In this document: positions 1 through 64,000 of the stretch, piece after piece
Numbering within the stretch: position 1 is the first letter of the stretch
Layout of the letters: every line of letters begins with the position of its first letter
From: Deltaproteobacteria bacterium
Lineage (GTDB): Bacteria > Myxococcota_A > UBA9160 > JAFDDA01
Assembly: GCA_019311105.1 (NCBI GenBank)
Contig: JAFDDA010000064.1
Location: 7,593 to 71,592, forward strand
Direction: 5' to 3'
Length of the DNA: 64,000 nucleotides
Position numbers and translations under genes: made by a program
The notes under the pieces: generated by a model
Database searches by the model: none
Told to the model about the DNA's origin: nothing
The model's input: the letters and a program-made list of their open reading frames with translations, nothing else

Positions 1-1
1 C

Positions 2-778
2 ATGGAAGCCGTGGTTCTCAGCGCAGGGCAGGGCCGACGCCTGCTGCCCCTGACGAAGTCCCTGCCCAAGTGCCTGCTGCAGGTGGCCCCAGGGGGGGGC
101 ACGGTGCTGGATGTCCAGCTCGACACGCTTTCCCGCTGCGGAATCGAGAAGGTGACCGTGATGGTGGGGTTCGGCGCCGAACAGGTCGAGCAGCATCTCG
201 CGGAGCACAAGCCCGAGGGCCTCGACGTCGAGCTCGTGCTCAACCCGCTCCACCCTCACTCCGACAACCTCGTCTCCGCCTGGCTTGCGACCTTTCGGGT
301 CGAGGGTGATTTCGTCCTGCTGAATGGCGACACGCTCTTCGAGGCCGAGGTCTTGCAGAGGATGATCGCCGCCGAGGGCGCCAAGGTCGGCGCGGCGGTG
401 GATTGCAAGGATGCCTACGACCTCGACGACATGTGCGTCTGGGTCGAAGACGGCAACCTCGTGGGCATCGGCAAGGGCCGCCGCGAAACCCAACCCGACG
501 GCGAAGCGATCGGGATCTACGTATTCCGGGGTCGCGGTGTGTCGGCCGCGCGCGACGTCTTCGCGCGGGTGATCGCCGAGCCCGAAGGCCTCCACTCCTG
601 GTATCCGCCGGCTCTCGAAACGCTCGCACGCGTCGAGCCCATCACGCCGGTGTCGATCGAGGGCCTGTGGTGGACCGAGATCGACTTCCCCGAGGATCTC
701 GAGAAGGCGCGAGTCGAGGTCGGCAGCCACTTCGCGCAGGCCGATCCCTGGACGGCTCCGTCGTCCCAGTCCGACTGA
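2..778 (+). CDS. Nucleotidyl(cytidylyl)transferase, LicC / inositol-phosphate cytidylyltransferase-like
   Basis: ATG at 2, 258-aa ORF. The N-terminal VLSAGQGRRLLPLT...PKCLL is the glycine-rich NTP-transferase loop. LLNGDTLF and EIDFPEDL blocks are typical of small sugar/alcohol-phosphate cytidylyltransferases. Confidence 0.8.
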   Translation: MEAVVLSAGQGRRLLPLTKSLPKCLLQVAPGGGTVLDVQLDTLSRCGIEKVTVMVGFGAEQVEQHLAEHKPEGLDVELVLNPLHPHSDNLVSAWLATFRVEGDFVLLNGDTLFEAEVLQRMIAAEGAKVGAAVDCKDAYDLDDMCVWVEDGNLVGIGKGRRETQPDGEAIGIYVFRGRGVSAARDVFARVIAEPEGLHSWYPPALETLARVEPITPVSIEGLWWTEIDFPEDLEKARVEVGSHFAQADPWTAPSSQSD

Positions 779-793
779 CCCGGACTCTCGGCC

Positions 794-1600
794 TTGTTGG
801 ATTCCCCTTCGAAGACCCTGACCGCGCTCGTGCTCGCCGGCGAGCGAGCCGAGGGCGACCCGCTGGCTCGCGATGCGAAGGTGCCCCACAAATCCCTGCT
901 CGAGGTGCGCGGCGTCCCGATGCTCGTTCGGGTGGTCGGATGTCTCGCTGCCGTGCCGGGTGTCGACCGGGTGCTCGTGAGTTCCGGGTCTGCCGACCTG
1001 CTCGATGCACACCCGGAGCTGTCGCGCCTGCGCGCGGCCGGCACCCTCGAACACCGCGAGAGTGCCGGTTCGCCGGCCTCGAGCGTCGAACTCGTACTCA
1101 CCCGCGAGAACTCGCCCAGGCCCATGCTCGTCACCACGTCGGACCATCCGCTGCTCACGCCCGACATGGTCGAACACTTCTGTTCCGAGGCCGAGCGCAG
1201 TGGCGCCGAGGTCGCCGCCGCGGTCGTCAGCGACGCGGTCTTCCGCGCACGCTTCCCCGACGCGCGCCGCACCTTCATCCCGCTGCGGGGCGAGGGGGTC
1301 ACCGGCGCGAATCTCTTCTGGTTCCGTTCCGGCCAGGGCGCGGCGGCCGCCCGTTTCTGGAAACAGACCGAGACGTTTCGGAAGAAGCCCTGGCGACTCG
1401 CCGGCCTGCTCGGCCCGGGGACCTGGGGACTCTTCCTGCTGCGTCGGATCGACCTCGAGGGGGCTGCGCGCCGCATCTCGAAGGCCGTCGGCATGAGCGT
1501 CGCTGCGATCCGGCTGCCCTACCCCGAGGCCGGGCTCGACGTCGACAAGCCCGCCGATCTCATCCTCGCCGAACGTGTCCTCTGCGAGTTGGACGCCTAG
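794..1600 (+). CDS. MobA-like nucleotidyltransferase family protein
   Basis: 268-aa ORF with a non-ATG (TTG) start, 15 nt after the upstream stop. The ALVLAGERA...HKSLLEVRGVPML N-terminus resembles MobA/NTP_transf_3-type enzymes. Codon bias is coding-like. Confidence 0.55.
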   Translation: MLDSPSKTLTALVLAGERAEGDPLARDAKVPHKSLLEVRGVPMLVRVVGCLAAVPGVDRVLVSSGSADLLDAHPELSRLRAAGTLEHRESAGSPASSVELVLTRENSPRPMLVTTSDHPLLTPDMVEHFCSEAERSGAEVAAAVVSDAVFRARFPDARRTFIPLRGEGVTGANLFWFRSGQGAAAARFWKQTETFRKKPWRLAGLLGPGTWGLFLLRRIDLEGAARRISKAVGMSVAAIRLPYPEAGLDVDKPADLILAERVLCELDA

Positions 1601-2559
1601 AGCCGATGCTCGGGCCCCGACTCGAACACGAGGCGCTCCCGATCGAGGACGCGAACCGCGCAGTGGACGCGGAAGCCCGTGCCGTCGTCTTCGAATCGGT
1701 AGAGGTGGTAGCGGGCGCGTCGCTCCGGGTCGTGCCCGAAGGCGGAAGAGGACGGAACGCCCACCACGGGGATCGGTCGCTCGGGCCCGTCGACCTGCTC
1801 GAAGCTCGTGCGGTGGGTGTGCCCGTGCAGCACCAGCTCGGCGCCGTGGCGCGCAAGGGTTTCGCGCAGGGCGCCGGCATCCTCGAGCCGGCGGCGCCCG
1901 CTCTGGCCTGCCGGCACGGGTGGGTGATGGATGAGCACGACTCGACAGGCCGCCGTGTCGCGGGTTTCGGCGAGCAGGGTTCCGAGCCGATCGAGCTGGC
2001 CGGCGCCGAGTCGCCCGACGGCGAGGCCGGGGGCGGTCGGCACCGCGGAGCACAGGCCGATCAGAGCCAGGGGGCCGACGCGGCGCAGGTATGGGAACAC
2101 GAGCCCGTCCTCGCCCTCCGGGGTCGACGACGCCTGTTTCGGCGAGAAGTAGGGAGCCCACTGCGCGAAGCGATCGGCCCCGACCGGCGCGGCGTAGGCG
2201 TCGTGGTTGCCGGGGACGATCGAGACGTGCTCCGGCCCGCCGAGCCGTTCGAGCCACGGCACGGCCTCGGCGATCTCTTCCGCGAGCCCGACGTTCGTGA
2301 GGTCGCCCGTCACGGCCACATGGTCGGGCGCCGTCCCGTCGAGGTCTTGGAGCAGGGCTTCGAGGATCTCGCCGCGATGTTCGTGTCGTCGCTTCCGACG
2401 CCACGAAAGCCAACCGAGCACGCGCTTGTTGGCGAGGTCGCTGAAGCGTCGGACACGGATCGGTGTGACGTGGAGATCCGAGAGGTGTGCGAGCGTGAAA
2501 CTGATGGGTCCGCGCTCCGCTTCGCCGTGGGGTCGGTCGGGCCGGAACGGCCGGGCCAC
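1597..2559 (-). CDS. Metallophosphoesterase (calcineurin-like)
   Basis: 320 aa with the ordered motifs LSDLHV, GDLTN, GNHD, HHPP and GHTH. Confidence 0.85.
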   Translation of the reverse strand: MARPFRPDRPHGEAERGPISFTLAHLSDLHVTPIRVRRFSDLANKRVLGWLSWRRKRRHEHRGEILEALLQDLDGTAPDHVAVTGDLTNVGLAEEIAEAVPWLERLGGPEHVSIVPGNHDAYAAPVGADRFAQWAPYFSPKQASSTPEGEDGLVFPYLRRVGPLALIGLCSAVPTAPGLAVGRLGAGQLDRLGTLLAETRDTAACRVVLIHHPPVPAGQSGRRRLEDAGALRETLARHGAELVLHGHTHRTSFEQVDGPERPIPVVGVPSSSAFGHDPERRARYHLYRFEDDGTGFRVHCAVRVLDRERLVFESGPEHRL

Positions 2560-2636
2560 GGGCGCTGTATGCTAGCCCTCCCGCCGCGTGGCCCCCAGAC
2601 GCGAGAGACCCGGGCCAACGTGGAGAGACAGTTCGC

Positions 2637-3788
2637 GTGACCTCTTTGCCCGACTCCGCACGAACGACGGCGTGGCTCCTGCCCGCCGAGACGCCGCCTC
2701 CGGAACTCTTCGGGCTCTCGGGTGAAGAACGCCTGCGCCGCGTCCTGGCGAAGGCGGGTGTCGCCTGCATCGCGGTCGGGGACCCGCCGGAGCCGAAGCC
2801 GTCGGGCCCCACGTTGCTGCTGCGCAGCGACTGGCTCTTCGACGAGAGGCTCGTCGGTGCCTTGCTCGAATCCGAAGACACGCTGCTCCAGTCCCGTGAC
2901 GGCCAGGCCGTTGCGGCCAAGGTGTCGGGGGCTCTCGTCGACGAGGCCCGCACCGTGGTTGCCGGGCGTCATCCCGCCGAAGGTTTGCCGGCTTCGCTCC
3001 CTCGAGTCGGGCCCGATGATCTGGTTCCCGCTTACACCCACGCGCTGCGCAAGCGCGAGCCCGCGCTGCTCGTGGCAGCGGGCGCTGTCACTCCGGCCGA
3101 ACTCGAACAGCGACTCTTCGATGCGTCGTACAAGGGCATCACGGACTTCATCACCAAGTACGTCTGGCCGAAACCGGCGCTGCCCGTGGTGCGGGCGTGC
3201 GCGCGGCTCGGGGTCTCGGCCAACGCCATCACGGGAGTGAACTGGCTCTTGGTCGGGCTGGCGCTCGGACTCTTCGCTGTGGGACAGTTCGCTGCGGGTC
3301 TCGCCGCGGCGTGGCTCATGACCTTCCTCGACACCGTCGACGGCAAACTCGCACGGGTGACGCTGTCTTCGAGCCGCATTGGGCATGTGCTCGACCACGG
3401 CCTCGACATCGTCCACCCGCCGTTCTGGTACGCGGCCTGGGGCCTGGCACTGCCGGCCGCACCCTGGCTCGACGCGGCGATGGCGGCGGCGGTCGGGGGC
3501 TACGTCGTCCATCGGGGGGTCGAAGGCCTCTTCATGCTCTGCTTCGGCATCGAGATCCACTCCTGGCGGGCGCTCGACGCGCGCTTCCGGCTCATCACGA
3601 CGCGGCGCAACCCGAACCTGGTGCTGCTCTCGGCGGGCACTGCGGCGGGACGCCCGGATGTGGGCTTCGCGTTGGTGGCGTTGTGGACGGTGGCCTCCAT
3701 TGCGTTCCACCTCGTGCGGGTGGTGCAGGCGGGCTTCGTCCGCGGCGGGTACGAGCCCGGCGAAGCCACCGAGCGAGGCGCCCGATGA
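2637..3788 (+). CDS. CDP-alcohol phosphatidyltransferase with ~190-aa N-terminal extension
   Basis: 383 aa. Signature DTVDGKLARVT...GHVLDHGLDIVHP matches D-x2-D-G-x2-A-R...G-x3-D-x3-D, inside hydrophobic helices. The N-terminal soluble domain is not recognisable. Confidence 0.8.
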   Translation: MTSLPDSARTTAWLLPAETPPPELFGLSGEERLRRVLAKAGVACIAVGDPPEPKPSGPTLLLRSDWLFDERLVGALLESEDTLLQSRDGQAVAAKVSGALVDEARTVVAGRHPAEGLPASLPRVGPDDLVPAYTHALRKREPALLVAAGAVTPAELEQRLFDASYKGITDFITKYVWPKPALPVVRACARLGVSANAITGVNWLLVGLALGLFAVGQFAAGLAAAWLMTFLDTVDGKLARVTLSSSRIGHVLDHGLDIVHPPFWYAAWGLALPAAPWLDAAMAAAVGGYVVHRGVEGLFMLCFGIEIHSWRALDARFRLITTRRNPNLVLLSAGTAAGRPDVGFALVALWTVASIAFHLVRVVQAGFVRGGYEPGEATERGAR

Positions 3789-4870
3789 AGTCGGACGCGC
3801 GGCGAGCCATGCGGTGGTGGATCGGTCTGGTCGTCCTGCTGGGGCTGTGGGTGGCCCCCGCAAACGTTTCCGCGTCCGGTGCGTCTCGGCCGGGCGACCC
3901 CGCTGCACGGCTGCTCGGTGCGGAGCATGCGTCCGACGTATGGGATCTGACCGTAGCCCTCGACGACGGGCACTGGGTCATCGCCCAGGTCACGATCAGC
4001 AACGTCGGCCCGGGCGATCGCACGGGCGCGATCGTCGGCCACGTCCTCGCTCCGGACGGCACGAGCCACGAGTTCCACAAGGTTCGGACCCAGGGGGGCT
4101 GGACGCTGTCGCCCGACCGGCGGCGAATCGACCTCGATTCGATCATCTTCGACCAGCGTGGCGCGCCCAAGGACCCGGCGCGTTTCTACGTCGGGAAGAA
4201 GCGCGTGCATCTCGACCTCTTCGTGGATCTCTCCGGCGACCGCGTCGCCTCCGCCGGGCTCGCGGGGGGCGTTTATGGACTCGACCTCCTGGCGTTGGCG
4301 GCCCCGGTTCGTGGGACACTTCAACTCGGGGAGGACGCGCCCACGCGCTCGGTCACGGGCCGCGCGATCTTGACCCACCGTTGGATGGATTCCCTCGAGT
4401 CGCGCTGGGTGGAGCGCCGCGTGGAGTTCTTCGGTTTGGAGAACGGAACGGGCGTCTACCTGAGTGACGTGACGGCGCCCGACGGCGAAGCGCACCGCTG
4501 GCTCGTGGTCGGGCGCGATGGACGCATCGTGGAGAGCACCGAGCAGGTCGAGCTCGACCCGGTTGGCGCCGGCGGCCTCGCGATCCGCGCGGCCTCGGCG
4601 ACGGGCCGGGTCGGCGCTTCGCGCGAGCTGCTGCGCGACGAACCGCTCGCGCGCGCACCCTGGCTCGCGCGGCTCTTCGTCGGCCGCCTGACGCGCCCGC
4701 GCTTCATCTGGAGTTCGGCGCCCTTCGACTTCACCGTCGGCCGCCCCGAAGCGGGTGGCTCGAGTCTGGCCGGGCGCGGCCTGTTGGGCGTCTCGCGTTT
4801 CGATGCCACCGGGTTCGATGCAACCGATCAGGCGCCGGCCCGGCCGAGCGACCTCTGGAGTGTTCGATGA
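3785..4870 (+). CDS. Exported hypothetical protein
   Basis: ATG at 3785 overlaps the upstream TGA (ATGA), in frame within ORF 3197..4870. The signal-like N-terminus is MKSDARRAMRWWIGLVVLLGLWVAPANVSA. I recognise no motif. Confidence 0.6.
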   Translation: MKSDARRAMRWWIGLVVLLGLWVAPANVSASGASRPGDPAARLLGAEHASDVWDLTVALDDGHWVIAQVTISNVGPGDRTGAIVGHVLAPDGTSHEFHKVRTQGGWTLSPDRRRIDLDSIIFDQRGAPKDPARFYVGKKRVHLDLFVDLSGDRVASAGLAGGVYGLDLLALAAPVRGTLQLGEDAPTRSVTGRAILTHRWMDSLESRWVERRVEFFGLENGTGVYLSDVTAPDGEAHRWLVVGRDGRIVESTEQVELDPVGAGGLAIRAASATGRVGASRELLRDEPLARAPWLARLFVGRLTRPRFIWSSAPFDFTVGRPEAGGSSLAGRGLLGVSRFDATGFDATDQAPARPSDLWSVR

Positions 4871-5829
4871 TTCGAATCGGTGTGCTGAACAACCTGCGCT
4901 CCGGGCGCGGGATGTCCCGGGTCCAACAGGTGCTCGGGGTGCTCGAGTCGGAGCCCGAAGTCCTCCACGTGGAGACCGGCAACGCATCGCTCGTGCCCGA
5001 GGCCCTGGCGGACTTCGAGCGCGAGGGCGTGGAACTCCTGGTCGTGAACGGGGGCGACGGCACGCTGCAGCGGGTGCTCACCGCACTCCTGGCCCACGAG
5101 CATGGCTCGGAGTGGCTTCCTCAGGTCGCACCGATCCGAGGCGGGCGCACCAACATGAGCGCCATCGATCTGGGCTCGCACCGCGACCCCGCGCAGGGGT
5201 TGAAGAACCTGATCGAGAAGGCACGCGCGGGCCGGTTGAAGGAGTGTGAGGTCGAGCGGCCGGTCCTGCGGGTGGATCTGGGGCTCGACGATGGCGTGCA
5301 GTATGGCGTCTTCTTCGGTGCAGGCGTTCTTCACCGCGCCGTGCAACTGACACCGCGCTACATGCCCGAGGGCCGCGCCCAGGGCGTCTTCGGCGCTGGC
5401 GCCGTGACGGCGGCCTTGTTGGCTCGGACCGCACTCGGTGGCTTCGGTGGGATCCTTGCCGCCGACAAGATGCAGTTCGCCATCGATGGCGAGCCCGCGG
5501 AGTCGCGCGAGCTTCGTGTCGCCATGGCGACCAGCGCGGAGCGTCTTTTCCTCGGCCTGCGTCCCTTCTGGGGCACCGGGCCCGGGGCCGTGCGCCTGAC
5601 GCTCGTCGCGTCGGACGCGCGTAGCTTACCGCGGGCAGCGTGGGGCATCCTGCGCGGACGGCCACCGAGTTGGGCCACGCCCGATGCCGGCTACCTCAGT
5701 TGCAAGTGCGAGACCGTCGCGCTGCGCGTCGATTGCGGCGTGACCCTCGACGGAGAACTCTGGGAGGCGTGCCCCGGCCGTTCGGTGGAGATCACCGCCG
5801 ACCGCCGCGTCCAGTTCATCCGTGCCTGA
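4867..5829 (+). CDS. Diacylglycerol/sphingosine-kinase-family lipid kinase (DAGK_cat, YegS/LCB5-like)
   Basis: 320 aa with an ATGA overlap to the upstream gene. VVNGGDGTLQRV is the GGDGT catalytic-loop motif. Confidence 0.8.
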   Translation: MIRIGVLNNLRSGRGMSRVQQVLGVLESEPEVLHVETGNASLVPEALADFEREGVELLVVNGGDGTLQRVLTALLAHEHGSEWLPQVAPIRGGRTNMSAIDLGSHRDPAQGLKNLIEKARAGRLKECEVERPVLRVDLGLDDGVQYGVFFGAGVLHRAVQLTPRYMPEGRAQGVFGAGAVTAALLARTALGGFGGILAADKMQFAIDGEPAESRELRVAMATSAERLFLGLRPFWGTGPGAVRLTLVASDARSLPRAAWGILRGRPPSWATPDAGYLSCKCETVALRVDCGVTLDGELWEACPGRSVEITADRRVQFIRA

Positions 5830-6796
5830 GTCGGGTGCGCGCCTGCAACTCCGAGAGCTCGTTGCAAACGAGCTGGCCGCACCCCTCTCTGAACCCGTCA
5901 CCGCATTCGCCGCAGAGCTCCGCAGACGCCACGGCGACGCGGTCATGGCAGTTCTCTTCTACGGCTCGTGTCTTCGCAAGCAGACCACGGAGGGAGTCCT
6001 CGACTTCTACGTGATCGTGGACGACTACCGGTCGGGCTACGAATCCCGCGCGCTGGCCCTCGCCAATGCCGTGCTCCCGCCCAACGTCTTCTTCTGCGAG
6101 TGGCTCCGCGGCGACGAGCCGCTGCGGGCGAAGTACGCCGTTCTCTCGGCCCGCGACTTCCGCCGTGCCGCGTCCCCAAGGAGCATCGACTGCCGCGTCT
6201 GGGCGCGTTTCAGCCAACCCGCGGCGTTGGCGTTCGTGCGAGACGAAGACGCCCGGCGCGAAGTGGCGGAAGTCGCGACGAGCTCGTGTCTCACTTTCAC
6301 CGGGCGCGCCTGGGCTGCACGCTCAGGGGAAGAGGCCAGCCGGCCCTTCACCGCTGAGGCCCTCGTCCGCGAGGGCTTCCGCGAGACCTACCGCGCCGAG
6401 TTGCGGACCGAACGCGACGACACGATCCAGCAGATCTTCGAAGCCCAGCCCAATCGCTATCGAGAAATGACGACGCTTGCGCTTCGCACGCTGGCCGACC
6501 GGGGTGAGTTCACGCTGAAGGAGACGCCAGAGGGGTTCGAGGCACACGCGCCGAAAGGCCGTCGGCGACGCGCGCGCCTGGCCTGGCAGGCGCGCCGGCC
6601 GCTGGCGAAGGCTCTCGCGATCGCGAGCCTGTTGAAGACCGCCTTCACCTTCGGTGACTGGGTCCCCTACGTCGTCTGGAAGGTGGAGCGCCACACCGCG
6701 GTGAAGATCGAGCTGACCGAACGCCAGCGGCGTCACCCGCTCGTCTTCGCCTGGCCCGTGGTGTTCCGCTTGTTGCGCGAGGGGATCTATCGCTGA
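5822..6796 (+). CDS. Tam41/Mmp37-like protein (putative phosphatidate cytidylyltransferase type)
   Basis: 324 aa. Blocks LFYGSCLRKQ...VLDFYVIVDD, NVFF...AKYAVLS and RVWARFSQP parallel, from memory, the conserved blocks of mitochondrial Tam41 (YGSGVF...DFI..VDD, KYGVIS, GRLQKP). Confidence 0.55.
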   Translation: MPESGARLQLRELVANELAAPLSEPVTAFAAELRRRHGDAVMAVLFYGSCLRKQTTEGVLDFYVIVDDYRSGYESRALALANAVLPPNVFFCEWLRGDEPLRAKYAVLSARDFRRAASPRSIDCRVWARFSQPAALAFVRDEDARREVAEVATSSCLTFTGRAWAARSGEEASRPFTAEALVREGFRETYRAELRTERDDTIQQIFEAQPNRYREMTTLALRTLADRGEFTLKETPEGFEAHAPKGRRRRARLAWQARRPLAKALAIASLLKTAFTFGDWVPYVVWKVERHTAVKIELTERQRRHPLVFAWPVVFRLLREGIYR

Positions 6797-7860
6797 GCGT
6801 TGCGGGCCGAGCGGGCGAAGAGCTGCCCCAGCGTGGCCAGGACGCCCGACGTCACGGTGTCGCGATAGGGCGAGTCTTCGGGCAGCTCCTCGATCAGCGC
6901 GCGATGCACCGCCGCGACGTTGTGGTAGGGGACGCCCGGCAACATGTGGTGCAGGCCGTGGAATCGCAGGCCCACCGGCGCGGCCAGGGCGGTGAGGATT
7001 GGCGCGCCGGGTATGTTCACGGAATCGATCAGCTGCTCGTTCCAATCGAGTTGCCCGCCGAGGTTCTCGTAGCGATGGGACACGAGGGTTCGTGCGTGAT
7101 TGAGGAAGAGGATCCCCGCAGTCACCGCCCAAGCGACGAAGGCCCAGCGCACGTCGAGGAGCCCGAACGCGATGGCAGCGGTGCAGGCCCAGACCCAGAG
7201 GGCGCCGCCGGCCTCCTCCAGCTTCCAGCGGAGAGCGTCGCGCCGAACGGGCAGCTCGCGCACGTAGCGCGGGTTGATCGCGAGGGTGGAGAGGTGCCCG
7301 ACGACGAAGGGGCGCAGGGCGGGGATGAGCCGCGAGAGCGGGCCGAGCACTCCCCAGCGAACCGCCAGTGCCGGCGGGAAAAGGGGCATCAGGGCGAAGG
7401 AGCCGGCGATCCGCAGGGGGCTCCAGGTCGCCACGGGCGCATACTCCGGGTCGAGGTCGGTGCCGTAGCGGGTCACGTCGTGGTGTTGCCGGTGAGCCCC
7501 GACGTACATCAGGCTGGGCGCCATGAGGGGAATTCCCACCAATAAGTTCCAGGTCGTCTCGAAACCCCGGACATCATTCGGCTTCAGGTGGGTGATCTCA
7601 TGGATGAAGAGCACGGCGCGATAGAGCGCGAGGATTGCCACGACCAGGGCGACACCGGAAAGCGCCGAACCCGCGGGGAGGCTCCCGGCCAAGTAGAAGG
7701 CCGACCAGCCGACCATGGCGGAGACGCCGAGATCCGCCCAGAAAATGGCGGGCTGGGGCTTCTGAGCCGCAGCGAAACGGCGCCGAAGCGCAGCCAGACT
7801 TAGCTCCAGGTTGCCCGAGGTCGGCCTCGCGGCATCCAGAGCAAGGGTTTCCTCCACCAC
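6787..7860 (-). CDS. Fatty-acid desaturase/hydroxylase family membrane protein
   Basis: 357 aa with three histidine boxes (HEITHL, HRQHHD, HGLHHM) and hydrophobic helices. Confidence 0.8.
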   Translation of the reverse strand: MVEETLALDAARPTSGNLELSLAALRRRFAAAQKPQPAIFWADLGVSAMVGWSAFYLAGSLPAGSALSGVALVVAILALYRAVLFIHEITHLKPNDVRGFETTWNLLVGIPLMAPSLMYVGAHRQHHDVTRYGTDLDPEYAPVATWSPLRIAGSFALMPLFPPALAVRWGVLGPLSRLIPALRPFVVGHLSTLAINPRYVRELPVRRDALRWKLEEAGGALWVWACTAAIAFGLLDVRWAFVAWAVTAGILFLNHARTLVSHRYENLGGQLDWNEQLIDSVNIPGAPILTALAAPVGLRFHGLHHMLPGVPYHNVAAVHRALIEELPEDSPYRDTVTSGVLATLGQLFARSARNAQR

Positions 7861-8012
7861 ACCTCTCCCGGTCTAAGACCGCGGGAATCTACTCCAACCG
7901 CCTCAGCCGGCCTATGAGATTTTCGTCATCTGCCTTCTTGGGCGGCGGTCTTCCCGATACCCTCTGGCCTGGGTAGACCCGGCCTCGGCGTCGGACCCAG
8001 GGGAGGGTTGGG

Positions 8013-9068
8013 GTGGAAAGCGGCCACACGCTGCGCCGGGACGGTAGCGTCCGTCAAATGCGAGATATCCTGAGTGACTGCTTCGAGCGGCGCCCGGGTA
8101 TCTATTGGGCGGACATGGCCGTGAGTGCGTCCGTGGCCTACCCGGCCGCGCTCTACTTCCTGCTCGCGCCGGGCTTCGGCCCCCTCCACGTCGCCGCCTA
8201 TCTGGTGGGCGGTCTCGCCCTGTTTCGCCTGGGGAGCTTCATCCACGAAATCCAGCACATGCGCTCGGACGAGATGCGGCTTTTCAAGGGCGTCTGGAAC
8301 GTCCTTTGTGGCGTGCCCATGGTGATGACCTCGAACACCTACGACAACCACGCCGACCATCACAGCGTCCGGACCTATGGGACTGAATCGGACGGGGAAT
8401 ACGTGCCTTTGGCCTCCGGGACCGGGCGAATCCTCATGTATTGCCTGCAGGTTCCGCTGTTGCCCCTGCTCGCGATCGTGCGCTTCGCGGTGCTCGGTCC
8501 GCTCTCGCTCCTCTACCCGCCGCTGCGGCGCTGGGTGCTGGCGCATGCCTCCTCCTACGGCATCAACCCGAACTACGTCTTGCTCCCGGTGCGGCAGACC
8601 TCACCTGCTCTCTACGCGTTGCGCGATCTCGCCTGCGGGGCCTACATGCTCGGTATCGTGGCCCTGTTGGTCACGGGCGTGCTGCCGCTCGAGTTCGTCG
8701 CCCGCCTCTATGCCTTCCTGCTCTTCACGATTGGCCTGAACTACACGCGGAACCTGGCGGCGCACCGCTATCGCGAGTACAGCGGGCCGGTTGGGATCAT
8801 CGAGCAGCTCGAGGACTCGATCACCATCACGGGGGGGCTCTCGACCGAGCTGCTCTTCCCGATCGGGCTTCGATACCACGCGCTACACCACGCGCTTGCG
8901 ACGATCCCGTACCACCAGATGGCCCGGGCTCACCGTCGCCTTCTCGAGCAGCTCGAACCGGATTCGCCCTACCGGAGCACGGTGCATCCTTCGTTCGTGG
9001 GCGTCCTGCGCAACCTCGTCGCGGATGCGCGCGGGCAGAGGGGCGCCGCCGGGGCCCGCGCCGCTTGA
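8013..9068 (+). CDS. Fatty-acid desaturase/hydroxylase family membrane protein (paralog of 6787..7860)
   Basis: 351 aa with histidine boxes HEIQHM, HADHH and HALHHA. It lies divergent from its paralog. The start is uncertain: GTG at 8013, or a later ATG. Confidence 0.8.
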   Translation: MESGHTLRRDGSVRQMRDILSDCFERRPGIYWADMAVSASVAYPAALYFLLAPGFGPLHVAAYLVGGLALFRLGSFIHEIQHMRSDEMRLFKGVWNVLCGVPMVMTSNTYDNHADHHSVRTYGTESDGEYVPLASGTGRILMYCLQVPLLPLLAIVRFAVLGPLSLLYPPLRRWVLAHASSYGINPNYVLLPVRQTSPALYALRDLACGAYMLGIVALLVTGVLPLEFVARLYAFLLFTIGLNYTRNLAAHRYREYSGPVGIIEQLEDSITITGGLSTELLFPIGLRYHALHHALATIPYHQMARAHRRLLEQLEPDSPYRSTVHPSFVGVLRNLVADARGQRGAAGARAA

Positions 9069-9090
9069 GGGCCGGGGGACCCATCGCAGC

Positions 9091-10854
9091 ATGAGGATCC
9101 TGCTGGAGTTTGCGCGTGCGCGTCCGCTCGCGAGCCTGGCCTTGCTGCTGTGCTTGTTCGTCGCGGGGGTCGTCGAGGGACTCGGCTATTCGTCCGTTCT
9201 TCCGCTCCTTCGGGTCGCGATCGACGGTTCCGTCGCCGAGTCGCCGTCGGGCATGGAGGCTCGGGTGCTCGACGCCTTCCGAAGTGTCGGTCTCGTCCCC
9301 ACCCTCGGGGTCCTCGCCTCCGTGATCGCCGCTGCTTTCATCGTGAAGGCGGCGATCGTTCTGTTCGTTCGGCGGCAGGTGGGGTACACGATCGCGCGCG
9401 TGGTGACGGATCTGCGTCTGCGACTGCTCCGCGCGCTACTTCGAGCAGACTGGCCCTACTACGTGCGTCAGCCGGTCGGTGGCCTCGCCAACGCCTTTGT
9501 CACCGAGGCGAACCGAGCTGGCTCTGCCTACATGCACGGCACTTGGGTTGCCTACCGCGTCCTTCAGATGGCGATCTATGCCGGGATTGCCTTCGCCATT
9601 TCGTGGCGGGTGACCCTCGTGGCGCTCGTCATCGCATCGTTCCTGGTCCTGAGCCTGGCAGGCCTCGTGCGCACGGGACGACGTGCGGGCCTTCGGCAGA
9701 CGAAGCTGTTCCGCGGGCTGCTGAGCCGATTCACGGATCTACTGCAGAGCGTGAAGCCCTTGAAGGCCATGGGACGCGCCGAGGACATGACGCCGTTCCT
9801 CGAGCGCGACACCTTGCGCGTGCAGCGCATCCGCCAGAAGCAGGTCTTCGTGAAGGAGGCGATGCCGGCGCTGCAAGAGCCGATCATGGTCGGCGTCCTC
9901 TTGCTCGGCCTTTATGTAGCGAGTGAGATCATGGGGCTGGAGGTGTTGAGCTTCGGCGTCATGGGCCTGTTGCTCTACAAAGCCTACAGCGCCATGAACC
10001 AGGCTCAGCGTCGCTATCAGAAGGTCGCGGTGGACGAGAGTGCGTATTGGGCGATCCGTCGCACCATCGAAGAGGCCGAGGCGCAGGCGGAGCGGTCGGG
10101 TTCGGGTGTGATGGTGCCGTTGCGCGATGCCATCGAGCTCGAGGCCGTGAGCCTGCAACACGACGCCGTCGACGCTGGGCGAGAGGCCCATGTCGTCCTG
10201 GATCGTGCGGATGTCTCGATTCCGGCGGGTGAGGTCACCGCGTTGACGGGGCCCTCGGGTTCCGGGAAGACGACGATCGTCGACCTCGTGGCGGGGCTGC
10301 TCCAACCGACGGAGGGTTGCGTCCGCGTGGACGGGGTGCCCCTCGGTGAGCTCGACCTCGCCTGCTGGCGCCGATCGATCGGCTACGTCCCGCAGGAGAC
10401 GTTCCTGCTGAACGACACCATCGCGACGAATGTGACCCTCGGCGCGCCGGATCTTTCCGAGGCCGAGGTGGTGCGCGCGCTCCGTGCAGCACACGCCTGG
10501 GAGTTCGTGAAGGATCTCCCCAAAGGCATCGAAACCCCGGTCGGCGAGCGCGGCTCGGCGCTCTCGGGCGGCCAACGCCAGCGCATCGCCATCGCGCGAG
10601 CCCTGGTGCATCGACCTTCGCTGCTGATCCTCGACGAGGCCACCGCCTCGCTCGACCCGGCGAGCGAGGCCGCGGTGCTCGAGGCGGTGCGGGAGTTGCG
10701 AGGCCGGACCACCGTGCTCGCGGTGTCCCATCAGCCCGCGCTGCTCGGGGTTGCGAGCCGGGTCTATCATGTGGCGGACGGCGTCGCGACGCGGAAGCCG
10801 GCCGAGGAAGAGGCCGCTGCCCCTCGCGCTGCCGCCGCGGGAGCCCAGGCATGA
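9091..10854 (+). CDS. ABC exporter, fused permease/ATPase (MsbA-like)
   Basis: ATG at 9091, in frame in ORF 8791..10854. It has N-terminal TM helices. The C-terminal NBD carries Walker A GPSGSGKTT, the signature LSGGQRQR and Walker B LLILDEAT. Confidence 0.85.
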   Translation: MRILLEFARARPLASLALLLCLFVAGVVEGLGYSSVLPLLRVAIDGSVAESPSGMEARVLDAFRSVGLVPTLGVLASVIAAAFIVKAAIVLFVRRQVGYTIARVVTDLRLRLLRALLRADWPYYVRQPVGGLANAFVTEANRAGSAYMHGTWVAYRVLQMAIYAGIAFAISWRVTLVALVIASFLVLSLAGLVRTGRRAGLRQTKLFRGLLSRFTDLLQSVKPLKAMGRAEDMTPFLERDTLRVQRIRQKQVFVKEAMPALQEPIMVGVLLLGLYVASEIMGLEVLSFGVMGLLLYKAYSAMNQAQRRYQKVAVDESAYWAIRRTIEEAEAQAERSGSGVMVPLRDAIELEAVSLQHDAVDAGREAHVVLDRADVSIPAGEVTALTGPSGSGKTTIVDLVAGLLQPTEGCVRVDGVPLGELDLACWRRSIGYVPQETFLLNDTIATNVTLGAPDLSEAEVVRALRAAHAWEFVKDLPKGIETPVGERGSALSGGQRQRIAIARALVHRPSLLILDEATASLDPASEAAVLEAVRELRGRTTVLAVSHQPALLGVASRVYHVADGVATRKPAEEEAAAPRAAAAGAQA

Positions 10855-11811
10855 GCGAGACGCTTCGCCCCCGAACCTGGCTGGATGAGCCGCGCGCCGG
10901 CGCGCCCTGCACCGTGATTGCCGAGGTCGCCCAGAGCCACGAGGGCAGCCTCGGGATGGCCCACGCCTTCATCGACGCCGCCGCCGCTGCGGGCGCCGAC
11001 GCCATCAAGTTCCAGACCCACATCGCGAGCGCCGAGAGCACACCGGCCGAGCCGTGGCGCAAATCCTTCAGCTCGCAGGACACGACGCGTCTTGGCTACT
11101 GGCGCCGCATGGAGTTCGCCGAAGAGGGCTGGCACGAGCTGCGCAAGCACGCCCAGGAGCGAGACCTCCTCTTCTTGAGTTCGCCCTTCTCGCTTGCAGC
11201 GGTCGAGCTGCTCGAGCGCGTCGGCGTGGCGGGCTGGAAGGTCGCTTCCGGCGAGATCAACAACCACGCGCTGCTCGATCGGATGTGCGACGGCGGCATC
11301 CCGGTCATGCTCTCGACGGGCATGAGCCAGGAGGACGAGATCGCGACAGCGGCGGCTCGTGTCCAGGCGCGCGGCGTGCCGCTCGCGGTGATGCAGTGCA
11401 CCTCGATGTACCCGTGCCCGCCCGAGTGGGTCGGCGTGGATCTCGTCCCGCACTTCCGTGAGCGCTTTGGCTGTGCCGTCGGGCTCTCGGACCACTCGGC
11501 GACGATCTATCCCGGCATCGCCGCAGCGATGCTCGGGGCCGAGGTGCTGGAAGTCCATCTGACCCTCGGTCGCGAGATGTTCGGGCCCGATGTCATCGCT
11601 TCGCTCACCTCCACCGAGCTGCGCCAGCTGGTGGACGGGGTCCGCTTCATCGAACGCATGCGGGCCCACCCCGGCCGCAAGGCGGACCTGCCCGAATCCG
11701 TGACGTCGCTGCGGCAGATCTTCATGAAGAGCGTCGTCGCCACGCACGCGCTCGAGGAGGGCACCACGCTCGCCGCCGAGGATCTGTGCTCCAAGAAGCC
11801 CGGGAACCATG
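10851..11811 (+). pseudogene. neuB: N-acetylneuraminate (nonulosonate) synthase NeuB-like, 3' end disrupted
   Basis: VIAEVAQSHEGSL...ADAIKFQTH and GLSDHS are NeuB/PseI-type blocks. The SAF-domain start (KSVVATHALEEGTTLAAEDLCSKKPG) breaks off where neuC starts. There is no in-frame stop until 12821. Confidence 0.7.
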
Positions 11812-12966
11812 TCGAGGAAGGTCTGCGTCGTCATCACCGCTCGCCCGAGCTACTCGCGGGTGCGGTCGCTCCTGCGAGCGATCAAGAACCACCCGGAGCT
11901 CGAACTTCAGCTCGTCGTTGCGGCCTCGGCGCTGCTGGATCGCTACGGAAGCGTCCACACCGTGATCGAGCGGGAGGGCTTCCACATCGATCGCCGGGTC
12001 TACAACATCTTCGAAGGCGAGAACCTGCTCACCTCGGCGAAGTCGACCGGCATGGGGATCGTCGAGCTGGCCAGTGCCTTCTCCGAGCTCGCGCCCGACA
12101 TGGTCGTCACCATCGCAGATCGCTTCGAGACCATCGCGACGGCGATCGCCGCGAGCTACCAGAACATTCCCCTCGTGCACATCCAGGGTGGCGAGGTCTC
12201 GGGCTCCATCGACGAGAAGGTGCGCCACGCGATCACCAAGCTCGCGGATCTCCACTTCGTCTCTTCCGCCCGTGCCGCGGAGCGCGTGATCCGCATGGGC
12301 GAACGCAGCGACCGCGTGTACGACACGGGCTGCCCTTCCATCGACGTGGTCGTCGACGCCTTGGCGAAGCCGCCGCTCTCCACGAGCGAGCTATTCGAAC
12401 GCTACGGCGGGGTTGGCGACACGCTCAATCTCGACGACGCCTACGTCGTGGTGATCCAGCACCCGGTCACCACGCAGTACGAGGCCAGCCGACGTCAGGT
12501 GCTCGAGACGCTTCACGCGATCGCCGAGAGCGGCGTCCCGACGCTCTGGTTCTGGCCGAACGTCGACGCGGGCTCCGACGGCACGTCCGGAGGGATCCGC
12601 GCCTATCGCGAGGAGCACTCGCTGCCCCACGTCCACTTCTTCAAGAACCTGCCGCCCGACGACTTCCTGCGCCTCATCGATCGCAGCCGCGGTATCGTGG
12701 GCAACTCGAGCGTGGCCATCCGCGAGTGCGCCTTCATGGGCGTCCCCGCCGTGAACATCGGCAACCGACAGCGGGGGCGCGACCGCGGGCGCAACGTGAT
12801 CGACGTGGAACACGACCGTAAGCAGATCCGCGACGCCATCGATCGCTGTGTCGCCGCCGGGCGTTTTGAATCCGACCTGCTCTACGGCGACGGAGAGTCG
12901 GGCGTGCGAATCGCCGACCACCTGGTGACCGTACCGTTGAGCGTCGAAAAGACCCTTACCTACTAA
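11809..12966 (+). CDS. neuC: UDP-N-acetylglucosamine 2-epimerase (hydrolysing), NeuC-like
   Basis: 385 aa. VCVVITARPSY, IADRFE and HIQGGEVSGSIDEKVRHAITKLADLHF are hallmark epimerase_2 blocks. Confidence 0.85.
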   Translation: MSRKVCVVITARPSYSRVRSLLRAIKNHPELELQLVVAASALLDRYGSVHTVIEREGFHIDRRVYNIFEGENLLTSAKSTGMGIVELASAFSELAPDMVVTIADRFETIATAIAASYQNIPLVHIQGGEVSGSIDEKVRHAITKLADLHFVSSARAAERVIRMGERSDRVYDTGCPSIDVVVDALAKPPLSTSELFERYGGVGDTLNLDDAYVVVIQHPVTTQYEASRRQVLETLHAIAESGVPTLWFWPNVDAGSDGTSGGIRAYREEHSLPHVHFFKNLPPDDFLRLIDRSRGIVGNSSVAIRECAFMGVPAVNIGNRQRGRDRGRNVIDVEHDRKQIRDAIDRCVAAGRFESDLLYGDGESGVRIADHLVTVPLSVEKTLTY

Positions 12967-12983
12967 GAGGGGGAGGAGAAAGA

Positions 12984-13781
12984 GTGCCGACCTTTACTGA
13001 AGCTCAGCTCGACGCTCACGAGGCGATGCTGGTTGAAAACGTCTTTCAGACGAGCAAGTGGCCCCACTTCGACCTGTTGTTTCGCGACATCCGACGTCAT
13101 GCGGGCGAGCTTTCCCCCGGCGCGACGGTCGTGTCGCTGGAGCGTGGTCTGCTCTATGGGGGCGTCAGTCTAGTCGCGCCGTTCTTCCACGCTCAGAACT
13201 TCATCTCCGTGGATTGCTCACCGGAGAGTGCGGACGAGCGGGGCGGGTACAACGCGGGGCAGATCGACGACCCGCGCACGCTTCGTGTGCCGACGACCCG
13301 CCGCGCTCCGATCGAAGCCACAGGTCTCGAAGCCGATCAGGCCGATCTCGTGCTCGTCCCGAACCTGGTGCATCATGTCGCCAATCAGCGGGCACTTTTC
13401 GGTGAGATGGCTCGGATCGCCCGGCCCGGCGGTTCGGTCTACGTCTTCGAGGCGTTGCTCCGCGAGCTGCACCAGATCCCCGACGACTACCTCCGCTACA
13501 CCCCGTTCGGGATCCAGAAAGTTCTTGTTGAAGCCGGCCTCGAGTGCGACGACTACGAAGTCGAAGGCGGCCCGTTCTCGGCGATCGGCTACTGCTGGAT
13601 CCAGGCCCTGCAATACTTCCCCGAGCCGCGTCGCTCGGAGATGGAACGTTGGTTCTTCGAGGAGCACTGGCCCGATCTCCAGAAGTGGGAGGAGGCGCAT
13701 CGTGAGAACCTCGTCCGCAAGCATACGGCGTTCCCCGTGAGCTTCTCCGTCGTGGCGCGCAAGCCGGAGGCGAATTCTTGA
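12984..13781 (+). CDS. SAM-dependent methyltransferase-like protein
   Basis: 265 aa, GTG start preceded by GGGAGGAG. LVLVPNLVHHV...LFGEMARIARPGGSVYVFE resembles the post-I/II region of class I methyltransferases. Confidence 0.65.
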   Translation: MPTFTEAQLDAHEAMLVENVFQTSKWPHFDLLFRDIRRHAGELSPGATVVSLERGLLYGGVSLVAPFFHAQNFISVDCSPESADERGGYNAGQIDDPRTLRVPTTRRAPIEATGLEADQADLVLVPNLVHHVANQRALFGEMARIARPGGSVYVFEALLRELHQIPDDYLRYTPFGIQKVLVEAGLECDDYEVEGGPFSAIGYCWIQALQYFPEPRRSEMERWFFEEHWPDLQKWEEAHRENLVRKHTAFPVSFSVVARKPEANS

Positions 13782-14460
13782 GTTTTCAGGGCCGCAGCGT
13801 CCTCGCCATCGTGCCTGCGCGTGGCGGGAGCCGCGGGATCCCACGCAAGAATCTCTGCAAGATCGGCGGGCTTTCGCTCGTTGCCCGGGCTGGCCGCATG
13901 GCGGGCGCGCTCGGCTTCGTCGATCTCGCCATCTTGAGCACCGATGACGAGGAGATCGCCGATGAAGGCCGCCGCGCCGGGCTGGAGGTGCCGTTCATCC
14001 GGCCCCCCGATCTCTCCGGCGATCGCGCGACGGCCATCGCCACATGGCAGCACGCATGGCTCGAGGCCGAGGCCTTCCGGGGCGAGCGCTTCGACCTCTC
14101 GGTCTGGCTCGAGCCGACGAGCCCGCTGCGACGGCCCGAGGACGTGACCCGCACCGTCGAGGCGTTGTGCGCCGCCGGCAGCCGAGCCGCCATGACCGTG
14201 AGCCCGATCCCCGCCCACATGGCACCCGAGCGCGCACTCTGTGTCGAGGCGGATGGCCGCATCCGCGCCCACGGCAGGCGATCCCGCCGCGTCATCATCG
14301 AAACGGGCTGGCCTACGCGGCCACGCGTGCTGGTGTTCTCGAGGCAGGTGACGCGCTTTGGGACGATTGCTTCGCGGTGGTCGTCGATCGCCCGACCGCC
14401 AACATCGACGAGCAGATCGACCTCGAGTGGGCCGCCTTCCTGCTCGCGCGAGAGAACTGA
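13778..14460 (+). pseudogene. neuA: CMP-N-acylneuraminate synthetase (acylneuraminate cytidylyltransferase) NeuA-like, frameshifted
   Basis: The N-terminus AIVPARGGSRGIPRKNL...EPTSPLR is in the frame of ORF 13778. The C-terminus RQAIPPRHHRNGLAYAATR...ANIDEQIDLEWAAFLL is in the frame of ORF 14044..14460. The switch falls near 14255-14275. Confidence 0.8.
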
Positions 14461-14463
14461 GCC

Positions 14464-15828
14464 TTGGCCGCACCGGGCACCGCTGCGCCGCTCATCGTGC
14501 CGGTCGAAAGCCAGGTACGCGAGCTGGACGCGAAGCTCCTGCTCGCCTGCGTGGCAGCCGAGCGCGGCTTTCCCGTTCTGCTCGGCTCGCGGAATTGGCT
14601 TCACATGGGCGCGGCCGGGTTGCCGCGTGGGGTCTACCTTGCCAAGAGCCTGCGCCAGAAGAGCGCACGCATGTTCTCGATCTTTCGCGATCTCGGGCAC
14701 GAGATCGTGGCCTGGGACGAAGAAGGTCTCGTGCGCTGCCCCGACCCGCAGTATCTCGGCCGGAACCTCGCGCCGGGGACGCTCCAGCGGACCTCCATGT
14801 TTCTGGCCTGGGGTGCCGATCACGAGCGCGTGCTGCGCATGCACCCCGACGCGCAGGGCGTCGAGACGTGTGCGACGGGCAACCCACGCACGGACCTGTT
14901 GCGCCCCGAGCTGCGGGCCTGTTTCGACGCGGAGGTGCGCGAGCTCGAGCAGCGCTACGGCCCGTTCCTCTTGCTCAACACGAACTTCGGCCGCCTCAAC
15001 CACTTCTTTCACGACCTCGGCGACATGCGGCCCCATCTCGACCGTGACAGCGACGACTTCGAGGCCACGCGCGCACGACATCGTCAGGCTCTGCTCGACC
15101 ACTTCCTGGAAGCGGTCCCCTTCATCGCGGACGAGTTCCCGGACCACCAGCTCGTGGTGCGTCCGCATCCCTCCGAGAACCACGAGACCTGGCGCCGCGC
15201 TGCGGGCGGGCGGGCCAACGTCGTCGTGGTGAACGAGGGCAGCGTCATCCCGTGGCTGATGGCGGCGCGTGCCATGATCCACAACGGCTGCACGACCTCG
15301 ATCGAGGCCTTCCTGCTCGGGCGGCCCATCGTGACCTATCGCCCGGTGGTCTGTGAAAGCTTCGACGATCCGCTCCCCGTGGCCCTCAGTCACGCAGCGA
15401 CGGATCGCGAAGGGCTCGCCAAGGCGTTGCGCGCGGCGGTGAACGGCGAGCTCGAGGTCGGGGGTGCGGAGCGTCGAGCGGAGCTGGCACACCATGTGAC
15501 TGGCACCGAGGGCCGGCTGGTCTGCGATCGCATCGTCGACGCCCTGGAGGCTCGGGGCTACGCGCAGGGCCTGCCGCCGGCGCCGCCCTTCGGCACGCGG
15601 GCCTCCGCGTGGCTTCGCTGTCAGAAACGAGCAATCTCGAAGCGGATCAGCAGGGTCCGGCCGGGGCATCGAAACCACCGTGACTACTGGCGGCATCGTT
15701 TCCCGCCGGTGTCGGTCGAGGTGCTGCAAGCCCGCGTCGATCGCTTCGCAGAGTTGCTCGGGCGCTTCGAAGGCATCCACGTGAGCCCGCGCTCGCGCAA
15801 TATCTTCAGGATTGGAGGCTCGTCGTGA
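14464..15828 (+). CDS. Surface-carbohydrate biosynthesis protein, GT-B/capsule-synthesis-like (paralog A)
   Basis: 454 aa with a TTG start. It is clearly similar to 17534..18943 (PVE.QVRELD.KLLLA..AA.RGF, RGIYLAKS, GHEIV.WDEE, RPHP.E). The family assignment is tentative. Confidence 0.65.
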   Translation: MAAPGTAAPLIVPVESQVRELDAKLLLACVAAERGFPVLLGSRNWLHMGAAGLPRGVYLAKSLRQKSARMFSIFRDLGHEIVAWDEEGLVRCPDPQYLGRNLAPGTLQRTSMFLAWGADHERVLRMHPDAQGVETCATGNPRTDLLRPELRACFDAEVRELEQRYGPFLLLNTNFGRLNHFFHDLGDMRPHLDRDSDDFEATRARHRQALLDHFLEAVPFIADEFPDHQLVVRPHPSENHETWRRAAGGRANVVVVNEGSVIPWLMAARAMIHNGCTTSIEAFLLGRPIVTYRPVVCESFDDPLPVALSHAATDREGLAKALRAAVNGELEVGGAERRAELAHHVTGTEGRLVCDRIVDALEARGYAQGLPPAPPFGTRASAWLRCQKRAISKRISRVRPGHRNHRDYWRHRFPPVSVEVLQARVDRFAELLGRFEGIHVSPRSRNIFRIGGSS

Positions 15829-17537
15829 CTCCCCTCTCTTCCCCGCGCACGGGGTTTCGCGTTGCAGGTCTGCTCGAAGCCACGCCCGAGACCGTGAGCG
15901 AGCATCGCGTCGCTCTCGCGGAGTTGCGGCCCGGTGTGAACGCCCACGAGGACGCATTCGTGAAGCTCGGCGCTGACGGCACGCCCGAGTGGGTCATCTC
16001 GCGCGGCTGCGCCCACGCGGGCGGCCGGCTCGAGCTCGAGCCCGACCGACGGAGTGCCGTCTGCCCGCTCCATGGTTGGTGCCTCGACCTCGATGGGTTG
16101 CGTTACACGAACGGGCTCGGGACGAAGCAGCCCGTTCCCTTCGAAGTCGAAGGGGGCGAACTCCGCTACCGGCTCGAGCGCCACCGCCTCGAGCGGCCCG
16201 ACGCGCTGCGCACGCCCGTGTCCGAGCCGATCGAGGTGCGCTTTCTCGCGCACGCCTGTGTCGCCATCGAGTGCGGCGGGTTTCGACTCGTCACCGACCC
16301 CTGGCTGATCGGGCCGTGCTTCACCACGGGGTGGTGGCACTTGCATCCTCCCAAGAACGACGCGCTCGAGCTGCTCGCTGGCGCGAACGCCGTCTTCCTC
16401 TCGCACAACCATCCGGACCACACGCATCTGGAAACCCTGGCGCACGTGTCACCGGACGTGGAGATCCTGGTCCCCGACTTCGAGAGCCGGTCGGCCGAGG
16501 TCTCGGCACGGGCGCTCGGGCTCTCACCACATGCACTGGCTTTCAACACCGTCTTCTCCCACCCCGATGCGCCCTTTTCCATCGCCGTGTTGTTGGCAGG
16601 GAGCGGGCGCGACGATTCGGGGCTGCTCATCTTCGCGGGCGATCGCAAGATCCTGCTGGCTGCGGATTCGCGGGCGCTCAACCACTTCGTGCTTCCGCAC
16701 GACGTGGACGTGGTCTTCGATTCGTTTGCCGGGGGTGCTTCGGGCTATCCGCTGTGTTTCGAGAATTACGACCTGGAAGAGCGCCGGGTCATCTCGCGTC
16801 GCCACGCCGACGCGGTCCGCCACCATGTCGAACGGGTGGTGGAGACGACTCGGCCGCGGGCTTTCGTCCCCTATGCCGGCTATTTCCGGGTTGCCAGAGC
16901 CGAGGATTCGCTGATTGGCGACCACAATGTCTCCAACTCCGTGGAGGAGATCGCGGAGACGGTGGCAGCGGTGGCGCCCGAAACCCGGTTCATCGACCCG
17001 CGTCACGATGATCGGATCCGAATCGCCGCCGACCGGAGCATCACGGTGGACCGTGTCGACGCTCCAGCTCTCTACACGGTCGGGCCCGACTACGTGGCCC
17101 CCTATGTCCGGGCGCTGGAGGAAGAGGCGGCGGGGTTCCACGCGGACGAGCTGGTTGGCTACTTCGAACACTCGGAGTTCCAGGACGATCTCATCCTCTA
17201 CGTGCTCCCCACCGATCAGAGCTTCGTTCCGCAGGGGGAAGGCGTGCGCGTGGATTTCTCGGGCCCGAAGCCCGTCGTCGAGCTGCGTGCGCCCGATGCG
17301 CTACAGGCCGAGTATCAAAGCGCGGAGCCCGGGCCGCTGCGCCGCCTCGAGATCCGCGCCCGGCGCGAGCCACTGGCCCACGTCGTGCGCGAGCAACTCG
17401 CGTGGGAGGAACTCTCCATCGGCTTCCAGTGCCGGGTTCACCGCAAGCCGGACCTCTACAACGCGCACTTCTGGTTCCACTTCACCAATCGCTACATCGG
17501 GTCCCTGCGCGACCGCCCGGAACGGGAAGGCCGTTGA
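15825..17537 (+). CDS. Rieske [2Fe-2S] + metallo-beta-lactamase-fold hydroxylase, CMP-Neu5Ac hydroxylase (CMAH)-like
   Basis: 570 aa. The GTG start follows GGAGG and overlaps the upstream TGA. The Rieske motif is CAH-x16-CPLH. MBL-type HNHPDH is present. Blocks DPWLIGP, FAGGASGYP, VPYAGYF and IGFQCRV..PDLY..FWFHF follow. Confidence 0.8.
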   Translation: MTPLSSPRTGFRVAGLLEATPETVSEHRVALAELRPGVNAHEDAFVKLGADGTPEWVISRGCAHAGGRLELEPDRRSAVCPLHGWCLDLDGLRYTNGLGTKQPVPFEVEGGELRYRLERHRLERPDALRTPVSEPIEVRFLAHACVAIECGGFRLVTDPWLIGPCFTTGWWHLHPPKNDALELLAGANAVFLSHNHPDHTHLETLAHVSPDVEILVPDFESRSAEVSARALGLSPHALAFNTVFSHPDAPFSIAVLLAGSGRDDSGLLIFAGDRKILLAADSRALNHFVLPHDVDVVFDSFAGGASGYPLCFENYDLEERRVISRRHADAVRHHVERVVETTRPRAFVPYAGYFRVARAEDSLIGDHNVSNSVEEIAETVAAVAPETRFIDPRHDDRIRIAADRSITVDRVDAPALYTVGPDYVAPYVRALEEEAAGFHADELVGYFEHSEFQDDLILYVLPTDQSFVPQGEGVRVDFSGPKPVVELRAPDALQAEYQSAEPGPLRRLEIRARREPLAHVVREQLAWEELSIGFQCRVHRKPDLYNAHFWFHFTNRYIGSLRDRPEREGR

Positions 17538-18943
17538 GCGCTGGGACGCTGCTGATCCCGGTCGAAAATCAGGTACGCGAGCTCGATCCGAAGCTGCTGC
17601 TGGCAACCGTGGCGGCGCACCGGGGTTTCTCGTGCATCCTCGGTTCACGCCAGGAGGTGGACTTTCGACTGGGATCCGTCCCGCGCGGAATCTATCTCGC
17701 CAAGAGCATGACGAAGCGCAGTCGCAAGGTGTTCTCGATCCTTCGCCAGCTCGGCCACGAGATCGTAGTCTGGGACGAGGAGGCGCTGGTCACCTACAGC
17801 GACCCCGAGATCTACTACGGGCGACGCCTGGACGAGCAGACGATGGGGCTGGTTTCGCACCACTTCGCCTGGGGCGAGGCCAACGCCGAGCTGCTCCGGA
17901 AGTTCCGGCACTATCCGGGGACGCCGATCCACGTCACGGGGAACCCGCGGGGCGACCTGCTGCGCCCCGAGCTGCGCAGCTACTACGAGCGCGAAGCCGC
18001 GGTGCTTCGGGAGGAGCACGGCGACTTCCTGCTGGTGAACACGAACTTCGGCCACGTCAACGCGTACAACCCCATCGTCAATCTGTTGCTGGCGCCAGAC
18101 GCCGAGGGCAAGCGTGCGCCGGGCCGCGGCTCGATCGGTATGACCTACGACTACGCAGCGGGCCGAGCGGTCCACAAGCAGGTCGTGTTCGAGGCATTCG
18201 GCGAGATGATCCCGTTCCTGCACGACGCGTTTCCCCAGTTGAAGATCGTCGTGCGGCCCCACCCGGTGGAAGATCCGACGGTCTATCGGGAGCTCGAAGC
18301 GCGGCTGCCGCGCGTCGAGGTGATCAACGACGGCCAGAGCCCCGTGCCGTGGCTGATGGCGACCCACGCTCTGGTCCACAACTGTTGCACGACGGGGCTC
18401 GAGTCCTGGATCGTCGGAACCCCGGCGGTGACCTACCGGCCGGTCCAGAGCGATGCCTACGAGGAATCGTTGCCGAACAAACTGAGCCACGACGCCTTCG
18501 ACCTTCCGCAGCTGCGGGAAGTGTTGGAGCGCATCGTGTCGGGCCGCCTGGGCCGGCTCGAAAACGATGAGACCGACCGGGTCGTGGCACACCATCTCGC
18601 GGGGCTTTCCGGCCCGCTTGCGTCCGAGCGCATCGCCGATGCCATGGCTCCGGTGGTGGAGGCCTGGCGCGCGCAGCCGCGGCCGCGTCTTCGCCGGCGC
18701 CTCGAGGGGCGCTGGCGTTCCTTGCGCCGGAGGATCAAGAAGGAGATCCGCTCGCGGAAGGCGGGCTCGAAGAACTCGCCGGAATTCCAGCGACATCGCT
18801 ACCCGGGCCTGTCCATCGCAGAGGTTCGAGAGCGCGTGGATCGCTTCGGGTCGATGCTCGGCCTGACGAACCCGATCGCCGTCTCGCGGATCTCTGCGCA
18901 CGTCTACCGGATCGAACCCGGCAAGGCTTCGCGCAGGGCCTAG
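17534..18943 (+). CDS. Surface-carbohydrate biosynthesis protein, GT-B/capsule-synthesis-like (paralog B)
   Basis: TTG at 17534 overlaps the CMAH-like stop (TTGA), in frame in ORF 17402..18943. It is a paralog of 14464..15828. Confidence 0.65.
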   Translation: MSAGTLLIPVENQVRELDPKLLLATVAAHRGFSCILGSRQEVDFRLGSVPRGIYLAKSMTKRSRKVFSILRQLGHEIVVWDEEALVTYSDPEIYYGRRLDEQTMGLVSHHFAWGEANAELLRKFRHYPGTPIHVTGNPRGDLLRPELRSYYEREAAVLREEHGDFLLVNTNFGHVNAYNPIVNLLLAPDAEGKRAPGRGSIGMTYDYAAGRAVHKQVVFEAFGEMIPFLHDAFPQLKIVVRPHPVEDPTVYRELEARLPRVEVINDGQSPVPWLMATHALVHNCCTTGLESWIVGTPAVTYRPVQSDAYEESLPNKLSHDAFDLPQLREVLERIVSGRLGRLENDETDRVVAHHLAGLSGPLASERIADAMAPVVEAWRAQPRPRLRRRLEGRWRSLRRRIKKEIRSRKAGSKNSPEFQRHRYPGLSIAEVRERVDRFGSMLGLTNPIAVSRISAHVYRIEPGKASRRA

Positions 18944-18956
18944 GCGGACCGCTCGC

Positions 18957-20210
18957 TTATTCGCTCAGGCGAGTGCCCCAGAATGCCACCAACCGCTGCG
19001 CGTGCCAGGCCAGCGAGAACCCCTGCCAGGCGACGATCCCGTAGAAGGTGGCGAGGGCCACGACGCTCGTCCCGGCCACGGCATCGATGGCGAGGGCCAC
19101 CGTGAAGAACGCCAGGTTCACGTTGCGGCGCGAGATGAACGTGCGCATGCGGACGTCGAGAGGGGTAGCACCGTGGATCGATCGGCCGGTCTTCTGCCGG
19201 AAGATCGCGGTCACGATCCGATCGATCACATAGAGCGCGAACATCGCGAGTGCCGCTTGGTAGGGCAGCGACTCGGTCGAACCGCTGCCAAGCGCATAGC
19301 CCCAGGCCATGTACCAGAAGGGCGGGTGGACGATGTCGAGGCCGTGGTCGGCCACGTCGCCCACGCGTGACGACGTGTAGGTCAGGCGCGCGAGCTTTCC
19401 GTCCACGGAATCCATGACGCTCATCAGATAGGCGCAAGCGAGGGCCGGGACCCACGCGCCTTCCATGAAGAGTGGGATGCAACCGAAGGTCGCGACCCAG
19501 TTGACCCCCGTGATCCAGTTGGGATGGACGCGAAGGTGGGAGAGCGGCCGCACCAGGGCCCAGACGAGCGGCGGGTAGACGTAGCGCGTCATGAAGTCGG
19601 TCGAGCCCTTGTAGTTCGACCAGAAGAGGAACCGCTCGACGCGGGCGATGGTCTCCGGGCCATCGATTCGGAAGAGGTAGGGGCCCACCTCCCGGCGCAG
19701 CTTCTGGACGTACCCGTTGAATTCGGCCTCGAGGACGGGCGTCAGGTCGCCTCGCGCGAGGCCATTCTCCGCGATGGTACGGAGGTCATCCGCCTCGGGA
19801 GAGGGGTCGGCGGCCTCGGCGCCGATGCGGAAGAGCGCTGCGCCGGCATGGACCTCGGGCTCCACGAAGGCCTGGTCTTTCGGCGCCGAAGCGAGATGGG
19901 TGAGCAGCCGTGGGTCGATCACCGAATCTGCAGAGACGGCGAGGAGCGGTGCGCCTTCCGCTTCGCGACGGACCCGCGCGATGTGCCCCCCAGCCGTGCC
20001 CGGAGTGCGCGTGAAGTGCAGGGGCAGGGCGCGAGCGAGGTCGGGCCGGAGGTCGGGCTCGGGCGCGTCGGGGGCGAGCGCCACCTCCACACGGCCAACG
20101 GCAAGCCCGGATTCGATCACGCCACGCAGCACGCGTTCGAGCAGGCTGAGGCCGAACACCCGGCGTTGCCCCGGCTGGCGGGCATCGATCCAGATCACCG
20201 TGTCGTTCAA
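18957..20210 (-). CDS. CDP-alcohol phosphatidyltransferase with N-terminal extension (paralog of 2637..3788)
   Basis: TTG at 20210, 10 nt after GGAG, in frame in ORF 18957..20606. The signature is DSVDGKLARLT...GDVADHGLDIVHP. The FGLS..ER.LR N-terminal domain is shared with the paralog. Confidence 0.8.
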   Translation of the reverse strand: MNDTVIWIDARQPGQRRVFGLSLLERVLRGVIESGLAVGRVEVALAPDAPEPDLRPDLARALPLHFTRTPGTAGGHIARVRREAEGAPLLAVSADSVIDPRLLTHLASAPKDQAFVEPEVHAGAALFRIGAEAADPSPEADDLRTIAENGLARGDLTPVLEAEFNGYVQKLRREVGPYLFRIDGPETIARVERFLFWSNYKGSTDFMTRYVYPPLVWALVRPLSHLRVHPNWITGVNWVATFGCIPLFMEGAWVPALACAYLMSVMDSVDGKLARLTYTSSRVGDVADHGLDIVHPPFWYMAWGYALGSGSTESLPYQAALAMFALYVIDRIVTAIFRQKTGRSIHGATPLDVRMRTFISRRNVNLAFFTVALAIDAVAGTSVVALATFYGIVAWQGFSLAWHAQRLVAFWGTRLSE

Positions 20211-20224
20211 GAGGGGTCCGCTCC

Positions 20225-20665
20225 CTAAGCGTCGGCTTCGAAGTGTCCGCGCAGGAAGGCGGCGAGTTCCTGGTGCTGAGCCTCGTCGAGGGGGAGCCGG
20301 GCCGTGATGTCGGGCGGGCCCGGCCAGCTGGCATCTTCGAAGCTCGCCCCGCCGAACTCGCGCGCGCCTTCGTAGCGAGGCAGCACGTGAAAGTGGACGT
20401 CGGGGTCGACCATCATCAGCATCAGATAGTTGATCTTGTCGTTGGCGAAGGCGCGGGCCAGCGCGCGTTCGATCTGCGCCGTGGCCTGCTGCAACTCGGT
20501 GGCGGCCTCGGGGCTGATCCCACCGAACTGGGCGGCGTCGTCGGTGCAGACGAGCACCAGGCTGCCGAGGGTCGGCTGGGCGGGGCGGCGGAGCAGCACG
20601 AGCCAATGACTGAAGCGCGTGAGCAGGCTCTCGGGGTAGCCGAACTTCTCGGCGGTGGCGTTCAT
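20225..20665 (-). CDS. HIT-family nucleotide hydrolase/transferase
   Basis: 146 aa with the histidine triad DVHFHVLPR. Confidence 0.8.
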   Translation of the reverse strand: MNATAEKFGYPESLLTRFSHWLVLLRRPAQPTLGSLVLVCTDDAAQFGGISPEAATELQQATAQIERALARAFANDKINYLMLMMVDPDVHFHVLPRYEGAREFGGASFEDASWPGPPDITARLPLDEAQHQELAAFLRGHFEADA

Positions 20666-21456
20666 CCCTGGGGGAGCCCGAGTACGTCGGCCATGCTGTA
20701 GAGGCCCGGCTCGCGGCCGAGCAGCCAGCGCGCGGCGCGCACGCTGCCGGCGGCGAAGTGGTCGCGGGTGAAGCTCCGGTGGGCGAGCTCGACGCGCTCG
20801 CCGCGACCGATGAAGTGGATCATGTGTTCGCCGGGGTTGTCGCCGCCGCGGAGCGTCTGGATGCCGATGCTGCCCGGCGGCCGCGTGCCCACGTCGCCCT
20901 CGCGCGAGAGCACGCCGGCCTTCTCGAGGTTCGTTCCGCGAGCGTTGGCGATGGTTTCCCCAAGCCAGAGCGCGGTGCCGCTCGGGGCGTCGACCTTGGC
21001 GGAGTGATGAAGCTCGACGATCTCGGCGTCGAAGTCTTCGCCGAGCAACTCGGCCGCGACCCGCGCCAGGTGCCCGAGCACGTTCACGGAGACCGAGAAG
21101 TTGGCCGCCGATACGATGGGGATCTGGCTCGCGTGCCGTTCGAACTCGGCACGCTCGTCGGGCGTGAACCCGGTCGTGCCCGTGGCGTAGGGAAGGCCGG
21201 CGTCTGCCGCCGCGGCGAGCCCGGCGAGTGTCGCCGCGGGCACCGAGAAGTCGATCACGGCGTCTGCCGCCGCCATGGCCGCCGCAGGGTCATCGCCCAC
21301 GACGAGCCCACTCGCTTCGCTCCCGAGCCCCGGGTGCCCCGGCCCCTCGAGCAGCGAGCCGAGCACCACCGCGGGGTCGGCCTCCACGGCCGCACGCACG
21401 CGCTCGCCCATGCGGCCGAGGGCGCCGACGACACAGATGCGAGCCGGCTCACTCAC
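20662..21456 (-). CDS. dapB: 4-hydroxy-tetrahydrodipicolinate reductase
   Basis: 264 aa. It has the N-terminal Rossmann ICVVGALGRMG and the block ELHHSAKVDAPSGTA. Confidence 0.9.
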   Translation of the reverse strand: MSEPARICVVGALGRMGERVRAAVEADPAVVLGSLLEGPGHPGLGSEASGLVVGDDPAAAMAAADAVIDFSVPAATLAGLAAAADAGLPYATGTTGFTPDERAEFERHASQIPIVSAANFSVSVNVLGHLARVAAELLGEDFDAEIVELHHSAKVDAPSGTALWLGETIANARGTNLEKAGVLSREGDVGTRPPGSIGIQTLRGGDNPGEHMIHFIGRGERVELAHRSFTRDHFAAGSVRAARWLLGREPGLYSMADVLGLPQG

Positions 21457-22331
21457 AGGAGCCCGAACTCTTTCATCAACAGGCGCAGGCTCTCGCGGCC
21501 CTCACTCGAGATCGGCGTGAGGGGGAGCCGGATTCCCTCGGAGATCAGGCCCTGCATCGCGACCGCCGCCTTCACGGGGATCGGGTTCGTCTCGCGGAAG
21601 ATCGCGTCGATCAGGGGGAGGACGCGGTAGTGCAGGCTGCGGGCCCGATCGAGATCCCCACCCTTATAGGCTTGCACGAGCTCGACCATTTCGGCGGGGA
21701 CGAGGTTGCCCACGGTCGTGATGACGCCGTGGCCCCCGATGGCGAGCAACGGCAGGGTCATCGCGTCATCACCCGAAAGGAAGGTGAAATCAGGGCTGCT
21801 GGCCGCGATCGCCTGGGACATCTGGTGGAGGTCGCCGCAGGCCTCCTTCACGCCGACGATCTGCTCCACGTCGGACAGCCGCGCCATCGTCTCGGGCTCG
21901 ATGTTCGACGCCGTCCGGCCGGGGATGTTGTAGACGACGAGCGGGAAGCTGCACTCGCGCGCGATGGTCGAGAAGTGCTCGACGATCCCGTGCTGGGTGG
22001 GCTTGTTGTAGTAGGGCGAGATCAACAGCGCGCCGTCGGCGCCCGCTTCCTTGGCATGGTGGGTGAGCTCGATGGCCTCGCGCGTGTTGTTCGAGCCGGT
22101 CCCGGCGATCACCTGGACCCGGCCGCGAGCCGCCTCGACCACGACCTCCACCACCCGGCGATGCTCGGCGTGGGAAAGCGTCGCGGATTCGCCCGTGCTG
22201 CCGCAGGGCACGAGCCCATCGACCCCGGCGGCCACCTGGCGCTCGACGAGGGCGCGGAGTGCAGCCTCGTCCACCGACCCGTCGCCATCGCGGAACGGGG
22301 TCACCAGTGCAGTGTGGACACCTTCGAACAC
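21453..22331 (-). CDS. dapA: 4-hydroxy-tetrahydrodipicolinate synthase
   Basis: GTG at 22331 lies just after the dapF stop, in frame in ORF 21453..22994, giving 292 aa. Blocks are TALVTPF, GSTGE and YNIPGRT. Confidence 0.9.
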   Translation of the reverse strand: MFEGVHTALVTPFRDGDGSVDEAALRALVERQVAAGVDGLVPCGSTGESATLSHAEHRRVVEVVVEAARGRVQVIAGTGSNNTREAIELTHHAKEAGADGALLISPYYNKPTQHGIVEHFSTIARECSFPLVVYNIPGRTASNIEPETMARLSDVEQIVGVKEACGDLHQMSQAIAASSPDFTFLSGDDAMTLPLLAIGGHGVITTVGNLVPAEMVELVQAYKGGDLDRARSLHYRVLPLIDAIFRETNPIPVKAAVAMQGLISEGIRLPLTPISSEGRESLRLLMKEFGLL

Positions 22332-22333
22332 GA

Positions 22334-23230
22334 CTAGTCCTCCAGCGGGAAGCGGCCCGTGAAGACCTCGGCCCCAGGCAGCGGGAAGCGGCCCGTGAAG
22401 ACCTCGGCCGCGGGCCCCGTCATGAAGACATGGGAGTCGCCGCCGGCCCACTCGATCTGGAGCGTACCGCCGCGCAGCACGATTTCGACCTGGTTTTCGA
22501 CGACGCCCCGCAGCATCGAGGCCACGCCCACCGCGCAGGCGCCGCTGCCGCAGGCCAGGGTCTCGCCCGTGCCGCGCTCCCAGGTCCGCTGGCGGATGCG
22601 GCCCCGCGACTCGATGCTCACGAACTCGACGTTCGTACGGTTCGGGAACTCCGGGTGGGTCTCGATCTGCGGCCCGAGGGTCGTGACCGGCGCGGCATCC
22701 GGGTCGTCGACGTAGACGACCGCGTGGGGGTTCCCCATGGAGACGCAGGAGACCGAGACCGTCTGGCCGCCGACGGCCAGGGGCACGTCGAGCACCGGGC
22801 CATCGCCCGCGCTGAGCCCGGTCGGGATCTTCGCTGCGGCGAGAACGGGCTGGCCCATGTCGACGCGGACCGTGTCGTCGCCCATCCAGCGAGGCCGCAC
22901 CACGCCGCCGAGTGTCTCGACCGAGATCTCCTCCGCAGTCGTGTGGCCGCGATCGCGCAGGTATTTCAGCACGGCGCGGATGCCGTTGCCGCACATCTCC
23001 ACGAGCGAGCCGTCCGCGTCATAGATGTCCATCCGGAAGTCCGCGACCTCGGAGGCGCGGATCACGAGGATCTGGTCGCAGCCGACGCCGAGGTGCCGGT
23101 CGGCGATGCGCTCGGCCAGCTTCTCGAGGGGCGGGATCTCATGGGCCAGCGCATCGAGGACGACGAAGTCGTTCCCGGCGCCATGCATCTTGGTGAATTC
23201 GAGCCAGCGCATCGGCGCTTCCTCTTGCAC
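22334..23230 (-). CDS. dapF: Diaminopimelate epimerase
   Basis: 298 aa with MHGAGNDFVVLD, two catalytic-Cys blocks (MCGNG, ACGSGA) and a duplicated C-terminal 12-mer. Confidence 0.9.
   Translation of the reverse strand: MQEEAPMRWLEFTKMHGAGNDFVVLDALAHEIPPLEKLAERIADRHLGVGCDQILVIRASEVADFRMDIYDADGSLVEMCGNGIRAVLKYLRDRGHTTAEEISVETLGGVVRPRWMGDDTVRVDMGQPVLAAAKIPTGLSAGDGPVLDVPLAVGGQTVSVSCVSMGNPHAVVYVDDPDAAPVTTLGPQIETHPEFPNRTNVEFVSIESRGRIRQRTWERGTGETLACGSGACAVGVASMLRGVVENQVEIVLRGGTLQIEWAGGDSHVFMTGPAAEVFTGRFPLPGAEVFTGRFPLED
22343..22414. repeat. 36-bp tandem duplication at the dapF 3' end
   Basis: cagcgggaagcggcccgtgaagacctcggcc occurs at 22343 and 22379. It is in frame and duplicates AEVFTGRFPL in the DapF C-terminus. 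Confidence 0.9.
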
Positions 23231-23235
23231 GGGCG

Positions 23236-24495
23236 CTAGCCCGTGATCTCCTCGGGGATGCTTTCCCCGCGCACCAGATCTTCGTAGCCCTCGCGTTCGC
23301 GCACGAGCGCGGCGCGGTCGCCCTTCACCAGGACCTCGGCCGCCCGCACGCGCCCATTGTAGTTGGACGACATGCTGAACCCATAGGCCCCGGCCGAGTG
23401 GACGGCCAGCAGGTCGCCGGTCTCCACCGGCGGGAAGGGCCGATCCTTCGCGAGGAAGTCGCCCGACTCGCAGACCGGCCCGACCACGTCCGCCGCGCGC
23501 GCGTCGCCGCGGGCCGGACCCACGGGCTCGATGCGCTGATAGGCCTGATAGAGGGCCGGCCGGATGAGGTCGTTCATGCCGCCGTCGACGATCACGAAGC
23601 GCTTCTCGTCGTTCCTCTTTTCGTAAAGGACGCGCGTCAGCATCACGCCGGCGTTCGCGGTGAAAGAGCGCCCGGGCTCGAAGACGAGGTCGCAGCCGAG
23701 GCCGCCCACGCTTTCGAGCACGCCGCTGGCGTACTGCTCGAAGCTCGGCGGCGTCTCGTCGTCGTAGGTCACACCCAGGCCGCCGCCCACGTCGATGGTG
23801 CGGATCGCGTGGCCCGCGTCGCGCAGCTCGAGCAGGAGATGACGCACGCGGTTGAGCGCGTCCACGAAGGGCTGCACCTCCGTGAGCTGGCTCCCGATGT
23901 GGCAGTCGATCCCCACGGCATCCACGTGCTGGAGCGCCTTGGCCTCGGCGTAGGCCTCGCCCGCCTCGCCCCAGGGGATGCCGAACTTGCTCGTGCGCAG
24001 GCCTGTCGAGATGTAGGGGTGCGTCTTCGGGTCGACGTCCGGGTTCACGCGGAACGCGACCGGCGCGCGGACGCCCCGGGCCCCCGCCACCGCGTCGATG
24101 CGCCGCAGCTCCGCGCGCGACTCGACGTTGAACATCTTGATCCCGGCGGCGAGTGCCTGGTCGATCTCGTCGTCGCGCTTGCCGACGCCCGAGTAGACGA
24201 TCTTCTCGGGCGAGGCACCCGCACGCAGGGCCCGGAAGAGCTCGCCCCCCGACGTGATGTCGATCCCCGCGCCGCGCGCCACCAGGGTGCGCACGACCGC
24301 GAGGTTCATGTTCGTCTTGATCGAGTAGCAGAGCGTGTGGGGCGCATCGCCGAGGGCGCGATCGAGCGCGTCATAGTTGTCGGTGAGCGCCGTCGCGCTG
24401 TAGACGAACAGCGGCGTCCCGTGACGCTCGGCGAGCTCGTCCAGCGAGACGTCTTCCACCCACAGCCGGCCATCGCGCCGGGTGAAGGCGTTCAC
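23236..24495 (-). CDS. lysA: Diaminopimelate decarboxylase
   Basis: GTG at 24495 is preceded by GGAG, in frame in ORF 23236..24849, giving 419 aa. PLFVY, YSIKTN, DVGGGLG and ESGD blocks indicate a PLP-dependent group IV decarboxylase. Confidence 0.9.
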   Translation of the reverse strand: MNAFTRRDGRLWVEDVSLDELAERHGTPLFVYSATALTDNYDALDRALGDAPHTLCYSIKTNMNLAVVRTLVARGAGIDITSGGELFRALRAGASPEKIVYSGVGKRDDEIDQALAAGIKMFNVESRAELRRIDAVAGARGVRAPVAFRVNPDVDPKTHPYISTGLRTSKFGIPWGEAGEAYAEAKALQHVDAVGIDCHIGSQLTEVQPFVDALNRVRHLLLELRDAGHAIRTIDVGGGLGVTYDDETPPSFEQYASGVLESVGGLGCDLVFEPGRSFTANAGVMLTRVLYEKRNDEKRFVIVDGGMNDLIRPALYQAYQRIEPVGPARGDARAADVVGPVCESGDFLAKDRPFPPVETGDLLAVHSAGAYGFSMSSNYNGRVRAAEVLVKGDRAALVREREGYEDLVRGESIPEEITG

Positions 24496-24659
24496 TTCTT
24501 CGTCTCCTCGTCGGGCTCCTCGACGCCCGGCGGGTAGGGCTGCGGCGGGCCGTAGCGGCCGCAGGCGACGCCCCCCGAAACGAGGACGCCCAGCAGAGCG
24601 AGCCCCGCCGCGGTGCGCGTCAGGAAGTGCGTCATGGTCTGGCCTCGGCTCTGCGTCAT
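24492..24659 (-). CDS. Small lipoprotein, LptM/LppL-like
   Basis: This 55-codon ORF is not in the supplied track: MTQSRGQTMTHFLTRTAAGLALLGVLVSGGVACGRYGPPQPYPPGVEEPDEETKK. Its ATG overlaps the argH TGA, and its TGA overlaps the lysA GTG. The signal plus Cys-Gly-x-x-G-P tail resembles small lipoproteins found next to lysA/dapF in proteobacteria. Confidence 0.55.
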   Translation of the reverse strand: MTQSRGQTMTHFLTRTAAGLALLGVLVSGGVACGRYGPPQPYPPGVEEPDEETKK

Positions 24660-26095
24660 CGCGGCTCCTTTGCTCCCGCAACCTCAGCCGCGATCGCCTC
24701 GACACGCGCGGCGAGTTCGGCATCCGCCCGGTCGAGGGCCTCGAGCACGTTCGCCCGGGCCGTTCCGCCCGTGAGGCTCCGCTGCTCGAGCGCCCGCTCG
24801 AGGTCGAGCAGCTCCGCCGCCCCCGCCGTGAACGAAGGATGGAAGGCAACCAGGTCCCCCCGCGAAAGCGAGGTGAGGCTCACGTCCTTCTCGACGCAGT
24901 GCCCGACGACCCGGCCCACCACCTCGTGGGCGTCCCGGAAGGGAACGCCCTCGCGCACCAGCGCTTCGGCGAGATCGGTCGCCAGGAGCATGGGGTCTTC
25001 GGCCGCGGCCCGCATCCCGTCAATTTGTACCTGCAGCGTCGAGATCGCCCCGGCCATCACCTCGAGCGAGTCACGCAGGGTGGCGGCCGTGTCGAAGACG
25101 GGCTCCTTGTCCTCCTGCAGGTCACGGTTGTAGGTGAGCGGCAGGCCCTTCACGGCGACGAGCAGGGACACGAGGTTGCCCACGGCCCGCCCCGCCTTGC
25201 CCCGCACGAGCTCGGGGATGTCGGGGTTCTTCTTCTGGGGCATCAGGCTCGAACCCGTCGAGTAGGCGTCCGACAGCTCGACGAAGCCGAACTCCGCCGA
25301 CGACCACATCACGAGCTCTTCGGCGAGTCGCGAGAGGTGGACCATGGCGATGGCCCCCGCCGAGAGGAACTCGAGGGCCGCGTCGCGCGCTGCCACGGTG
25401 TCGAGGCTGTTGCGGGTCGGCCCCTCGAAGCCGAGCTCGTGCGCCGTCGCCTCGCGATCAAGGGGCAAGGTCGTCCCCGCGAGTGCCCCCGAGCCGAGCG
25501 GCGAGAAGCGCACGCGCTGGCGCACGCCGGCGAAGCGCTCGCCGTCGCGCCCGAGCATCTCGACGTAGGCGAGCCAGTGGTGGGCCAGCCGCACGGGCTG
25601 GGCGCGCTGGAGGTGGGTGTAGCCGGGGAGGACCGTGTCGATGTGCTCCCGAGCCCGGGCCGCGAGCGTGCCCCGGAGTTCGAGCAAGCCGAGTTCCAAG
25701 GCTGCCGCCGTCTCGCGCAGGTAGAGCGCGAGGTCCGTGGCCACGAGGTCGTTGCGGCTGCGCCCCGTGTGGAGGCGCGCCGCGGGCTCACCGATCCGCT
25801 CGCGCAGGCGGGTCTCGATGTGCATGTGGATGTCTTCGAGGGCCGGATCCCAGGCAAAGGTGCCGGCCTCGATCTCGGCTTCGAGGGCGTCGAGCCCACC
25901 CAGGATGGCATCGCAGTCGCTTTCGGAGATCAGGCGCTGTGCCGCCAGCATGCGGGCATGGGCTCGGGACGCACGGAGGTCGTGCCGGGCGAGTGCCCGG
26001 TCGAAGTGGATGGAGGCGCTGAAGCGCTCCGCCGTCGGGTCCGTGGTCTGGGCGAATCGGCCGCCCCAGGGCTTCTTCGTGGCCATCGAGTGCAA
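24656..26095 (-). CDS. argH: Argininosuccinate lyase
   Basis: 479 aa with WGGRF, TGRSRNDLVATDL and the GSSLMPQKKNPD signature. Confidence 0.95.
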   Translation of the reverse strand: MHSMATKKPWGGRFAQTTDPTAERFSASIHFDRALARHDLRASRAHARMLAAQRLISESDCDAILGGLDALEAEIEAGTFAWDPALEDIHMHIETRLRERIGEPAARLHTGRSRNDLVATDLALYLRETAAALELGLLELRGTLAARAREHIDTVLPGYTHLQRAQPVRLAHHWLAYVEMLGRDGERFAGVRQRVRFSPLGSGALAGTTLPLDREATAHELGFEGPTRNSLDTVAARDAALEFLSAGAIAMVHLSRLAEELVMWSSAEFGFVELSDAYSTGSSLMPQKKNPDIPELVRGKAGRAVGNLVSLLVAVKGLPLTYNRDLQEDKEPVFDTAATLRDSLEVMAGAISTLQVQIDGMRAAAEDPMLLATDLAEALVREGVPFRDAHEVVGRVVGHCVEKDVSLTSLSRGDLVAFHPSFTAGAAELLDLERALEQRSLTGGTARANVLEALDRADAELAARVEAIAAEVAGAKEPR

Positions 26096-26303
26096 ATCTC
26101 AGGAATCGTTGTGGATTTTCAAGGGCGGGCTTGACGAGGGCAGCCGTCCGCCCCTAGCCTCCCCGCCTCTCCGGAGACATTATCCCATCCGGAACCACGC
26201 GGCCTCGCAGCGACTCCAACCCCAAACCTCGCTGCAGACAAACGGGCCGAATGGGGCCCGGACCGGGCCCGAGCCCGGCCCGAAAACCGGCCCAGGAGCC
26301 TCC

Positions 26304-27428
26304 ATGATCATCGTGATGAAGGCCGACACACAGCCCGACTCGCCCGAGTTGGCCCAGGTGATCCAGATGGCCGAGGGCTACCCCGGCGTCTCGACCCAGA
26401 TCCACCGCATCGAGGGCGCGACGCGGAGCGTCACGGAGATCTACCTGCTCGGCTCCACCGGCGTCGTGCCGATCGAGCCGTTCGAGGAGTTCACCAGCGT
26501 CGAGCGCGTCGTGCGCGTCACCGAGAAGTTCCGCTCCATCGGTCGCCACGGGGTCGGGCTCGAAGCCCACGGCTTCGACTACAACGGGGTCCACTTCTCC
26601 CAGGACAACCTCCACGTCTTCCCCGGCGTCTGCGCCGTCGACGAGCCCCACAACGTGGAGGCGATGTTCGCGGCCCTGAAAGAGCACGGCGTCGTCACCT
26701 CCCGGGCGGGTGCGTACAAGCCGCGGACGAGCCCCTACGACTTCCAGGGCAACGGCGCCGACTGCCTGCCCTTCGTCTTCGAGCTGGCGGGCAAGTACGG
26801 CATCAAGGTCGTGGCCATGGAGATCACCCACGAGAGCCACATCGACGAGATCCAGGCCGCCCTCGCGAGCTCGGGCCAGGCCACGGGGGTCCTCGTCCAG
26901 ATCGGAACGCGCAACGCCCAGAATTTCGAGCTGCTGAAGGTCGTCGGCCAGCAGACGGAATTGCCGGTGCTCTTCAAGCGCGGCATGGGGATCACCCTCG
27001 AGGAGTCGCTCAACGCCTGCGAGTACGTGGCGAGTGGCGGAAACCGGCGGATCATCTTCGCCCTGCGGGGAATGAAGACCAACCTCGGCGACCCGCACCG
27101 CAACTTCGTCGATTTTGCACACGTCCCGGTGGTGAAGCGGCTCTCGCGCCTGCCGGTGTGCATCGACCCCTCTCATTCCGTGGGCAGCCGGGCGATGAGC
27201 CCCGAGGGGCTGCTCGACATTTTCAACGTGACGGCTCAGGGGGTGATCGCCGGTGCCAACATGGTGCTGGTCGATTTCCACCCGAACCCGGAGCAGGCGC
27301 TATGCGACGGCCCCCAGGCCCTGCTCATGGACGAGTTGCCGCGATACCTCGAGGACGTCCGGATCGTCCGGGCAGCCTACGAGGAGCGCGTCGCGAAGAT
27401 CGCGACGCCGCCGACCCAAGGGGGCTAG
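26304..27428 (+). CDS. 3-deoxy-7-phosphoheptulonate (DAHP) synthase, type I-beta with N-terminal regulatory domain
   Basis: ATG at 26304 follows AGGAG, in frame in ORF 25737..27428. The MIIVMK... ferredoxin-like N-domain is followed by GAYKPRTSPYDFQG, IGTRNAQNF and DPSHS blocks. Confidence 0.85.
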   Translation: MIIVMKADTQPDSPELAQVIQMAEGYPGVSTQIHRIEGATRSVTEIYLLGSTGVVPIEPFEEFTSVERVVRVTEKFRSIGRHGVGLEAHGFDYNGVHFSQDNLHVFPGVCAVDEPHNVEAMFAALKEHGVVTSRAGAYKPRTSPYDFQGNGADCLPFVFELAGKYGIKVVAMEITHESHIDEIQAALASSGQATGVLVQIGTRNAQNFELLKVVGQQTELPVLFKRGMGITLEESLNACEYVASGGNRRIIFALRGMKTNLGDPHRNFVDFAHVPVVKRLSRLPVCIDPSHSVGSRAMSPEGLLDIFNVTAQGVIAGANMVLVDFHPNPEQALCDGPQALLMDELPRYLEDVRIVRAAYEERVAKIATPPTQGG

Positions 27429-27486
27429 CCGCGACCGGCCAGGGGCCGGAGACATCGCGGACAGTCGGGCACACGGGGGGTGAAGC

Positions 27487-29966
27487 GTGGCCCGCTCGCA
27501 CAAGGGACCGACAAAGGGAACGCCCAAGAAGAAGGCGACCGGGAAGAGCAAGGCGACTTCGCGCTCGAAGGGCACCGCTGCGTCCGGCAAGAAATCCGGG
27601 TCGAAGGGCACCGCCGCGTCCGGCAAGAAATCCGGGTCGAAGGGCGCCGCCGCCAAGCGCGCAGCGCCGCGCAAGCGTCGCCGGGCCAAGAAGCGCTCCG
27701 GTTTCCTCGCCGCCGTGGTGGGGGGCATTGCGGCGGTCGTCCGCCGCCTGCGGCTGCCCCTCGGCATCGCCGCCTTCGCATTCGGCATCTTCCTGGCGGT
27801 CTGGCTGATCCGCCTCGACCGCACCGTCATCGAACGCTTCGAGGGTCGGACCTTCCAGGTCCCGTCCCGGGTTCTCTCGGAACCGTCGGTCCTCTACCCG
27901 GGCCTCGACTGGAAGACGAGCGACCTGCGCGGAACCTTGGCCCATCTCGGCTACCGACGTGTGCGCGGCGTGCGGCCCGCCGCTGGCCAATATGAATGGG
28001 ACGGCGATCGCGTGCGCCTCCACCTGCGTGCGTTCGAGCATCCGACCCGCGGTGAGCCCACGCGCAAACTCGAGCTGCGCCTGGCGGGGAATCGGATTCG
28101 CTCGCTCACGGACTCGCGCGGCGACCCGCTCGGCGCGGTCCCTCTCGAGCCCGAGCTCGTCGGCCTCTACTACGGCCCCGACCGCGAGCAGCGCGAGCTC
28201 GTGCGCCTCGCCGACCTTCCGCCGGCACTCGTCGACGCGATCCTCGCCGTCGAGGACCAACGCTTCCCCTCCCACGCCGGCGTCGATCCGCGCCGTATCG
28301 CGGGCGCGCTGCTCGCGAACCTCGAAGCCGGCGGCATCACCCAGGGGGGTTCGACGCTCACGCAGCAGCTCGTGAAGAACTTCTTCCTAAAGCCCGAGCG
28401 GACTTACACACGCAAGCTGCAAGAAGCGGCCATGGCGCTGCTCGTCGAGTGGCACTTCGAGAAGCCCGACATCCTCGAGGCCTACCTCAACGAGATCTAT
28501 CTCGGGGCCAGGCGGCGCGCCTCTACTTCGGGAAGAGCGCCACGGAGCTCGACCTCTCTGAGTGCGCCCTGCTCGCGGCCATCATTCAGAGCCCCAACGC
28601 GAACTCGCCCTACCGCAACCCGGAGCGCGCCGTGGAGCGGCGCAACCTCGTGCTCGACCTGATGCATCGCCAAGGCCGGATCGATCGGCCGAGCTGGCGC
28701 GAGGCCAAGGCCGAGCCGCTCTCGGTGGCCGAGGTGACGCCCGACCCGCGCGATGCCCGCTACTTCATGGCCGCGCTCAAGCGCCAACTCCCCGAACACT
28801 ACGACCGCGACGCGCTGGCCAACGAAGGCCTGCGCATTCACGCCACACTCGACCTGCGCCTGCAACTCGCGGCGGCAGCCGCGCTGCGCGAAGGGCTGGA
28901 AGGGCTCGAGAAGCGCTACCCGCGCATCCGGCGCGACGACCCGCTCGAGCGCGTTCAGGGTTGTGTCGTCGCGCTGCGGCCCCAGACGGGCGAGGTGCTC
29001 GCGCTCGTGGGCGGGCGTGACTTCGGCGTCTCGCAGTTCGATCGCTGCAGCCAGGCGCGGCGCCCCGCGGGCAGCGTCTTCAAGCCCTTCGTCTACATCG
29101 CAGCCCTCGAAGATGCGCGCGGAGGGGATGGGATCACACTGGCGAGCTTCCTGTCCGACGATCCCCTCCAGGTGTCGACACCCTCGGGGGTCTGGGCCCC
29201 GGAAAACTACGACCACGAGTTCCATGGGCGCGTCCCCGTGCGAGCCGCCCTCGAGCGCTCGCTCAACGTCGCGACGGCGCGGCTCGCACAGCAGGTCGGA
29301 ATCGACCGTGTCATCGAGGTGGCGCGCCGGCTCGGGATCACGAGCAAGCTCCCCGAGGTTCCGAGCCTGGCCCTGGGGACGGCGGACGTGTCGCCCCTCG
29401 AGATGGCGCGGGCCTACGCCACCCTGGCGAACGGAGGGGTGCGACCCGTGGTCCGCACCTTCGATGAGGTCGTGGACTCAGAGGGGGAGCAAGTCGAACG
29501 ACGCGGGCTCGAGTTCGAGCGCGTCCTCGACGAAGGGACGGCCTACCTCGCCACCTCGCTCCTGGTCGGGGTGATCGAACGTGGCACGGGCCGCTCGCTC
29601 GCGGGCCACGGCCTCACGGGCGCCCTGGCCGGCAAGACCGGGACCACGGACGACGAACGCGACGCATGGTTCGTCGGTTTCACGCCCGAGCTGGTGGTGG
29701 CGGTGTGGGTCGGCTTCGATGCACCGCAAAGCCTCGGCCTCTCCGGCTCCTCCGCCGCCCTGCCGATCTGGGCGCGCTTCGTCCGCGAGGCCACCGGCGG
29801 GGAGATCCGCGGCCACTTCCTTCCGCCCCACGGGGTCGAGCGTATGGCCATCGACCCCGCCACGGGGGCGCGTGCCCTGCGGGGCTGCCCGCGCAAGCGC
29901 GATGAATACTTCCTCGCGGGGACGGCGCCCAAGAAGAGCTGTCCCAGTGCTGGGCTCGGCGGATGA
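27487..29966 (+). pseudogene. Class A penicillin-binding protein (transglycosylase/transpeptidase, PBP1A-type), frameshifted
   Basis: The glycosyltransferase half (AVEDQRF, GGSTLTQQL, RKLQEA, ILEAYLNEIYLG) is in frame 27487. From QAARLYFGKSA onward, including the transpeptidase SVFKPF, the reading is in frame 28449. The junction is at 28504-28511. Confidence 0.85.
27565..27654. repeat. 36-bp tandem repeat (~2.4 copies) in the PBP 5' region
   Basis: tcgaagggcaccgc(t/c)gcgtccggcaagaaatccggg occurs at 27565 and 27601, with a partial third copy. It encodes the SKGTAASGKKSG repeats. Confidence 0.9.
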
Positions 29967-30493
29967 TGCGAGTGCGCACCTGCCGCATCGTCGTGCTGTC
30001 CTTGCTCGCGGGGTTCGCGTTGGTCGCCTGCCCGCGCCGGCCGATGGTTCCCGGACTTGGGGTCCGCGACCAGGCTGCGACTCTGAGTGACGTACGCGAC
30101 GAGGGCGACGATCGGCGTCGCGCATCGACTCACCTCGTGTTGCAGGGCCTCGACGCCGACGATCTCGGCGAAATCGACCGCGCACTCGACCGCTACCAGC
30201 TTTCCCTGCGGGTAGACCCGGGGAACCCGTGGTCGTATCTGGCCTTGGCGCGGCACGAGCTCGACCGGGGCGACCCGGTGCGCTCGCTCGCAGCCCTCGA
30301 CCGCACGCGTTCGCTCTTCGAACTCGAAGACGCGCTGTCCCCTCGGGTGGAGACGCATCTCCTCGGCCTGCGCGGCGCCGCGCTCGAAGGCCTCGGTCGC
30401 TTCGACGAAGCCCACACCGACCTCGACGAGGCGCGCCGCCGGGCGCCCTCGGCCTGGGGGGACGGCTACCTCAGCGCCGGCGAGCTTCGCTGA
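29963..30493 (+). CDS. Lipoprotein with TPR-like repeat
   Basis: 176 aa with an ATGA overlap to the PBP stop. The signal plus lipobox is LLAGFALVAC. Confidence 0.6.
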   Translation: MMRVRTCRIVVLSLLAGFALVACPRRPMVPGLGVRDQAATLSDVRDEGDDRRRASTHLVLQGLDADDLGEIDRALDRYQLSLRVDPGNPWSYLALARHELDRGDPVRSLAALDRTRSLFELEDALSPRVETHLLGLRGAALEGLGRFDEAHTDLDEARRRAPSAWGDGYLSAGELR

Positions 30494-30560
30494 CCCTTCC
30501 GCCCGCTTCGCCAATCAAACGAGCACGCTTCGTGGGCCGGGATCGGCACGCTTCGCAGCG

Positions 30561-30628
30561 CGATGCAGAATCGGTGTGACCGCCTCACGAAGCCCGATGC
30601 AGAATCGGTGTGATAGCGTCACGCACCG
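30561..30628. repeat. 34-bp tandem duplication upstream of lspA, each unit with a TGTGA-N5-TCAC palindrome
   Basis: cgatgcagaatcggtgtga occurs at 30561 and 30595. A third cgatgc provides the lspA ATG at 30629. Confidence 0.85.
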
Positions 30629-31165
30629 ATGCCGTCGGCCATCTCTCCGAAAACCAAGGCGTTTGTACTCACGGCCAGCGTCGCCCTGGCGCTCGACTTC
30701 GCGACGAAGGCTTCCGTTCTGTCGCGCCTCGCCTACGGCGACCGGCATGAGGTGATCGAAGGCTTCTTCTACATCACCCACGTGCGCAACCCGGGCGCGG
30801 CGTTCAGCATGTTCGCCGACGCACCCGAGAACATCCGACTGTTCTTCTTCGTCGGGATTTCCCTACTCGCCCTCGCGATCATCTTTTCGTTCTTCCGTCA
30901 GCTCGCCCCCGGGGAGCGCTTCCCCGCGTTCGCTTTGGGCTCGATTCTCGGCGGTGCGGCCGGGAATCTGGTGGATCGCGTGTTTCGCGGCGGTGAAGTC
31001 GTCGATTTCCTCCACTTTCGGCTGTGGAGCGGCTATTCGTGGCCCGACTTCAACCTGGCCGACACCTTCATCGTGGTGGGAGTCGCCCTTCTGATCCTCG
31101 AGTTGCTCGTCACCGAGGGTGAAGACCGCACCGGCGGCGCAGAAACGGACACACCGCCCGCCTAG
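30629..31165 (+). CDS. lspA: Lipoprotein signal peptidase II
   Basis: 178 aa with NPGAAFS and NLVDR...VVDF...FNLAD blocks. Confidence 0.9.
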   Translation: MPSAISPKTKAFVLTASVALALDFATKASVLSRLAYGDRHEVIEGFFYITHVRNPGAAFSMFADAPENIRLFFFVGISLLALAIIFSFFRQLAPGERFPAFALGSILGGAAGNLVDRVFRGGEVVDFLHFRLWSGYSWPDFNLADTFIVVGVALLILELLVTEGEDRTGGAETDTPPA

Positions 31166-31245
31166 ACGGGTCGATCCACCCGACACACCGCCCGCCCAGG
31201 CGGGTCGATCCACCCGACACACCGCCCGCCCAGGCGGGTCGATCC
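31149..31245. repeat. 34-bp tandem repeat (~2.85 copies) spanning the lspA stop codon, each unit a GC hairpin
   Basis: Units start at 31149, 31183 and 31217 and read acacaccgcccgcc(t/c)ag(a/g)cgggtcgatccacccg. The lspA TAG sits where later units have CAG. Confidence 0.9.
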
Positions 31246-31881
31246 GGTTCGAGCAGCGCGCACGACGCCTGCCCCTTCCATTCGGCATCGTTCGATTTGG
31301 TACGGCTGCGAAGTCCGTTCCCGCGGGAACGAATGTTCACGAGCGAGGGGTGAACTCTCATGCTTGGCGCGGTCGGACGTCCACGACGAGGACCGACGTT
31401 CCGTTCTTCGGTCGCGGAACTTCTTTTCTCACGCATCGCGAATTGTTTTCCACCGACGGGAAATCGCGTGAGCGCGTCGAAATGTCGACGGATCGACACA
31501 GTTCGGTGTTAAAGAACTCTTTCGCTCGTTTTTGTTGGAAGTGTTGTTGACCGTTTTTCGTGACTGGGTTAGAAGGGTCGAGCTGCCACGTGCAGTGCCT
31601 CGAAGTTCGACGCTGTGCTGCCATTCTCCGTCGAGCTCACGACCTTCGAGGCCCGGGAAACCCTCCACCCCGGAAGAGCGAGTGAAGTCTTTCGTCGATC
31701 GTCACAACGAGAAGAATCCGACCGGCCTCCCCCGAGGTTTCTTCTTCCAGACCGACCATTCGTTCACTCACGAGCTCTCCAAGACTCGTCGAGGGTTGAC
31801 CGCCGGCTATGGAATCGACGCGCGTGGGCCCAATGCCCGCACGCGGACGGTGAGAGGTGAACGAACCCCCGAACCCCCCGG

Positions 31882-31898
31882 GGCCGAGTCACTCGGCC
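31882..31898. promoter_or_regulatory. Perfect palindrome GGCCGAGT-C-ACTCGGCC 26 nt upstream of the iclR start (candidate operator)
   Basis: Seen directly in the sequence. IclR regulators commonly autoregulate through palindromes near their own start. Confidence 0.3.
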
Positions 31899-31923
31899 TC
31901 GTGAGCGTGGAGAGTCTGTCGCA

Positions 31924-32715
31924 ATGACCAAAAAGCCCAAGAGCGACTACGCCATCCAGACCGTGAGCAATGCCCTGCGGCTACTGGAGATGTTCGAAGG
32001 CGAAGAGCGCCTCGGTGTGACGGAGCTGTCCCGTCGCTTGGACCTCCACAAGAACAACGTGTTCCGGCTCCTGGCCACTCTGGAGCAGAGCGGATACATC
32101 GAGCAGTGTGCCGAGGATGACCAATATCGTCTGGCGGTCGCCTGCTTGGAGCTCGGCCACTCCTATGTGAGCAGCAACTCGCTGCTCGACCGGGCCCGGC
32201 CGGCCCTCGAGCGGCTCTCGGCCGAGGTCGGCGAGACGACCCACGTGGGCGTCGCCCGCGGCGATGAGGTGGCCCACCTCGATGGGGTGCTGCCGGATCA
32301 GGTGCTCGTGACCTCCCTGCGGCTGGGTTCGCGACTGCCGCTTCACGCCACAGCTCTCGGCAAGACCCTTTTGGGCTTCGCCTCGGAGGAGCGCCGTGAG
32401 GCGTTCGACCGCGATCGCATCGCGGCGGGCCTCGAGGCGCGCACCCCGGCCACCCTCGTCGACCGCGCCAAGCTGCTCGACGAGTTGCGCGCGGCCGCGG
32501 CCCAGGGCTTTGCGGTGGAGATCGAGGAGTGCGAGCCGGGCATGGTGTGCGCTGCGGCGCCGGTCCATGACGCCTCGGGCGCCGTCGTCGCGGCGATCTC
32601 GGTCTCGGCCCCGACGGTTCGCGTGAGCGAGGACGACCTGCACCGCCGCGTGGTGCCGGCCGTCGTTGCTGCGGCTGCGGATCTTTCGCGGCAGATCGGG
32701 TTCCAGGCCGCCTAA
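31924..32715 (+). CDS. IclR-family transcriptional regulator
   Basis: 263 aa. It has an N-terminal wHTH (LRLLEMF...LGVTELSRRLDLHKNNVFRLLATLE) and a C-terminal IclR effector domain. Confidence 0.85.
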   Translation: MTKKPKSDYAIQTVSNALRLLEMFEGEERLGVTELSRRLDLHKNNVFRLLATLEQSGYIEQCAEDDQYRLAVACLELGHSYVSSNSLLDRARPALERLSAEVGETTHVGVARGDEVAHLDGVLPDQVLVTSLRLGSRLPLHATALGKTLLGFASEERREAFDRDRIAAGLEARTPATLVDRAKLLDELRAAAAQGFAVEIEECEPGMVCAAAPVHDASGAVVAAISVSAPTVRVSEDDLHRRVVPAVVAAAADLSRQIGFQAA

Positions 32716-32750
32716 GGCGGAATTGGAACTGGGGCTCTGCCCCATCCAAA
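32707..32750 (+). repeat. REP-like element, copy a (consensus GCCGCCGAAGGCGGAATTGGAACTGGGGCTCTGCCCCATCCAAA)
   Basis: The iclR TAA lies in the position where other copies have GAA. It forms an inverted pair with 32811..32855. Confidence 0.8.
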
Positions 32751-32761
32751 AGGACTGAGTG

Positions 32762-32791
32762 CCGGCGTCACCCAGGAACGGGTGACGCCGG
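32762..32791 (+). terminator. Strong GC hairpin after iclR (12-bp stem, 6-nt loop)
   Basis: ccggcgtcaccc-aggaac-gggtgacgccgg, followed by tgtcatt. It lies between the two inverted REP-like copies. Confidence 0.5.
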
Positions 32792-32810
32792 TGTCATTCC
32801 GTCTGTCCTT

Positions 32811-32855
32811 CTGGATAGGGCAGAGCCCCAGTTCCAGTTCCGCCTTCGGCGGCGC
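32811..32855 (-). repeat. REP-like element, copy b (inverted partner of copy a)
   Basis: The reverse complement matches copy a. Within the 27-nt arms (32716..32742 versus 32818..32844) there is one mismatch. Confidence 0.8.
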
Positions 32856-32964
32856 CTGTGGCGGCTTTGGCGGCACTGCGTCAGCTGATCTAGGCTGCCC
32901 GCGTTCGCGACCCGAACGCACATCGTTCGCCATCCGACCCACCAAGAACGCATCTGGAGGCGCT

Positions 32965-34104
32965 GTGGACTTCGCCCTCTCCGACGAACAACTCCTGCTT
33001 CAGGACACCGCCCGCAAGTTTGCCGAGGCCGAGATCAAGCCGGCCGCTGCGGCCTTCGACCAGAGCGGCGAGTTCCCGCGCGAGATCATCAAGAAGGCCT
33101 GGGAGACCGGCCTCGCGAGCACCGGGATCCCCGAGGAGTACGGCGGCGTCGGCCTCACCCTCATGGACAGCTGCATCGTGACCGAGGCGCTCTCGTGGGG
33201 CTGTGCCGGGATGACGACTTCGATCATGGCCAACGACCTCGGCATCATGCCCGTGGTCGTCGGGGGGAACGAGTCCCAGCAGAAGGAGTGGCTCGAGCGC
33301 TTCGCCTCGGAGTTCTGCCTCGTGGCATTCTGCCTCTCGGAGCCCAACGCCGGCTCCGACGTCGCGGGCCTCCAGCTCCTCGCCGAGAAAGACGGCGAGG
33401 ATTACATCCTGACCGGCACCAAGTGCTGGATCACCAACGGCGGCGAGGCCGACTACTACACCGTCTTCGCCACCCTCGACCGTGCGAGCCGCCACAAGGG
33501 CATCGTCGCCTTCGTCATTCCCTCCGACCTCGATGGCATCAGCCTCGGGAAGAAGGAGGACAAGATGGGTCAGCGTGCCAGCGACACGCGGACCATCAAC
33601 TTCGACGGCGTGCGCGTGCCGGCGGCGAACCGCCTGGGCGCCGAGGGCGAAGGCTTCAAGGTCGCCATGCGGACCCTCGATCGAACGCGGCCCTCGATTG
33701 GGGCGCTTGCTTGCGGGATCGCCCAACGAGCCCTCGACGAGAGCGTGGCCTACGCCCAGGAGCGGAAGGCCTTCGGCTTCCCGATCGCGGGGTTCCAGGC
33801 CGTCCAGTTCATGCTCGCCGACATGGCCAAGAACCTCGAGGCGGCTCGCCTGCTGACCCTCCAGAGCGCTTGGCTCATCGACCAGGGGCAGAACGCTTCG
33901 AAGTATTCCTCCTTCGCGAAGTGCTTCTCGACCGACACCGCCATGGAGGTCACCACCGACGCGGTCCAGGTCTTCGGCGGGAACGGCTACACGAAGGAAT
34001 ACCCGGTCGAGAAGTTGATGCGGGACGCCAAGCTGATGCAGATCTATGAAGGGACGAACCAGATCCAGCGTCTGGTCATCGCCCGGGAACTCCTGAAGGA
34101 GTAG
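32965..34104 (+). CDS. Acyl-CoA dehydrogenase (short/branched-chain type)
   Basis: GTG at 32965 follows GGAGG, in frame in ORF 32782..34104, giving 379 aa. Blocks are [31 protein letters not shown] and [10 protein letters not shown]. Confidence 0.9.
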
Positions 34105-34134
34105 GGCCCGCCCCGGAGGGCCGGGTCGACGGAC

Positions 34135-34158
34135 AAACCCCAGGGATTCCGGGGGTTT
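34135..34158 (+). terminator. Hairpin after the acyl-CoA dehydrogenase gene
   Basis: aaacccc-agggattccg-ggggttt, ~30 nt after the stop. Confidence 0.35.
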
Positions 34159-34229
34159 CCCGTCAGCACACGGCATCTCGATCTGATAGACTCGATGGCT
34201 CGTGCCGTCACCCCGCGGGGCCGCCGAAG

Positions 34230-35579
34230 GTGGAACCGACGATTTGTGAACCGTTGTTTGGGGCGCGGACGCGACGGAAGGACGAGCGGTTGAGCACGCG
34301 AGAACGGGCACTGTCGTACCACTCCGAAGGGCGGCCCGGGAAGGTGAAGGTGGTGCCCACCAAGCCCACCCTCACGGCCGACGACCTCTCGCTCGCGTAC
34401 ACGCCCGGCGTGGCAGAACCCTGCCGCGAGATCGCCAAAGACCCCGACGCCGTCTTCAAGTACACCGCGCGCGGCAACCTCGTCGGGTGTGTCAGCAACG
34501 GCACGGCGGTGCTCGGCCTCGGCAACATCGGTGCTTCGGCCAGCAAGCCCGTGATGGAGGGCAAGGGCGTCCTCTTCAAGCGCTTCGCCGACATCGACGT
34601 GTTCGACATCGAGGTTGCCAGCGAGCGGGCCGAGGACGTGATTCGGGTCTGCGAGCTGATCGCGCCGACCTTCGGGGGCATCAACCTCGAAGACATCCGC
34701 GCCCCCGAGTGCTTCGTCATCGAGCAGCGGCTCCAGGAGAGCCTCGACATCCCCGTCTTCCACGATGATCAGCACGGGACGGCGATCATCTCGGCGGCGG
34801 CGTTCCTGAACGCGCTCGAAGTCACCGGCCGCAAGATCGAGGAGACGCGCGTCGTCTTCTCCGGCGCCGGAGCGTCGGGCCTGGCCTGCGCGCAGCTGTG
34901 GCTCGACCTCGGGCTGTTGCGCGAGAACCTCCTCCACGTGGACAGCCGCGGCGTCATCTACGAGGGCCGCACCGAGGGCATGAACGAGTACAAGGCGCGC
35001 TTTGCGCGAACGACGGAGTTGCGGACGTTGGCCGAGGCGCTCGAAGGCGTCGACGCGTTCGTCGGGCTCTCGTCTGCGGGGCTCGTGACACCCGAGATGG
35101 TGAAGAGCATGGGCCCGAACCCGTTGATCTTCGCCATGGCGAACCCGGACCCCGAGATCACACCCGACGAGGTGACCTCGGTGCGCGCGGACGCCATCAT
35201 GGCGACGGGTCGTTCCGACTTCCCGAACCAGGTGAACAACGTGCTCGGCTTCCCGTTCATCTTCCGCGGTGCGCTCGACGTGCGCGCGCGCAAGATCAAC
35301 GAAGAGATGAAGCACGCCGCGGTGCAGGCCTTGGCCGAGCTGGCCCGGCGGCCCGAAGACGAAGTGCCCGACGCCGTGCGCCGCGCCTACCCCGGTGAGC
35401 GCTTCGCGTTCGGCCCGGACTACATCATCCCCAAGCCCTTCGACCCCCGGGTGTTGCTCCACGTGGCGCCCGCCGTGGCCCAGGCGGCCATGGATTCCGG
35501 GGTCGCCCGGGAGACCATCGACTGCGACGAGTACCGCGAGGTGCTCGAACGTCGCATTCGCGACATCGCATCGCTCTAG
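34230..35579 (+). CDS. NAD(P)-dependent malic enzyme
   Basis: Blocks are [56 protein letters not shown] and GAGASG. The start is uncertain: GTG at 34230 or TTG at 34290. Confidence 0.85.
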
Positions 35580-35587
35580 GAACACAC

Positions 35588-37138
35588 ATGTCCATCGAAG
35601 AGAAGATCAAGAAGCTGGATGAGCTGAACGCTGCCGCCTCGCTCGGCGGAGGCGCTGACCGCATCGAGCGGCAGCACAAGGCGGGTCGCTTGACCGCGCG
35701 CGAGCGCATCGACCTGCTGGTCGACCCGGGTAGCTTCGTGGAGGTCGACAAGTTCGTCGTCCACCGCTGCAACGACTTCGGCATGGAGCAGCAGAAACTG
35801 CCCGGCGACGGCGTCGTCACGGGTTGGGGCACGGTCGACGGCCGACAGATCTTCGTCTTCGCCCAGGATTTCACCGTCTTCGGCGGCAGCCTCTCGGGCG
35901 CCTTCGCGGAGAAGATCTGCAAGGTCATGGACCTCGCGGCCAAGGCCGGCGCGCCAGTGATCGGCCTGAACGACGGCGCCGGGGCGCGCATCCAAGAGGG
36001 CATCGTCAGCCTCGGCGGCTACGGCGACGTCTTCCTGCGCAACGTCATGCAGAGCGGCGTGATCCCGCAGATCTCGGCGATCATGGGGCCCTGCGCCGGC
36101 GGCGCGGTCTACAGCCCTGCGATGACCGACTTCATCATCATGGTGAAGAACACGTCCTACATGTTCATCACCGGGCCGGACGTGATCAAGACCGTGACCC
36201 ATGAGGAAGTCACCGCCGAGGATCTCGGCGGGGCCAAGGCCCACGCGGGCAAGAGCGGCGTGGCGGAGTTCGCGGCGGAGAGCGAAGAAGAAGCGCTGCA
36301 GATGATTCGCACGCTGCTCTCCTACATCCCTCAGAACAATCTGGAAGACCCGCCGTTCGTTCCGACGGACGACGACCCGACCCGCGCCGACCCGGCCCTG
36401 CGCACGATCGTGCCCGACAACCCGAACAAGCCCTACGACATCAAGGAGCTGGTGAGGCTCGTGGTGGACGATGGGGTCTTCTTCGAGGTGCACGCGAACT
36501 GGGCGAAGAACATCGTCTGCGGCTTCGCGCGCTTCGGCGGGCGCTCGGTGGGCGTGGTCGGCAACCAGCCGAACCACCTGGCGGGCGTGCTCGACATCCA
36601 GAGCTCGCAGAAGGCGGCGCGCTTCGTGCGCTTCTGCGATTGCTTCAACATCCCGCTCGTGACCTTCGTGGACGTGCCGGGCTTCCTGCCCGGCACCGAC
36701 CAGGAGCACAACGGCATCATCAGCCACGGCGCGAAGCTGCTCTACGCCTACTGCGAGGCGACGGTGCCGAAGATCACGATCATCACGCGCAAGGCCTACG
36801 GCGGCGCCTACGTCGTCATGGCGAGCAAGCACAGCCGCGCGGACGTGAACCTCGCCTACCCGACGGCGGAGATCGCCGTGATGGGGCCCGACGGCGCGGT
36901 GAACATCGTCTTCCGCAACGAGCTGAAGGGCGCCGACGACCCCGAGACGGTCCGCAAGGAACTCGAAGACGACTACCGCGAGCGCTTCGCCAACCCCTAC
37001 AAGGCGGCGGAGCTCGGTTACATCGACGGCGTGATCAAGCCCGAGGACACGCGGCCGCGCATCATCAACGCCCTCGAGATGCTCCAGAACAAGCGCGACA
37101 CGACCCCGCCCAAGAAGCACGGGAACATCCCGCTCTAA
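35588..37138 (+). CDS. pccB: Acyl-CoA carboxylase carboxyltransferase (propionyl-CoA carboxylase beta-like)
   Basis: 516 aa with [25 protein letters not shown] and GGAYVVM blocks. Confidence 0.9.
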
Positions 37139-37211
37139 ACAGCCCGCTTCGGGCGGTCAACGACGAACCCGTCTGAAGTCTGGGTGGTCAACGAAAACAG
37201 GAATCCCCCCC

Positions 37212-38735
37212 ATGTTCAAGAAGATCCTGATCGCCAACCGCGGGGAGATCGCCGTCCGGGTGATCCGCGCCTGCCACGAGATGGGCATCGAAGCCGTTGC
37301 CATCTACTCCGACGTCGACCGAGAAGCCCTGCACGTCCGCTTCGCGGACGAGGCCTACCACGTGGGCGCACCGCCGGCTTCTGAAAGCTACCTCGTGGCC
37401 GAGCGCATCATCGAGGTCGCCAAGGCGTGTGGCGCCGAGGCCATCCACCCGGGCTACGGCTTCCTCTCCGAGCGCGCCGTCTTCGTCGAGGCCTGCAAGG
37501 AGGCGGGCATCGTCTTCATCGGCCCCGAGGCCGAGGTGATGATGAAGATGGGCGACAAGGTCAGGGCGCGGCAGACCATGCAGGCGGCGGGCGTCCCGAT
37601 CGTGCCCGGCACCACCGAGGCCCTGACCGACGAGCAGGCCATCGCCTTCTCGAAGGAGATCGGCCTGCCCGTGATGGTGAAGGCCAGCGCCGGCGGTGGC
37701 GGCAAGGGCATGCGGCTCGTGAAGGAAGAGAGCGCGCTCCAGAGCTCGATCGAACGCGCGCGCAGCGAGGCCATGGCGAGCTTCGGCGACGACACGATCT
37801 ACGTCGAGAAGTTCGTCGAAGAGCCGCGCCACATCGAGATCCAGATCCTGGCCGACCAGCACGGCAACGTCATCCATCTTGCCGAGCGCGAGTGCTCGAT
37901 CCAGCGCCGCCACCAGAAGGTGATCGAGGAGGCGCCGGCCAACCGCATGACGCCCGAGCTGCGCGAGGCCATGGGCCAGGCGGCGGTCGCGGCGGCCAAG
38001 GCCGTCCACTACCACGGCGCCGGGACTTGCGAGTTCCTCGTCGACAAGAACATGGATTTCTACTTCCTCGAGATGAACACGCGCGTGCAGGTCGAGCACG
38101 CCATCACCGAGGAGATCACGGGCGTCGACATCGTGAAGGCGATGATCCGCGTCGCCGCGGGCGAGCCGCTCGGGATCGAGCAGAACGAGGTCCAGATCAG
38201 CGGCCACGCCATCGAGGCGCGCATCTACGCCGAGGACCCGGAGAAGGGCTTCGTGCCGTCGCCCGGCGAACTCGTCGTCTACCGCCCGCCTGGGGGCATC
38301 GGCGTGCGCGTGGATAGCGGCGTCTATCTCGGCGCGAAGGTGACGGTCTTTTACGACCCGATGGTCGCCAAGCTCGTCGCCACTGGGCGCGATCGCCCGG
38401 AAGCGATCGACCGCATGCGCCGCGCGCTGCGCGAGTTCGCGGTGAAGGGGATCAAGACCTCGATCCCGTTCCACGAAGCCGTCATGAAGCATCCGAAGTT
38501 CATCGAGGGCCACTACGACACGGGCTTCATCGAGGAGCACATGGGCGGGGCCTTCGACCCCGGCGAAGATGAAGAGGCCGAGCGCGTGGCGAACATCATG
38601 GCCGCGATCGCGGCCTACCGGTCTGCGAAGGCGAGGGCCGCGGGCGCGGCTTCGTCGACCCAAGGTGGCGGCGCGAGCGAGGGCCAATGGCGCAACGCTG
38701 GACGTAGGGGCCAGATGCGAGGAGGCCTCCGATGA
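37212..38735 (+). CDS. Biotin carboxylase subunit of acetyl/propionyl-CoA carboxylase
   Basis: 507 aa with MFKKILIANRGEIA, HPGYGFLSE, GGGGKGMR, the ATP-grasp EMNTR.QVEH, and an ATGA-type overlap with the next gene. Confidence 0.9.
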   Translation: MFKKILIANRGEIAVRVIRACHEMGIEAVAIYSDVDREALHVRFADEAYHVGAPPASESYLVAERIIEVAKACGAEAIHPGYGFLSERAVFVEACKEAGIVFIGPEAEVMMKMGDKVRARQTMQAAGVPIVPGTTEALTDEQAIAFSKEIGLPVMVKASAGGGGKGMRLVKEESALQSSIERARSEAMASFGDDTIYVEKFVEEPRHIEIQILADQHGNVIHLAERECSIQRRHQKVIEEAPANRMTPELREAMGQAAVAAAKAVHYHGAGTCEFLVDKNMDFYFLEMNTRVQVEHAITEEITGVDIVKAMIRVAAGEPLGIEQNEVQISGHAIEARIYAEDPEKGFVPSPGELVVYRPPGGIGVRVDSGVYLGAKVTVFYDPMVAKLVATGRDRPEAIDRMRRALREFAVKGIKTSIPFHEAVMKHPKFIEGHYDTGFIEEHMGGAFDPGEDEEAERVANIMAAIAAYRSAKARAAGAASSTQGGGASEGQWRNAGRRGQMRGGLR

Positions 38736-39277
38736 TCTACGAGATCTCCCAGAAGAAGTCGAAGAAGCCCGCACGCAAGGTCGAGCTGCGTGAGCTCGAA
38801 GAGGGGCAGTACGAGATCGAGATCGACGGCGAGACGGTCCACGTCGACGCGGCGAAGAGCGGGCGCACGATCTACTCGGTCATCGAGGGTGGGCGCCAGT
38901 TCGAAGTCTCCGTTGACGAGAAGGGCCCGCGCGACTTCGACATCCTGCTGCGAGGGCGGCTCTTCCACCTCGAGGCCGTCGACGAGCGCAGCCGGCTGCT
39001 CGCCGCGAGCTCGAAGATGGCGTCCTCCGGGCCCCAGACCGTCGAGGCCGAGATGCCCGGCAAGGTCATGCTCGTGAAGGCGGCGGTGGGCGACACCGTG
39101 GCCGAGGGGCAGGGCGTCGTGGTGATCGAGGCCATGAAGATGGAAAACGAGATCGAGTCACCGATCGATGGCGTCATCACGGAGCTTCCGGCCGAGGCTG
39201 GCCAGACCGTGGAAAACGGCGACGTCCTCTTCGTGGTCGAACCCACCCCTGATGAAGGGGACGGTTCTAAACGCTGA
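38732..39277 (+). CDS. Biotin carboxyl-carrier (biotinyl/lipoyl domain) protein
   Basis: 181 aa with the C-terminal biotinylation motif EAMKMENEI. Confidence 0.8.
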   Translation: MIYEISQKKSKKPARKVELRELEEGQYEIEIDGETVHVDAAKSGRTIYSVIEGGRQFEVSVDEKGPRDFDILLRGRLFHLEAVDERSRLLAASSKMASSGPQTVEAEMPGKVMLVKAAVGDTVAEGQGVVVIEAMKMENEIESPIDGVITELPAEAGQTVENGDVLFVVEPTPDEGDGSKR

Positions 39278-39284
39278 CGAAAGC

Positions 39285-39405
39285 GGCCGTCGCGGAGGAA
39301 TGTTGCCTCCGGCGAATGGCTCGCGCCGGATTACGGCGAGCTGGGGTTTACATCGAGCGGCGCTGCGCTTTATTTCGCCGGAGGCAACATTCCTCCGCGA
39401 CGGCC
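39285..39405. repeat. Perfect 32-bp inverted repeat with a 57-nt spacer (palindromic intergenic element)
   Basis: The arms are 39285..39316 and 39374..39405 (ggccgtcgcggaggaatgttgcctccggcgaa and its exact reverse complement). Each arm also contains its own GGAGG-N7-CCTCC hairpin. Confidence 0.9.
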
Positions 39406-39432
39406 TACTCGCCGCGCGAAACTTGGTGAAGC

Positions 39433-40386
39433 ATGGCTCCCCGAAAAATCATCTTTGATACGGACATCGGCAGCGACGTCGACGATGCGGTGGCGTTGGC
39501 GTTGATCCTGGCTTGCCCCGAGGCGTTGGAGCTGGTCGGGGTCACCACGGTTTCGCAGGATACGGAGCTGCGGGCTCGGGTTGCGGCCCGGATGCTCGGG
39601 CTTCGGGGTGCGGGCGATGTGCCGGTGTTCGAGGGGGAGCGCAAGCCGCGCAACGCGGCGCAGGAGCGCTTTGCCTGGTACGGGCACGAGGCGCAGGTGG
39701 CCGACGGCGAGGGCAACGCCGCCGAGATCCATGCCGAGACCGCCGCCGAGGCGATCGTCAGTCTTGCGAAGGAGCACGACGATCTCGAGATCGTTGCCGT
39801 TGGGCCGATGACCAACGTCGCGGCAGCCCTGGCTCTCGACCCCGAGCTGCCGAAGCGCGTCGCTGGCCTGACGGTCATGGGCGGCCACATTCGCGAGGTG
39901 AAGATCGGCGACTTCGTCTGCAAGCCAGGCATCGATTACAACCTGTGCAGCGACCCCGAGGCCACCTGCGCCGTGCTCGGCGCGGGCTTCCGCACGACGC
40001 TCGTCACCGCGGACGTGACGCTCTCGACCTGGATGCGCGAGGCCGACCTCGCGCGCCTCGACGCCGGGGGCCCGCTCGCCCGCGACGTCGCCGCGCAGGT
40101 CCGCGTGTGGGCACCCGTGCAGTACAAGCTTTTCACCGGTCTCGGCGGCCAGGTCGAAGCCGACAACGTGAGCTACCTGCACGACCCTCTCGCCGTCTGG
40201 TCGCTCGTCGACCCGAGCGCGATCCACTTCGACGAGCTTCAGATCGTCACCACCATCGAGAACGGAACGCTGCGTACCCACGAGGTCGATCCCGGCCTCG
40301 GCATCGGCGCACCCATGAAGGTTGCGACGTCCGTCGACGCCGGCGCGGCTGAGCGTGCCATCGTGGGTCGCCTGGCGACGCTCTAA
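39433..40386 (+). CDS. Nucleoside hydrolase (IUNH family)
   Basis: 317 aa with the N-terminal aspartate cluster IIFDTDIGSDVDDAVAL. Confidence 0.85.
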   Translation: MAPRKIIFDTDIGSDVDDAVALALILACPEALELVGVTTVSQDTELRARVAARMLGLRGAGDVPVFEGERKPRNAAQERFAWYGHEAQVADGEGNAAEIHAETAAEAIVSLAKEHDDLEIVAVGPMTNVAAALALDPELPKRVAGLTVMGGHIREVKIGDFVCKPGIDYNLCSDPEATCAVLGAGFRTTLVTADVTLSTWMREADLARLDAGGPLARDVAAQVRVWAPVQYKLFTGLGGQVEADNVSYLHDPLAVWSLVDPSAIHFDELQIVTTIENGTLRTHEVDPGLGIGAPMKVATSVDAGAAERAIVGRLATL

Positions 40387-40740
40387 CCGCGCGTTTCCAA
40401 CTCCGCGATCAGCCGCTTCCCTGCCCCGTCGCCAGGAATGTTCGAGGAGTTCCGCGAGCTGGGCTTCGTGGACCCGGGTGAGTCGGACCAATGCCATCTC
40501 CGACGCACCGTAGTGCTCGGTGTAGTGGAAGACGTCGGGGTCGCCCTCCACGAACCGCTCGCGATCGTCGAAACTCATGCGCAGGACGAGGTCTTCTCCC
40601 TCGGGGCGCAAACGCGCGAAGAGTTTCTTGCGAACCTTGAAGGCGGCGGTGTCGTAGGAAGTGTCTTCTTCCGCGCCGGGGAGCCGCAGGGCGATGCGAC
40701 GGACGGCGGCCCAGTCGACGCCGCGCTTTCCGCGCGGCAC
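40383..40740 (-). pseudogene. YjbR/MmcQ-like small protein, apparent +1 frameshift near 3' end
   Basis: GTG at 40740 overlaps the tatC TAG. The body runs VDWAAVRRIALRLPGAEED...EHSW in one frame. The expected tail AGKRLIAELETRG-stop is in the adjacent frame after a GGGG run near 40424. The first frame has no stop for over 1 kb. Confidence 0.5.
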
Positions 40741-41507
40741 TAGACGTGATCCGGTGGGTTCGCCGTTGGCAGGTCGCGCTTCGCGGGCTTGCCGGGGTTC
40801 ACGAAGAAGGCCACTCCCACGCCAAGCAGGTAGAGGATGAGCAGCGGGCCGGCCAGCAGGACCTGGCTGATGACGTCGGGCGGCGTGAGGATGGCGCCGA
40901 GCAGGAAGCAGATGAGCACGGCGTACTTGAAGCCGGCGAGGAGCTGTCGGGCGTTCATCAATCCCGAGAGTGCGAGGAAGAACACGACCACTGGCATTTC
41001 GAAGCCCGTGCCGAAGGCGAGGTAGAGCCGCGTCGTGAAGCCGAAGACTTCGCGCATGGTCCAGGCGTTCTGGACGAAGTCGTTGTTGAAGCCGAGGAAG
41101 AAGTCGAAGACCAGCGGGAAGACCATCACGTAGCCGAAGGTCGCGCCGCCGGCGAAGAGGAACGTCGAGACGGCCACGAAGGGGACGGCGTAGCGCCGCT
41201 CCTGGTCGTAGAGGCCGGGGGCGATGAAGGCCCAGAGCTGCCAGAAGATGACGGGCAGGCCGACGATCAGGCCCGCCAACGCCGCGCACTTCAAGTAGGT
41301 GAAGAAGATCTCGGGCGGCGACAACGCCTGGAGTTGCGTGCCCTCGCCGCCGAGCGCCGTGATGGCGGGGGCGAGCAGGAACTCGAAGACGTCCTCGCGG
41401 AAGCTCCACATGATGAGGAAGCCCACGAGCCAACCGAGGAGCGCCCGGCCGAGGCGGGTGCGGAGCTCGGCGAGGTGGTCGAGGAGGGGGAGCTTGGTCT
41501 CGTCCAT
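40740..41507 (-). CDS. tatC: Twin-arginine translocase subunit TatC
   Basis: 255 aa, six TM helices, with the N-terminal LLDHLAELRTRL block. Confidence 0.9.
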   Translation of the reverse strand: MDETKLPLLDHLAELRTRLGRALLGWLVGFLIMWSFREDVFEFLLAPAITALGGEGTQLQALSPPEIFFTYLKCAALAGLIVGLPVIFWQLWAFIAPGLYDQERRYAVPFVAVSTFLFAGGATFGYVMVFPLVFDFFLGFNNDFVQNAWTMREVFGFTTRLYLAFGTGFEMPVVVFFLALSGLMNARQLLAGFKYAVLICFLLGAILTPPDVISQVLLAGPLLILYLLGVGVAFFVNPGKPAKRDLPTANPPDHV

Positions 41508-41513
41508 CTAGAG

Positions 41514-41828
41514 TTATGACGGGACTTTGGGTTCGGATTTGGATGGGGCAGGGCCCACTTCGGATTCCGCCTTCGGCGGCGGCGCGTCCGGCGGTGGCGG
41601 CGTGATCGCCTGATCAGGCCGCTGAGGGGCTGCGGCCTCGGGCGCCGGGTTGCTCGGCGGCTCGTCGGTGACTTCCATCAGGGATTGGCGCAGGTCGTAG
41701 CTCGCCCGGCGGAATTCTCCGAAGCCCTTGCCGAGCGAGCGCGCCAGCTCGGGGAGCTTGTTGGGGCCGAAGATCAGGAGAGCGATCACGAGGATCACGA
41801 CGATTTCGGTCATGCCGATGCCAAACAT
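41514..41828 (-). CDS. tatA: Twin-arginine translocase subunit TatA/E
   Basis: 104 aa starting MFGIGMTEIVVILVIALLIFGPNKLPELARSLGKG, with a Pro/Ala-rich tail. Confidence 0.85.
   Translation of the reverse strand: MFGIGMTEIVVILVIALLIFGPNKLPELARSLGKGFGEFRRASYDLRQSLMEVTDEPPSNPAPEAAAPQRPDQAITPPPPDAPPPKAESEVGPAPSKSEPKVPS
41538..41583 (-). repeat. REP-like element, copy e, inside the tatA 3' coding region
   Basis: The reverse complement reads gccgccgaaggcggaatccgaagtgggccctgccccatccaaa. Confidence 0.7.
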
Positions 41829-41905
41829 GAAGGGGAGAGTAGCCCGCCCACCACCACCCCCCCAGATCGTGGCGAGCGGGCTCTCTCAGAAATCAAAATT
41901 GGCCG

Positions 41906-41930
41906 CTAGGGAACCTCAGAGGTTCCCTAG
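41906..41930 (-). terminator. Perfect 25-nt palindrome at the PilZ gene stop; candidate terminator or operator upstream of tatA
   Basis: ctagggaacctc-a-gaggttccctag. On the minus strand it is followed by cggccaattttgatttc. Confidence 0.45.
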
Positions 41931-42349
41931 GCCGTCCTCCCCAGCGGTGTGGCGGCCGAACGCGGCACCCGGGCCAGGCCGCGGCGCACCCCGGCCACGA
42001 GCACGAGGCCGAGCCAGGAGGCCGGCGCCCCAGGCGCCCCGTCGTGGCTCTCACGGCCCCAGGCCACGCGCGCCACGGCGTCGAAGTCGGGCTTCCCGTC
42101 GACGCTCTGGACGATGACCCGCACGAGCGACCCCACGGGCAAGGCTTCGTCGACGCCGAGCGCCATGCCCGAGGGCGAGACGTTGCGCGTGAACCCGACG
42201 CGGGTGAGCGTGTCGGTCCCGACCCGCGGGAAGGACGTGTACTCGACCCGTCGGACGGCCTCTTCACGCGCCTCCATGCGGCTTTCGACGCGGAGCGTCT
42301 TCTGCGGCAAGCCGAGCGTGAGCTGTGTGTTCGGTGCGGCCTGCGTCAT
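41927..42349 (-). CDS. PilZ-domain protein (putative c-di-GMP receptor)
   Basis: 140 aa. REEAVRR (RxxxR-like) and NVSPSGMAL (D/N-x-S-x-x-G) occur in the expected order and spacing. Confidence 0.6.
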   Translation of the reverse strand: MTQAAPNTQLTLGLPQKTLRVESRMEAREEAVRRVEYTSFPRVGTDTLTRVGFTRNVSPSGMALGVDEALPVGSLVRVIVQSVDGKPDFDAVARVAWGRESHDGAPGAPASWLGLVLVAGVRRGLARVPRSAATPLGRTA

Positions 42350-42463
42350 ATCCGTACTCCCTGCTGCATGATCTGCGTCATGTCTGTGCTCCCTGCTGCA
42401 TGATCTGCGTCATGTCCGTGCCCCTTGCTGCATGATCTGCGTCATGTCCGTGCCCCTTGCTGC
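42341..42463 (-). repeat. 32-bp tandem repeat, ~3.8 copies, each unit carrying SD + ATG + an 11-codon mini-ORF
   Basis: Unit starts on the plus strand are 42341, 42373, 42405 and 42437. Minus-strand units read ...GGAG/GGGG-N7-ATGACGCAGATCATGCAGCA(G/A)GG.... The mini-ORFs are 42445..42410, 42413..42378 and 42381..42346. Confidence 0.9.
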
Positions 42464-43065
42464 GCGGGATGCGCAGGGTTCGAAATCTCTCGCAGCCGTC
42501 GCTGTGCCACGGTCTGTCGGGCTGCGCGTGAGACGAGGTCGGAGAGGCGCTGCCGCAACGGCGGGCTCTCCATGACCTCGCGCAGGATGTGTTTCACCTG
42601 GCGCTGCTTGCCGACGACCTGGCCGAGCGCACTGAGGAAGGCCACGAGCCGCGCGCGCTGGCGCTGGGCCCCGACGGCACGCGCCACCGAGGCGCCAACC
42701 TGGATCACGTCGAAGGGCTTCTGGAGCAAGTCGGAGACGCCGGCCCGCAGCGCAGCCGATGCTTCTTGCAACGACACCGAGCCCGCCAAGACGACCACGG
42801 CGACCTCCGGGAACTCGCGGCGCAGGCCCTCGAGCAGATCGGTGGCATGGCCACCCGGTAGCCGCAGGTCGAGCACGACGGCATGGACCCGGCCGCGCAC
42901 GAGCAGGTCGAAGAGCGCGTCGGCACACGACGCGGTGTAGACCCGGTGATGGGGCGCCAGGATCATGCGCAGGGATTCGCGCACGCCGGCGTCGCGGTCG
43001 GCGACCACGATGGTGGTGCGCCCGATGGGTACGGTCCCGGCGGAGGGCTCCATGCCCTCCTGCAT
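42442..43065 (-). CDS. Response-regulator receiver protein with uncharacterised C-terminal region
   Basis: The receiver runs IVVADRD...VVLDLRLPG...KPF. The first ATG (43065) sits immediately beside a sigma-54 -12 element, so ATG 43053 may be the true start. Confidence 0.75.
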   Translation of the reverse strand: MQEGMEPSAGTVPIGRTTIVVADRDAGVRESLRMILAPHHRVYTASCADALFDLLVRGRVHAVVLDLRLPGGHATDLLEGLRREFPEVAVVVLAGSVSLQEASAALRAGVSDLLQKPFDVIQVGASVARAVGAQRQRARLVAFLSALGQVVGKQRQVKHILREVMESPPLRQRLSDLVSRAARQTVAQRRLREISNPAHPAQQGART

Positions 43066-43066
43066 C

Positions 43067-43082
43067 GCAACCTGCGTGCCAA
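43067..43082 (-). promoter_or_regulatory. Sigma-54 (-24/-12) promoter, consensus-perfect TTGGCAC-N5-TTGC
   Basis: The minus strand reads TTGGCACGCAGGTTGC, followed by G-ATG (43065). A second ATG at 43053 lies ~2 nt after the predicted +1. Confidence 0.6.
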
Positions 43083-43270
43083 CTCGAGGTGGCGTCGAAG
43101 CGCTCCTGGACTGCGCGGCGGCAGGTGTGCAACCAGCCGTCTACGCGCCGTTTTTCCGAATCCGATTCGGGGAACGTCGTTATGCGGGTATCGCCCCTCG
43201 CTGTTCCGCCACGTACGGTCGTGGCTCAGCGGGTGGTTGAACTCATTGATTCAACAAGGAAATCGCGAAT

Positions 43271-43291
43271 CGTTCCGATCCGAACGGAACG
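43271..43291 (-). terminator. Hairpin downstream of the sigma-54 activator gene
   Basis: cgttccg-N7-cggaacg, 12 nt past the stop at 43303. The minus strand is moderately T-rich afterwards. Confidence 0.35.
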
Positions 43292-43302
43292 CGCATGGAA
43301 CG

Positions 43303-44635
<1,333 letters not shown>

Positions 44636-44685
44636 GGAAAGAATCTACCCAACACCCAAGCAAGGCGGGCGGCGAGAGTCCCTGC

Positions 44686-44731
44686 GGCGCCGCCGAAGGC
44701 GGAATTGGAGGTGGCCAGGCCATCTAGATCC
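44686..44731 (+). repeat. REP-like element, copy c (intergenic)
   Basis: Reads ggcgccgccgaaggcggaattggaggtggccaggccatctagatc. Confidence 0.7.
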
Positions 44732-44799
44732 GGCCTTCTTTGAGCTTCGGGAGCGGCGCTGTCCCGCAGGCACTCTGCCCGCCCCCTCCCGGCTTGTTC

Positions 44800-46728
44800 T
44801 CAGGACGGGGCGGGAAGGTCGATCACGACGACCGTTTCGCGGGCGTCGCCGGGGCTGACGGTCATTCGGCCGCCGTGGCCTCGGATGATGCTGCGGGCGA
44901 CGGTCATCTCGAGGGAGCTTTCGCCGATCGAGACGCCCGGCAGGTCCGCGGTCTCGGCGATGTCGCCGGGGCTTCGGAAGCGCACGAGCACGCGGAGGGC
45001 CGGGGAGCCGTCGAGCCCATCGGCGTGGTAGCGCGAGGCGAAGTAGAGGTCGCCGCGGTCGGGCACGAGTTCGAGCGCCTTGTCGAGAAGCGACTCGAAG
45101 GCGAAGCGCAGCTGCTCCGGGTCGCCGAGGGCGTGGGGTGCGCGGCGGTCGAGCTCGGTCAGCACGACGAGGCGCCGGCGCTGAATCGTCTCGCGCTGGG
45201 CCTCGAGAGCGGTTTCGAGGAGGCTCGCCACGTCGACAGCCTTGCTTTCGGGGGTGCCGAGTTCGGCGAGGCGAACGAGCCGCTCCACCACGCTCTCGAT
45301 GCGCCGAACGTCGGCGCCCACGATGTCGGCGGCCTTGCGACGGAACTCTGGGTCGTCGAACCGCTCGGGAAGGAGCTGGGCGAAGGTTCGCACCGCGACG
45401 AGCGGGTTGCGGATCTCGTGAGCGATCGAGCCGACGAGTTCGCGCAGACGTTCGGCCCCGTCGGGGTCGCTCGCGGGAGTGGGGAGAGGCTCGGGTTGCG
45501 GGGGAGCTGGAATTGGCTCGAGCTGAGCCTCCGAGGGTTCGGGCGATTCTGGCTCCGATCTTGGCTCCGAGCCTGGGAGCGCATCGAGGAAGACGGAGTT
45601 GGGTTCGGCAGAGCCAATCTCCGATTCCGCGCTCTGCGCGGCGATGACGAGGTCCGCTTCCCCGATCGGGTCTTCCCCATGGCTCGCGAGGGTGCGCGCG
45701 ACCGTGGCCTCGACCTCGCGCACGTTGCCGAGCCACAGCACTTCGCGCAGGGCGGCCATGGCCTCCGGCGTGAAGCTGCGCATGCGCTGGCCGTGCTGCT
45801 GACACCACGAAGCCGCAGCCGACGCGACCATGGCGTCGAGCGCCTCCATGCGGTCGCGCAGGGGCGGGATGCGGATCACGATGCCGGCGAGCGCGTCCTC
45901 GAGGGTCGCGTCGAGTTCGCCGCCGCCGCTCCACAGGTCTTCCTCCCGCGCTGTTGCGATCCAGCGCACGCGTTCGGCCCGCACGGTGCCGGGCGGCAAG
46001 CCGTTCTCGATCCAGATTCGCAGCTGGCGTTGCACGAGGGGCGCGAGGGCATCGACGTCTTCGAGGCAGATAGTCAGGGCCTCGCCGCCGCTCGTCGCGC
46101 CCCGGATCAACTCGAGCACTGCGGGCGCCGTGCCCGAGATACCGCGACAGGGCAGGTGCACGAAGATCCCGCCCGTCGAGCCGCCGAAGATGTGGATGTA
46201 TTGCGCGATGACCGTGCGCCCGGTGCCCGCCTCGCCGCGGATCAGGACGGGGACGGTCGCGAGGTGCGGGTCGACGGCGCGCAGCAGCTCGGGCAGCTCG
46301 AGATCGCTGAACCAGCGGCGGAAGCGGTCGGCCAGGGCGTCGCGGACGCGGCGCTCCGAGAGCGAGTCGTGGCGGCGGCGGCCCGCGGCGGCCGCGCGGA
46401 TGCGGCGGCGCAGGCGGGTCGGCTCGGGTGGGAAGGGGAGGATCTCGGCCGAAAGCGCGTCGAAGAGTTGGCGCGCATCTTCACCTGCGCCGGCTTCGGG
46501 GAGCAGGATCCAGCTCGCGCCCGGCTGACGCTGGGCGTAGCGATGGGCGAACTCGAGCTCCGCCTCGAAGTCACCCGACGGGCCGAGCAGGACGACGTCG
46601 GGTTCGGGCGCGACCTCGAAGCCACGATCGCCCGGCGAGCCCACCACGACGTCGGCGCGGGCACCCGTGAGGCGCGCGAGGGTGCGACGGGCGGCAGGGT
46701 CGCGATGGACGATCCAAAGGGTAGGCAT
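44800..46728 (-). CDS. Multidomain regulator: receiver-like N-terminus + degenerate sigma-54-type AAA+ domain + HisKA + degenerate ATPase domain
   Basis: 642 aa. The Walker-A-like motif is GEAGTGRT (Arg in place of Lys). LWLGNVREV is present and no GAFTGA is seen. The H-box is SIAHEIRNPL. The C-terminal domain lacks clear N/G1/G2 boxes. Confidence 0.7.
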   Translation of the reverse strand: MPTLWIVHRDPAARRTLARLTGARADVVVGSPGDRGFEVAPEPDVVLLGPSGDFEAELEFAHRYAQRQPGASWILLPEAGAGEDARQLFDALSAEILPFPPEPTRLRRRIRAAAAGRRRHDSLSERRVRDALADRFRRWFSDLELPELLRAVDPHLATVPVLIRGEAGTGRTVIAQYIHIFGGSTGGIFVHLPCRGISGTAPAVLELIRGATSGGEALTICLEDVDALAPLVQRQLRIWIENGLPPGTVRAERVRWIATAREEDLWSGGGELDATLEDALAGIVIRIPPLRDRMEALDAMVASAAASWCQQHGQRMRSFTPEAMAALREVLWLGNVREVEATVARTLASHGEDPIGEADLVIAAQSAESEIGSAEPNSVFLDALPGSEPRSEPESPEPSEAQLEPIPAPPQPEPLPTPASDPDGAERLRELVGSIAHEIRNPLVAVRTFAQLLPERFDDPEFRRKAADIVGADVRRIESVVERLVRLAELGTPESKAVDVASLLETALEAQRETIQRRRLVVLTELDRRAPHALGDPEQLRFAFESLLDKALELVPDRGDLYFASRYHADGLDGSPALRVLVRFRSPGDIAETADLPGVSIGESSLEMTVARSIIRGHGGRMTVSPGDARETVVVIDLPAPS

Positions 46729-47066
46729 GGCGTCTTGGCTCTCGGAACCCTACCGCGAACCGGCGGCCACCCGTGTGGGTTCCACGTCGGAACGGGCCGA
46801 ATTCTGCGTTTCATTCCGGTGAGATGGGCCTCAGAGGGCCCCCTGGCCTGGCAACCCGTCGGCAGGAAGCGCCGCAAACGTCGACCGGGCTTTCGGATTC
46901 CGCGCGCCGGCCGAACCCGAGGGGGCCGTTGAAGCGCCCACTCTCCTCTGCAAGAGTAGCCGCGAAGGCCCGGTCGGTGACGCGATTCTCGCCGCGCAGC
47001 GACGCGAATCTCCGCACCGGCCCCTTCGTCCAATCCCCACGCAGGCGTGGGCCCGTGCCCCGCGCG

Positions 47067-47081
47067 GGGCACCCGTGTTGC
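47067..47081 (+). promoter_or_regulatory. Sigma-54-like -24/-12 element GGGCAC-N5-TTGC upstream of the M23 peptidase gene
   Basis: Reads GGGCACccgtgTTGC and ends 14 nt before ATG 47096. It overlaps the palindrome GTGCCCCGCGCGGGGCAC. Confidence 0.35.
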
Positions 47082-47095
47082 GACCCGGAGGCATC

Positions 47096-48556
47096 ATGCA
47101 GCGCTCGCTGACCACGCTCCTTCTCCTTGCTGGGCTCACGTTCCTCGCGCCGCCGCGCGCCCAAGCGATCGAGCCGGAAGATCTCGTCGGCACCTGGCAC
47201 GTGCTCGCGCACTACAAGGACGGGGGCACGGACCATCCCGACCGCGAGCGCTGGGTCGACCGGGTCTGGAAGTTCGAGTGGGAAAACGGCCAGATCAAGT
47301 GGACCGACTACCCGATCGTCGTCTTCGTGGATGAGACGGGCCGCTTCGAGCGCCTGGGGACGAACCGCCAATCGCGCATGCTCAACTTCTGGGAGCCGAA
47401 CGCGGCGCAGCTGGCCGACATCGCCAACGGGCTCGAGGTGAACAAGCGCGGGGCCAAGACGAAGACCCTGAAGCCCACGGACGAGGGGGGCTGGTCGTCG
47501 GCGGGTCGTGCGCGGCCGCAGTCGATGAAGTTCATCTCCTACGTGGAGACGTGGACCATCACGGGCCTCGCAGAGGGTGCGCCCGTCTTCGCGCGCTCCG
47601 ACTCCATGTCGTCGGGCATGACCGAGACCCTCGAAGGGGTCACCCGTTACACCACTACGGAGGTCGGTGGTGGGCTGCTGCGGGGCGACTATGTTCGCGA
47701 CGGCACGCAGGTCGGGACGTTCCAGCTGCGCCCGAGCGAGCCGGCCGAGTGGGTGAAGGGGTCGGGCAAGACGCAGAACCAGCGATTCCGCGAGATGGCG
47801 ATGTCGCAGTATTCCGCCAACGACCCGGACATCCAGAAACAGATCCAGGCCACCTTCGAGAAGGGCCTCGCGGACAACGGCATCAACCTCCCGTCCGCCG
47901 AACTCGACAAGCTCTCGAAGCAGGTCGTCGCCCTCTACGCCTCAGGCAAGAGCCCGAAGGAGATCCAGGCGATCATCGACGAGGATCTCGTCGCCGCCGT
48001 CGTTGGCTCGCACTACGCCTTTGCGCCCAAGGGTGCGGTGCACGACGCCGCCGCTCGCTACACGATCCCCTTCGAATCGAAGGCGCCGCGGCAGCTGAGC
48101 CAGGGGAACCGCGGCAAGTTCAGCCACTACGGGAAGCATCGCTACGCCTTCGACTTCCGGACGCCCGTCGGCGAGCCGGTCCTGGCCGCCCGCGCCGGCA
48201 AGGTTGCCGCCGTGGTCGACGAGTACGACCGCGGGGGGCCGACCAAGAGCCTGATGGGCCAGGCCAACGTCGTGCTCGTGCTCCACGACGATGGGAGCTT
48301 TGCCAGCTACGTCCACCTCTCGAAGGGCGCCTCGGTCGCCGAGGGCGATGGGGTCGCCGCCGGCGACGTGCTCGGAAAGAGCGGGAACACGGGCTACACG
48401 ACCGCCCCGCATCTCCACTTCGCGGTCTGGGTGCTCGACGAGGCCGGCGAGGCGATGACCGTGCCGGTCCGATTTGCCGGCAAAAGTGATGCGGGCTTCG
48501 TCCCCACCCAGGGGGCGTACTACGGAGGGCCGGGGTGGAAGGCGGGAAGCGAGTAG
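47096..48556 (+). CDS. Secreted M23-family metallopeptidase
   Basis: ATG at 47096 follows GGAG. The signal peptide is MQRSLTTLLLLAGLTFLAPPRAQA. The C-terminal M23 blocks are HRYAFDF...GNTGYTTAPHLHF. Confidence 0.8.
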   Translation: MQRSLTTLLLLAGLTFLAPPRAQAIEPEDLVGTWHVLAHYKDGGTDHPDRERWVDRVWKFEWENGQIKWTDYPIVVFVDETGRFERLGTNRQSRMLNFWEPNAAQLADIANGLEVNKRGAKTKTLKPTDEGGWSSAGRARPQSMKFISYVETWTITGLAEGAPVFARSDSMSSGMTETLEGVTRYTTTEVGGGLLRGDYVRDGTQVGTFQLRPSEPAEWVKGSGKTQNQRFREMAMSQYSANDPDIQKQIQATFEKGLADNGINLPSAELDKLSKQVVALYASGKSPKEIQAIIDEDLVAAVVGSHYAFAPKGAVHDAAARYTIPFESKAPRQLSQGNRGKFSHYGKHRYAFDFRTPVGEPVLAARAGKVAAVVDEYDRGGPTKSLMGQANVVLVLHDDGSFASYVHLSKGASVAEGDGVAAGDVLGKSGNTGYTTAPHLHFAVWVLDEAGEAMTVPVRFAGKSDAGFVPTQGAYYGGPGWKAGSE

Positions 48557-49017
48557 CCCCCGTCGTTCGTCGCGCAGGGGTGGCCGAGCTCGACGCCCTC
48601 GTCGAGCTGTGGCTCGAGGTGGCGCGCCATCATCAGGATCTCGACCCCTACTTCCGGCTGCGGCCCGACGCGCGCGATGAGGCGCGTCAGCTCTTGGCCC
48701 GAGAGCTCGCCGACCCCGATGCGGCAGCCTTCGTGGCCGGAGACCCGGCTGCGGGCTTCTGTATCGTGCGCGTCGACCAGGCACCGCCCATCCACGAGGA
48801 GACCGGACGAGCCGAGATCACCGACCTCGGCGTCCGCCCCGGTGCCCGCCGCGCGGGCCTCGGGCGTGCACTCGTGGGCGAGGCCATGGCCTGGGCCCGC
48901 GAGCGCGGAGTCGAGCGCGTCGAGATCCGGGTCGCGGCGGCCAACTCCGAAGGGCAGGCGTTCTGGCGGGCCGTCGGCTTCGGCGACTTCATGGACGTGC
49001 TCCATCGTCGGCTGTAA
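48535..49017 (+). CDS. GNAT-family N-acetyltransferase
   Basis: 160 aa with the acetyl-CoA motif VRPGARRAGLGRALV. The start is uncertain and overlaps the upstream gene by 22 nt. Confidence 0.7.
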   Translation: MEGGKRVAPVVRRAGVAELDALVELWLEVARHHQDLDPYFRLRPDARDEARQLLARELADPDAAAFVAGDPAAGFCIVRVDQAPPIHEETGRAEITDLGVRPGARRAGLGRALVGEAMAWARERGVERVEIRVAAANSEGQAFWRAVGFGDFMDVLHRRL

Positions 49018-49072
49018 CCTCGCCAGCGTTCGTCCGCGTCCATCCCCCATCCGTGACACGAGGTCGAGAATC

Positions 49073-50401
49073 GTGAGTGCGCGCATCAACCCGCTCGCCG
49101 CAGGGCTGAACGCCGACCTGGAGAAGGCCGCCCCCGAGGTGTTGGCCATGCTCTCCGAGCGCGGAAAACGGCTCTACTTCCCGAAGGGCATCCTTTCCCA
49201 GGGCGCCGAGGCCAAGGCCAAGGCCAAGCGCTTCAACGCCACGATCGGCATCGCCACCGAGGGTGACGAGCCCATGAATCTGCCGTCGCTGATGTCGCAC
49301 TTCGAAGGCCTCAACGCGTCCGAGGCGCTCGACTACGCGCCGCCGGCGGGCATCCCCGTCTTGCGTGAGCGCTGGCGCGAGAAGCTGCTGGCCGAGAACC
49401 CCTCACTCGCAGACAAGAGCTTCGGCGACCCGATCGTGACGGCGGCCATCACCCACGGGCTCTCGCTCGTGGGTGACCTCTTCATCGACCCGGGCGACAA
49501 GATCCTCCTGCCCGACAAGCTCTGGGGCAACTACCGCTTGATCTACGAAGTCCGGCTCGAAGCGGAGATCGCGACCTTTCCGTTCTATGACGGCGAAGGT
49601 TTCGATGTCGCGGGTTTCGAAGCCGCGCTCGCGCGTGAGGCGGAGGGCTGCGAGAAGCTCGTCGTCCTGTTGAACTTCCCGAACAACCCCACGGGCTACA
49701 TGCCGACCGTCGCCGAGGGCGACGCCATGGCGAAGGCCCTGCTCGCCCAGGCCGAGCGCGGCACGAAGCTCGTGGTCGTGACCGACGACGCCTACTTCGG
49801 GCTTTTCTACCACCTGGGCGGCGAGTCCATGCGCGAGTCGCTCTTCGGCCAGCTCATCGGCGCGCATCCGAACCTGCTCGCCGTGAAGCTCGACGGCGCG
49901 ACCAAGGAGTTGTTCGTCTGGGGCCTGCGCTGCGGCTTCATCACGCTCGGCCCCGGCCGCGCGGCCACCGCCGACACCGTGATCGCCGCCCTCGAGGCCA
50001 AGATCAAGGGCGCCATCCGCGGCGCCATTTCGAACTCCCCGAAGTTCTCGCAGTCCCTCGTCGCCAAGGCCCTCGCCAGCCCGACCATCGCCAAGGAGCG
50101 AGAACAGAAGTCCGAGACGTTGCGGCTGCGAGCCCAGAAGGTCTACGACGTTGCGAACGAGCCCCGCTACGCCGAGAGCTTCGAGGTCTACCCCTTCAAC
50201 AGCGGCTACTTCATGTGCCTGAACGTCACAGGAGTCGACGCCGAAGACGTGCGAGTGCGCCTGCTCAACGAATACGAAACGGGCCTCGTCGCCACGTCGA
50301 AGACGGACCTACGCGTCGCGTTCTCGTGCCTCGAGGTCGACGACATCGAGCCCCTCTTCGAGCTGATCCACCGCGCCATCCAGGAACTCCGTAAAGACTG
50401 A
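49073..50401 (+). CDS. Class I/II PLP-dependent aminotransferase
   Basis: GTG at 49073, in frame in ORF 48677..50401, giving 442 aa. NFPNNPTG, and KEL.VWGLR with the candidate PLP lysine, are present. Confidence 0.8.
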   Translation: MSARINPLAAGLNADLEKAAPEVLAMLSERGKRLYFPKGILSQGAEAKAKAKRFNATIGIATEGDEPMNLPSLMSHFEGLNASEALDYAPPAGIPVLRERWREKLLAENPSLADKSFGDPIVTAAITHGLSLVGDLFIDPGDKILLPDKLWGNYRLIYEVRLEAEIATFPFYDGEGFDVAGFEAALAREAEGCEKLVVLLNFPNNPTGYMPTVAEGDAMAKALLAQAERGTKLVVVTDDAYFGLFYHLGGESMRESLFGQLIGAHPNLLAVKLDGATKELFVWGLRCGFITLGPGRAATADTVIAALEAKIKGAIRGAISNSPKFSQSLVAKALASPTIAKEREQKSETLRLRAQKVYDVANEPRYAESFEVYPFNSGYFMCLNVTGVDAEDVRVRLLNEYETGLVATSKTDLRVAFSCLEVDDIEPLFELIHRAIQELRKD

Positions 50402-50410
50402 AACGGCTCG

Positions 50411-50577
50411 GAGGGCGGGTCGAGCGTCCGGGAGTCCTTCCGCGAATGGCTCGTCCGCCGTCGAGGCGGGTTGGCTGTTGGGACGGGTCGCTGGGGCGTT
50501 GGGCCGCGGCCGTCGGGGCGTGCGTGGCGGCCTGCGCTTTATTTCGCTCCAGGAACTCCCGGACGCTCGACCCGCTC
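50411..50577. repeat. Imperfect ~35-bp inverted repeat with a ~96-nt spacer, related to the 39285 element
   Basis: The arms are 50411..50446 and 50543..50577, with a 20-nt perfect core cgggtcgagcgtccgggagt. The inner ends GCGAATGGCTCG and CTGCGCTTTATTTCGC are shared with the 39285 element. Confidence 0.8.
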
Positions 50578-50591
50578 GGTGCTGGCAGGGT

Positions 50592-52043
50592 TCACCGTTG
50601 ATCCAAGGCCTCGAGGATCTGAACCAAGGTGTTGGTGCCCTTTCGCAGGTTGGCGATGGAGATCTTTTCGTTGGGGCCGTGGATGCCGCGGGTTTCGCTG
50701 GGCGGGAGCCAGCGGGGGACGAAGCCGTAGGCGACGATGCCGAGGTCTCGGAAGTAGTGGGCGTCGGTGAAGCCGGCGATGACTCTCGGGACGACTGGCG
50801 CGCCGGGGTCGACCTTTGACGCGACGCGCTGGATGGCACGGAACAGGGGCGTGTTCACGGGGGAGCTACTCGTCGTGAAGGCGAGGAAGGGTTCTACCCG
50901 GATCGAATCGTCGGCGATCGTTCGCTCGATCTCTTCGACGAAGTCTGCGCAGTGTTGGCCGGGCAGAAGCCTTGCGTCGAGTTGGGCGTGGGCGCGGCCG
51001 GGTAGGACGTTGGTCTGGCTGCTGCCTTCGAGGACCGTGATCGCCACGGTGTTTCGAACCAGCGCCGCACGGCCGGGCTTCGACAGGAAGCGTCGGCGGA
51101 AGTCGGCGTCGGTCTCGAGGGCGACGGCGAGGTTGCGGAAGCCCGTGCGGTCTTCCGCGGGGGCGAGCTGGGCGACCGAGCGAAACATGCGCGCGACTTC
51201 CGGGACCACGGCGACCGGGGTCTCGAGTCGGCGGATCCGCTCGAGGGCGTCGAGCAGCCGGGTCACCGCGGTTACGGGCGGCGCGACCGAACTGTGTCCG
51301 GGTGTGCCCTCGGCCACGATGTCCATCCAGCACGGCGCCTTCTCGGTGACGGTCACGCCCCAGACGGGCGACGTTCCGCCCTCGCCCACCTGGATGCCGC
51401 CGCCTTCGGTGAGTAGGAGCTCGGCGTCGTAGAGCAGCGAGCGCCGCTCGCGCACCAGGTAGCCCGCACCCCGCTGGCCGCCCGTCTCTTCGTCGGGCGT
51501 GGCGAGAAAGATCACGTCCCGATCGAGGGGCTCGCTGCGGCGCGCGATGGTCAGGGTGGTGAGCAGGTGCACCACCGAAACGCCCTTGGCGTCGAGAGCC
51601 CCGCGACCCACCACCGAGCCCGCCCCGACGGCACCCTCGAAGGGCGCGATGGCCCAACCCTTCGGGTCCGCCGGCACCGTGTCGAGGTGGGAGAGCAGCA
51701 CGATCGGCCGACGCGAGCCGTTGCCCTTCACCCGGCCCCAGGCCGCCGCGCGGCCCTCCTTGGAGCCGTTGCGGGGCGTGTCGATCACCCGGGCCTCGAC
51801 GCCGGCGTCCTTCAGCATGTCGACGAAGAGCTTCGCCAGGGGCTTCTCCCCGCCCGGCGGGTTTACGGTCGGAATGCGGATGGCCTGGGAGAGGACCCGC
51901 GCCGCCGCCTCCCCCGGGTCCTCGCCGACCTTGGGCGTGGCGGGGCCGAAGGGCCAGGCGGCCCAGGCGGAGGGCGCAGGGAGCGCCAAGGCCGCGATGA
52001 GCCCAATAGAGGCAAAAACACTACACTTTAGGCTTCGAGTCAC
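50592..52043 (-). CDS. Secreted M20/M28-family peptidase
   Basis: 483 aa. The signal peptide ends PSAWA. SHLDTVP, GALDAKG and the PDEETGG metal-ligand blocks are present. Confidence 0.8.
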   Translation of the reverse strand: MTRSLKCSVFASIGLIAALALPAPSAWAAWPFGPATPKVGEDPGEAAARVLSQAIRIPTVNPPGGEKPLAKLFVDMLKDAGVEARVIDTPRNGSKEGRAAAWGRVKGNGSRRPIVLLSHLDTVPADPKGWAIAPFEGAVGAGSVVGRGALDAKGVSVVHLLTTLTIARRSEPLDRDVIFLATPDEETGGQRGAGYLVRERRSLLYDAELLLTEGGGIQVGEGGTSPVWGVTVTEKAPCWMDIVAEGTPGHSSVAPPVTAVTRLLDALERIRRLETPVAVVPEVARMFRSVAQLAPAEDRTGFRNLAVALETDADFRRRFLSKPGRAALVRNTVAITVLEGSSQTNVLPGRAHAQLDARLLPGQHCADFVEEIERTIADDSIRVEPFLAFTTSSSPVNTPLFRAIQRVASKVDPGAPVVPRVIAGFTDAHYFRDLGIVAYGFVPRWLPPSETRGIHGPNEKISIANLRKGTNTLVQILEALDQR

Positions 52044-52251
52044 GGAGTCTCTTGGGTTCCTGGAATGCCCCGCGGGGGCGTTCCGTCTGCGAAGGATGGC
52101 TTTGCCAGGGGAGGCTCCCCCGGCTCTGGCCGGCCCGTTTCGGCGTGCGTTCTCGCCCTGCGATGACTACGCTACGCGCGCTCACCGAGCAACCGTCGGA
52201 GCCAAAGCGCGCCCGACGGCCGGCCAGCGAGCACAACCGGTTCTGGGGAAG

Positions 52252-53577
52252 ATGAACGAACGCCAGTCTTCAAGATGGTTCGGCCAGCCCGCTCTGGGCT
52301 ACGGCGTCGCCCTCGTTTTCGGGGCGATTCTGGCTGCGGTCGCCTTGGGTGCGCTCGACTCGGGCACTGCGCGCGCCGAAGCGCCCGACCCGTTCGTCGC
52401 CTCGGTCGCTTCGCCCGATGGCGACGGCACGCCGCTCGGCCCGCCGCGCCCGCCCGACCATCTCGACGTCGTCCGGGGTGAGTTGCGCAGCGGCGAGACG
52501 CTCCACTCGACCCTCACTCGCATGGGTGTGCCCGGTTCCACGGTGCACGAGATCGCCATCGAGATGCGGCCGGTCTTCGACTTCCGCTTCGCCCGGCCCG
52601 GCGATCGCTTCCGCCTCGCCCGCAAGGCCGACGGCGCCGTGGTCGACTTCGAATACCGGACGTCGGCCATCGACGGCTATCGCCTCTACCGCGTGGGCGA
52701 AGAACTGATCGCCACGGCCCTGAGCGTCAACCTCGTCGCTCGGATCGAGACCCTCGTCGGCGTCGTCACCAACAACGTCTACAACGCGGTGCGAAACCTC
52801 GGGGAGAGCGGCCAGCTCGCCTACCAGTTCTCGGAGCTCTTCGCGTGGGAGGTCGACTTCACTCGCGAAGTCCGGCCCGGCGACGAGTTCCGCATCCGCT
52901 ACGAGCGGATCTACCAGGAGGACGGCGACGGCAACGAGGTCTACGTCCGGCCCGGGCGGATCCTCGCCGCGCAATACCGCGGCGCGAGCAAGGTGGACAC
53001 GGCCATCCTCTACGAATCCGAAGACGGCGACTCGGGCTACTACCGGCCCGATGGCACCGCGCTCGAGCGCCAGTTTCTGCGCTCACCGCTCAAGTACACG
53101 CGCGTGACGTCGCCCTTCAGCTGGTCGCGCCTGCACCCCATCCTGCGCGTGAAGCGCCCGCACCTGGGCATCGACTACGGCGCGGCCTACGGGACACCCA
53201 TCTGGTCGATCGCCGATGGTGAGGTGGTGCACGTCTCGCGGATGGGCGGCATGGGCAAGACGGTGAAGGTCAAGCACGCCAATGGCTACGTCTCGACGTA
53301 CGGCCATCTCCAGCGCTACGCCGACCGCCTCAAGGTCGGCGCGCGAGTGAGCCGCAAGCAGGTCGTCGGCTACGTCGGTTCCACCGGCCTCGCCACGGGC
53401 CCCCACGTCCACTATGACCTTCGCAAGGACGGCAAGGCCGTGAACCCGAACAAGGTCCAGACGCCGCCGGCACCGCCGATTCCGAGCGCCCAGCTTCCGG
53501 CCTTCCAGGTCGCCCGTGACGCGACCCTCGCGGAGCTCGACCCGACCCCCATCGCCGCCCTCGGAGAGGCGCTTTAA
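52252..53577 (+). CDS. M23-family peptidase (membrane-anchored)
   Basis: ATG at 52252, in frame in ORF 51499..53577. It has an N-terminal TM helix. The M23 blocks are HLGIDYGA...GSTGLATGPHVHYD. Confidence 0.85.
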   Translation: MNERQSSRWFGQPALGYGVALVFGAILAAVALGALDSGTARAEAPDPFVASVASPDGDGTPLGPPRPPDHLDVVRGELRSGETLHSTLTRMGVPGSTVHEIAIEMRPVFDFRFARPGDRFRLARKADGAVVDFEYRTSAIDGYRLYRVGEELIATALSVNLVARIETLVGVVTNNVYNAVRNLGESGQLAYQFSELFAWEVDFTREVRPGDEFRIRYERIYQEDGDGNEVYVRPGRILAAQYRGASKVDTAILYESEDGDSGYYRPDGTALERQFLRSPLKYTRVTSPFSWSRLHPILRVKRPHLGIDYGAAYGTPIWSIADGEVVHVSRMGGMGKTVKVKHANGYVSTYGHLQRYADRLKVGARVSRKQVVGYVGSTGLATGPHVHYDLRKDGKAVNPNKVQTPPAPPIPSAQLPAFQVARDATLAELDPTPIAALGEAL

Positions 53578-53597
53578 GGCACCCCTGTGCGGTGGGC

Positions 53598-53649
53598 GAC
53601 GCTGAGGAAGCGGAATCTGGAGCGGGCCGAGCCCCATCTCCAATTCCGC
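53598..53649 (+). repeat. REP-like element, diverged copy f (intergenic)
   Basis: Reads gaagcggaatctggagcgggccgagccccatctccaattccgc, with an internal inverted repeat gcggaatctggag/ctccaattccgc. Confidence 0.55.
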
Positions 53650-53659
53650 GCTCCGCGCG

Positions 53660-54124
53660 GTGTGCGACGATGAACCCATGAGCGACCACGAATTCGATAC
53701 CGCGGCCCTGCACGACCGACTCTCCGGCCTCGGCCGCAAGCTGGCCGAGCGCGAAGCGGGCGAAGCCGACGGCCTCGACCAGGCGCGCCGCAACGTCGAG
53801 GCGCTGCGCTCTGTGGTGGCCGAGGGTGTGAAGGGCTTCAACGAGGCCGTCGTCGCCGCGGGTGCGGGGCAGCTCGCCGTCGAGGTGTCCGAGCCGCGGG
53901 CCGACGACAAGCACCTGCGCTCGATCCAATTTGATCTCAAGCGGGGCCGCTACGCGGCGATCGTCACGGTGAAGAGCCGCGGCGAAGTCACGCTGGTCGG
54001 CCCCTTCCGCGCGGGGAAGAACGAGGGCCCCTGTCTGTCGTTCCCCTTCGGTGCCGAGGCCGAACTCGAGAAGGCCCTCGGCGACTTCCTGGAGCAGTTC
54101 CTCGAGGAGGCGGCGACGCCGTGA
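53660..54124 (+). CDS. Hypothetical protein
   Basis: 154-aa ORF with coding-like bias and a 4-nt overlap with the next gene. ATG 53678 is an alternative start. I recognise no motif. Confidence 0.5.
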   Translation: MCDDEPMSDHEFDTAALHDRLSGLGRKLAEREAGEADGLDQARRNVEALRSVVAEGVKGFNEAVVAAGAGQLAVEVSEPRADDKHLRSIQFDLKRGRYAAIVTVKSRGEVTLVGPFRAGKNEGPCLSFPFGAEAELEKALGDFLEQFLEEAATP

Positions 54125-54771
54125 ACGCCGCCAGGGGGCATCGGCACGAGCCGAGCGACGGCCCCGTTCCGCGCGGCCTCGGTTGGGTGCGGAGCGTTCG
54201 CGTGGGCACCCTGAACCGGCCGAAGCTCGGCGCCGTACGGGCCGCCCTGCGGCCCTACGCCCCCCAGGCGCGCGTGCTCGGCACCGAGGTGGACTCCGGC
54301 GTTTCCGAACAACCCGTGGGCTTCGACGAGATCCTGCGCGGGGCGGAAACCCGCGCGCGGGCTGCCCTCGCAGCCGGCGCCGACCTCGGGATCGGGATCG
54401 AGGACGGCCTCGTTCCCCTCGACGTGACCGCAGACGAGCCCCGACATCTGAACCTCGGCTGCGCGGTGGTGACCGACGGGTCGCGCCTGGGCGTCGGGCT
54501 CTCTTCGGGCTTCGCCTATCCCCCCGATCTCACCGGGCCGGCCACGGAACGCCGGGAGCCGATCGGGCCACTGTTCGATCGCTTCTGGACGCAGCACCGC
54601 GGCGCGCGCCGCGCGGGGGCCGCCGAAGTGAGCGGACGGAGCATCGGCAACGTGGGCAAACTGACCGGCGGTGTCCTGACGCGCCAGGAGTACGGGCGGC
54701 ATGCTGTCGTCTGCGCGCTCGTTCGCTTCCTGCACCCCGATCTGTATGGCGATCTTGGGAGCTCCGCGTGA
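54121..54771 (+). CDS. Inosine/xanthosine triphosphatase (YjjX/DUF84-like NTPase)
   Basis: VGTLNRPKLGAV, SGVSEQP, GAETRA and GIGIEDG occur in the YjjX order. The true start may be an internal GTG. Confidence 0.7.
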   Translation: MNAARGHRHEPSDGPVPRGLGWVRSVRVGTLNRPKLGAVRAALRPYAPQARVLGTEVDSGVSEQPVGFDEILRGAETRARAALAAGADLGIGIEDGLVPLDVTADEPRHLNLGCAVVTDGSRLGVGLSSGFAYPPDLTGPATERREPIGPLFDRFWTQHRGARRAGAAEVSGRSIGNVGKLTGGVLTRQEYGRHAVVCALVRFLHPDLYGDLGSSA

Positions 54772-56132
54772 CGCAATACACTGAGCAGCCCGAACTCCTC
54801 GAACCGATCGGCTCCATCGACGACCTCGTGGGGTTGTTCCGCAGCGGGGAGAAGCCGCGCGAGGCGTTCCGCATTGGCACCGAGCACGAGAAAATTGGCC
54901 TCCACGAGGCGACGCTGCGCCCCATCCCCTACGAGGGCGAGGGCGGCATCGAGGCCCTGCTCGAACGCCTCGCCGAAGAGCACGAGATGACGCGCGTCCA
55001 GGAGGCCGGGCGCACCATCGCGTTGAAGCAGGGCAAGGCGAGCCTGACCCTCGAACCCGGCGGGCAACTCGAACTCTCCGGCGCGCCCCTCGAGACCATC
55101 CACGAGACCTGCAAGGAGTTCCACGACCACCTGGAGCTGCTGCGGCCCCACGCCGAGGCCCTCGGCATCGTGTGGCTCGGCCTCGGCATCCACCCCTTCC
55201 ACGGCGTCGACGAGATCCCGCGCATGCCCAAGGCGCGCTACGACGTGATGCGGTCCTACCTGCCGACGCGCGGTGGGCTCGCCCTCGACATGATGCACTG
55301 CACCGCCACGGTCCAGGTGAATCTCGACTTCACCGACGAGGCCGACATGGCGCGCAAGATGCGCGTCGGTCTGGCCCTCACGCCGATCATCTCGTCCGTG
55401 TTCGCGAACTCGAGCCTCGCCGCGGGCAAGGACAGCGGCTTCGCTTCGCGCCGGCTGAACATCTGGCGCGACACCGACCCCGATCGCACGGGCCCGCTGC
55501 CCTTCGCCCAGGTCGAAGGCTTCGGCTACCGCGACTACGTGGAGTGGGCGCTCGACGCGCCGGTGTTCTTCATCCTGCGCGGCGAGCGGATGCTCCCCCT
55601 CGGTCGCAAGACCTTCCGCCGCTTCATGGCCGAGGGCCACGAGGGCGAGCACGCGACGCTGGCCGACTTCGATCTCCACCTGACCACGGTCTTCCCGGAC
55701 GTCCGGCTGAAGCGTTTCATCGAAGTGCGGGGTGCCGACGCGGTGCCGCCGGGCCTGACCTGCTCTTTGCCGGCGCTGTGGAAGGGCCTCTACTACGACC
55801 CCTCCGCCCTCGACGCCGCCTTCGAAATGGTGCGCCCCTGGACACCGGCCCAGGTGGAGGCGGGCCTCGACGACGTCGCCCGCCGCGGTCTCGCAGCCGA
55901 GCTCGCCGGCCGGCCCGTCGCCGAGTGGCTGAACGAGGTCACCGACCTCGCCGCCGAGGGCCTCCGCCAGATCGACGACCAAAACGCCAGCGGCGAGGAC
56001 GAGCGACGCTTCCTCGAGCCGGTTCGTGAGCAATTGGCCCTCGGCAAGAGCCCCGGCGAGGCGGTGATCGAACGCTGGGAAGGCGAGTGGCGAAGGTCGC
56101 CCGAGCGGTTGATCGACTACGCGCGTTACTGA
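54768..56132 (+). CDS. gshA: Glutamate--cysteine ligase, GCS2 (plant/alphaproteobacterial) type
   Basis: GTG at 54768 overlaps the upstream TGA, giving 454 aa. Blocks are GTEHEK, LEPGGQLELSG, MHCTATVQVNLDF, IWRDTDPDR and FPDVRLKRFIEVRGAD. Confidence 0.85.
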   Translation: MTQYTEQPELLEPIGSIDDLVGLFRSGEKPREAFRIGTEHEKIGLHEATLRPIPYEGEGGIEALLERLAEEHEMTRVQEAGRTIALKQGKASLTLEPGGQLELSGAPLETIHETCKEFHDHLELLRPHAEALGIVWLGLGIHPFHGVDEIPRMPKARYDVMRSYLPTRGGLALDMMHCTATVQVNLDFTDEADMARKMRVGLALTPIISSVFANSSLAAGKDSGFASRRLNIWRDTDPDRTGPLPFAQVEGFGYRDYVEWALDAPVFFILRGERMLPLGRKTFRRFMAEGHEGEHATLADFDLHLTTVFPDVRLKRFIEVRGADAVPPGLTCSLPALWKGLYYDPSALDAAFEMVRPWTPAQVEAGLDDVARRGLAAELAGRPVAEWLNEVTDLAAEGLRQIDDQNASGEDERRFLEPVREQLALGKSPGEAVIERWEGEWRRSPERLIDYARY

Positions 56133-56193
56133 TAGAGTTCCGCCGTCGCGGGGCTTCTGAGTGATAGAGTCCCGCGGGTCGCGAGCCCGGACC
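56130..56193. repeat. 32-bp imperfect tandem duplication starting at the gshA stop codon
   Basis: tgatagagt(t/c)ccgc... occurs at 56130 and 56162. Confidence 0.75.
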
Positions 56194-56226
56194 CAAAAGC
56201 GACCCAAGCCGGGAGGCACCCCCAGA

Positions 56227-56793
56227 ATGGCCACCAAGCCGATCAGGATCGTTTTCGACCTCGACAAGCACGACGTCGAGTACTTCAAGAAGCTCTTCGA
56301 GAAGGCGAAGCGCAACGTGTCGAAGCTCGATCCCGACGCGGTGCTCTCCGAGGGCAAGGCCCTGGTGAAGAAGATCCGGCGGTCGAAGCGGGTCCCGCCG
56401 TTCGTGCTCCAGGCCATCGAGCCCCTCGACGACCTGATCAGCATGCTCGAGGACAAGGACTACGAGGTCCCGAAGCCGATCTACAAGGAGATCCTGGCGA
56501 CGCTCGCCTACTTCTCCGACCCGGACGACTTGATTCCCGACTCGATCCCGGGGCTCGGTTACCTCGACGATGCGATCATGACGCGCATCATGGAGGAACA
56601 GTTCGAAGCGGAGCTCTGGGGCTATCGGAAGTTCGTCACCTTCCGCGAGCGCTCCGAGCAGCGGCCGTGGGCGAGCCCGGCGCGTTCGCGGCTCTCGGAA
56701 CGCCTGGGCCAGGAGTGCGCGAAGATCCGCGAGCAGATCACGGAACGCCGCACCAAACGCAAGGGGAGGGGCCGCTTCGGCCTCGACTGGTAG
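56227..56793 (+). CDS. DUF1232 (YkvA-like) domain protein
   Basis: ATG at 56227, in frame in ORF 56161..56793. It contains the DLIPDSIPGLGYLDD motif. Confidence 0.65.
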   Translation: MATKPIRIVFDLDKHDVEYFKKLFEKAKRNVSKLDPDAVLSEGKALVKKIRRSKRVPPFVLQAIEPLDDLISMLEDKDYEVPKPIYKEILATLAYFSDPDDLIPDSIPGLGYLDDAIMTRIMEEQFEAELWGYRKFVTFRERSEQRPWASPARSRLSERLGQECAKIREQITERRTKRKGRGRFGLDW

Positions 56794-56810
56794 GAGGCAA
56801 CCCTCCGCCG

Positions 56811-57953
56811 ATGTCTGACCCGGCACGCGACCGACTCCTGATCGTCGACGACGAGGACGCCATCCTCGAGACGATGACGTTCACCTTCGAGGACGACTAC
56901 GACGTCCTGACGGCGGGGAGCGCCGAAGCGGGCCTCGCGCTCCTCGAGGAGACGGGCCCCGTCTCGGTGGTGATCTCCGATCAGCGCATGCCCGGCACCA
57001 CCGGGGTCGAGTTCCTGAGCCAGGTCTATGGGCTGCATCCCGCGACGGCGCGAATCATCCTGACCGGCTTCGCCGACATGGACGCCACCATCAAGGCGAT
57101 CAACGACGGCCACGTCTACGCCTACGTCACCAAGCCGTGGGAGCAGGACGACCTGCGCCAGGTCGTGCGCCGCGCGGTCGATTTCTACCGGCTGCGCATC
57201 GAGAACGAGGCGCTGCTCGCCGACCTCGGCCGCAGCAAGATCTTCCTCGAAGCGGTGATGGATCAGCTCGATACGGGCGCCCTCGCCTTGAACCCGGAGG
57301 GCATCGTGCAGGCGGCCAACCGTGCCGTGCTCGACTACCTCGGCATCGACCACGACCCGCGCGGCCACCCGCTGAAGGACGTGCTCTCCGACGAGTCGGG
57401 CAACATGATCTACGAGATCGCCGTGCAACTCGCGGGCGAAGACAGCTACGAAGAAGTGAACATCACGCGCGGGGAGTCGGCGCTTCATCTGCGCGTGAGT
57501 CAGAACCGCTTGAAAGACGCCGAGGGCCAGCAGATCGGCACCGTCATCCTGCTGCGCGAGATCTCCCACGAGCCGCTCCGACGGCAGTTCGAGGACGCGG
57601 TGCAGGAGCTCGCTGCCCAGAATGAGGGGATGCGGGCTCATCTCGAACGCTCGGTGGAGGAGCTTTCGAAGCTGGCGAGCCAGGCGCGGGGTGCGAGCGT
57701 GCGCTCATCGGGCATGGCCGAGCTCGAAGAACGCGCGACCCGCACCATCACGGCGATGCAGAACTGGCTCGATGTCGAAGACACCATCGCGCGCGAGGAG
57801 TACCCCGACGCGCAGCTGCTGATGGATCGCATGCGCGTGGCCCAGGCGCGATGGCCCTTGCCCGAGGCCGTGCCCGCGCCCGTCACCGAGCTCGCGAAAC
57901 GAGTCGAGGCCTACTACGAGTCTGGAGAGAACCCGAGGCAGCGTGTCCTCTGA
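56811..57953 (+). CDS. Response regulator with PAS-like and coiled-coil C-terminal region
   Basis: ATG at 56811, 13 nt after AGGAGG. The receiver is LLIVDDE...ISDQRMPG...KPW, followed by a PAS-like segment. Confidence 0.8.
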   Translation: MSDPARDRLLIVDDEDAILETMTFTFEDDYDVLTAGSAEAGLALLEETGPVSVVISDQRMPGTTGVEFLSQVYGLHPATARIILTGFADMDATIKAINDGHVYAYVTKPWEQDDLRQVVRRAVDFYRLRIENEALLADLGRSKIFLEAVMDQLDTGALALNPEGIVQAANRAVLDYLGIDHDPRGHPLKDVLSDESGNMIYEIAVQLAGEDSYEEVNITRGESALHLRVSQNRLKDAEGQQIGTVILLREISHEPLRRQFEDAVQELAAQNEGMRAHLERSVEELSKLASQARGASVRSSGMAELEERATRTITAMQNWLDVEDTIAREEYPDAQLLMDRMRVAQARWPLPEAVPAPVTELAKRVEAYYESGENPRQRVL

Positions 57954-59643
57954 GCCCGCGCCCGGCCCGGGCGGAGGCGGCCCGGGTGGAGGCGGCCCGG
58001 GTGCCGGGATCGAGCGGCTCGAATACCGGGTCGAACGACTCGATACCACGGTTCGCTTCACCTACGCCTTCCATACGCGCGAAGTCCGCTTCGAACGCAA
58101 TCAGGGTACGGGCTTCGAGCGGACCTTCCCCGAGACGTTCGCTTTCCGCGCCGACCGCCACGACCCGGCGGAGCTCTACCTCCAGCTCGAAGACCTGTGG
58201 ACGAAGCCCCAGCTGATCGCGCCCGGAGCGAACCGGCGCGATGCCGAGGCCTTGATGGCGCGCCTCGTCGAAGCGCTGCCCGGCTATCTCGAGCGCGTGA
58301 TGGATCGCCTCGAAGTGCAGTCGCCTTCGGGCCCGATCCTCTCCCAGGCCTACGAGGACACCGGGATCCTCGCCCTGGTCGTCGGCCGCTTCATGGAGGA
58401 CAAGCCCTTCGAGACCGAGCGCCAGCGGAGCGCCGCCTTCCATCTACGCAAGGTCGCGTTGCGGGCCTTCCGCTCGCTCGTCGAGCGGAGGGTCGAACCG
58501 GATTACCTTGCCGGCTACGTCGCCGGGGAAGTCGACCCGGTCGACCCGAGCGACGACCCGAGCGAGATCGGTATCTTCTACACGCTGCAGCGCGGCGAGC
58601 CCGAGGCCGTCAATCGCGCCGTCGTCCGTGCCGCCGAGCGCAGCTTCCGTCGTTGGCTCGAGGACGTGTGTCTCGACGAGTCGAACCGGGCCTTCGAGAC
58701 CGAGACGAGCCCCTTTGGCGACCGTGAGGCGGAGGTCCTCTCCGCGGTCTGCGTCGCCGGGAGCACGAGGCTCGTGCGCAGCCGCGACCTCGTGCCCTTC
58801 TTGCGGCGGCCGGGCAACCGCGACTGCCTGCGCATCCTCGGAAAGCTCGAGCGTTGGTTCCTGCGCCAGTACGACGTGCCAAACGGCGCGGCGGTGATCC
58901 ACCACGAGGCGGACCTCCTGCGGGGCGGCAAGGGCTCCGACCGCCACCTCTCGATCCACGGCACGCGCAACTACCTGATGGCTCTCGCGGCGGTGGCGAC
59001 ACCCTTCGTCGGCGCGGCCTTCTTCTACGAGCGGGCACCCCTGCTCTTCGACGGGGTCGCGGCCGCGATGGTGCTGGTCGGCATCATCGCCACGTTCTGG
59101 TTCTTCCTCTACCGCTTCGTCTGGAAGCGCGACCTCACGTTCTTCCACGCTTCGGTGCCTCGCATCACGGCGGGCATCATCGTCGGCTACGCGCCCGTGT
59201 TCCTGATCGACGAGGTGTGGGACCTCGCGCGCAGCCCGTGGCCCCAGCTGACCGTGGTGATGGGGCTTCTCGGCTTCATCACCCTGCTCTACCTCTACGT
59301 GGAGGTGAAGAGCCGGATTGCCGACCCGAGCGAGGCCTTCGCGCGGGCGCGTGGGATCTTCCTGCTCGGCGCGCTTCAAGGCGTCGGCATCGGCATGGTG
59401 ATCACCAGCCTGCTCGGCCCCTTCATGGCGGTTCGCAACTGGGCGGCCGAAGACGCCAGCATGTCGGTGGAGTGGGTCCAGGCCACGGCCGCACCCATCG
59501 TCGGGCAACTCCCGCCCGTCCTCGGGATCGGGCCCTTCTATGCCTTCCCGTCGGCGGTGATGCTGTTCACATTCCTTTCGTTCTTCATCGGGACTTTCTT
59601 GCAGCTGCTCTGGGAGGATCTCCCGATCACCGAGCCGATGTAG
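57943..59643 (+). CDS. Large membrane protein of unknown function
   Basis: 566 aa. The GTG start overlaps the RR-PAS gene by 11 nt. It has a Gly/Pro-rich N-terminus, a ~330-aa soluble region, then about six hydrophobic helices. Confidence 0.6.
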   Translation: MSSEPAPGPGGGGPGGGGPGAGIERLEYRVERLDTTVRFTYAFHTREVRFERNQGTGFERTFPETFAFRADRHDPAELYLQLEDLWTKPQLIAPGANRRDAEALMARLVEALPGYLERVMDRLEVQSPSGPILSQAYEDTGILALVVGRFMEDKPFETERQRSAAFHLRKVALRAFRSLVERRVEPDYLAGYVAGEVDPVDPSDDPSEIGIFYTLQRGEPEAVNRAVVRAAERSFRRWLEDVCLDESNRAFETETSPFGDREAEVLSAVCVAGSTRLVRSRDLVPFLRRPGNRDCLRILGKLERWFLRQYDVPNGAAVIHHEADLLRGGKGSDRHLSIHGTRNYLMALAAVATPFVGAAFFYERAPLLFDGVAAAMVLVGIIATFWFFLYRFVWKRDLTFFHASVPRITAGIIVGYAPVFLIDEVWDLARSPWPQLTVVMGLLGFITLLYLYVEVKSRIADPSEAFARARGIFLLGALQGVGIGMVITSLLGPFMAVRNWAAEDASMSVEWVQATAAPIVGQLPPVLGIGPFYAFPSAVMLFTFLSFFIGTFLQLLWEDLPITEPM

Positions 59644-59693
59644 ACGGCTCGGCGAGGCCAGAAGCGCGCGTGGGATGAGGTAACTTTCGGCCC

Positions 59694-60893
59694 ATGGCGG
59701 AGATCCTGATCTACAGCAAACCCGACTGCCCCTACTGCGACATGGCCAAGCGGCTACTCGTCGCAAAGGGCCAGACCTGGACCGAGATCGACATCGAGGC
59801 GGAGGCCGGCAAGCGCGACGAGATGGTCGAGCGCTCGGGCCGCCGCACCGTGCCGCAGATCTGGATCGGCGAGCGCCACGTGGGTGGCTTCGACGCCCTT
59901 GCCGCCCTCGACGGCGAGGGCGAACTCGACTCGCTGCTCGGCGTCTCGCACCAGGAGGTTGGCGTGGAGCACAGCAAGATCGTGATCGTGGGCAGCGGCC
60001 CGGCCGGCTATACCGCCGCGGTCTACAGCGCGCGGGCCGAGCTCGAGCCCATCGTCGTCGCTGGCCTCGAGGCGGGCGGCCAGCTCATGCTGACGACGGA
60101 GGTCGAGAACTACCCGGGCTTCCCCGAGGGCGTGACCGGCCCGGACATGATGGATCTCTTCGAAGCTCAGGCCGCACGTTTCGGTACGAAGATCTACAAG
60201 GAGAACGCCACGCGGATCGATCTCTCGAAGCGGCCCTTCCGCATCGAGACGACCGAGCGCGTGGTGACGGCAGACGCCGTGATCCTGGCAACGGGCGCTT
60301 CCGCCCGCTGGCTCGGGCTCCCTTCCGAGAAGCGGCTCACCAACCGTGGCGTCTCGGCCTGCGCCACCTGCGACGGCGCGCTCTATCGCGGCAAGCCCAT
60401 GGCGGTGGTGGGCGGCGGCGACACGGCGCTCGAAGAGGCGCTCTTCCTCACGCGCTTTGCGAGCAAGGTTTCGCTCGTGCATCGGCGCGACGAGCTGCGC
60501 GGCTCGAAGATCATGCAAGACCGCGCGAAGAAGAACGAGAAGATCGAGTTCGTGTGGAATTCCGAGGTGGACGAGATCCTCGGCGACGACTTCGTGACGG
60601 CGATGCGGGTCAAGGACGTGAAGACGGGCGAGACGCGCGAGCTTCCGGTGGAAGCCGTCTTCATCGCCATCGGGCACAGCCCGAACACGGAACTCCTGAA
60701 GGGCCAGATCGAGCTCGACTCGGTCGGCTACATCAAAAACGAGCCCGGCGGCACGCGCACCTCGATCGAGGGCGTCTTTGCCAGTGGCGATGCCATGGAC
60801 CCGACCTATCGGCAGGCCATCACCGCGGCCGGTACGGGCTGCATGGCGGCCATCGACGCGGAGCGCTGGCTGGCCGAGCAGGAAGCCGAGTAG
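59694..60893 (+). CDS. Glutaredoxin-thioredoxin reductase fusion protein
   Basis: 399 aa. The N-terminal Grx domain has CPYC and TVPQIWIG. It is fused to a low-Mr TrxR with [10 protein letters not shown], the redox CATCDG, and the NADPH motif GGGDTA...HRRDELR. Confidence 0.85.
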
Positions 60894-60904
60894 CGGCGGA
60901 AGCG

Positions 60905-61972
60905 ATGGATCTTTCCCGAGAGCGCCTCGAGCGCCTGATCGCGCGCTCCACCGACATCGTGGTGGCCACGGACCGCGACGGCGCGGTTTCGTTCTACAAC
61001 GACGGCGCCTCGCTGAGCCTCGGCTACTCCGGAAGCGAGACCCTCGGCCAGCACGCCGCGAAGCTCTACCCGACCCTCGATGAGGCGAAGCGCGTGATGC
61101 GGGCCATGCGCGGCGAGGGGCACGGCGGGCCCGGTGTGTGCGACGCCTTCCAGACCACCTTCATCGCGAAGTCGGGTGAGGAGATCCCCGTCGCCATCTC
61201 GGGCGCGATCCTCTACGACGACGACGGCGATGAGGATGGCACCATCGGGTTTGCGAAGGATCTGCGCGAGATCCTGCGCAAGGATCAGCTCGCGACCCTT
61301 GGCGAGGTCGCGGTGGGCCTCTCCCACGAGATCAACAACCCACTGGCGGTGGTGCTGAACCAGATCGAGCTGCTCGAGAGCGACGTGTGCGAACTCGCGG
61401 GGGAGGGCGACGTCTCGGTCGAGGTGGAACGCATCGATGCGATCCGTCGCGAGGTGGCGCGCATTTCGGAGATCCTCGAACGGGTGAGCGAGATGGCTCG
61501 GGGCGACGAGTACACGACGGTCGAGTACATCGGGCCTGCGCGGATGATCGACCTGCGGCCGCGCGGCGAGCATCGCCACAAGGCGGACGAGCGCATGAAG
61601 GGGTTGCGCATCCTCGTCGTCGACGACGACCTCGGGTTGTGCCGCAGCATGAGCGAGATGCTCGAGCGCGAGGGCTGCATCGTCGAGACGGCGGGCGACG
61701 GCAACGAGGCCCTGGCCAAGCTCGAGGCCGCGCGCTTCGACCTCGTGCTCTCCGATGTCGTGATGCCCGGTATGGACGGCTACGAGCTCTACCGCGCCGT
61801 CCACCAGCGCTTCACCGACCTGCCGGTGTTGATGATGACCGCGTTCCACTACGACAAGGACCACATCATCAAGCGCAGCCGGATCGAGGGGCTCCGCGGC
61901 GTGGTGTTCAAGAAGCCCGTGCAGCGCGAGCGCCTGGTCGAGGCCATCGCCGAAGCGGTGGGCCGGGGCTAG
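60905..61972 (+). CDS. PAS-HisKA-receiver protein lacking a recognisable kinase ATPase domain
   Basis: ATG at 60905, in frame in ORF 60554..61972. A PAS domain is followed by the H-box LSHEINNPL. Only about 45 aa separate this from the receiver ILVVDDD...LSDVVMPG...KKP. Confidence 0.75.
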   Translation: MDLSRERLERLIARSTDIVVATDRDGAVSFYNDGASLSLGYSGSETLGQHAAKLYPTLDEAKRVMRAMRGEGHGGPGVCDAFQTTFIAKSGEEIPVAISGAILYDDDGDEDGTIGFAKDLREILRKDQLATLGEVAVGLSHEINNPLAVVLNQIELLESDVCELAGEGDVSVEVERIDAIRREVARISEILERVSEMARGDEYTTVEYIGPARMIDLRPRGEHRHKADERMKGLRILVVDDDLGLCRSMSEMLEREGCIVETAGDGNEALAKLEAARFDLVLSDVVMPGMDGYELYRAVHQRFTDLPVLMMTAFHYDKDHIIKRSRIEGLRGVVFKKPVQRERLVEAIAEAVGRG

Positions 61973-62062
61973 ACCCATCTCAATAACCCCTTGGTCGTCA
62001 GGCATCTGCCTTCGACCTCAGGCCCTGCCGGATGGGGACGGTTCTATTCGCTGACGAGACGA

Positions 62063-62105
62063 CTGGATACGCAAGGCCAAACCCCGATTCCGCCTTCGGC
62101 GGCGC
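62063..62105 (-). repeat. REP-like element, copy d, abutting the comF stop codon
   Basis: The reverse complement reads gcgccgccgaaggcggaatcggggtttggccttgcgtatccag. Confidence 0.7.
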
Positions 62106-62794
62106 TAGCCGCGACGTTCCGTCGCCGCGGCGCAGACCCCGAAGACCTCGCGAACCCCCGCCGCGTGCAACGCACGCGCCGCAGCCCCGAGCGTGGCCCC
62201 GGTCGTGACCACGTCGTCCACGAGCCACACTCGCTTGGGCGTCGTCCCAGCACGAACCCAGCGAAAGGCACGTGCGACGTTCCGCCGCCGCGCGCGGGCG
62301 TCGAGGCCGGTCTGGCTCGGCGTATCGCGCAGCCGAACCAGCGCGACGGGGTCGAAGGGGACCTCCATGCGTTTCGCCATCTGCCGTGCGAGGAGACCCG
62401 CCGGATTGAAGCCGCGGCTTCGCAGCCGGCGAGGGTGGAGCGGGACGGGCACGACGAGCGCGGGCTCGGGCAGCGACCGCGCGGCGCGATCGAGCAGAGC
62501 CCCGAGCATGGCCTCAGGCGCAGGGTCTGGCAGCAACGTCGCCGGCGGGTACTTGAACGCCCGCACCCAAGCCTCGACCTCGCCCGTGTAGCCCGCCCCT
62601 GCGGCGCAGGCGTCGAGGTTCGGAATGGCCGGTGGCTCGGGAGCCGGCTGGCCGGCGAGGCAACGGCGACACAGGGCGGCGCTTTCCTCGGGCGTTCGTT
62701 GGCAGCGGAAGCAAACCCGCGGACAGAGAAGGTCGAGGGCGGAGGCGATGGCTTCAAACACGGGATGTCCCCGGGACCGGGGCGCTGCCAACAT
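62105..62794 (-). CDS. comF: ComF-family phosphoribosyltransferase-domain protein
   Basis: 229 aa with N-terminal Cys pairs (CPRVCFRC...CRRC) and the PRPP loop VWLVDDVVTTGATL. Confidence 0.8.
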   Translation of the reverse strand: MLAAPRSRGHPVFEAIASALDLLCPRVCFRCQRTPEESAALCRRCLAGQPAPEPPAIPNLDACAAGAGYTGEVEAWVRAFKYPPATLLPDPAPEAMLGALLDRAARSLPEPALVVPVPLHPRRLRSRGFNPAGLLARQMAKRMEVPFDPVALVRLRDTPSQTGLDARARRRNVARAFRWVRAGTTPKRVWLVDDVVTTGATLGAAARALHAAGVREVFGVCAAATERRG

Positions 62795-62836
62795 ATCCCG
62801 CCCGCCCGATCTCGCCAGCCACTAGACTGGCCGTCG

Positions 62837-64000
62837 ATGAGACGCATCGGGATCGTGTTCGTCGCTGCGTTCGCGCTGGCCTGTGGGCCGGACGCGCACT
62901 GGGAAGACACGATCGAGGGCCCGCAACGCGATCCCGCGCAGCGAGCCGCCGCCGCGGAGGCCCAGGCGCGAGACTACGAGGCGCTCGTTCGCGCGCCGGC
63001 CATCAAGCCGAAGGCGATCCTCTTCGGCGACCTCCACGTCCACAGCTCCTACTCCTGGGATGGCTTTTTGTTCACGTTGCCGATGGTCGGGGGCAACGGG
63101 GCACATCCGCCCGCCGACGCCTGCGACTTCGCCCGCCACTGCGCCAACCTCGACTTCTTCGCTCTGACCGACCACGCCGAGACGCTTCTGCCCGAGCATT
63201 GGGATGCGTCCCGCGAAAGCCTGCGGCAGTGCAACGCCCTGGCGGGGGACGAAGCCGACCCCGACCTCGTTGCCTTCACCGGCTTCGAGTGGAGCCAGGC
63301 GGGCACGTCGGCCGAGGAGCATTGGGGGCACCGCTGTCTCGTCTTCCGTGGCGGCGAGGATGGCGAGCTGCCCGCGCGGCCGATCAGCTCCGGCGCCAAG
63401 CGCAGCATCCATGGCGAGCTCGGCCAGATGATGAGTGCGGTCCGCTGGGTGCAACCCGGAAGCTTCGGCGCCTACACCTCGTTCGCGGACTACGTCGACC
63501 GCTTGAACGCCCGCAAAGTCTGCCCAGAGGGCGTGGACACGCGCGAGCTCCCGCTCGCCTGCGAAGAGGTGGCGCCGACGCCGGCGGAGCTTCACGAGAA
63601 ACTCGACCAGTGGGGCTTCGACGTGCTCGAGATCCCGCATGGCACGACCTGGGGCACCTACACGCCGGTGGGGAGCGACGTGGCCCGACACCTCGAGCCC
63701 GAGGTCTACGACGGGACCCGCATGCGCCTCGTCGAGGTCATGTCGGGCCACGGCGACTCCGAGCCCTATCGCGAGTGGCGACCCGTCGAGTTCGGGGAGG
63801 AGGGGGAGCGGGTCTGCCCGGAGCCCACGGTCGACTTCTTGCCCTGTTGTTGGCAGGCCGGCGAGATCATGCGCTCGCGTTGCGGTGATCTGCCCGAGGC
63901 CGAGTGCGAACGCCGCGTCGCGCTGGCGCGAACCCGTGCGGCCCAGGCGAACCTTCGGCCCCATCAGGTCTTCCCGGACGCGGCGATGGAGGAATGGCTC
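62837..64000 (+). CDS. DUF3604-like (PHP-type metal-dependent) lipoprotein, 3'-partial
   Basis: The frame is open from ATG 62837 to the window end (388 codons) and is absent from the ORF track. The lipobox is FALACG. FGDLHVHSSYSWDG and FFALTDHAE are typical DUF3604/PHP blocks. Both listed ORFs over this span look like shadow frames. Confidence 0.7.
   Translation, partial: MRRIGIVFVAAFALACGPDAHWEDTIEGPQRDPAQRAAAAEAQARDYEALVRAPAIKPKAILFGDLHVHSSYSWDGFLFTLPMVGGNGAHPPADACDFARHCANLDFFALTDHAETLLPEHWDASRESLRQCNALAGDEADPDLVAFTGFEWSQAGTSAEEHWGHRCLVFRGGEDGELPARPISSGAKRSIHGELGQMMSAVRWVQPGSFGAYTSFADYVDRLNARKVCPEGVDTRELPLACEEVAPTPAELHEKLDQWGFDVLEIPHGTTWGTYTPVGSDVARHLEPEVYDGTRMRLVEVMSGHGDSEPYREWRPVEFGEEGERVCPEPTVDFLPCCWQAGEIMRSRCGDLPEAECERRVALARTRAAQANLRPHQVFPDAAMEEWL

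Follow-up and report, generated by a model that had tools for sequence, protein, structure and literature searches.

The closest described system is the ceramide-diphosphoglycerate pathway of Caulobacter crescentus, in which CpgB is a ceramide kinase. In vitro, diacylglycerol (DAG) and ceramide are phosphorylated about equally well by the purified enzyme, and deletion of cpgB leaves phosphatidate levels in Caulobacter unchanged (PMC10331486). Genetic evidence shows that the step from ceramide 1-phosphate to ceramide phosphoglycerate depends on CpgC (PMC9393093, PMC11324152). A cpgC deletion keeps ceramide phosphate and loses only CPG and CPG2, and lipidomics led Zik et al. to infer an addition of glycerate to ceramide phosphate by CpgC (PMC9393093). 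CpgD makes CDP-glycerate, and CPG is still formed when cpgD is deleted and CDP-glycerate is absent (PMC12275187). CpgA acts at the second phosphoglycerate addition, where soluble CDP-glycerate is its presumed substrate (PMC12275187); a Caulobacter cpgA deletion still makes CPG as well. The CpgC step has been unsolved since the discovery of the pathway in 2022 and was still listed as unknown in a biochemical paper of 2025 (PMC12275187). In 2024, a paper and its S1 Text recorded that CC_1161 homologues carry IPR015222 (Tam41) and proposed NDP-ceramide; Olea-Ozuna et al. regarded direct glycerate esterification of a phosphomonoester as energetically unfavourable, so that activation is needed (PMC11324152). 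No report was found in the literature searched for the term 'CDP-ceramide'.

The window, i.e. the whole stretch of 64,000 nucleotides that was analysed, carries genes of this type, which are listed together with their neighbours in Table 1. The ORFs 4867-5829 (320 aa) and 5822-6796 (324 aa, GTG start, below called ORF7) are genuine coding genes. As the first-pass annotation had described, the start of ORF7 overlaps the end of the GGDGT kinase gene, the stop of which lies within an 8-nt overlap (GTGCCTGA at 5822-5829). The junction between the 3785-4870 gene and the kinase gene reads ATGA (4867-4870), and so does that between the CDP-alcohol transferase gene and the 3785-4870 gene (3785-3788). 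Based on these stop/start overlaps, 2637-6796 forms a single overlapping string, which is translationally coupled and has ORF7 as its last gene. The same string had been proposed in the first-pass annotation, and its overlaps were found at the junctions, but it consists of four genes, the 361-aa gene 3785-4870 having been left unmentioned.

Table 1. Genes of the locus and their positions in the window
Feature	Position	Strand	Basis
CpgD-like CTP:phosphoglycerate cytidylyltransferase (CC_1152/CCNA_01210 homologue)	2..778	+	NTP_transferase/NTP_transf_3
CC_1153-like MobA/CofC-type nucleotidyltransferase	794..1600	+	NTP_transf_3 E 1e-15; CofC match weak
CC_1158-like metallophosphoesterase	1597..2559	-	Metallophos E 2e-14
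CpgA-like CDP-alcohol phosphotransferase, N-terminal soluble domain	2637..3788	+	CDP-OH_P_transf
Exported or membrane-anchored double beta-barrel protein, AttH/Fsa2/kievitone-hydratase type (361 aa)	3785..4870	+	AlphaFold/Foldseek
CpgB-like lipid (predicted ceramide) kinase, GGDGT motif	4867..5829	+	DAGK_cat E 3e-10
CpgC-like predicted Tam41-fold nucleotidyltransferase (ORF7): NTase domain, winged-helix domain, basic C-terminal membrane-binding tail	5822..6796	+	AlphaFold/Foldseek, CC_1161 homology
Fatty-acid desaturase/hydroxylase family protein	6787..7860	-	FA_desaturase E 6e-22
Second desaturase/hydroxylase paralogue	8013..9068	+	FA_desaturase E 2.5e-20
MsbA-type ABC exporter, candidate lipid flippase	9100..10854	+	ABC_membrane + ABC_tran
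Second CDP-alcohol phosphotransferase, CpgA paralogue	18957..20210	-	CDP-OH_P_transf E 6e-9

The Caulobacter gene was reached via the published cc_1161 deletion primer by a 21-mer scan of metagenome contigs. Of the four cc_1161 deletion primers that have been published, three match one locus, L091, where the amplicon (843 bp) and the deletion (813 bp) also have the published sizes; L088, L089 and L093 turned out to be chance primer matches in which the gene is absent. ORF7 aligns over its full length with the 882-nt CC_1161 (CpgC) gene of L091 (38% identity, 312 columns, E 6e-49), and this match is reciprocal and the sole one in either direction. The kinase, of which a single copy was found in the genome, shows 32-33% identity to CpgB (CC_1160) over ~305 aa (E 6e-23). 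The CpgA-like protein is 45% identical to CpgA (CC_1159; 346 aa, E 1e-97) and the metallophosphoesterase 46% identical to the product at the CC_1158 position of L091 (291 aa, E 3e-70). In a second Caulobacter-type locus, L090, the CpgD gene (40%, 240 aa, E 7e-52) and the gene at the CC_1153 position (32%, 258 aa, E 8e-32) are the counterparts of 2-778 and 794-1600, respectively. All six head-group genes match one-to-one the Caulobacter ceramide-diphosphoglycerate genes CpgA, CpgB, CpgC, CpgD, CC_1153 and CC_1158, and a single contig holds them together with an Spt-like gene and LptFG. We are highly confident that 4867-5829 is orthologous to Caulobacter cpgB and 5822-6796 to cpgC, and that both belong to that pathway. 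For gene 2-778, cytidylyltransferases of sugar 1-phosphates and inositol phosphate rank highest in NCBIfam; this resemblance suggested an inositol-lipid route of the CDP-inositol/DIPPS type for 2-778 and 2637-3788, which was rejected, CpgD and CpgA being much closer.

Direct searches with ORF7 gave no match in Pfam (E <= 10, PF09139/IPR015222 included), in NCBIfam or, by phmmer, in the PDB. PF09139 had no match over the entire genome, nor did it match the CpgC gene of L090, and a profile of the close family (A1) found nothing in the PDB. An HMM search for the Mmp37/Tam41 family, which the first-pass annotation had named as a check, was therefore negative for ORF7 itself; the link to Tam41 emerged only by way of the family profile, one family member and the predicted structure. 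A profile of the more diverse family (A2) matched S. pombe Tam41 (6ig2) with E 2e-4. Family member P0160 passed PF09139 with 34.3 bits (cut-off 24) and matched 6ig2 (E 3.7e-6) and the Firmicutes Tam41 7ecd (E 0.015), while two further members matched PF09139 weakly (E 0.016 and 0.032). For the AlphaFold model of ORF7 (pLDDT 92.4, pTM 0.91), the best four PDB matches found by Foldseek were all Tam41 chains, including 6ig4 and 6ig2 (E 2.4e-7 to 9e-7, TM 0.55-0.57 on the target, 282-288 columns), at ~14% identity in the structural match. The next fold class, aminoglycoside nucleotidyltransferases, was clearly weaker (TM ~0.36). A Tam41-type nucleotidyltransferase fold is supported for ORF7 by this predicted structure, and as no direct PF09139 match exists, ORF7 is filed as a remote Tam41-fold relative and not as a member of the Pfam family. 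CTP_transf_1 (CdsA, PF01148) did not match ORF7.

The order of sequence blocks that had first suggested Tam41 is real. In the HMMER alignments of P0160 and profile A2 with 6ig2, the family blocks YGS...D-F, KY.V, (W)ARF.QP and Y..E.R..E fall, with their order kept, on YGSGVF...IDFIF, KYGV, GRFQKP and SYLGDIR...AE of S. pombe Tam41. The residues G48, D61, K104, R129, Q132, P133, E193, R195 and E197 are invariant in members down to 29% identity. At the nucleotidyltransferase motif [DE]h[DE]h the second carboxylate is missing in ORF7, which reads D-F-Y, and Tam41 deviates likewise (D-F-I). The last 80 residues of ORF7 (245-324) are helical in the model and contain 19 K/R against 5 D/E (net +14), with no transmembrane segment or window of transmembrane-grade hydrophobicity. 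In Tam41, the C-terminus is a comparable basic amphipathic region, and in the catalytic body a winged-helix domain comes after the nucleotidyltransferase domain, the two together forming the CTP pocket (PMC7018664).

The ORF7 family, clustered at 50% identity, makes up at least 1594 clusters and occurs in at least 595 species genomes of Myxococcota, Binatia, Nitrospirota, Desulfobacterota, Acidobacteriota and Proteobacteria; given such a large conserved family, ORF7 is not a chance ORF. Gene order was compared in the best 80 named loci that were found with alignment A1, among which Caulobacter does not occur. In 76 of these 80 loci, no more than 300 bp separate the ORF7 homologue from a kinase gene, and a natural DAGK_cat::Tam41-like fusion is located after a CDP-OH transferase gene. 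Together with the 8-nt overlap, these observations bear out the coupling to a lipid kinase that had been proposed at first. Within the phylum the family is patchy (22 of 201 genomes). Among genomes of the same order, 18 of the 20 with the family and 4 of the 12 without it had an Spt-type gene (p = 0.0015).

The Spt-like gene of this genome lies 4.5 kb upstream on the same contig and is 41% identical to the Spt of L090; its best NCBIfam model is serine palmitoyltransferase, with 399 bits, a score below the equivalog cut-off. A fused LptFG gene is situated just upstream, also on this contig. An upstream ORF of 535 aa (C71:28-1635) has no Pfam or NCBIfam match and is not conserved near homologues. 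A Caulobacter-type ceramide synthase (bCerS) was not found by tblastn or phmmer in the 90%-complete genome. The product of 3785-4870, without a Pfam or NCBIfam match, has an N-terminal hydrophobic helix, and its AlphaFold model (pLDDT 87.8) resembled Fsa2/Phm7/CghA, AttH NE1406, kievitone hydratase and 25-phosphosteroid lyase in Foldseek (E 5e-12 to 1e-6, TM ~0.6). It has no counterpart in L090 and L091, and a homologue stands directly upstream of the kinase gene in 35-36 of the 80 related loci. The desaturase gene 6787-7860 is convergent with ORF7 and overlaps it by 10 nt, and 25 of the 80 loci have a desaturase homologue at a distance of up to 300 bp from the ORF7 homologue. The second CDP-alcohol transferase is 42% identical to that of 2637-3788 over 242 aa; both types are present in 16 of the 80 loci.

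In the mechanism that we propose, the kinase would convert ceramide to ceramide 1-phosphate, an activity that is predicted by analogy to the Caulobacter enzyme, for which it has been shown. The Tam41-fold enzyme, held at the inner-membrane surface through its basic C-terminal helices, would then activate ceramide 1-phosphate with a nucleotide, most likely CTP, to give CDP-ceramide and pyrophosphate, analogous to the formation of CDP-DAG from CTP and phosphatidate by Tam41. The activated lipid and glycerate or phosphoglycerate would yield ceramide phosphoglycerate, and a second phosphoglycerate would be added via CDP-glycerate by the CpgD-like, CC_1153-like, CC_1158-like and CpgA-like proteins. 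It is moderately probable that the cpgB and cpgC orthologues belong, by these steps, to a complete set of genes that makes a ceramide (di)phosphoglycerate-type, anionic phosphosphingolipid head group. For ORF7, a function as CTP:ceramide-1-phosphate cytidylyltransferase is predicted by analogy as the likely one, with about an even chance of being correct. The fold, the orthology, the synteny and the Spt co-occurrence of the ORF7/kinase pair were established in this analysis; what we infer is that a cytidylyl group is transferred to ceramide 1-phosphate, and which enzyme carries out the condensation. PgsA attaches its head group using CDP-DAG. We tentatively suggest that the CpgC family makes CDP-ceramide, as the sphingolipid counterpart of Tam41/CdsA, and that a CDP-alcohol phosphotransferase then adds glycerate or phosphoglycerate in a PgsA-like manner; the candidate here is the paralogue that is not CpgA (18957-20210). 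A route from the CDP-lipid to the head group by the transferase of 2637-3788 is hypothetical. The product might further be decorated by the nonulosonic-acid operon embedded in the cluster, and the dedicated LptFG and ABC genes might serve its export.

It is unlikely, though to be reckoned with, that the Tam41-fold protein is no cytidylyltransferase and moves glycerate or phosphoglycerate onto ceramide 1-phosphate itself, or that it uses another nucleotide, e.g. for an adenylylation. Some LicD/fukutin-type enzymes of nucleotidyltransferase fold transfer phospho-alcohols from CDP-alcohols. Glycerate addition by CpgC is also what Zik et al. inferred (PMC9393093), Caulobacter genetics revealed no separate condensing enzyme (PMC11324152, PMC12275187), and with a similarity to Tam41 as remote as ~14% identity, the choice of substrate and nucleotide is not readable from homology. 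A direct transfer is nevertheless opposed by the energetics of esterifying a phosphomonoester with glycerate, which needs activation (PMC11324152), and CDP-glycerate is not the donor of the first step, since the cpgD deletion still makes CPG (PMC12275187). The blocks shared with Tam41, moreover, fall in both domains of the CTP pocket (PMC7018664), which argues for the cytidylyltransferase.

The first-pass annotation had read the pair as a DAG kinase and a Tam41-type CTP:phosphatidate cytidylyltransferase that, without need of CdsA, provide the adjacent CDP-alcohol transferase with CDP-diacylglycerol, and had given ceramide as an alternative in brackets. The sole characterised relatives sharing the fold and motifs are indeed CDP-DAG synthases, and because CpgB acts on DAG in vitro about as well as on ceramide (PMC10331486), a glycerolipid side activity is possible. 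As the main route it is quite improbable: the genes are one-to-one orthologues of sphingolipid cpg genes, Spt-like and LptFG genes adjoin, the family tracks Spt-type genes, and a CdsA is present elsewhere in the genome (C70:6980-7822, 197 bits). In Caulobacter, phosphatidate is unchanged by cpgB deletion, and cpgC deletion affects CPG/CPG2 only (PMC10331486, PMC9393093). The patchy occurrence of the family is the pattern expected for an accessory lipid. It was the bracketed ceramide version that these data supported. That ORF7 is without catalytic activity and serves as a scaffold of nucleotidyltransferase fold, or binds lipid as a partner of the kinase, as the missing second carboxylate could suggest, is hardly credible, since the active enzyme Tam41 deviates identically, the nine residues from G48 to E197 are invariant in a pattern typical of an active site, and the Caulobacter deletion gives a specific biosynthetic block (PMC9393093).

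ORF7 adds a new member to a pathway that is known and still unsolved biochemically. To the bare InterPro hint, this analysis adds a confident model with Tam41 as best match in the PDB, a near-universal pairing with a predicted ceramide kinase, including a natural fusion, and a very wide distribution. These additions turn CTP + ceramide 1-phosphate -> CDP-ceramide into a concrete question, for which many orthologues are available. If it is true, there would be a liponucleotide branch point for sphingolipids, in parallel to that at CDP-DAG, and many uncultured lineages would be predicted to have anionic ceramide head groups, which in Caulobacter determine polymyxin sensitivity and can replace LPS. 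If the CDP-ceramide chemistry is false, the locus still correctly annotates a large family now labelled 'hypothetical protein'.

Compared with mitochondrial Tam41/TAMM41 (PF09139; S. pombe 6IG2 and 6IG4) and the Firmicutes protein 7ECD, ORF7 has in its model the same succession of NTase domain, winged-helix domain and basic C-terminal region, and its family the same order of the blocks YGS, D-F, KY.V, RF.(Q/K)P and Y..(D/E).R..E. It differs from Tam41 in its low identity, below the Pfam model, in the pairing of its family with a lipid kinase, and in a context and genetics that point to ceramide 1-phosphate, not phosphatidate, as lipid substrate. With CdsA-type CDP-diacylglycerol synthases (PF01148), it would share the reaction type, NTP + lipid phosphomonoester -> liponucleotide, whereas CdsA is an integral membrane protein of unrelated fold. 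In comparison with C. crescentus CpgB (CC_1160/CCNA_01218) and CpgC (CC_1161/CCNA_01219), the locus belongs to another phylum-level lineage, with nearest relatives labelled Myxococcota, Deltaproteobacteria or Binatia, and is without a detected Caulobacter-type bCerS. ORF7 is 31 residues longer than Caulobacter CpgC, an extra exported double beta-barrel gene stands between cpgA and cpgB, and LptF is fused to LptG. Further additions to the cluster are a paralogous second CDP-alcohol transferase, a nonulosonic-acid operon and two desaturase/hydroxylase genes. Common to both are the overlapping genes in kinase-then-CpgC order and the companions CpgA, CpgD, CC_1153, CC_1158, Spt and LptF/G paralogues.

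Four plus-strand genes follow one another as a chain of overlapping reading frames in the window (about 70% G+C by base composition). Their junctions are, in order, ATGA, ATGA and GTGCCTGA, and the last of these places the start of ORF7, the gene of the 324-aa protein under study, 8 nt inside the preceding kinase gene. The first-pass annotation had described one overlapping string at 2637-6796 in which the start of ORF7 overlaps the kinase stop; coordinates and overlap were right, but the fourth gene, at 3785-4870, had been left out. At its 3' end ORF7 also overlaps the convergent desaturase/hydroxylase gene by 10 nt (6787-6796), which makes a terminator between the two impossible. The locus counts are based on 80 named loci, all from other species; in 25 of them the ORF7 homologue has a desaturase homologue as its direct neighbour.

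Features in the window, upstream of it on its own contig (C71), elsewhere in the same genome (C189) and at further loci (L095-L097); identities are to the Caulobacter genes unless stated
Feature	Position	Strand	Description	Identity, E-value
CpgD homologue	2-778			40%, E 7e-52
CC_1153 homologue	794-1600			32%, E 8e-32
CC_1158 homologue	1597-2559		phosphoesterase-type	46%, E 3e-70
CpgA homologue	2637-3788	+	CDP-alcohol phosphotransferase (Pfam match)	45%, E 1e-97
Additional gene	3785-4870	+	361 aa	
CpgB homologue	4867-5829	+	lipid kinase; DAGK_cat match, GGDGT motif	32-33%, E 6e-23
ORF7 (CpgC/CC_1161 homologue)	5822-6796	+	Tam41-like predicted fold	38% over 312 columns, E 6e-49
Desaturase/hydroxylase	6787-7860	-	convergent to ORF7	
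Nonulosonic-acid run	10851-18943		neuB, neuC, methyltransferase, neuA-like gene, two unannotated ORFs, metallo-beta-lactamase-fold gene	
Second CDP-alcohol phosphotransferase	18957-20210	-		42% to CpgA-like gene over transferase core
Spt-like alpha-oxoamine synthase	C71:1710-3044	-	best NCBIfam model serine palmitoyltransferase	41% to Spt of L090
LptF-LptG fusion	C71:5159-7399	-	single 746-aa protein, two LptF/LptG domains	
Homologue of 308-aa L002 protein	C189:24127-24954	+		E 2e-43
P0227	L095:4390-6378		DAGK_cat::Tam41-like fusion, 662 aa	
P0160	L096:7113-8351 / L097:6338-7576		ORF7 family member, 412 aa	

Neither ORF7 nor the product of 3785-4870 matched any Pfam or NCBIfam model, even at E <= 10. 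ORF7 had been annotated as a Tam41-type protein; when checked against the Mmp37/Tam41 family profile (PF09139) by HMM search, membership failed, with zero matches to ORF7 and zero across the whole genome, and searches of the PDB with ORF7 (phmmer) and with a close-family profile returned nothing relevant. Support for a Tam41-type identity came from the fold. The AlphaFold model of ORF7 (pLDDT 92.4, pTM 0.91; 36-sequence alignment as input) was compared with 350,542 PDB chains, and the best four were S. pombe Tam41 chains of 6IG4 and 6IG2 (E 2.4e-7 to 9e-7, TM 0.55-0.57 on the target, 282-288 columns), followed by aminoglycoside nucleotidyltransferases as the next-best class at a TM of about 0.36. 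At the sequence level the link becomes visible with more diverse input: a profile of 43 sequences with ORF7 at its head matched 6IG2 (E 2e-4), and the family member P0160 scored 307 bits against the ORF7 profile, 34.3 bits against Pfam Tam41_Mmp37 (cut-off 24), E 3.7e-6 against 6IG2 and 0.015 against the Firmicutes Tam41 7ECD.

The invariant blocks of the family (YGS, D61-F, K104-Y, R129-F-x-Q-P and Y-x-x-E193-x-R195-x-E197) align to the matching Tam41 blocks with the order kept, which agrees with the block order read initially, and in both groups an unusual D-F-x replaces the classical [DE]h[DE]h motif. The C-terminal 80 residues of ORF7 are helical in the model, carry a net charge of +14 and no transmembrane segment, and are comparable to the basic amphipathic membrane anchor of Tam41 (PMC7018664). 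Together, the fold matches and ordered blocks indicate that ORF7 is Tam41-like in predicted fold and aligned motif order; the label of a remote Tam41-fold relative suits it better than that of a Pfam family member. Its own family is very large and uniformly without annotation: the matches listed alone form over 3800 clusters at 90% identity, there are 1594 clusters at 50% identity (E <= 1e-3), and the spread is over at least 595 species genomes. Among cultured organisms, Dongia soli D78 (locus L067) carries it. The gene of P0160 has no kinase beside it; it comes after an LptF/LptG pair and a 77-aa ORF, its neighbours include a sulfotransferase, an Asp/Arg hydroxylase, an ELM1-like gene and a glycosyltransferase, and its locus may represent a different lipid head-group system.

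A stand-in for Caulobacter CC_1161 was located by searching metagenome contigs with the deletion primer that had been published for cc_1161. Locus L091 fits three of the four published primers (two perfectly, the third with one mismatch) and reproduces the published 843-bp amplicon, 813-bp deletion and 882-nt gene length, and therefore stands in for CC_1161. Its relative L090, 81% identical in DNA, has its genes arranged as published: spt, cpgC, cpgB, cpgA, CC_1158, an unnamed ORF, LptF/G, a gene in the bCerS position, CC_1153 and cpgD. The alignment of ORF7 with CC_1161 covers residues 9-320 of 324 against 3-288 of 293, and each match between the window and Caulobacter is unique both ways, except that CpgA also matches the paralogue at 18957-20210. 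ORF7 and the kinase are a new and distant representative of the CpgB/CpgC phosphosphingolipid system, which is known and for which the Tam41 link has already been published as a domain hit.

The coupling of ORF7 to a lipid kinase, proposed from the overlap of the two genes, is widespread: in 76/80 loci no more than 300 bp separate the ORF7 homologue from a CpgB-type kinase, and the two are naturally fused in P0227, encoded directly after a CDP-alcohol transferase gene. A second fusion, P0131 (594 aa), joins NTP_transf_3 to the Tam41-like part. Homologues elsewhere adjoin a DAGK_cat kinase, an NTP_transf_3 gene, a desaturase, LptF/G, an ABC exporter and a serine-palmitoyltransferase-like gene (NF047600, 559 bits). 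A metallophosphoesterase was found in 60 of the 80 loci, a CC_1153-type gene in 54, a CpgA-type transferase in 47-48 and an Spt-like gene in 21. Within its own phylum the family is patchy (22/201 genomes, nearly all in the window's own order), and in that order 18/20 genomes with the family have an Spt-type gene (>=340 bits), as against 4/12 of those that lack the family (Fisher p = 0.0015).

In C. crescentus, cpgB (CC_1160) encodes a ceramide kinase (PMC10331486), and deletion of cpgC (CC_1161) leaves ceramide phosphate while ceramide phosphoglycerate (CPG) and ceramide diphosphoglycerate (CPG2) are gone (PMC9393093). CPG2 formation is served by the CDP-alcohol transferase gene cpgA (CC_1159), the phosphoesterase gene CC_1158, the CofC-like nucleotidyltransferase gene CC_1153 and cpgD (CC_1152), which makes CDP-glycerate (PMC11324152, PMC12275187). 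An NDP-activated ceramide was suggested by the authors (PMC11324152, main text and S1 Text), and the mechanism of CpgC was still described as unidentified in 2025 (PMC12275187). The best-supported reading has three steps, ceramide kinase, nucleotidyl transfer and condensation; it combines fold, orthology and context from this analysis with Caulobacter genetics and CpgB/CpgD biochemistry from the cited papers. The kinase would phosphorylate ceramide to ceramide 1-phosphate, onto which ORF7, peripherally bound to the membrane, would put a nucleotidyl group. We infer that this is most likely a cytidylyl transfer, of CMP from CTP, giving CDP-ceramide, a term with no occurrence in the literature searched. 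A transferase would then join the activated lipid with glycerate or phosphoglycerate, and the CpgD, CC_1153, CC_1158 and CpgA homologues would attach the second unit.

As a rival, ORF7 could transfer glycerate or phosphoglycerate directly, or use a different nucleotide. The phosphatidate/CDP-diacylglycerol route of the first-pass annotation, independent of CdsA, is not supported and is less likely: the cpg orthology, the Spt/LptFG context and the co-occurrence with Spt point elsewhere, and the genome encodes a separate, ordinary CdsA (197 bits). It may occur as a side activity, since CpgB phosphorylates diacylglycerol in vitro. A non-catalytic role of ORF7 is unlikely in view of the polar residues that are invariant in its family.

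For the condensation step with glycerate or phosphoglycerate, the product of 18957-20210 is a candidate; both CDP-alcohol transferase types are present in 16/80 related loci. Between the cpg genes and this second transferase, after a desaturase and an MsbA-type ABC gene, lies the run at 10851-18943, and a putative nonulosonic-acid decoration of the sphingolipid by these genes is conceivable. The gene at 3785-4870, between the cpgA-like and cpgB-like genes, encodes a protein with an N-terminal hydrophobic helix that is exported or anchored. Its model (pLDDT 87.8) is a double beta-barrel, best matched by the Fsa2/Phm7/CghA pericyclases, AttH (NE1406), kievitone hydratase and 25-phosphosteroid lyase (E 5e-12 to 1e-6, TM about 0.6), which have the binding of hydrophobic ligands in common. 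A function as a lipid carrier or as a modifying enzyme is conceivable. In 35-36 of the 80 loci a homologue immediately precedes the kinase gene; the Caulobacter-type loci L090 and L091 have no counterpart.

Searches of the 90%-complete genome with tblastn and phmmer gave no homologue of bCerS, the ceramide synthase of the Caulobacter type. Locus L002 encodes, beside Spt and the ORF7 homologue, a protein of 308 aa whose match to 2-oxoacid-dehydrogenase acyltransferase is faint; this protein, which has a homologue encoded on C189, may be an alternative N-acyltransferase. The Spt-like and LptF-LptG genes lie on the same contig as the window, just upstream of it, with a two-component system between them, and this parallels the sphingolipid transport genes LptF2/LptG2 of Caulobacter.

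What the first reader, a model, noticed from the sequence alone, without database searches (positions are those of the whole stretch)
15825..17537. CMAH-like Rieske/metallo-beta-lactamase-fold hydroxylase embedded in a bacterial NeuB-NeuC-NeuA operon
This 570-aa ORF has an N-terminal Rieske motif (CAH-x16-CPLH) fused to an MBL-fold core (HNHPDH) and a long C-terminal region.

That architecture and length match animal CMP-N-acetylneuraminate hydroxylase (CMAH). Several blocks (DPWLIGP, FAGGASGYP, VPYAGYF, IGFQ..R..PD.Y..FW.HF) match what I recall as conserved CMAH blocks.

The gene is translationally coupled on both sides (GTGA and TTGA overlaps). It sits two genes downstream of the CMP-sialic acid synthetase gene, so its presumed substrate would be made by the same operon.

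De novo Neu5Gc synthesis is regarded as a deuterostome trait. To my knowledge, prokaryotic CMAH homologues have only been noted in phylogenetic surveys, without functional or genomic-context evidence.

I see no cytochrome b5 or b5-reductase partner in the window. The electron donor would therefore differ from the animal system.
Basis: partly seen in the sequence, partly recalled or inferred. Interest (0 to 1): 0.88.

Follow-up and report, generated by a model that had tools for sequence, protein, structure and literature searches.

The report
Bacterial CMAH-like hydroxylase in sialic-acid operon
An uncultured soil/water bacterium carries an intact, full-length relative of the animal enzyme that makes the sialic acid Neu5Gc, inside a sialic-acid synthesis and transfer operon. 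This makes the question of whether bacteria can make N-glycolyl sialic acids themselves directly testable, although no activity has been shown.

Summary
The ORF 15825..17537 (+, 570 aa) is real and is a full-length homologue of animal CMP-Neu5Ac hydroxylase. It is 28% identical to a marsupial CMAH over 522 aa (E 1e-59). The Rieske ligands (C62, H64, C80, H83), the HxHxDH motif (H194-H199) and the C-terminal blocks are invariant across bacteria and animals.

The predicted structure is confident (pLDDT 92.8). Its metallo-beta-lactamase core is closest to the diiron hydroxylases FrsH and CmlA.

The gene lies in a tightly packed eight-gene operon: ABC exporter, neuB, neuC, methyltransferase, neuA, sialyltransferase-like gene, CMAH-like gene, second sialyltransferase-like gene. 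The same cassette occurs in ten gammaproteobacterial species. In 28 of 74 bacterial homologue loci a nonulosonate synthesis gene lies within 10 kb, and in 34 of 74 a methyltransferase lies within 3 kb.

Most likely function: hydroxylation of the N-acetyl group of CMP-Neu5Ac, possibly followed by O-methylation. This is not demonstrated.

Caveats:
- In this window neuB and neuA carry frame-breaking deletions that are absent from 95-97% identical relatives. Two unrelated genes are also split, so assembly error is likely.
- Prokaryotic homologues were already known from surveys, and JGI already names them CMP-N-acetylneuraminate monooxygenase.
- No electron donor is visible in the window.

The parts
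8791..10854 (+). ABC exporter with fused membrane and ATPase domains, the first gene of the operon. Its stop overlaps the neuB start (ATGA). The true start may lie downstream of 8791.
   Evidence: Pfam ABC_membrane 3.4e-14 and ABC_tran 3e-32. Similar exporters lie next to the homologue in L080, L011, L012, L025 and L040.
10851..11807 (+). neuB (N-acetylneuraminate synthase). It lacks its last 31 codons and its stop because of a 97-nt deletion at 11807|11808, and the frame runs on to 12821.
   Evidence: Pfam NeuB 4.3e-63. TIGR03569 271.7 bits, model positions 2-306 of 329. Best solved relative is N. meningitidis NeuB, 1.7e-45. The deletion is seen against L081 and L082, where the gene is intact.
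11809..12966 (+). neuC (hydrolysing UDP-GlcNAc 2-epimerase)
   Evidence: TIGR03568 NeuC_NnaA 368.5 bits, above its cut-off of 235.9. Best solved relative is the human GNE epimerase domain 4zht, 2.3e-68, ahead of the legionaminic-type epimerase 5xvs, 1.1e-49.
12984..13781 (+). SAM-dependent methyltransferase, a conserved member of the cassette
   Evidence: Pfam Methyltransf_11 2.1e-08. 60% identical to the methyltransferase of the gammaproteobacterial cassette.
13778..14460 (+). neuA (CMP-nonulosonate synthetase), broken by a 25-nt deletion near 14254-14263. The N-terminal 162 aa are in one frame and the C-terminal 66 aa are in another.
   Evidence: Pfam CTP_transf_3 3.8e-12. tblastn shows the two frames. 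The intact 236-aa version in L082 best matches CMP-Neu5Ac synthetases.
14464..15828 (+). Nonulosonate (sialyl)transferase-like protein 1 (TIGR04396 family)
   Evidence: TIGR04396 361.1 bits (cut-off 125); weak match to the BFO_1060 glycosyltransferase family. Invariant D-E-E and R-P-H-P motifs. BFO_1060/Tanf_01245 is genetically implicated in nonulosonate transfer (PMC5420450).
15825..17537 (+). CMAH-like hydroxylase: Rieske domain, metallo-beta-lactamase-fold iron domain, and a CMAH-type C-terminal domain
   Evidence: BLASTP against Sarcophilus CMAH: 28% identity over 522 aa, E 1e-59. Invariant ligands. AlphaFold pLDDT 92.8. Nearest folds are FrsH and CmlA.
16008..16073 (+). Rieske [2Fe-2S] ligand motif C62-x-H64 ... 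C80-x-x-H83
   Evidence: Invariant in 66 bacterial and animal sequences. The family profile matches the Rieske domains of dioxygenases and ferredoxins.
16404..16421 (+). Metal-binding motif H194-N-H196-P-D198-H199 of the metallo-beta-lactamase fold
   Evidence: Invariant. It aligns with the HNHQDH motif of the diiron hydroxylases CmlA and FrsH.
17534..18943 (+). Nonulosonate (sialyl)transferase-like protein 2, a paralogue of protein 1 (41% identity) and the last gene of the operon
   Evidence: TIGR04396 350.1 bits. Comparison with protein 1 and shared motifs.
18957..20606 (-). CDP-alcohol phosphatidyltransferase, convergent with the operon. It may belong to the same surface-glycoconjugate locus.
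   Evidence: Pfam CDP-OH_P_transf 6.4e-09. The same family lies next to the closest homologue in L080, and a second copy is at 2505-3788.

Best explanation
The ORF encodes a bacterial member of the CMP-N-acetylneuraminate hydroxylase (CMAH) family.

Shown:
- It shares the whole three-part architecture of the animal enzyme, with all metal ligands conserved: a Rieske [2Fe-2S] domain, a metallo-beta-lactamase-fold non-haem iron domain, and a CMAH-type C-terminal domain.
- It is one gene of a tightly packed operon that also encodes a Neu5Ac-type pathway (NeuC, NeuB, NeuA), a methyltransferase, two sialyltransferase-like proteins and an exporter.

Inferred mechanism:
- NeuC, NeuB and NeuA make CMP-Neu5Ac.
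- The Rieske cluster takes electrons from a donor not encoded in the window and passes them to the iron site in the metallo-beta-lactamase-fold domain. That site is probably dinuclear, as in CmlA and FrsH.
- The iron site activates O2 and hydroxylates the methyl of the 5-N-acetyl group, giving CMP-Neu5Gc.
- The methyltransferase may then methylate the product, either on the new hydroxyl or on a ring hydroxyl.
- The two TIGR04396-type transferases attach the sugar to a surface glycoconjugate, which the ABC transporter exports.

Caveat for this assembly: neuB and neuA are frame-broken, so the pathway may be inactive in this genome or the contig may contain errors. Close relatives have both genes intact.
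For: Homology:
- Full-length homology to genuine animal CMAH.
- 23 invariant columns, including C62, H64, C80, H83, H194, H196, D198, H199, D264 and D281, across 66 bacterial and animal sequences.
- About 30 of 83 homologues are named CMP-N-acetylneuraminate monooxygenase by JGI.

Structure:
- Confident model, pLDDT 92.8, pTM 0.91.
- Nearest solved folds and profile matches are the diiron hydroxylases FrsH (1.3e-15) and CmlA (4.5e-12). The N-terminus matches Rieske domains.

Operon:
- 4-nt overlaps on both sides of the ORF.
- NeuC is closer to the animal GNE epimerase than to the legionaminic-type epimerase. NeuB and NeuA are closest to Neu5Ac enzymes.
- No aminotransferase or dehydratase of the Leg/Pse routes was found in the window.

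Comparative context:
- The same cassette occurs in 10 gammaproteobacterial species representatives.
- 28 of 74 homologue loci have a neuA, neuB or neuC homologue within 10 kb, and 21 have all three. Chance would give about 1% or less.
- Nonulosonate-linked loci occur in every bacterial clade of the tree.
- A methyltransferase is adjacent in 22 of 74 loci and within 3 kb in 34 of 74.
- A reductase with the domain pair of cytochrome b5 reductase lies beside the gene in 4 loci.
Against: - No activity data exist for any bacterial homologue; none was found in six literature searches.
- Identity to animal CMAH is only 26-28%, so substrate and regiochemistry could differ.
- 46 of 74 homologue loci have no nonulosonate gene within 10 kb. 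In Helicobacter, for example, the gene follows grpE-dnaK.
- Several nonulosonate-linked loci look legionaminic-acid-like rather than Neu5Ac-like.
- No electron donor is visible in the window.
- neuB and neuA are broken in this sequence.
Confidence: 0.6

Rival explanations
1. The protein belongs to the same family and is an oxygenase on a nonulosonate, but it carries out a different reaction. Possibilities are hydroxylation of another C-H (a backbone carbon, or the 7-N-acyl group of a legionaminic or pseudaminic acid), or oxidation or demethylation of a methyl group placed by the neighbouring methyltransferase. The product would then not be Neu5Gc.
For: - Only 26-28% identity to animal CMAH.
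- Homologues occur in legionaminic-acid-like clusters with DegT aminotransferase, a PtmE-like nucleotidyltransferase and a dehydratase.
- Methyltransferases of several unrelated families recur next to the gene.
- Rieske oxygenases as a class include demethylases (NdmA appears among the Rieske matches).
Against: - The window's cassette is Neu5Ac-type and has only one N-acyl group to modify.
- The only characterised reaction of the family is N-acetyl to N-glycolyl on a CMP-sugar (PMC5767959).
- The C-terminal blocks specific to CMAH are conserved.
Confidence: 0.25
2. The gene is a relic. The sialic-acid operon of this genome is decaying, so the hydroxylase has no substrate and no present function in this organism.
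For: - neuB has lost 97 nt, including its stop codon.
- neuA has lost 25 nt and is frameshifted.
- Both are intact in contigs that are 95-97% identical.
Against: - The CMAH-like gene, neuC, the methyltransferase and both transferase genes are intact, with all conserved residues.
- Two unrelated genes in the window are split in the same way: a PBP1-type penicillin-binding protein and an NtrC-like regulator. This points to assembly errors or genome-wide indels rather than specific loss of this pathway.
Confidence: 0.12
3. The protein is a metallo-beta-lactamase-fold hydrolase, as NCBI names some members, and has no redox role.
For: - Pfam reports only Lactamase_B_2 and Lactamase_B_3 above threshold.
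- NCBI names include 'MBL fold metallo-hydrolase'.
- Many Foldseek hits are hydrolases or nucleases.
Against: - The four Rieske ligands are invariant in all 66 sequences.
- The best structural and profile matches are diiron monooxygenases.
- There is full-length homology to an experimentally established monooxygenase family.
Confidence: 0.03

Closest known systems
Animal CMP-N-acetylneuraminate hydroxylase (CMAH, EC 1.14.18.2)
   Same: - Length (570 vs about 577 aa) and three-domain order.
- Rieske CxH...CxxH ligands and the HxHxDH motif.
- Conserved blocks DPWL.GP, FAGGASG.P, P.AGYF and IGFQ.R..R.PD.Y..FW.
- 28% identity over 522 aa, E 1e-59.
- Encoded alongside the enzymes that make CMP-Neu5Ac.
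   Different: - Bacterial and encoded in an operon.
- No cytochrome b5 or b5 reductase nearby.
- Paired with a methyltransferase and TIGR04396-type transferases.
- In the neighbour-joining tree it sits on the bacterial side, with animals on a separate long branch.
- Activity is untested.
Prokaryotic CMAH homologues noted in surveys (Simakov 2015 as cited in, and Peri 2018, PMC5767959) and JGI/KEGG auto-annotations
   Same: The window protein belongs to this set. Relatives in metagenomes are already labelled CMP-N-acetylneuraminate monooxygenase.
   Different: The surveys list presence only. Three things were not found in the held literature:
- the operon context here;
- the cassette shared with sulfur-oxidising Gammaproteobacteria;
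- the recurring methyltransferase neighbour.
Diiron metallo-beta-lactamase-fold beta-hydroxylases CmlA and FrsH
   Same: The catalytic core fold, the HxHxDH motif and a downstream Asp align (profile E 4.5e-12 and 1.3e-15; Foldseek top hits). These enzymes perform O2-dependent C-H hydroxylation.
   Different: - They lack the Rieske domain and the CMAH C-terminal domain.
- They act on carrier-protein-bound amino acids.
- Only about 160 residues align.
Rieske non-haem iron oxygenases (alpha subunits of ring-hydroxylating dioxygenases)
   Same: An N-terminal Rieske domain feeds electrons to an iron site in the same polypeptide.
   Different: The catalytic domain here is metallo-beta-lactamase fold, not the Ring_hydroxyl_A domain.

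Membership tests
CMAH family (CMP-Neu5Ac hydroxylase) | Full-length sequence homology to experimentally defined animal CMAH | tested here: met
   BLASTP against Sarcophilus CMAH P0100: 28% identity over 522 of 570 aa, E 1e-59. Aligned with four animal sequences.
CMAH family (CMP-Neu5Ac hydroxylase) | Rieske [2Fe-2S] ligands CxH...CxxH near the N-terminus | tested here: met
   C62, H64, C80 and H83 are invariant in 66 sequences. The Pfam Rieske model alone is below threshold (16.6 vs 20.3 bits).
CMAH family (CMP-Neu5Ac hydroxylase) | Metallo-beta-lactamase-fold core with HxHxDH and downstream acidic ligands | tested here: met
   H194, H196, D198, H199, D264 and D281 are invariant. Pfam Lactamase_B_3 1.9e-08. 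Model and fold matches.
CMAH family (CMP-Neu5Ac hydroxylase) | CMAH-type C-terminal domain (IGFQ.R..R.PD.Y..FW block) | tested here: met
   I532, G533, R540, P542, Y545, F549 and W550 are invariant in the 19-sequence alignment with animals.
CMAH family (CMP-Neu5Ac hydroxylase) | Converts CMP-Neu5Ac to CMP-Neu5Gc | not testable with these tools
   Only context supports it: the operon has neuC, neuB and neuA of Neu5Ac type.
CMAH family (CMP-Neu5Ac hydroxylase) | Electrons supplied by cytochrome b5 and b5 reductase (a feature of the animal system) | tested here: not met
   No b5 or b5-reductase-like gene was found in the window. A FAD_binding_6/NAD_binding_1 reductase is adjacent in 4 other loci.
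Ring-hydroxylating Rieske oxygenase alpha subunits | Ring_hydroxyl_A (PF00848) catalytic domain after the Rieske domain | tested here: not met
   No such Pfam match. The catalytic part is Lactamase_B_2/3.
TIGR04396 surface carbohydrate biosynthesis protein (flanking genes 14464-15828 and 17534-18943) | Score above the curated cut-off; sialyltransferase D/E-D/E-G and HP motifs | tested here: met
   361.1 and 350.1 bits against a cut-off of 125. Invariant D85-E86-E87 and P234-H235-P236. Transferase activity itself is not tested.
NeuC/NnaA hydrolysing UDP-GlcNAc 2-epimerase (TIGR03568) | Score above the equivalog cut-off | tested here: met
   368.5 bits against a cut-off of 235.9.
NeuB N-acetylneuraminate synthase (TIGR03569) | Score above the equivalog cut-off, complete SAF domain | tested here: not met
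   271.7 bits against a cut-off of 399.65. The match stops at model position 306 of 329 because of the 97-nt deletion. The Pfam NeuB domain is met, and the relative L082 has the SAF domain.

The most novel reading that the evidence does not exclude
Free-living bacteria make N-glycolylneuraminic acid, or an O-methylated derivative of it, de novo from a self-contained operon. Candidate carriers are this Myxococcota lineage, sulfur-oxidising Gammaproteobacteria, and perhaps Pannonibacter, Bacteroidota, Pelagibacter and gastric animal Helicobacter. Neu5Gc synthesis would then not be a deuterostome-only trait. The animal enzyme would descend from a widespread bacterial tailoring enzyme for CMP-nonulosonates that draws electrons from a donor other than cytochrome b5.
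Probability: 0.4. Interest if true: 0.8.

Novelty: new member of a known kind. Interest (0 to 1): 0.62.

Why it matters
Neu5Gc is treated as an animal (deuterostome) sugar that bacteria can only scavenge. Humans lack it and make antibodies against it.

If this enzyme family acts on CMP-sialic acids in bacteria, several things follow:
- N-glycolyl, and possibly methoxyacetyl, nonulosonates would be native microbial surface sugars.
- There would be environmental and microbiota sources of Neu5Gc-like antigens.
- The proposed microbial or algal origin of animal CMAH would gain functional support.
- A soluble bacterial enzyme could be used to make CMP-Neu5Gc enzymatically.

The cassette and the list of cultured carriers make this testable with standard sialic-acid analytics.

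Tried and rejected
- A single-sequence search of solved structures gave only one weak hit (FrsH, E 0.005). The family profile was needed to get a clear result.
- The first word-indexed homology search did not reach animal CMAH. I therefore queried with a mouse CMAH sequence recalled from memory, solely to fetch real database entries, and used only those entries afterwards.
- An exact look-up of the window protein's contig, and the cluster member names, gave no source or organism. Taxonomy was inferred from ArgH hits instead.
- Profile comparison of the methyltransferase families next to the gene (c3, c10, c17, c28) gave no convincing relationship. They are treated as non-orthologous.
- The search for an electron donor in the window found nothing credible: tblastn with the FNR-like reductase, HPGG and ferredoxin motifs, and Pfam on about 45 ORFs.
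- The promoter and terminator scan of 7500-21000 was uninformative: 0 promoter-like sites and 1 terminator-like site, both below the shuffle expectation.
- I first read the neuB and neuA lesions as specific pseudogenisation. I downgraded this after finding similar splits in a PBP1 gene and an NtrC-like gene.
Full report
OBSERVATION

The ORF 15825..17537 (+) starts with GTG and encodes 570 aa. The window is about 69% G+C, so many spurious ORFs overlap it. This one is real: it has 83 database homologues, the best non-self hit being 60% identical. A profile search of 1.84 billion representative proteins finds 594 clusters at E <= 1e-30.

- CAH-x16-CPLH (C62, H64, C80, H83);
- HNHPDH (H194-H199);
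- DPWLIGP, FAGGASGYP and VPYAGYF;
- the C-terminal IGFQ...FW.HF block.

Both 4-nt overlaps are real. GTGA at 15825-15828 is preceded by GGAGG at 15814-15818. TTGA lies at 17534-17537.

Pfam reports Lactamase_B_3 (1.9e-08) and Lactamase_B_2. Its Rieske model is below threshold (16.6 vs 20.3 bits).

IS IT A CMAH RELATIVE?

The first homology search did not reach animals. I therefore used a recalled mouse sequence only as bait to fetch genuine database entries. These included CMAH of Apodemus, Sarcophilus, Xenopus, gar and salmon.

BLASTP of the window protein against Sarcophilus CMAH gives 28% identity over 522 residues, E 1e-59. The match covers all three regions.

In a 66-sequence alignment of bacterial and animal members, 23 columns are invariant. 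They include:
- the four Rieske ligands;
- H194, H196, D198 and H199;
- D264 and D281;
- H143, D158-P-W, G304-A305 and P349.

The C-terminal block (I532, G533, R540, P542, Y545, F549, W550) is invariant in the 19-sequence alignment that includes the animal sequences.

JGI already names about 30 of the 83 homologues 'CMP-N-acetylneuraminate monooxygenase'. NCBI calls others 'MBL fold metallo-hydrolase' or 'Rieske 2Fe-2S domain-containing protein'.

STRUCTURE AND LIKELY CHEMISTRY

AlphaFold2 with this alignment gives pLDDT 92.8 and pTM 0.91. No CMAH structure is in the PDB.

The best Foldseek hits are FrsH (8a90) and CmlA (4jo0). Both are O2-dependent diiron beta-hydroxylases built on the metallo-beta-lactamase fold. 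They rank ahead of RNase J and assorted hydrolases.

The family profile matches FrsH at 1.3e-15 and CmlA at 4.5e-12 over about 160 residues. Their HNHQDH motif aligns with H194-H199, and the Asp of their 'AADS' segment aligns with D281. The N-terminal part of the profile matches Rieske domains of dioxygenase alpha subunits and Rieske ferredoxins.

From this I infer the following mechanism. It is not shown. A Rieske cluster relays electrons to an iron site, probably dinuclear, in the metallo-beta-lactamase-fold domain. That site activates O2 and hydroxylates a C-H bond.

THE OPERON

The plus strand carries eight tightly packed genes:

| Gene | Coordinates |
|---|---|
| ABC exporter | 8791-10854 |
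| neuB | 10851- |
| neuC | 11809-12966 |
| SAM methyltransferase | 12984-13781 |
| neuA | 13778-14460 |
| TIGR04396 protein 1 | 14464-15828 |
| CMAH-like gene | 15825-17537 |
| TIGR04396 protein 2 | 17534-18943 |

The two TIGR04396 proteins are 41% identical to each other. They carry invariant D-E-E and R-P-H-P motifs, which are the D/E-D/E-G and HP motifs of bacterial sialyltransferases. They also weakly match the BFO_1060 family, whose Tannerella members are genetically required for transfer of pseudaminic and legionaminic acid derivatives (PMC5420450).

The pathway looks Neu5Ac-type:
- NeuC scores 2.3e-68 against the human GNE epimerase domain, versus 1.1e-49 against a legionaminic-type epimerase.
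- NeuB is closest to N. meningitidis NeuB.
- The intact NeuA of a close relative is closest to CMP-Neu5Ac synthetases.
- No Leg/Pse aminotransferase or dehydratase was found among about 45 window ORFs scanned.

The operon is flanked by:
- two fatty-acid desaturase genes;
- two CDP-alcohol phosphatidyltransferase genes (2505-3788 and 18957-20606);
- nucleotidyltransferase genes;
- housekeeping genes dapB, dapA, lysA and argH.

ArgH's best named relatives are Myxococcota MAGs at 90% and 85% identity. The source is therefore most likely an uncultured member of Myxococcota.

LESIONS IN THIS COPY

Compared with two metagenome contigs that are 95-97% identical in DNA (L081, L082), the window has two deletions:
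- 97 nt are missing at 11807|11808. This removes the last 31 codons and the stop codon of neuB.
- 25 nt are missing near 14254-14263. This frameshifts neuA.

Both genes are intact in L082.

Two unrelated genes in the window are split in the same manner:
- a PBP1-type gene (27487-28662 / 28449-29966);
- an NtrC-like regulator (43226-44635 / 43303-43995, minus strand).

I therefore regard assembly error or genome-wide indels as more likely than specific decay of the sialic-acid pathway. I cannot decide this without the reads.

COMPARATIVE CONTEXT

A scan of one genome per bacterial and archaeal species returned 79 loci, of which 75 are true homologues. They come from:
- Gammaproteobacteria;
- Alphaproteobacteria (Pelagibacterales, Pannonibacter, Bradyrhizobium, Parvibaculaceae);
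- Bacteroidota (Chitinophaga, Pontibacter, Flavicella);
- gastric non-pylori Helicobacter;
- Prochlorococcus and another cyanobacterium;
- Marinimicrobia.

Ten gammaproteobacterial loci carry the same cassette as the window: neuB, neuC, PLD-like gene, transferase, methyltransferase, neuA, transferase, CMAH-like gene, then a GT2/GtrA/PMT_2 fusion. Their NeuC, NeuB and methyltransferase are 58-62% identical to the window's.

Among the 74 loci analysed for context:
- 28 have a neuA, neuB or neuC homologue within 10 kb;
- 21 have all three.

A nonulosonate cluster is normally a single locus in a genome of several Mb. Chance proximity should therefore be about 1% or less; this figure is my reasoning, not a computed control.

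Several of these clusters also hold a DegT aminotransferase, a PtmE-like nucleotidyltransferase, a dehydratase and short-chain dehydrogenases, and so look legionaminic-acid-like.

In a neighbour-joining tree, nonulosonate-linked loci occur in every bacterial clade. The window plus its closest homologue P0002 is sister to the cassette clade. Animals form a separate long branch.

In the 46 loci without nearby nonulosonate genes, the only recurrent neighbour is a SAM methyltransferase. Overall a methyltransferase lies within 300 nt in 22 of 74 loci and within 3 kb in 34 of 74. These belong to at least four non-orthologous families, one of them TylF-like O-methyltransferases. This recurring pairing suggests hydroxylation followed by O-methylation. 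That is an inference.

Four alphaproteobacterial loci have an adjacent FAD_binding_6/NAD_binding_1 reductase, the same domain pair as cytochrome b5 reductase. The window has none.

LITERATURE

Peri et al. 2018 (PMC5767959), citing Simakov et al. 2015, report CMAH homologues in two green algae and about 60 prokaryotes. They give no functional or context analysis and restate that non-deuterostomes are thought unable to make Neu5Gc.

Friedrich et al. 2017 (PMC5378307) infer a possibly N-glycolyl legionaminic acid in Tannerella forsythia UB4. [quoted passage not shown]

Six searches of the held library found no study of the activity of a bacterial CMAH homologue. The library is incomplete, so this is not proof of absence.

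VERDICT

The most likely function is N-acetyl to N-glycolyl hydroxylation of the CMP-activated sialic acid made by the operon, possibly followed by methylation. I give this a confidence of about 0.6.

It is a new member of a known family whose prokaryotic branch was known to exist but is functionally unexplored. What this analysis adds is the conserved cassette, the methyltransferase pairing and the list of cultured carriers.

Noticed in passing
window 11807|11808 and about 14254-14263: neuB lacks 97 nt (its last 31 codons and stop codon). neuA lacks 25 nt and is frameshifted. Both are seen against the 95-97% identical contigs L081 and L082, where the genes are intact.
   Followed up: yes
window 27487-29966 (+) and 43226-44635 (-): A PBP1-type penicillin-binding protein is split between two frames inside its transglycosylase domain. 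An NtrC-like sigma-54 activator is split inside its AAA domain. This suggests the contig carries several small frame-breaking indels, from either assembly errors or genome decay.
   Followed up: partly
L004-L010, L032, L039, L051 (about 2.4-14.5 kb of each locus): Ten gammaproteobacterial species carry the same neuB-neuC-PLD-transferase-methyltransferase-neuA-transferase-CMAH cassette. It is followed by a GT2/GtrA/PMT_2 fusion gene and then sox sulfur-oxidation genes. The cassette is shared with a Myxococcota contig at 58-62% protein identity, which suggests horizontal transfer.
   Followed up: partly
22 of 74 homologue loci, e.g. L017, L021, L025, L042, L066 (upstream gene); L011, L012, L016, L019, L067: A SAM methyltransferase lies directly next to the CMAH-like gene, even where no nonulosonate genes are nearby. 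At least four non-orthologous methyltransferase families are involved, including TylF-like O-methyltransferases in Pannonibacter, Roseibium and Lacimicrobium.
   Followed up: partly
L026 8093-8905, L063 8077-8889, L043 8056-8869, L062 1736-2614: An FNR/cytochrome-b5-reductase-type flavoprotein (FAD_binding_6 plus NAD_binding_1) sits beside the CMAH-like gene in Pannonibacter, Roseibium and Phaeomarinobacter. It is a candidate electron donor.
   Followed up: partly
L041, L050, L070, L075 (Helicobacter baculiformis, cynogastricus, cetorum, bizzozeronii): Gastric Helicobacter species of cats, dogs and cetaceans carry a full-length CMAH homologue. In two of them it lies directly after grpE-dnaK, with no local sugar genes. 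No H. pylori locus appeared among the 79 returned.
   Followed up: partly
P0050, P0057, P0063, P0068, P0080 (C-termini, alignment A1 columns about 640-720): Some homologues have a C-terminal extension with a CxxC motif. The Salinibacter protein carries a DUF1858-type domain (PF08984). This could be an extra redox module. It is absent from the window protein.
   Followed up: no
window 2-3788, 6787-9068, 18957-20606; L080 3379-5629 and 8849-9913: The locus is surrounded by nucleotidyltransferases, two CDP-alcohol phosphatidyltransferases and two fatty-acid desaturases. Relatives also have a PLD-like phosphatidyltransferase. This hints that the sialic acid ends up on a phosphodiester-linked or lipid-anchored surface molecule.
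   Followed up: no
window 8001-18000: The operon is slightly less G+C-rich (0.65-0.69) than its flanks (about 0.70). This is compatible with horizontal acquisition.
   Followed up: no
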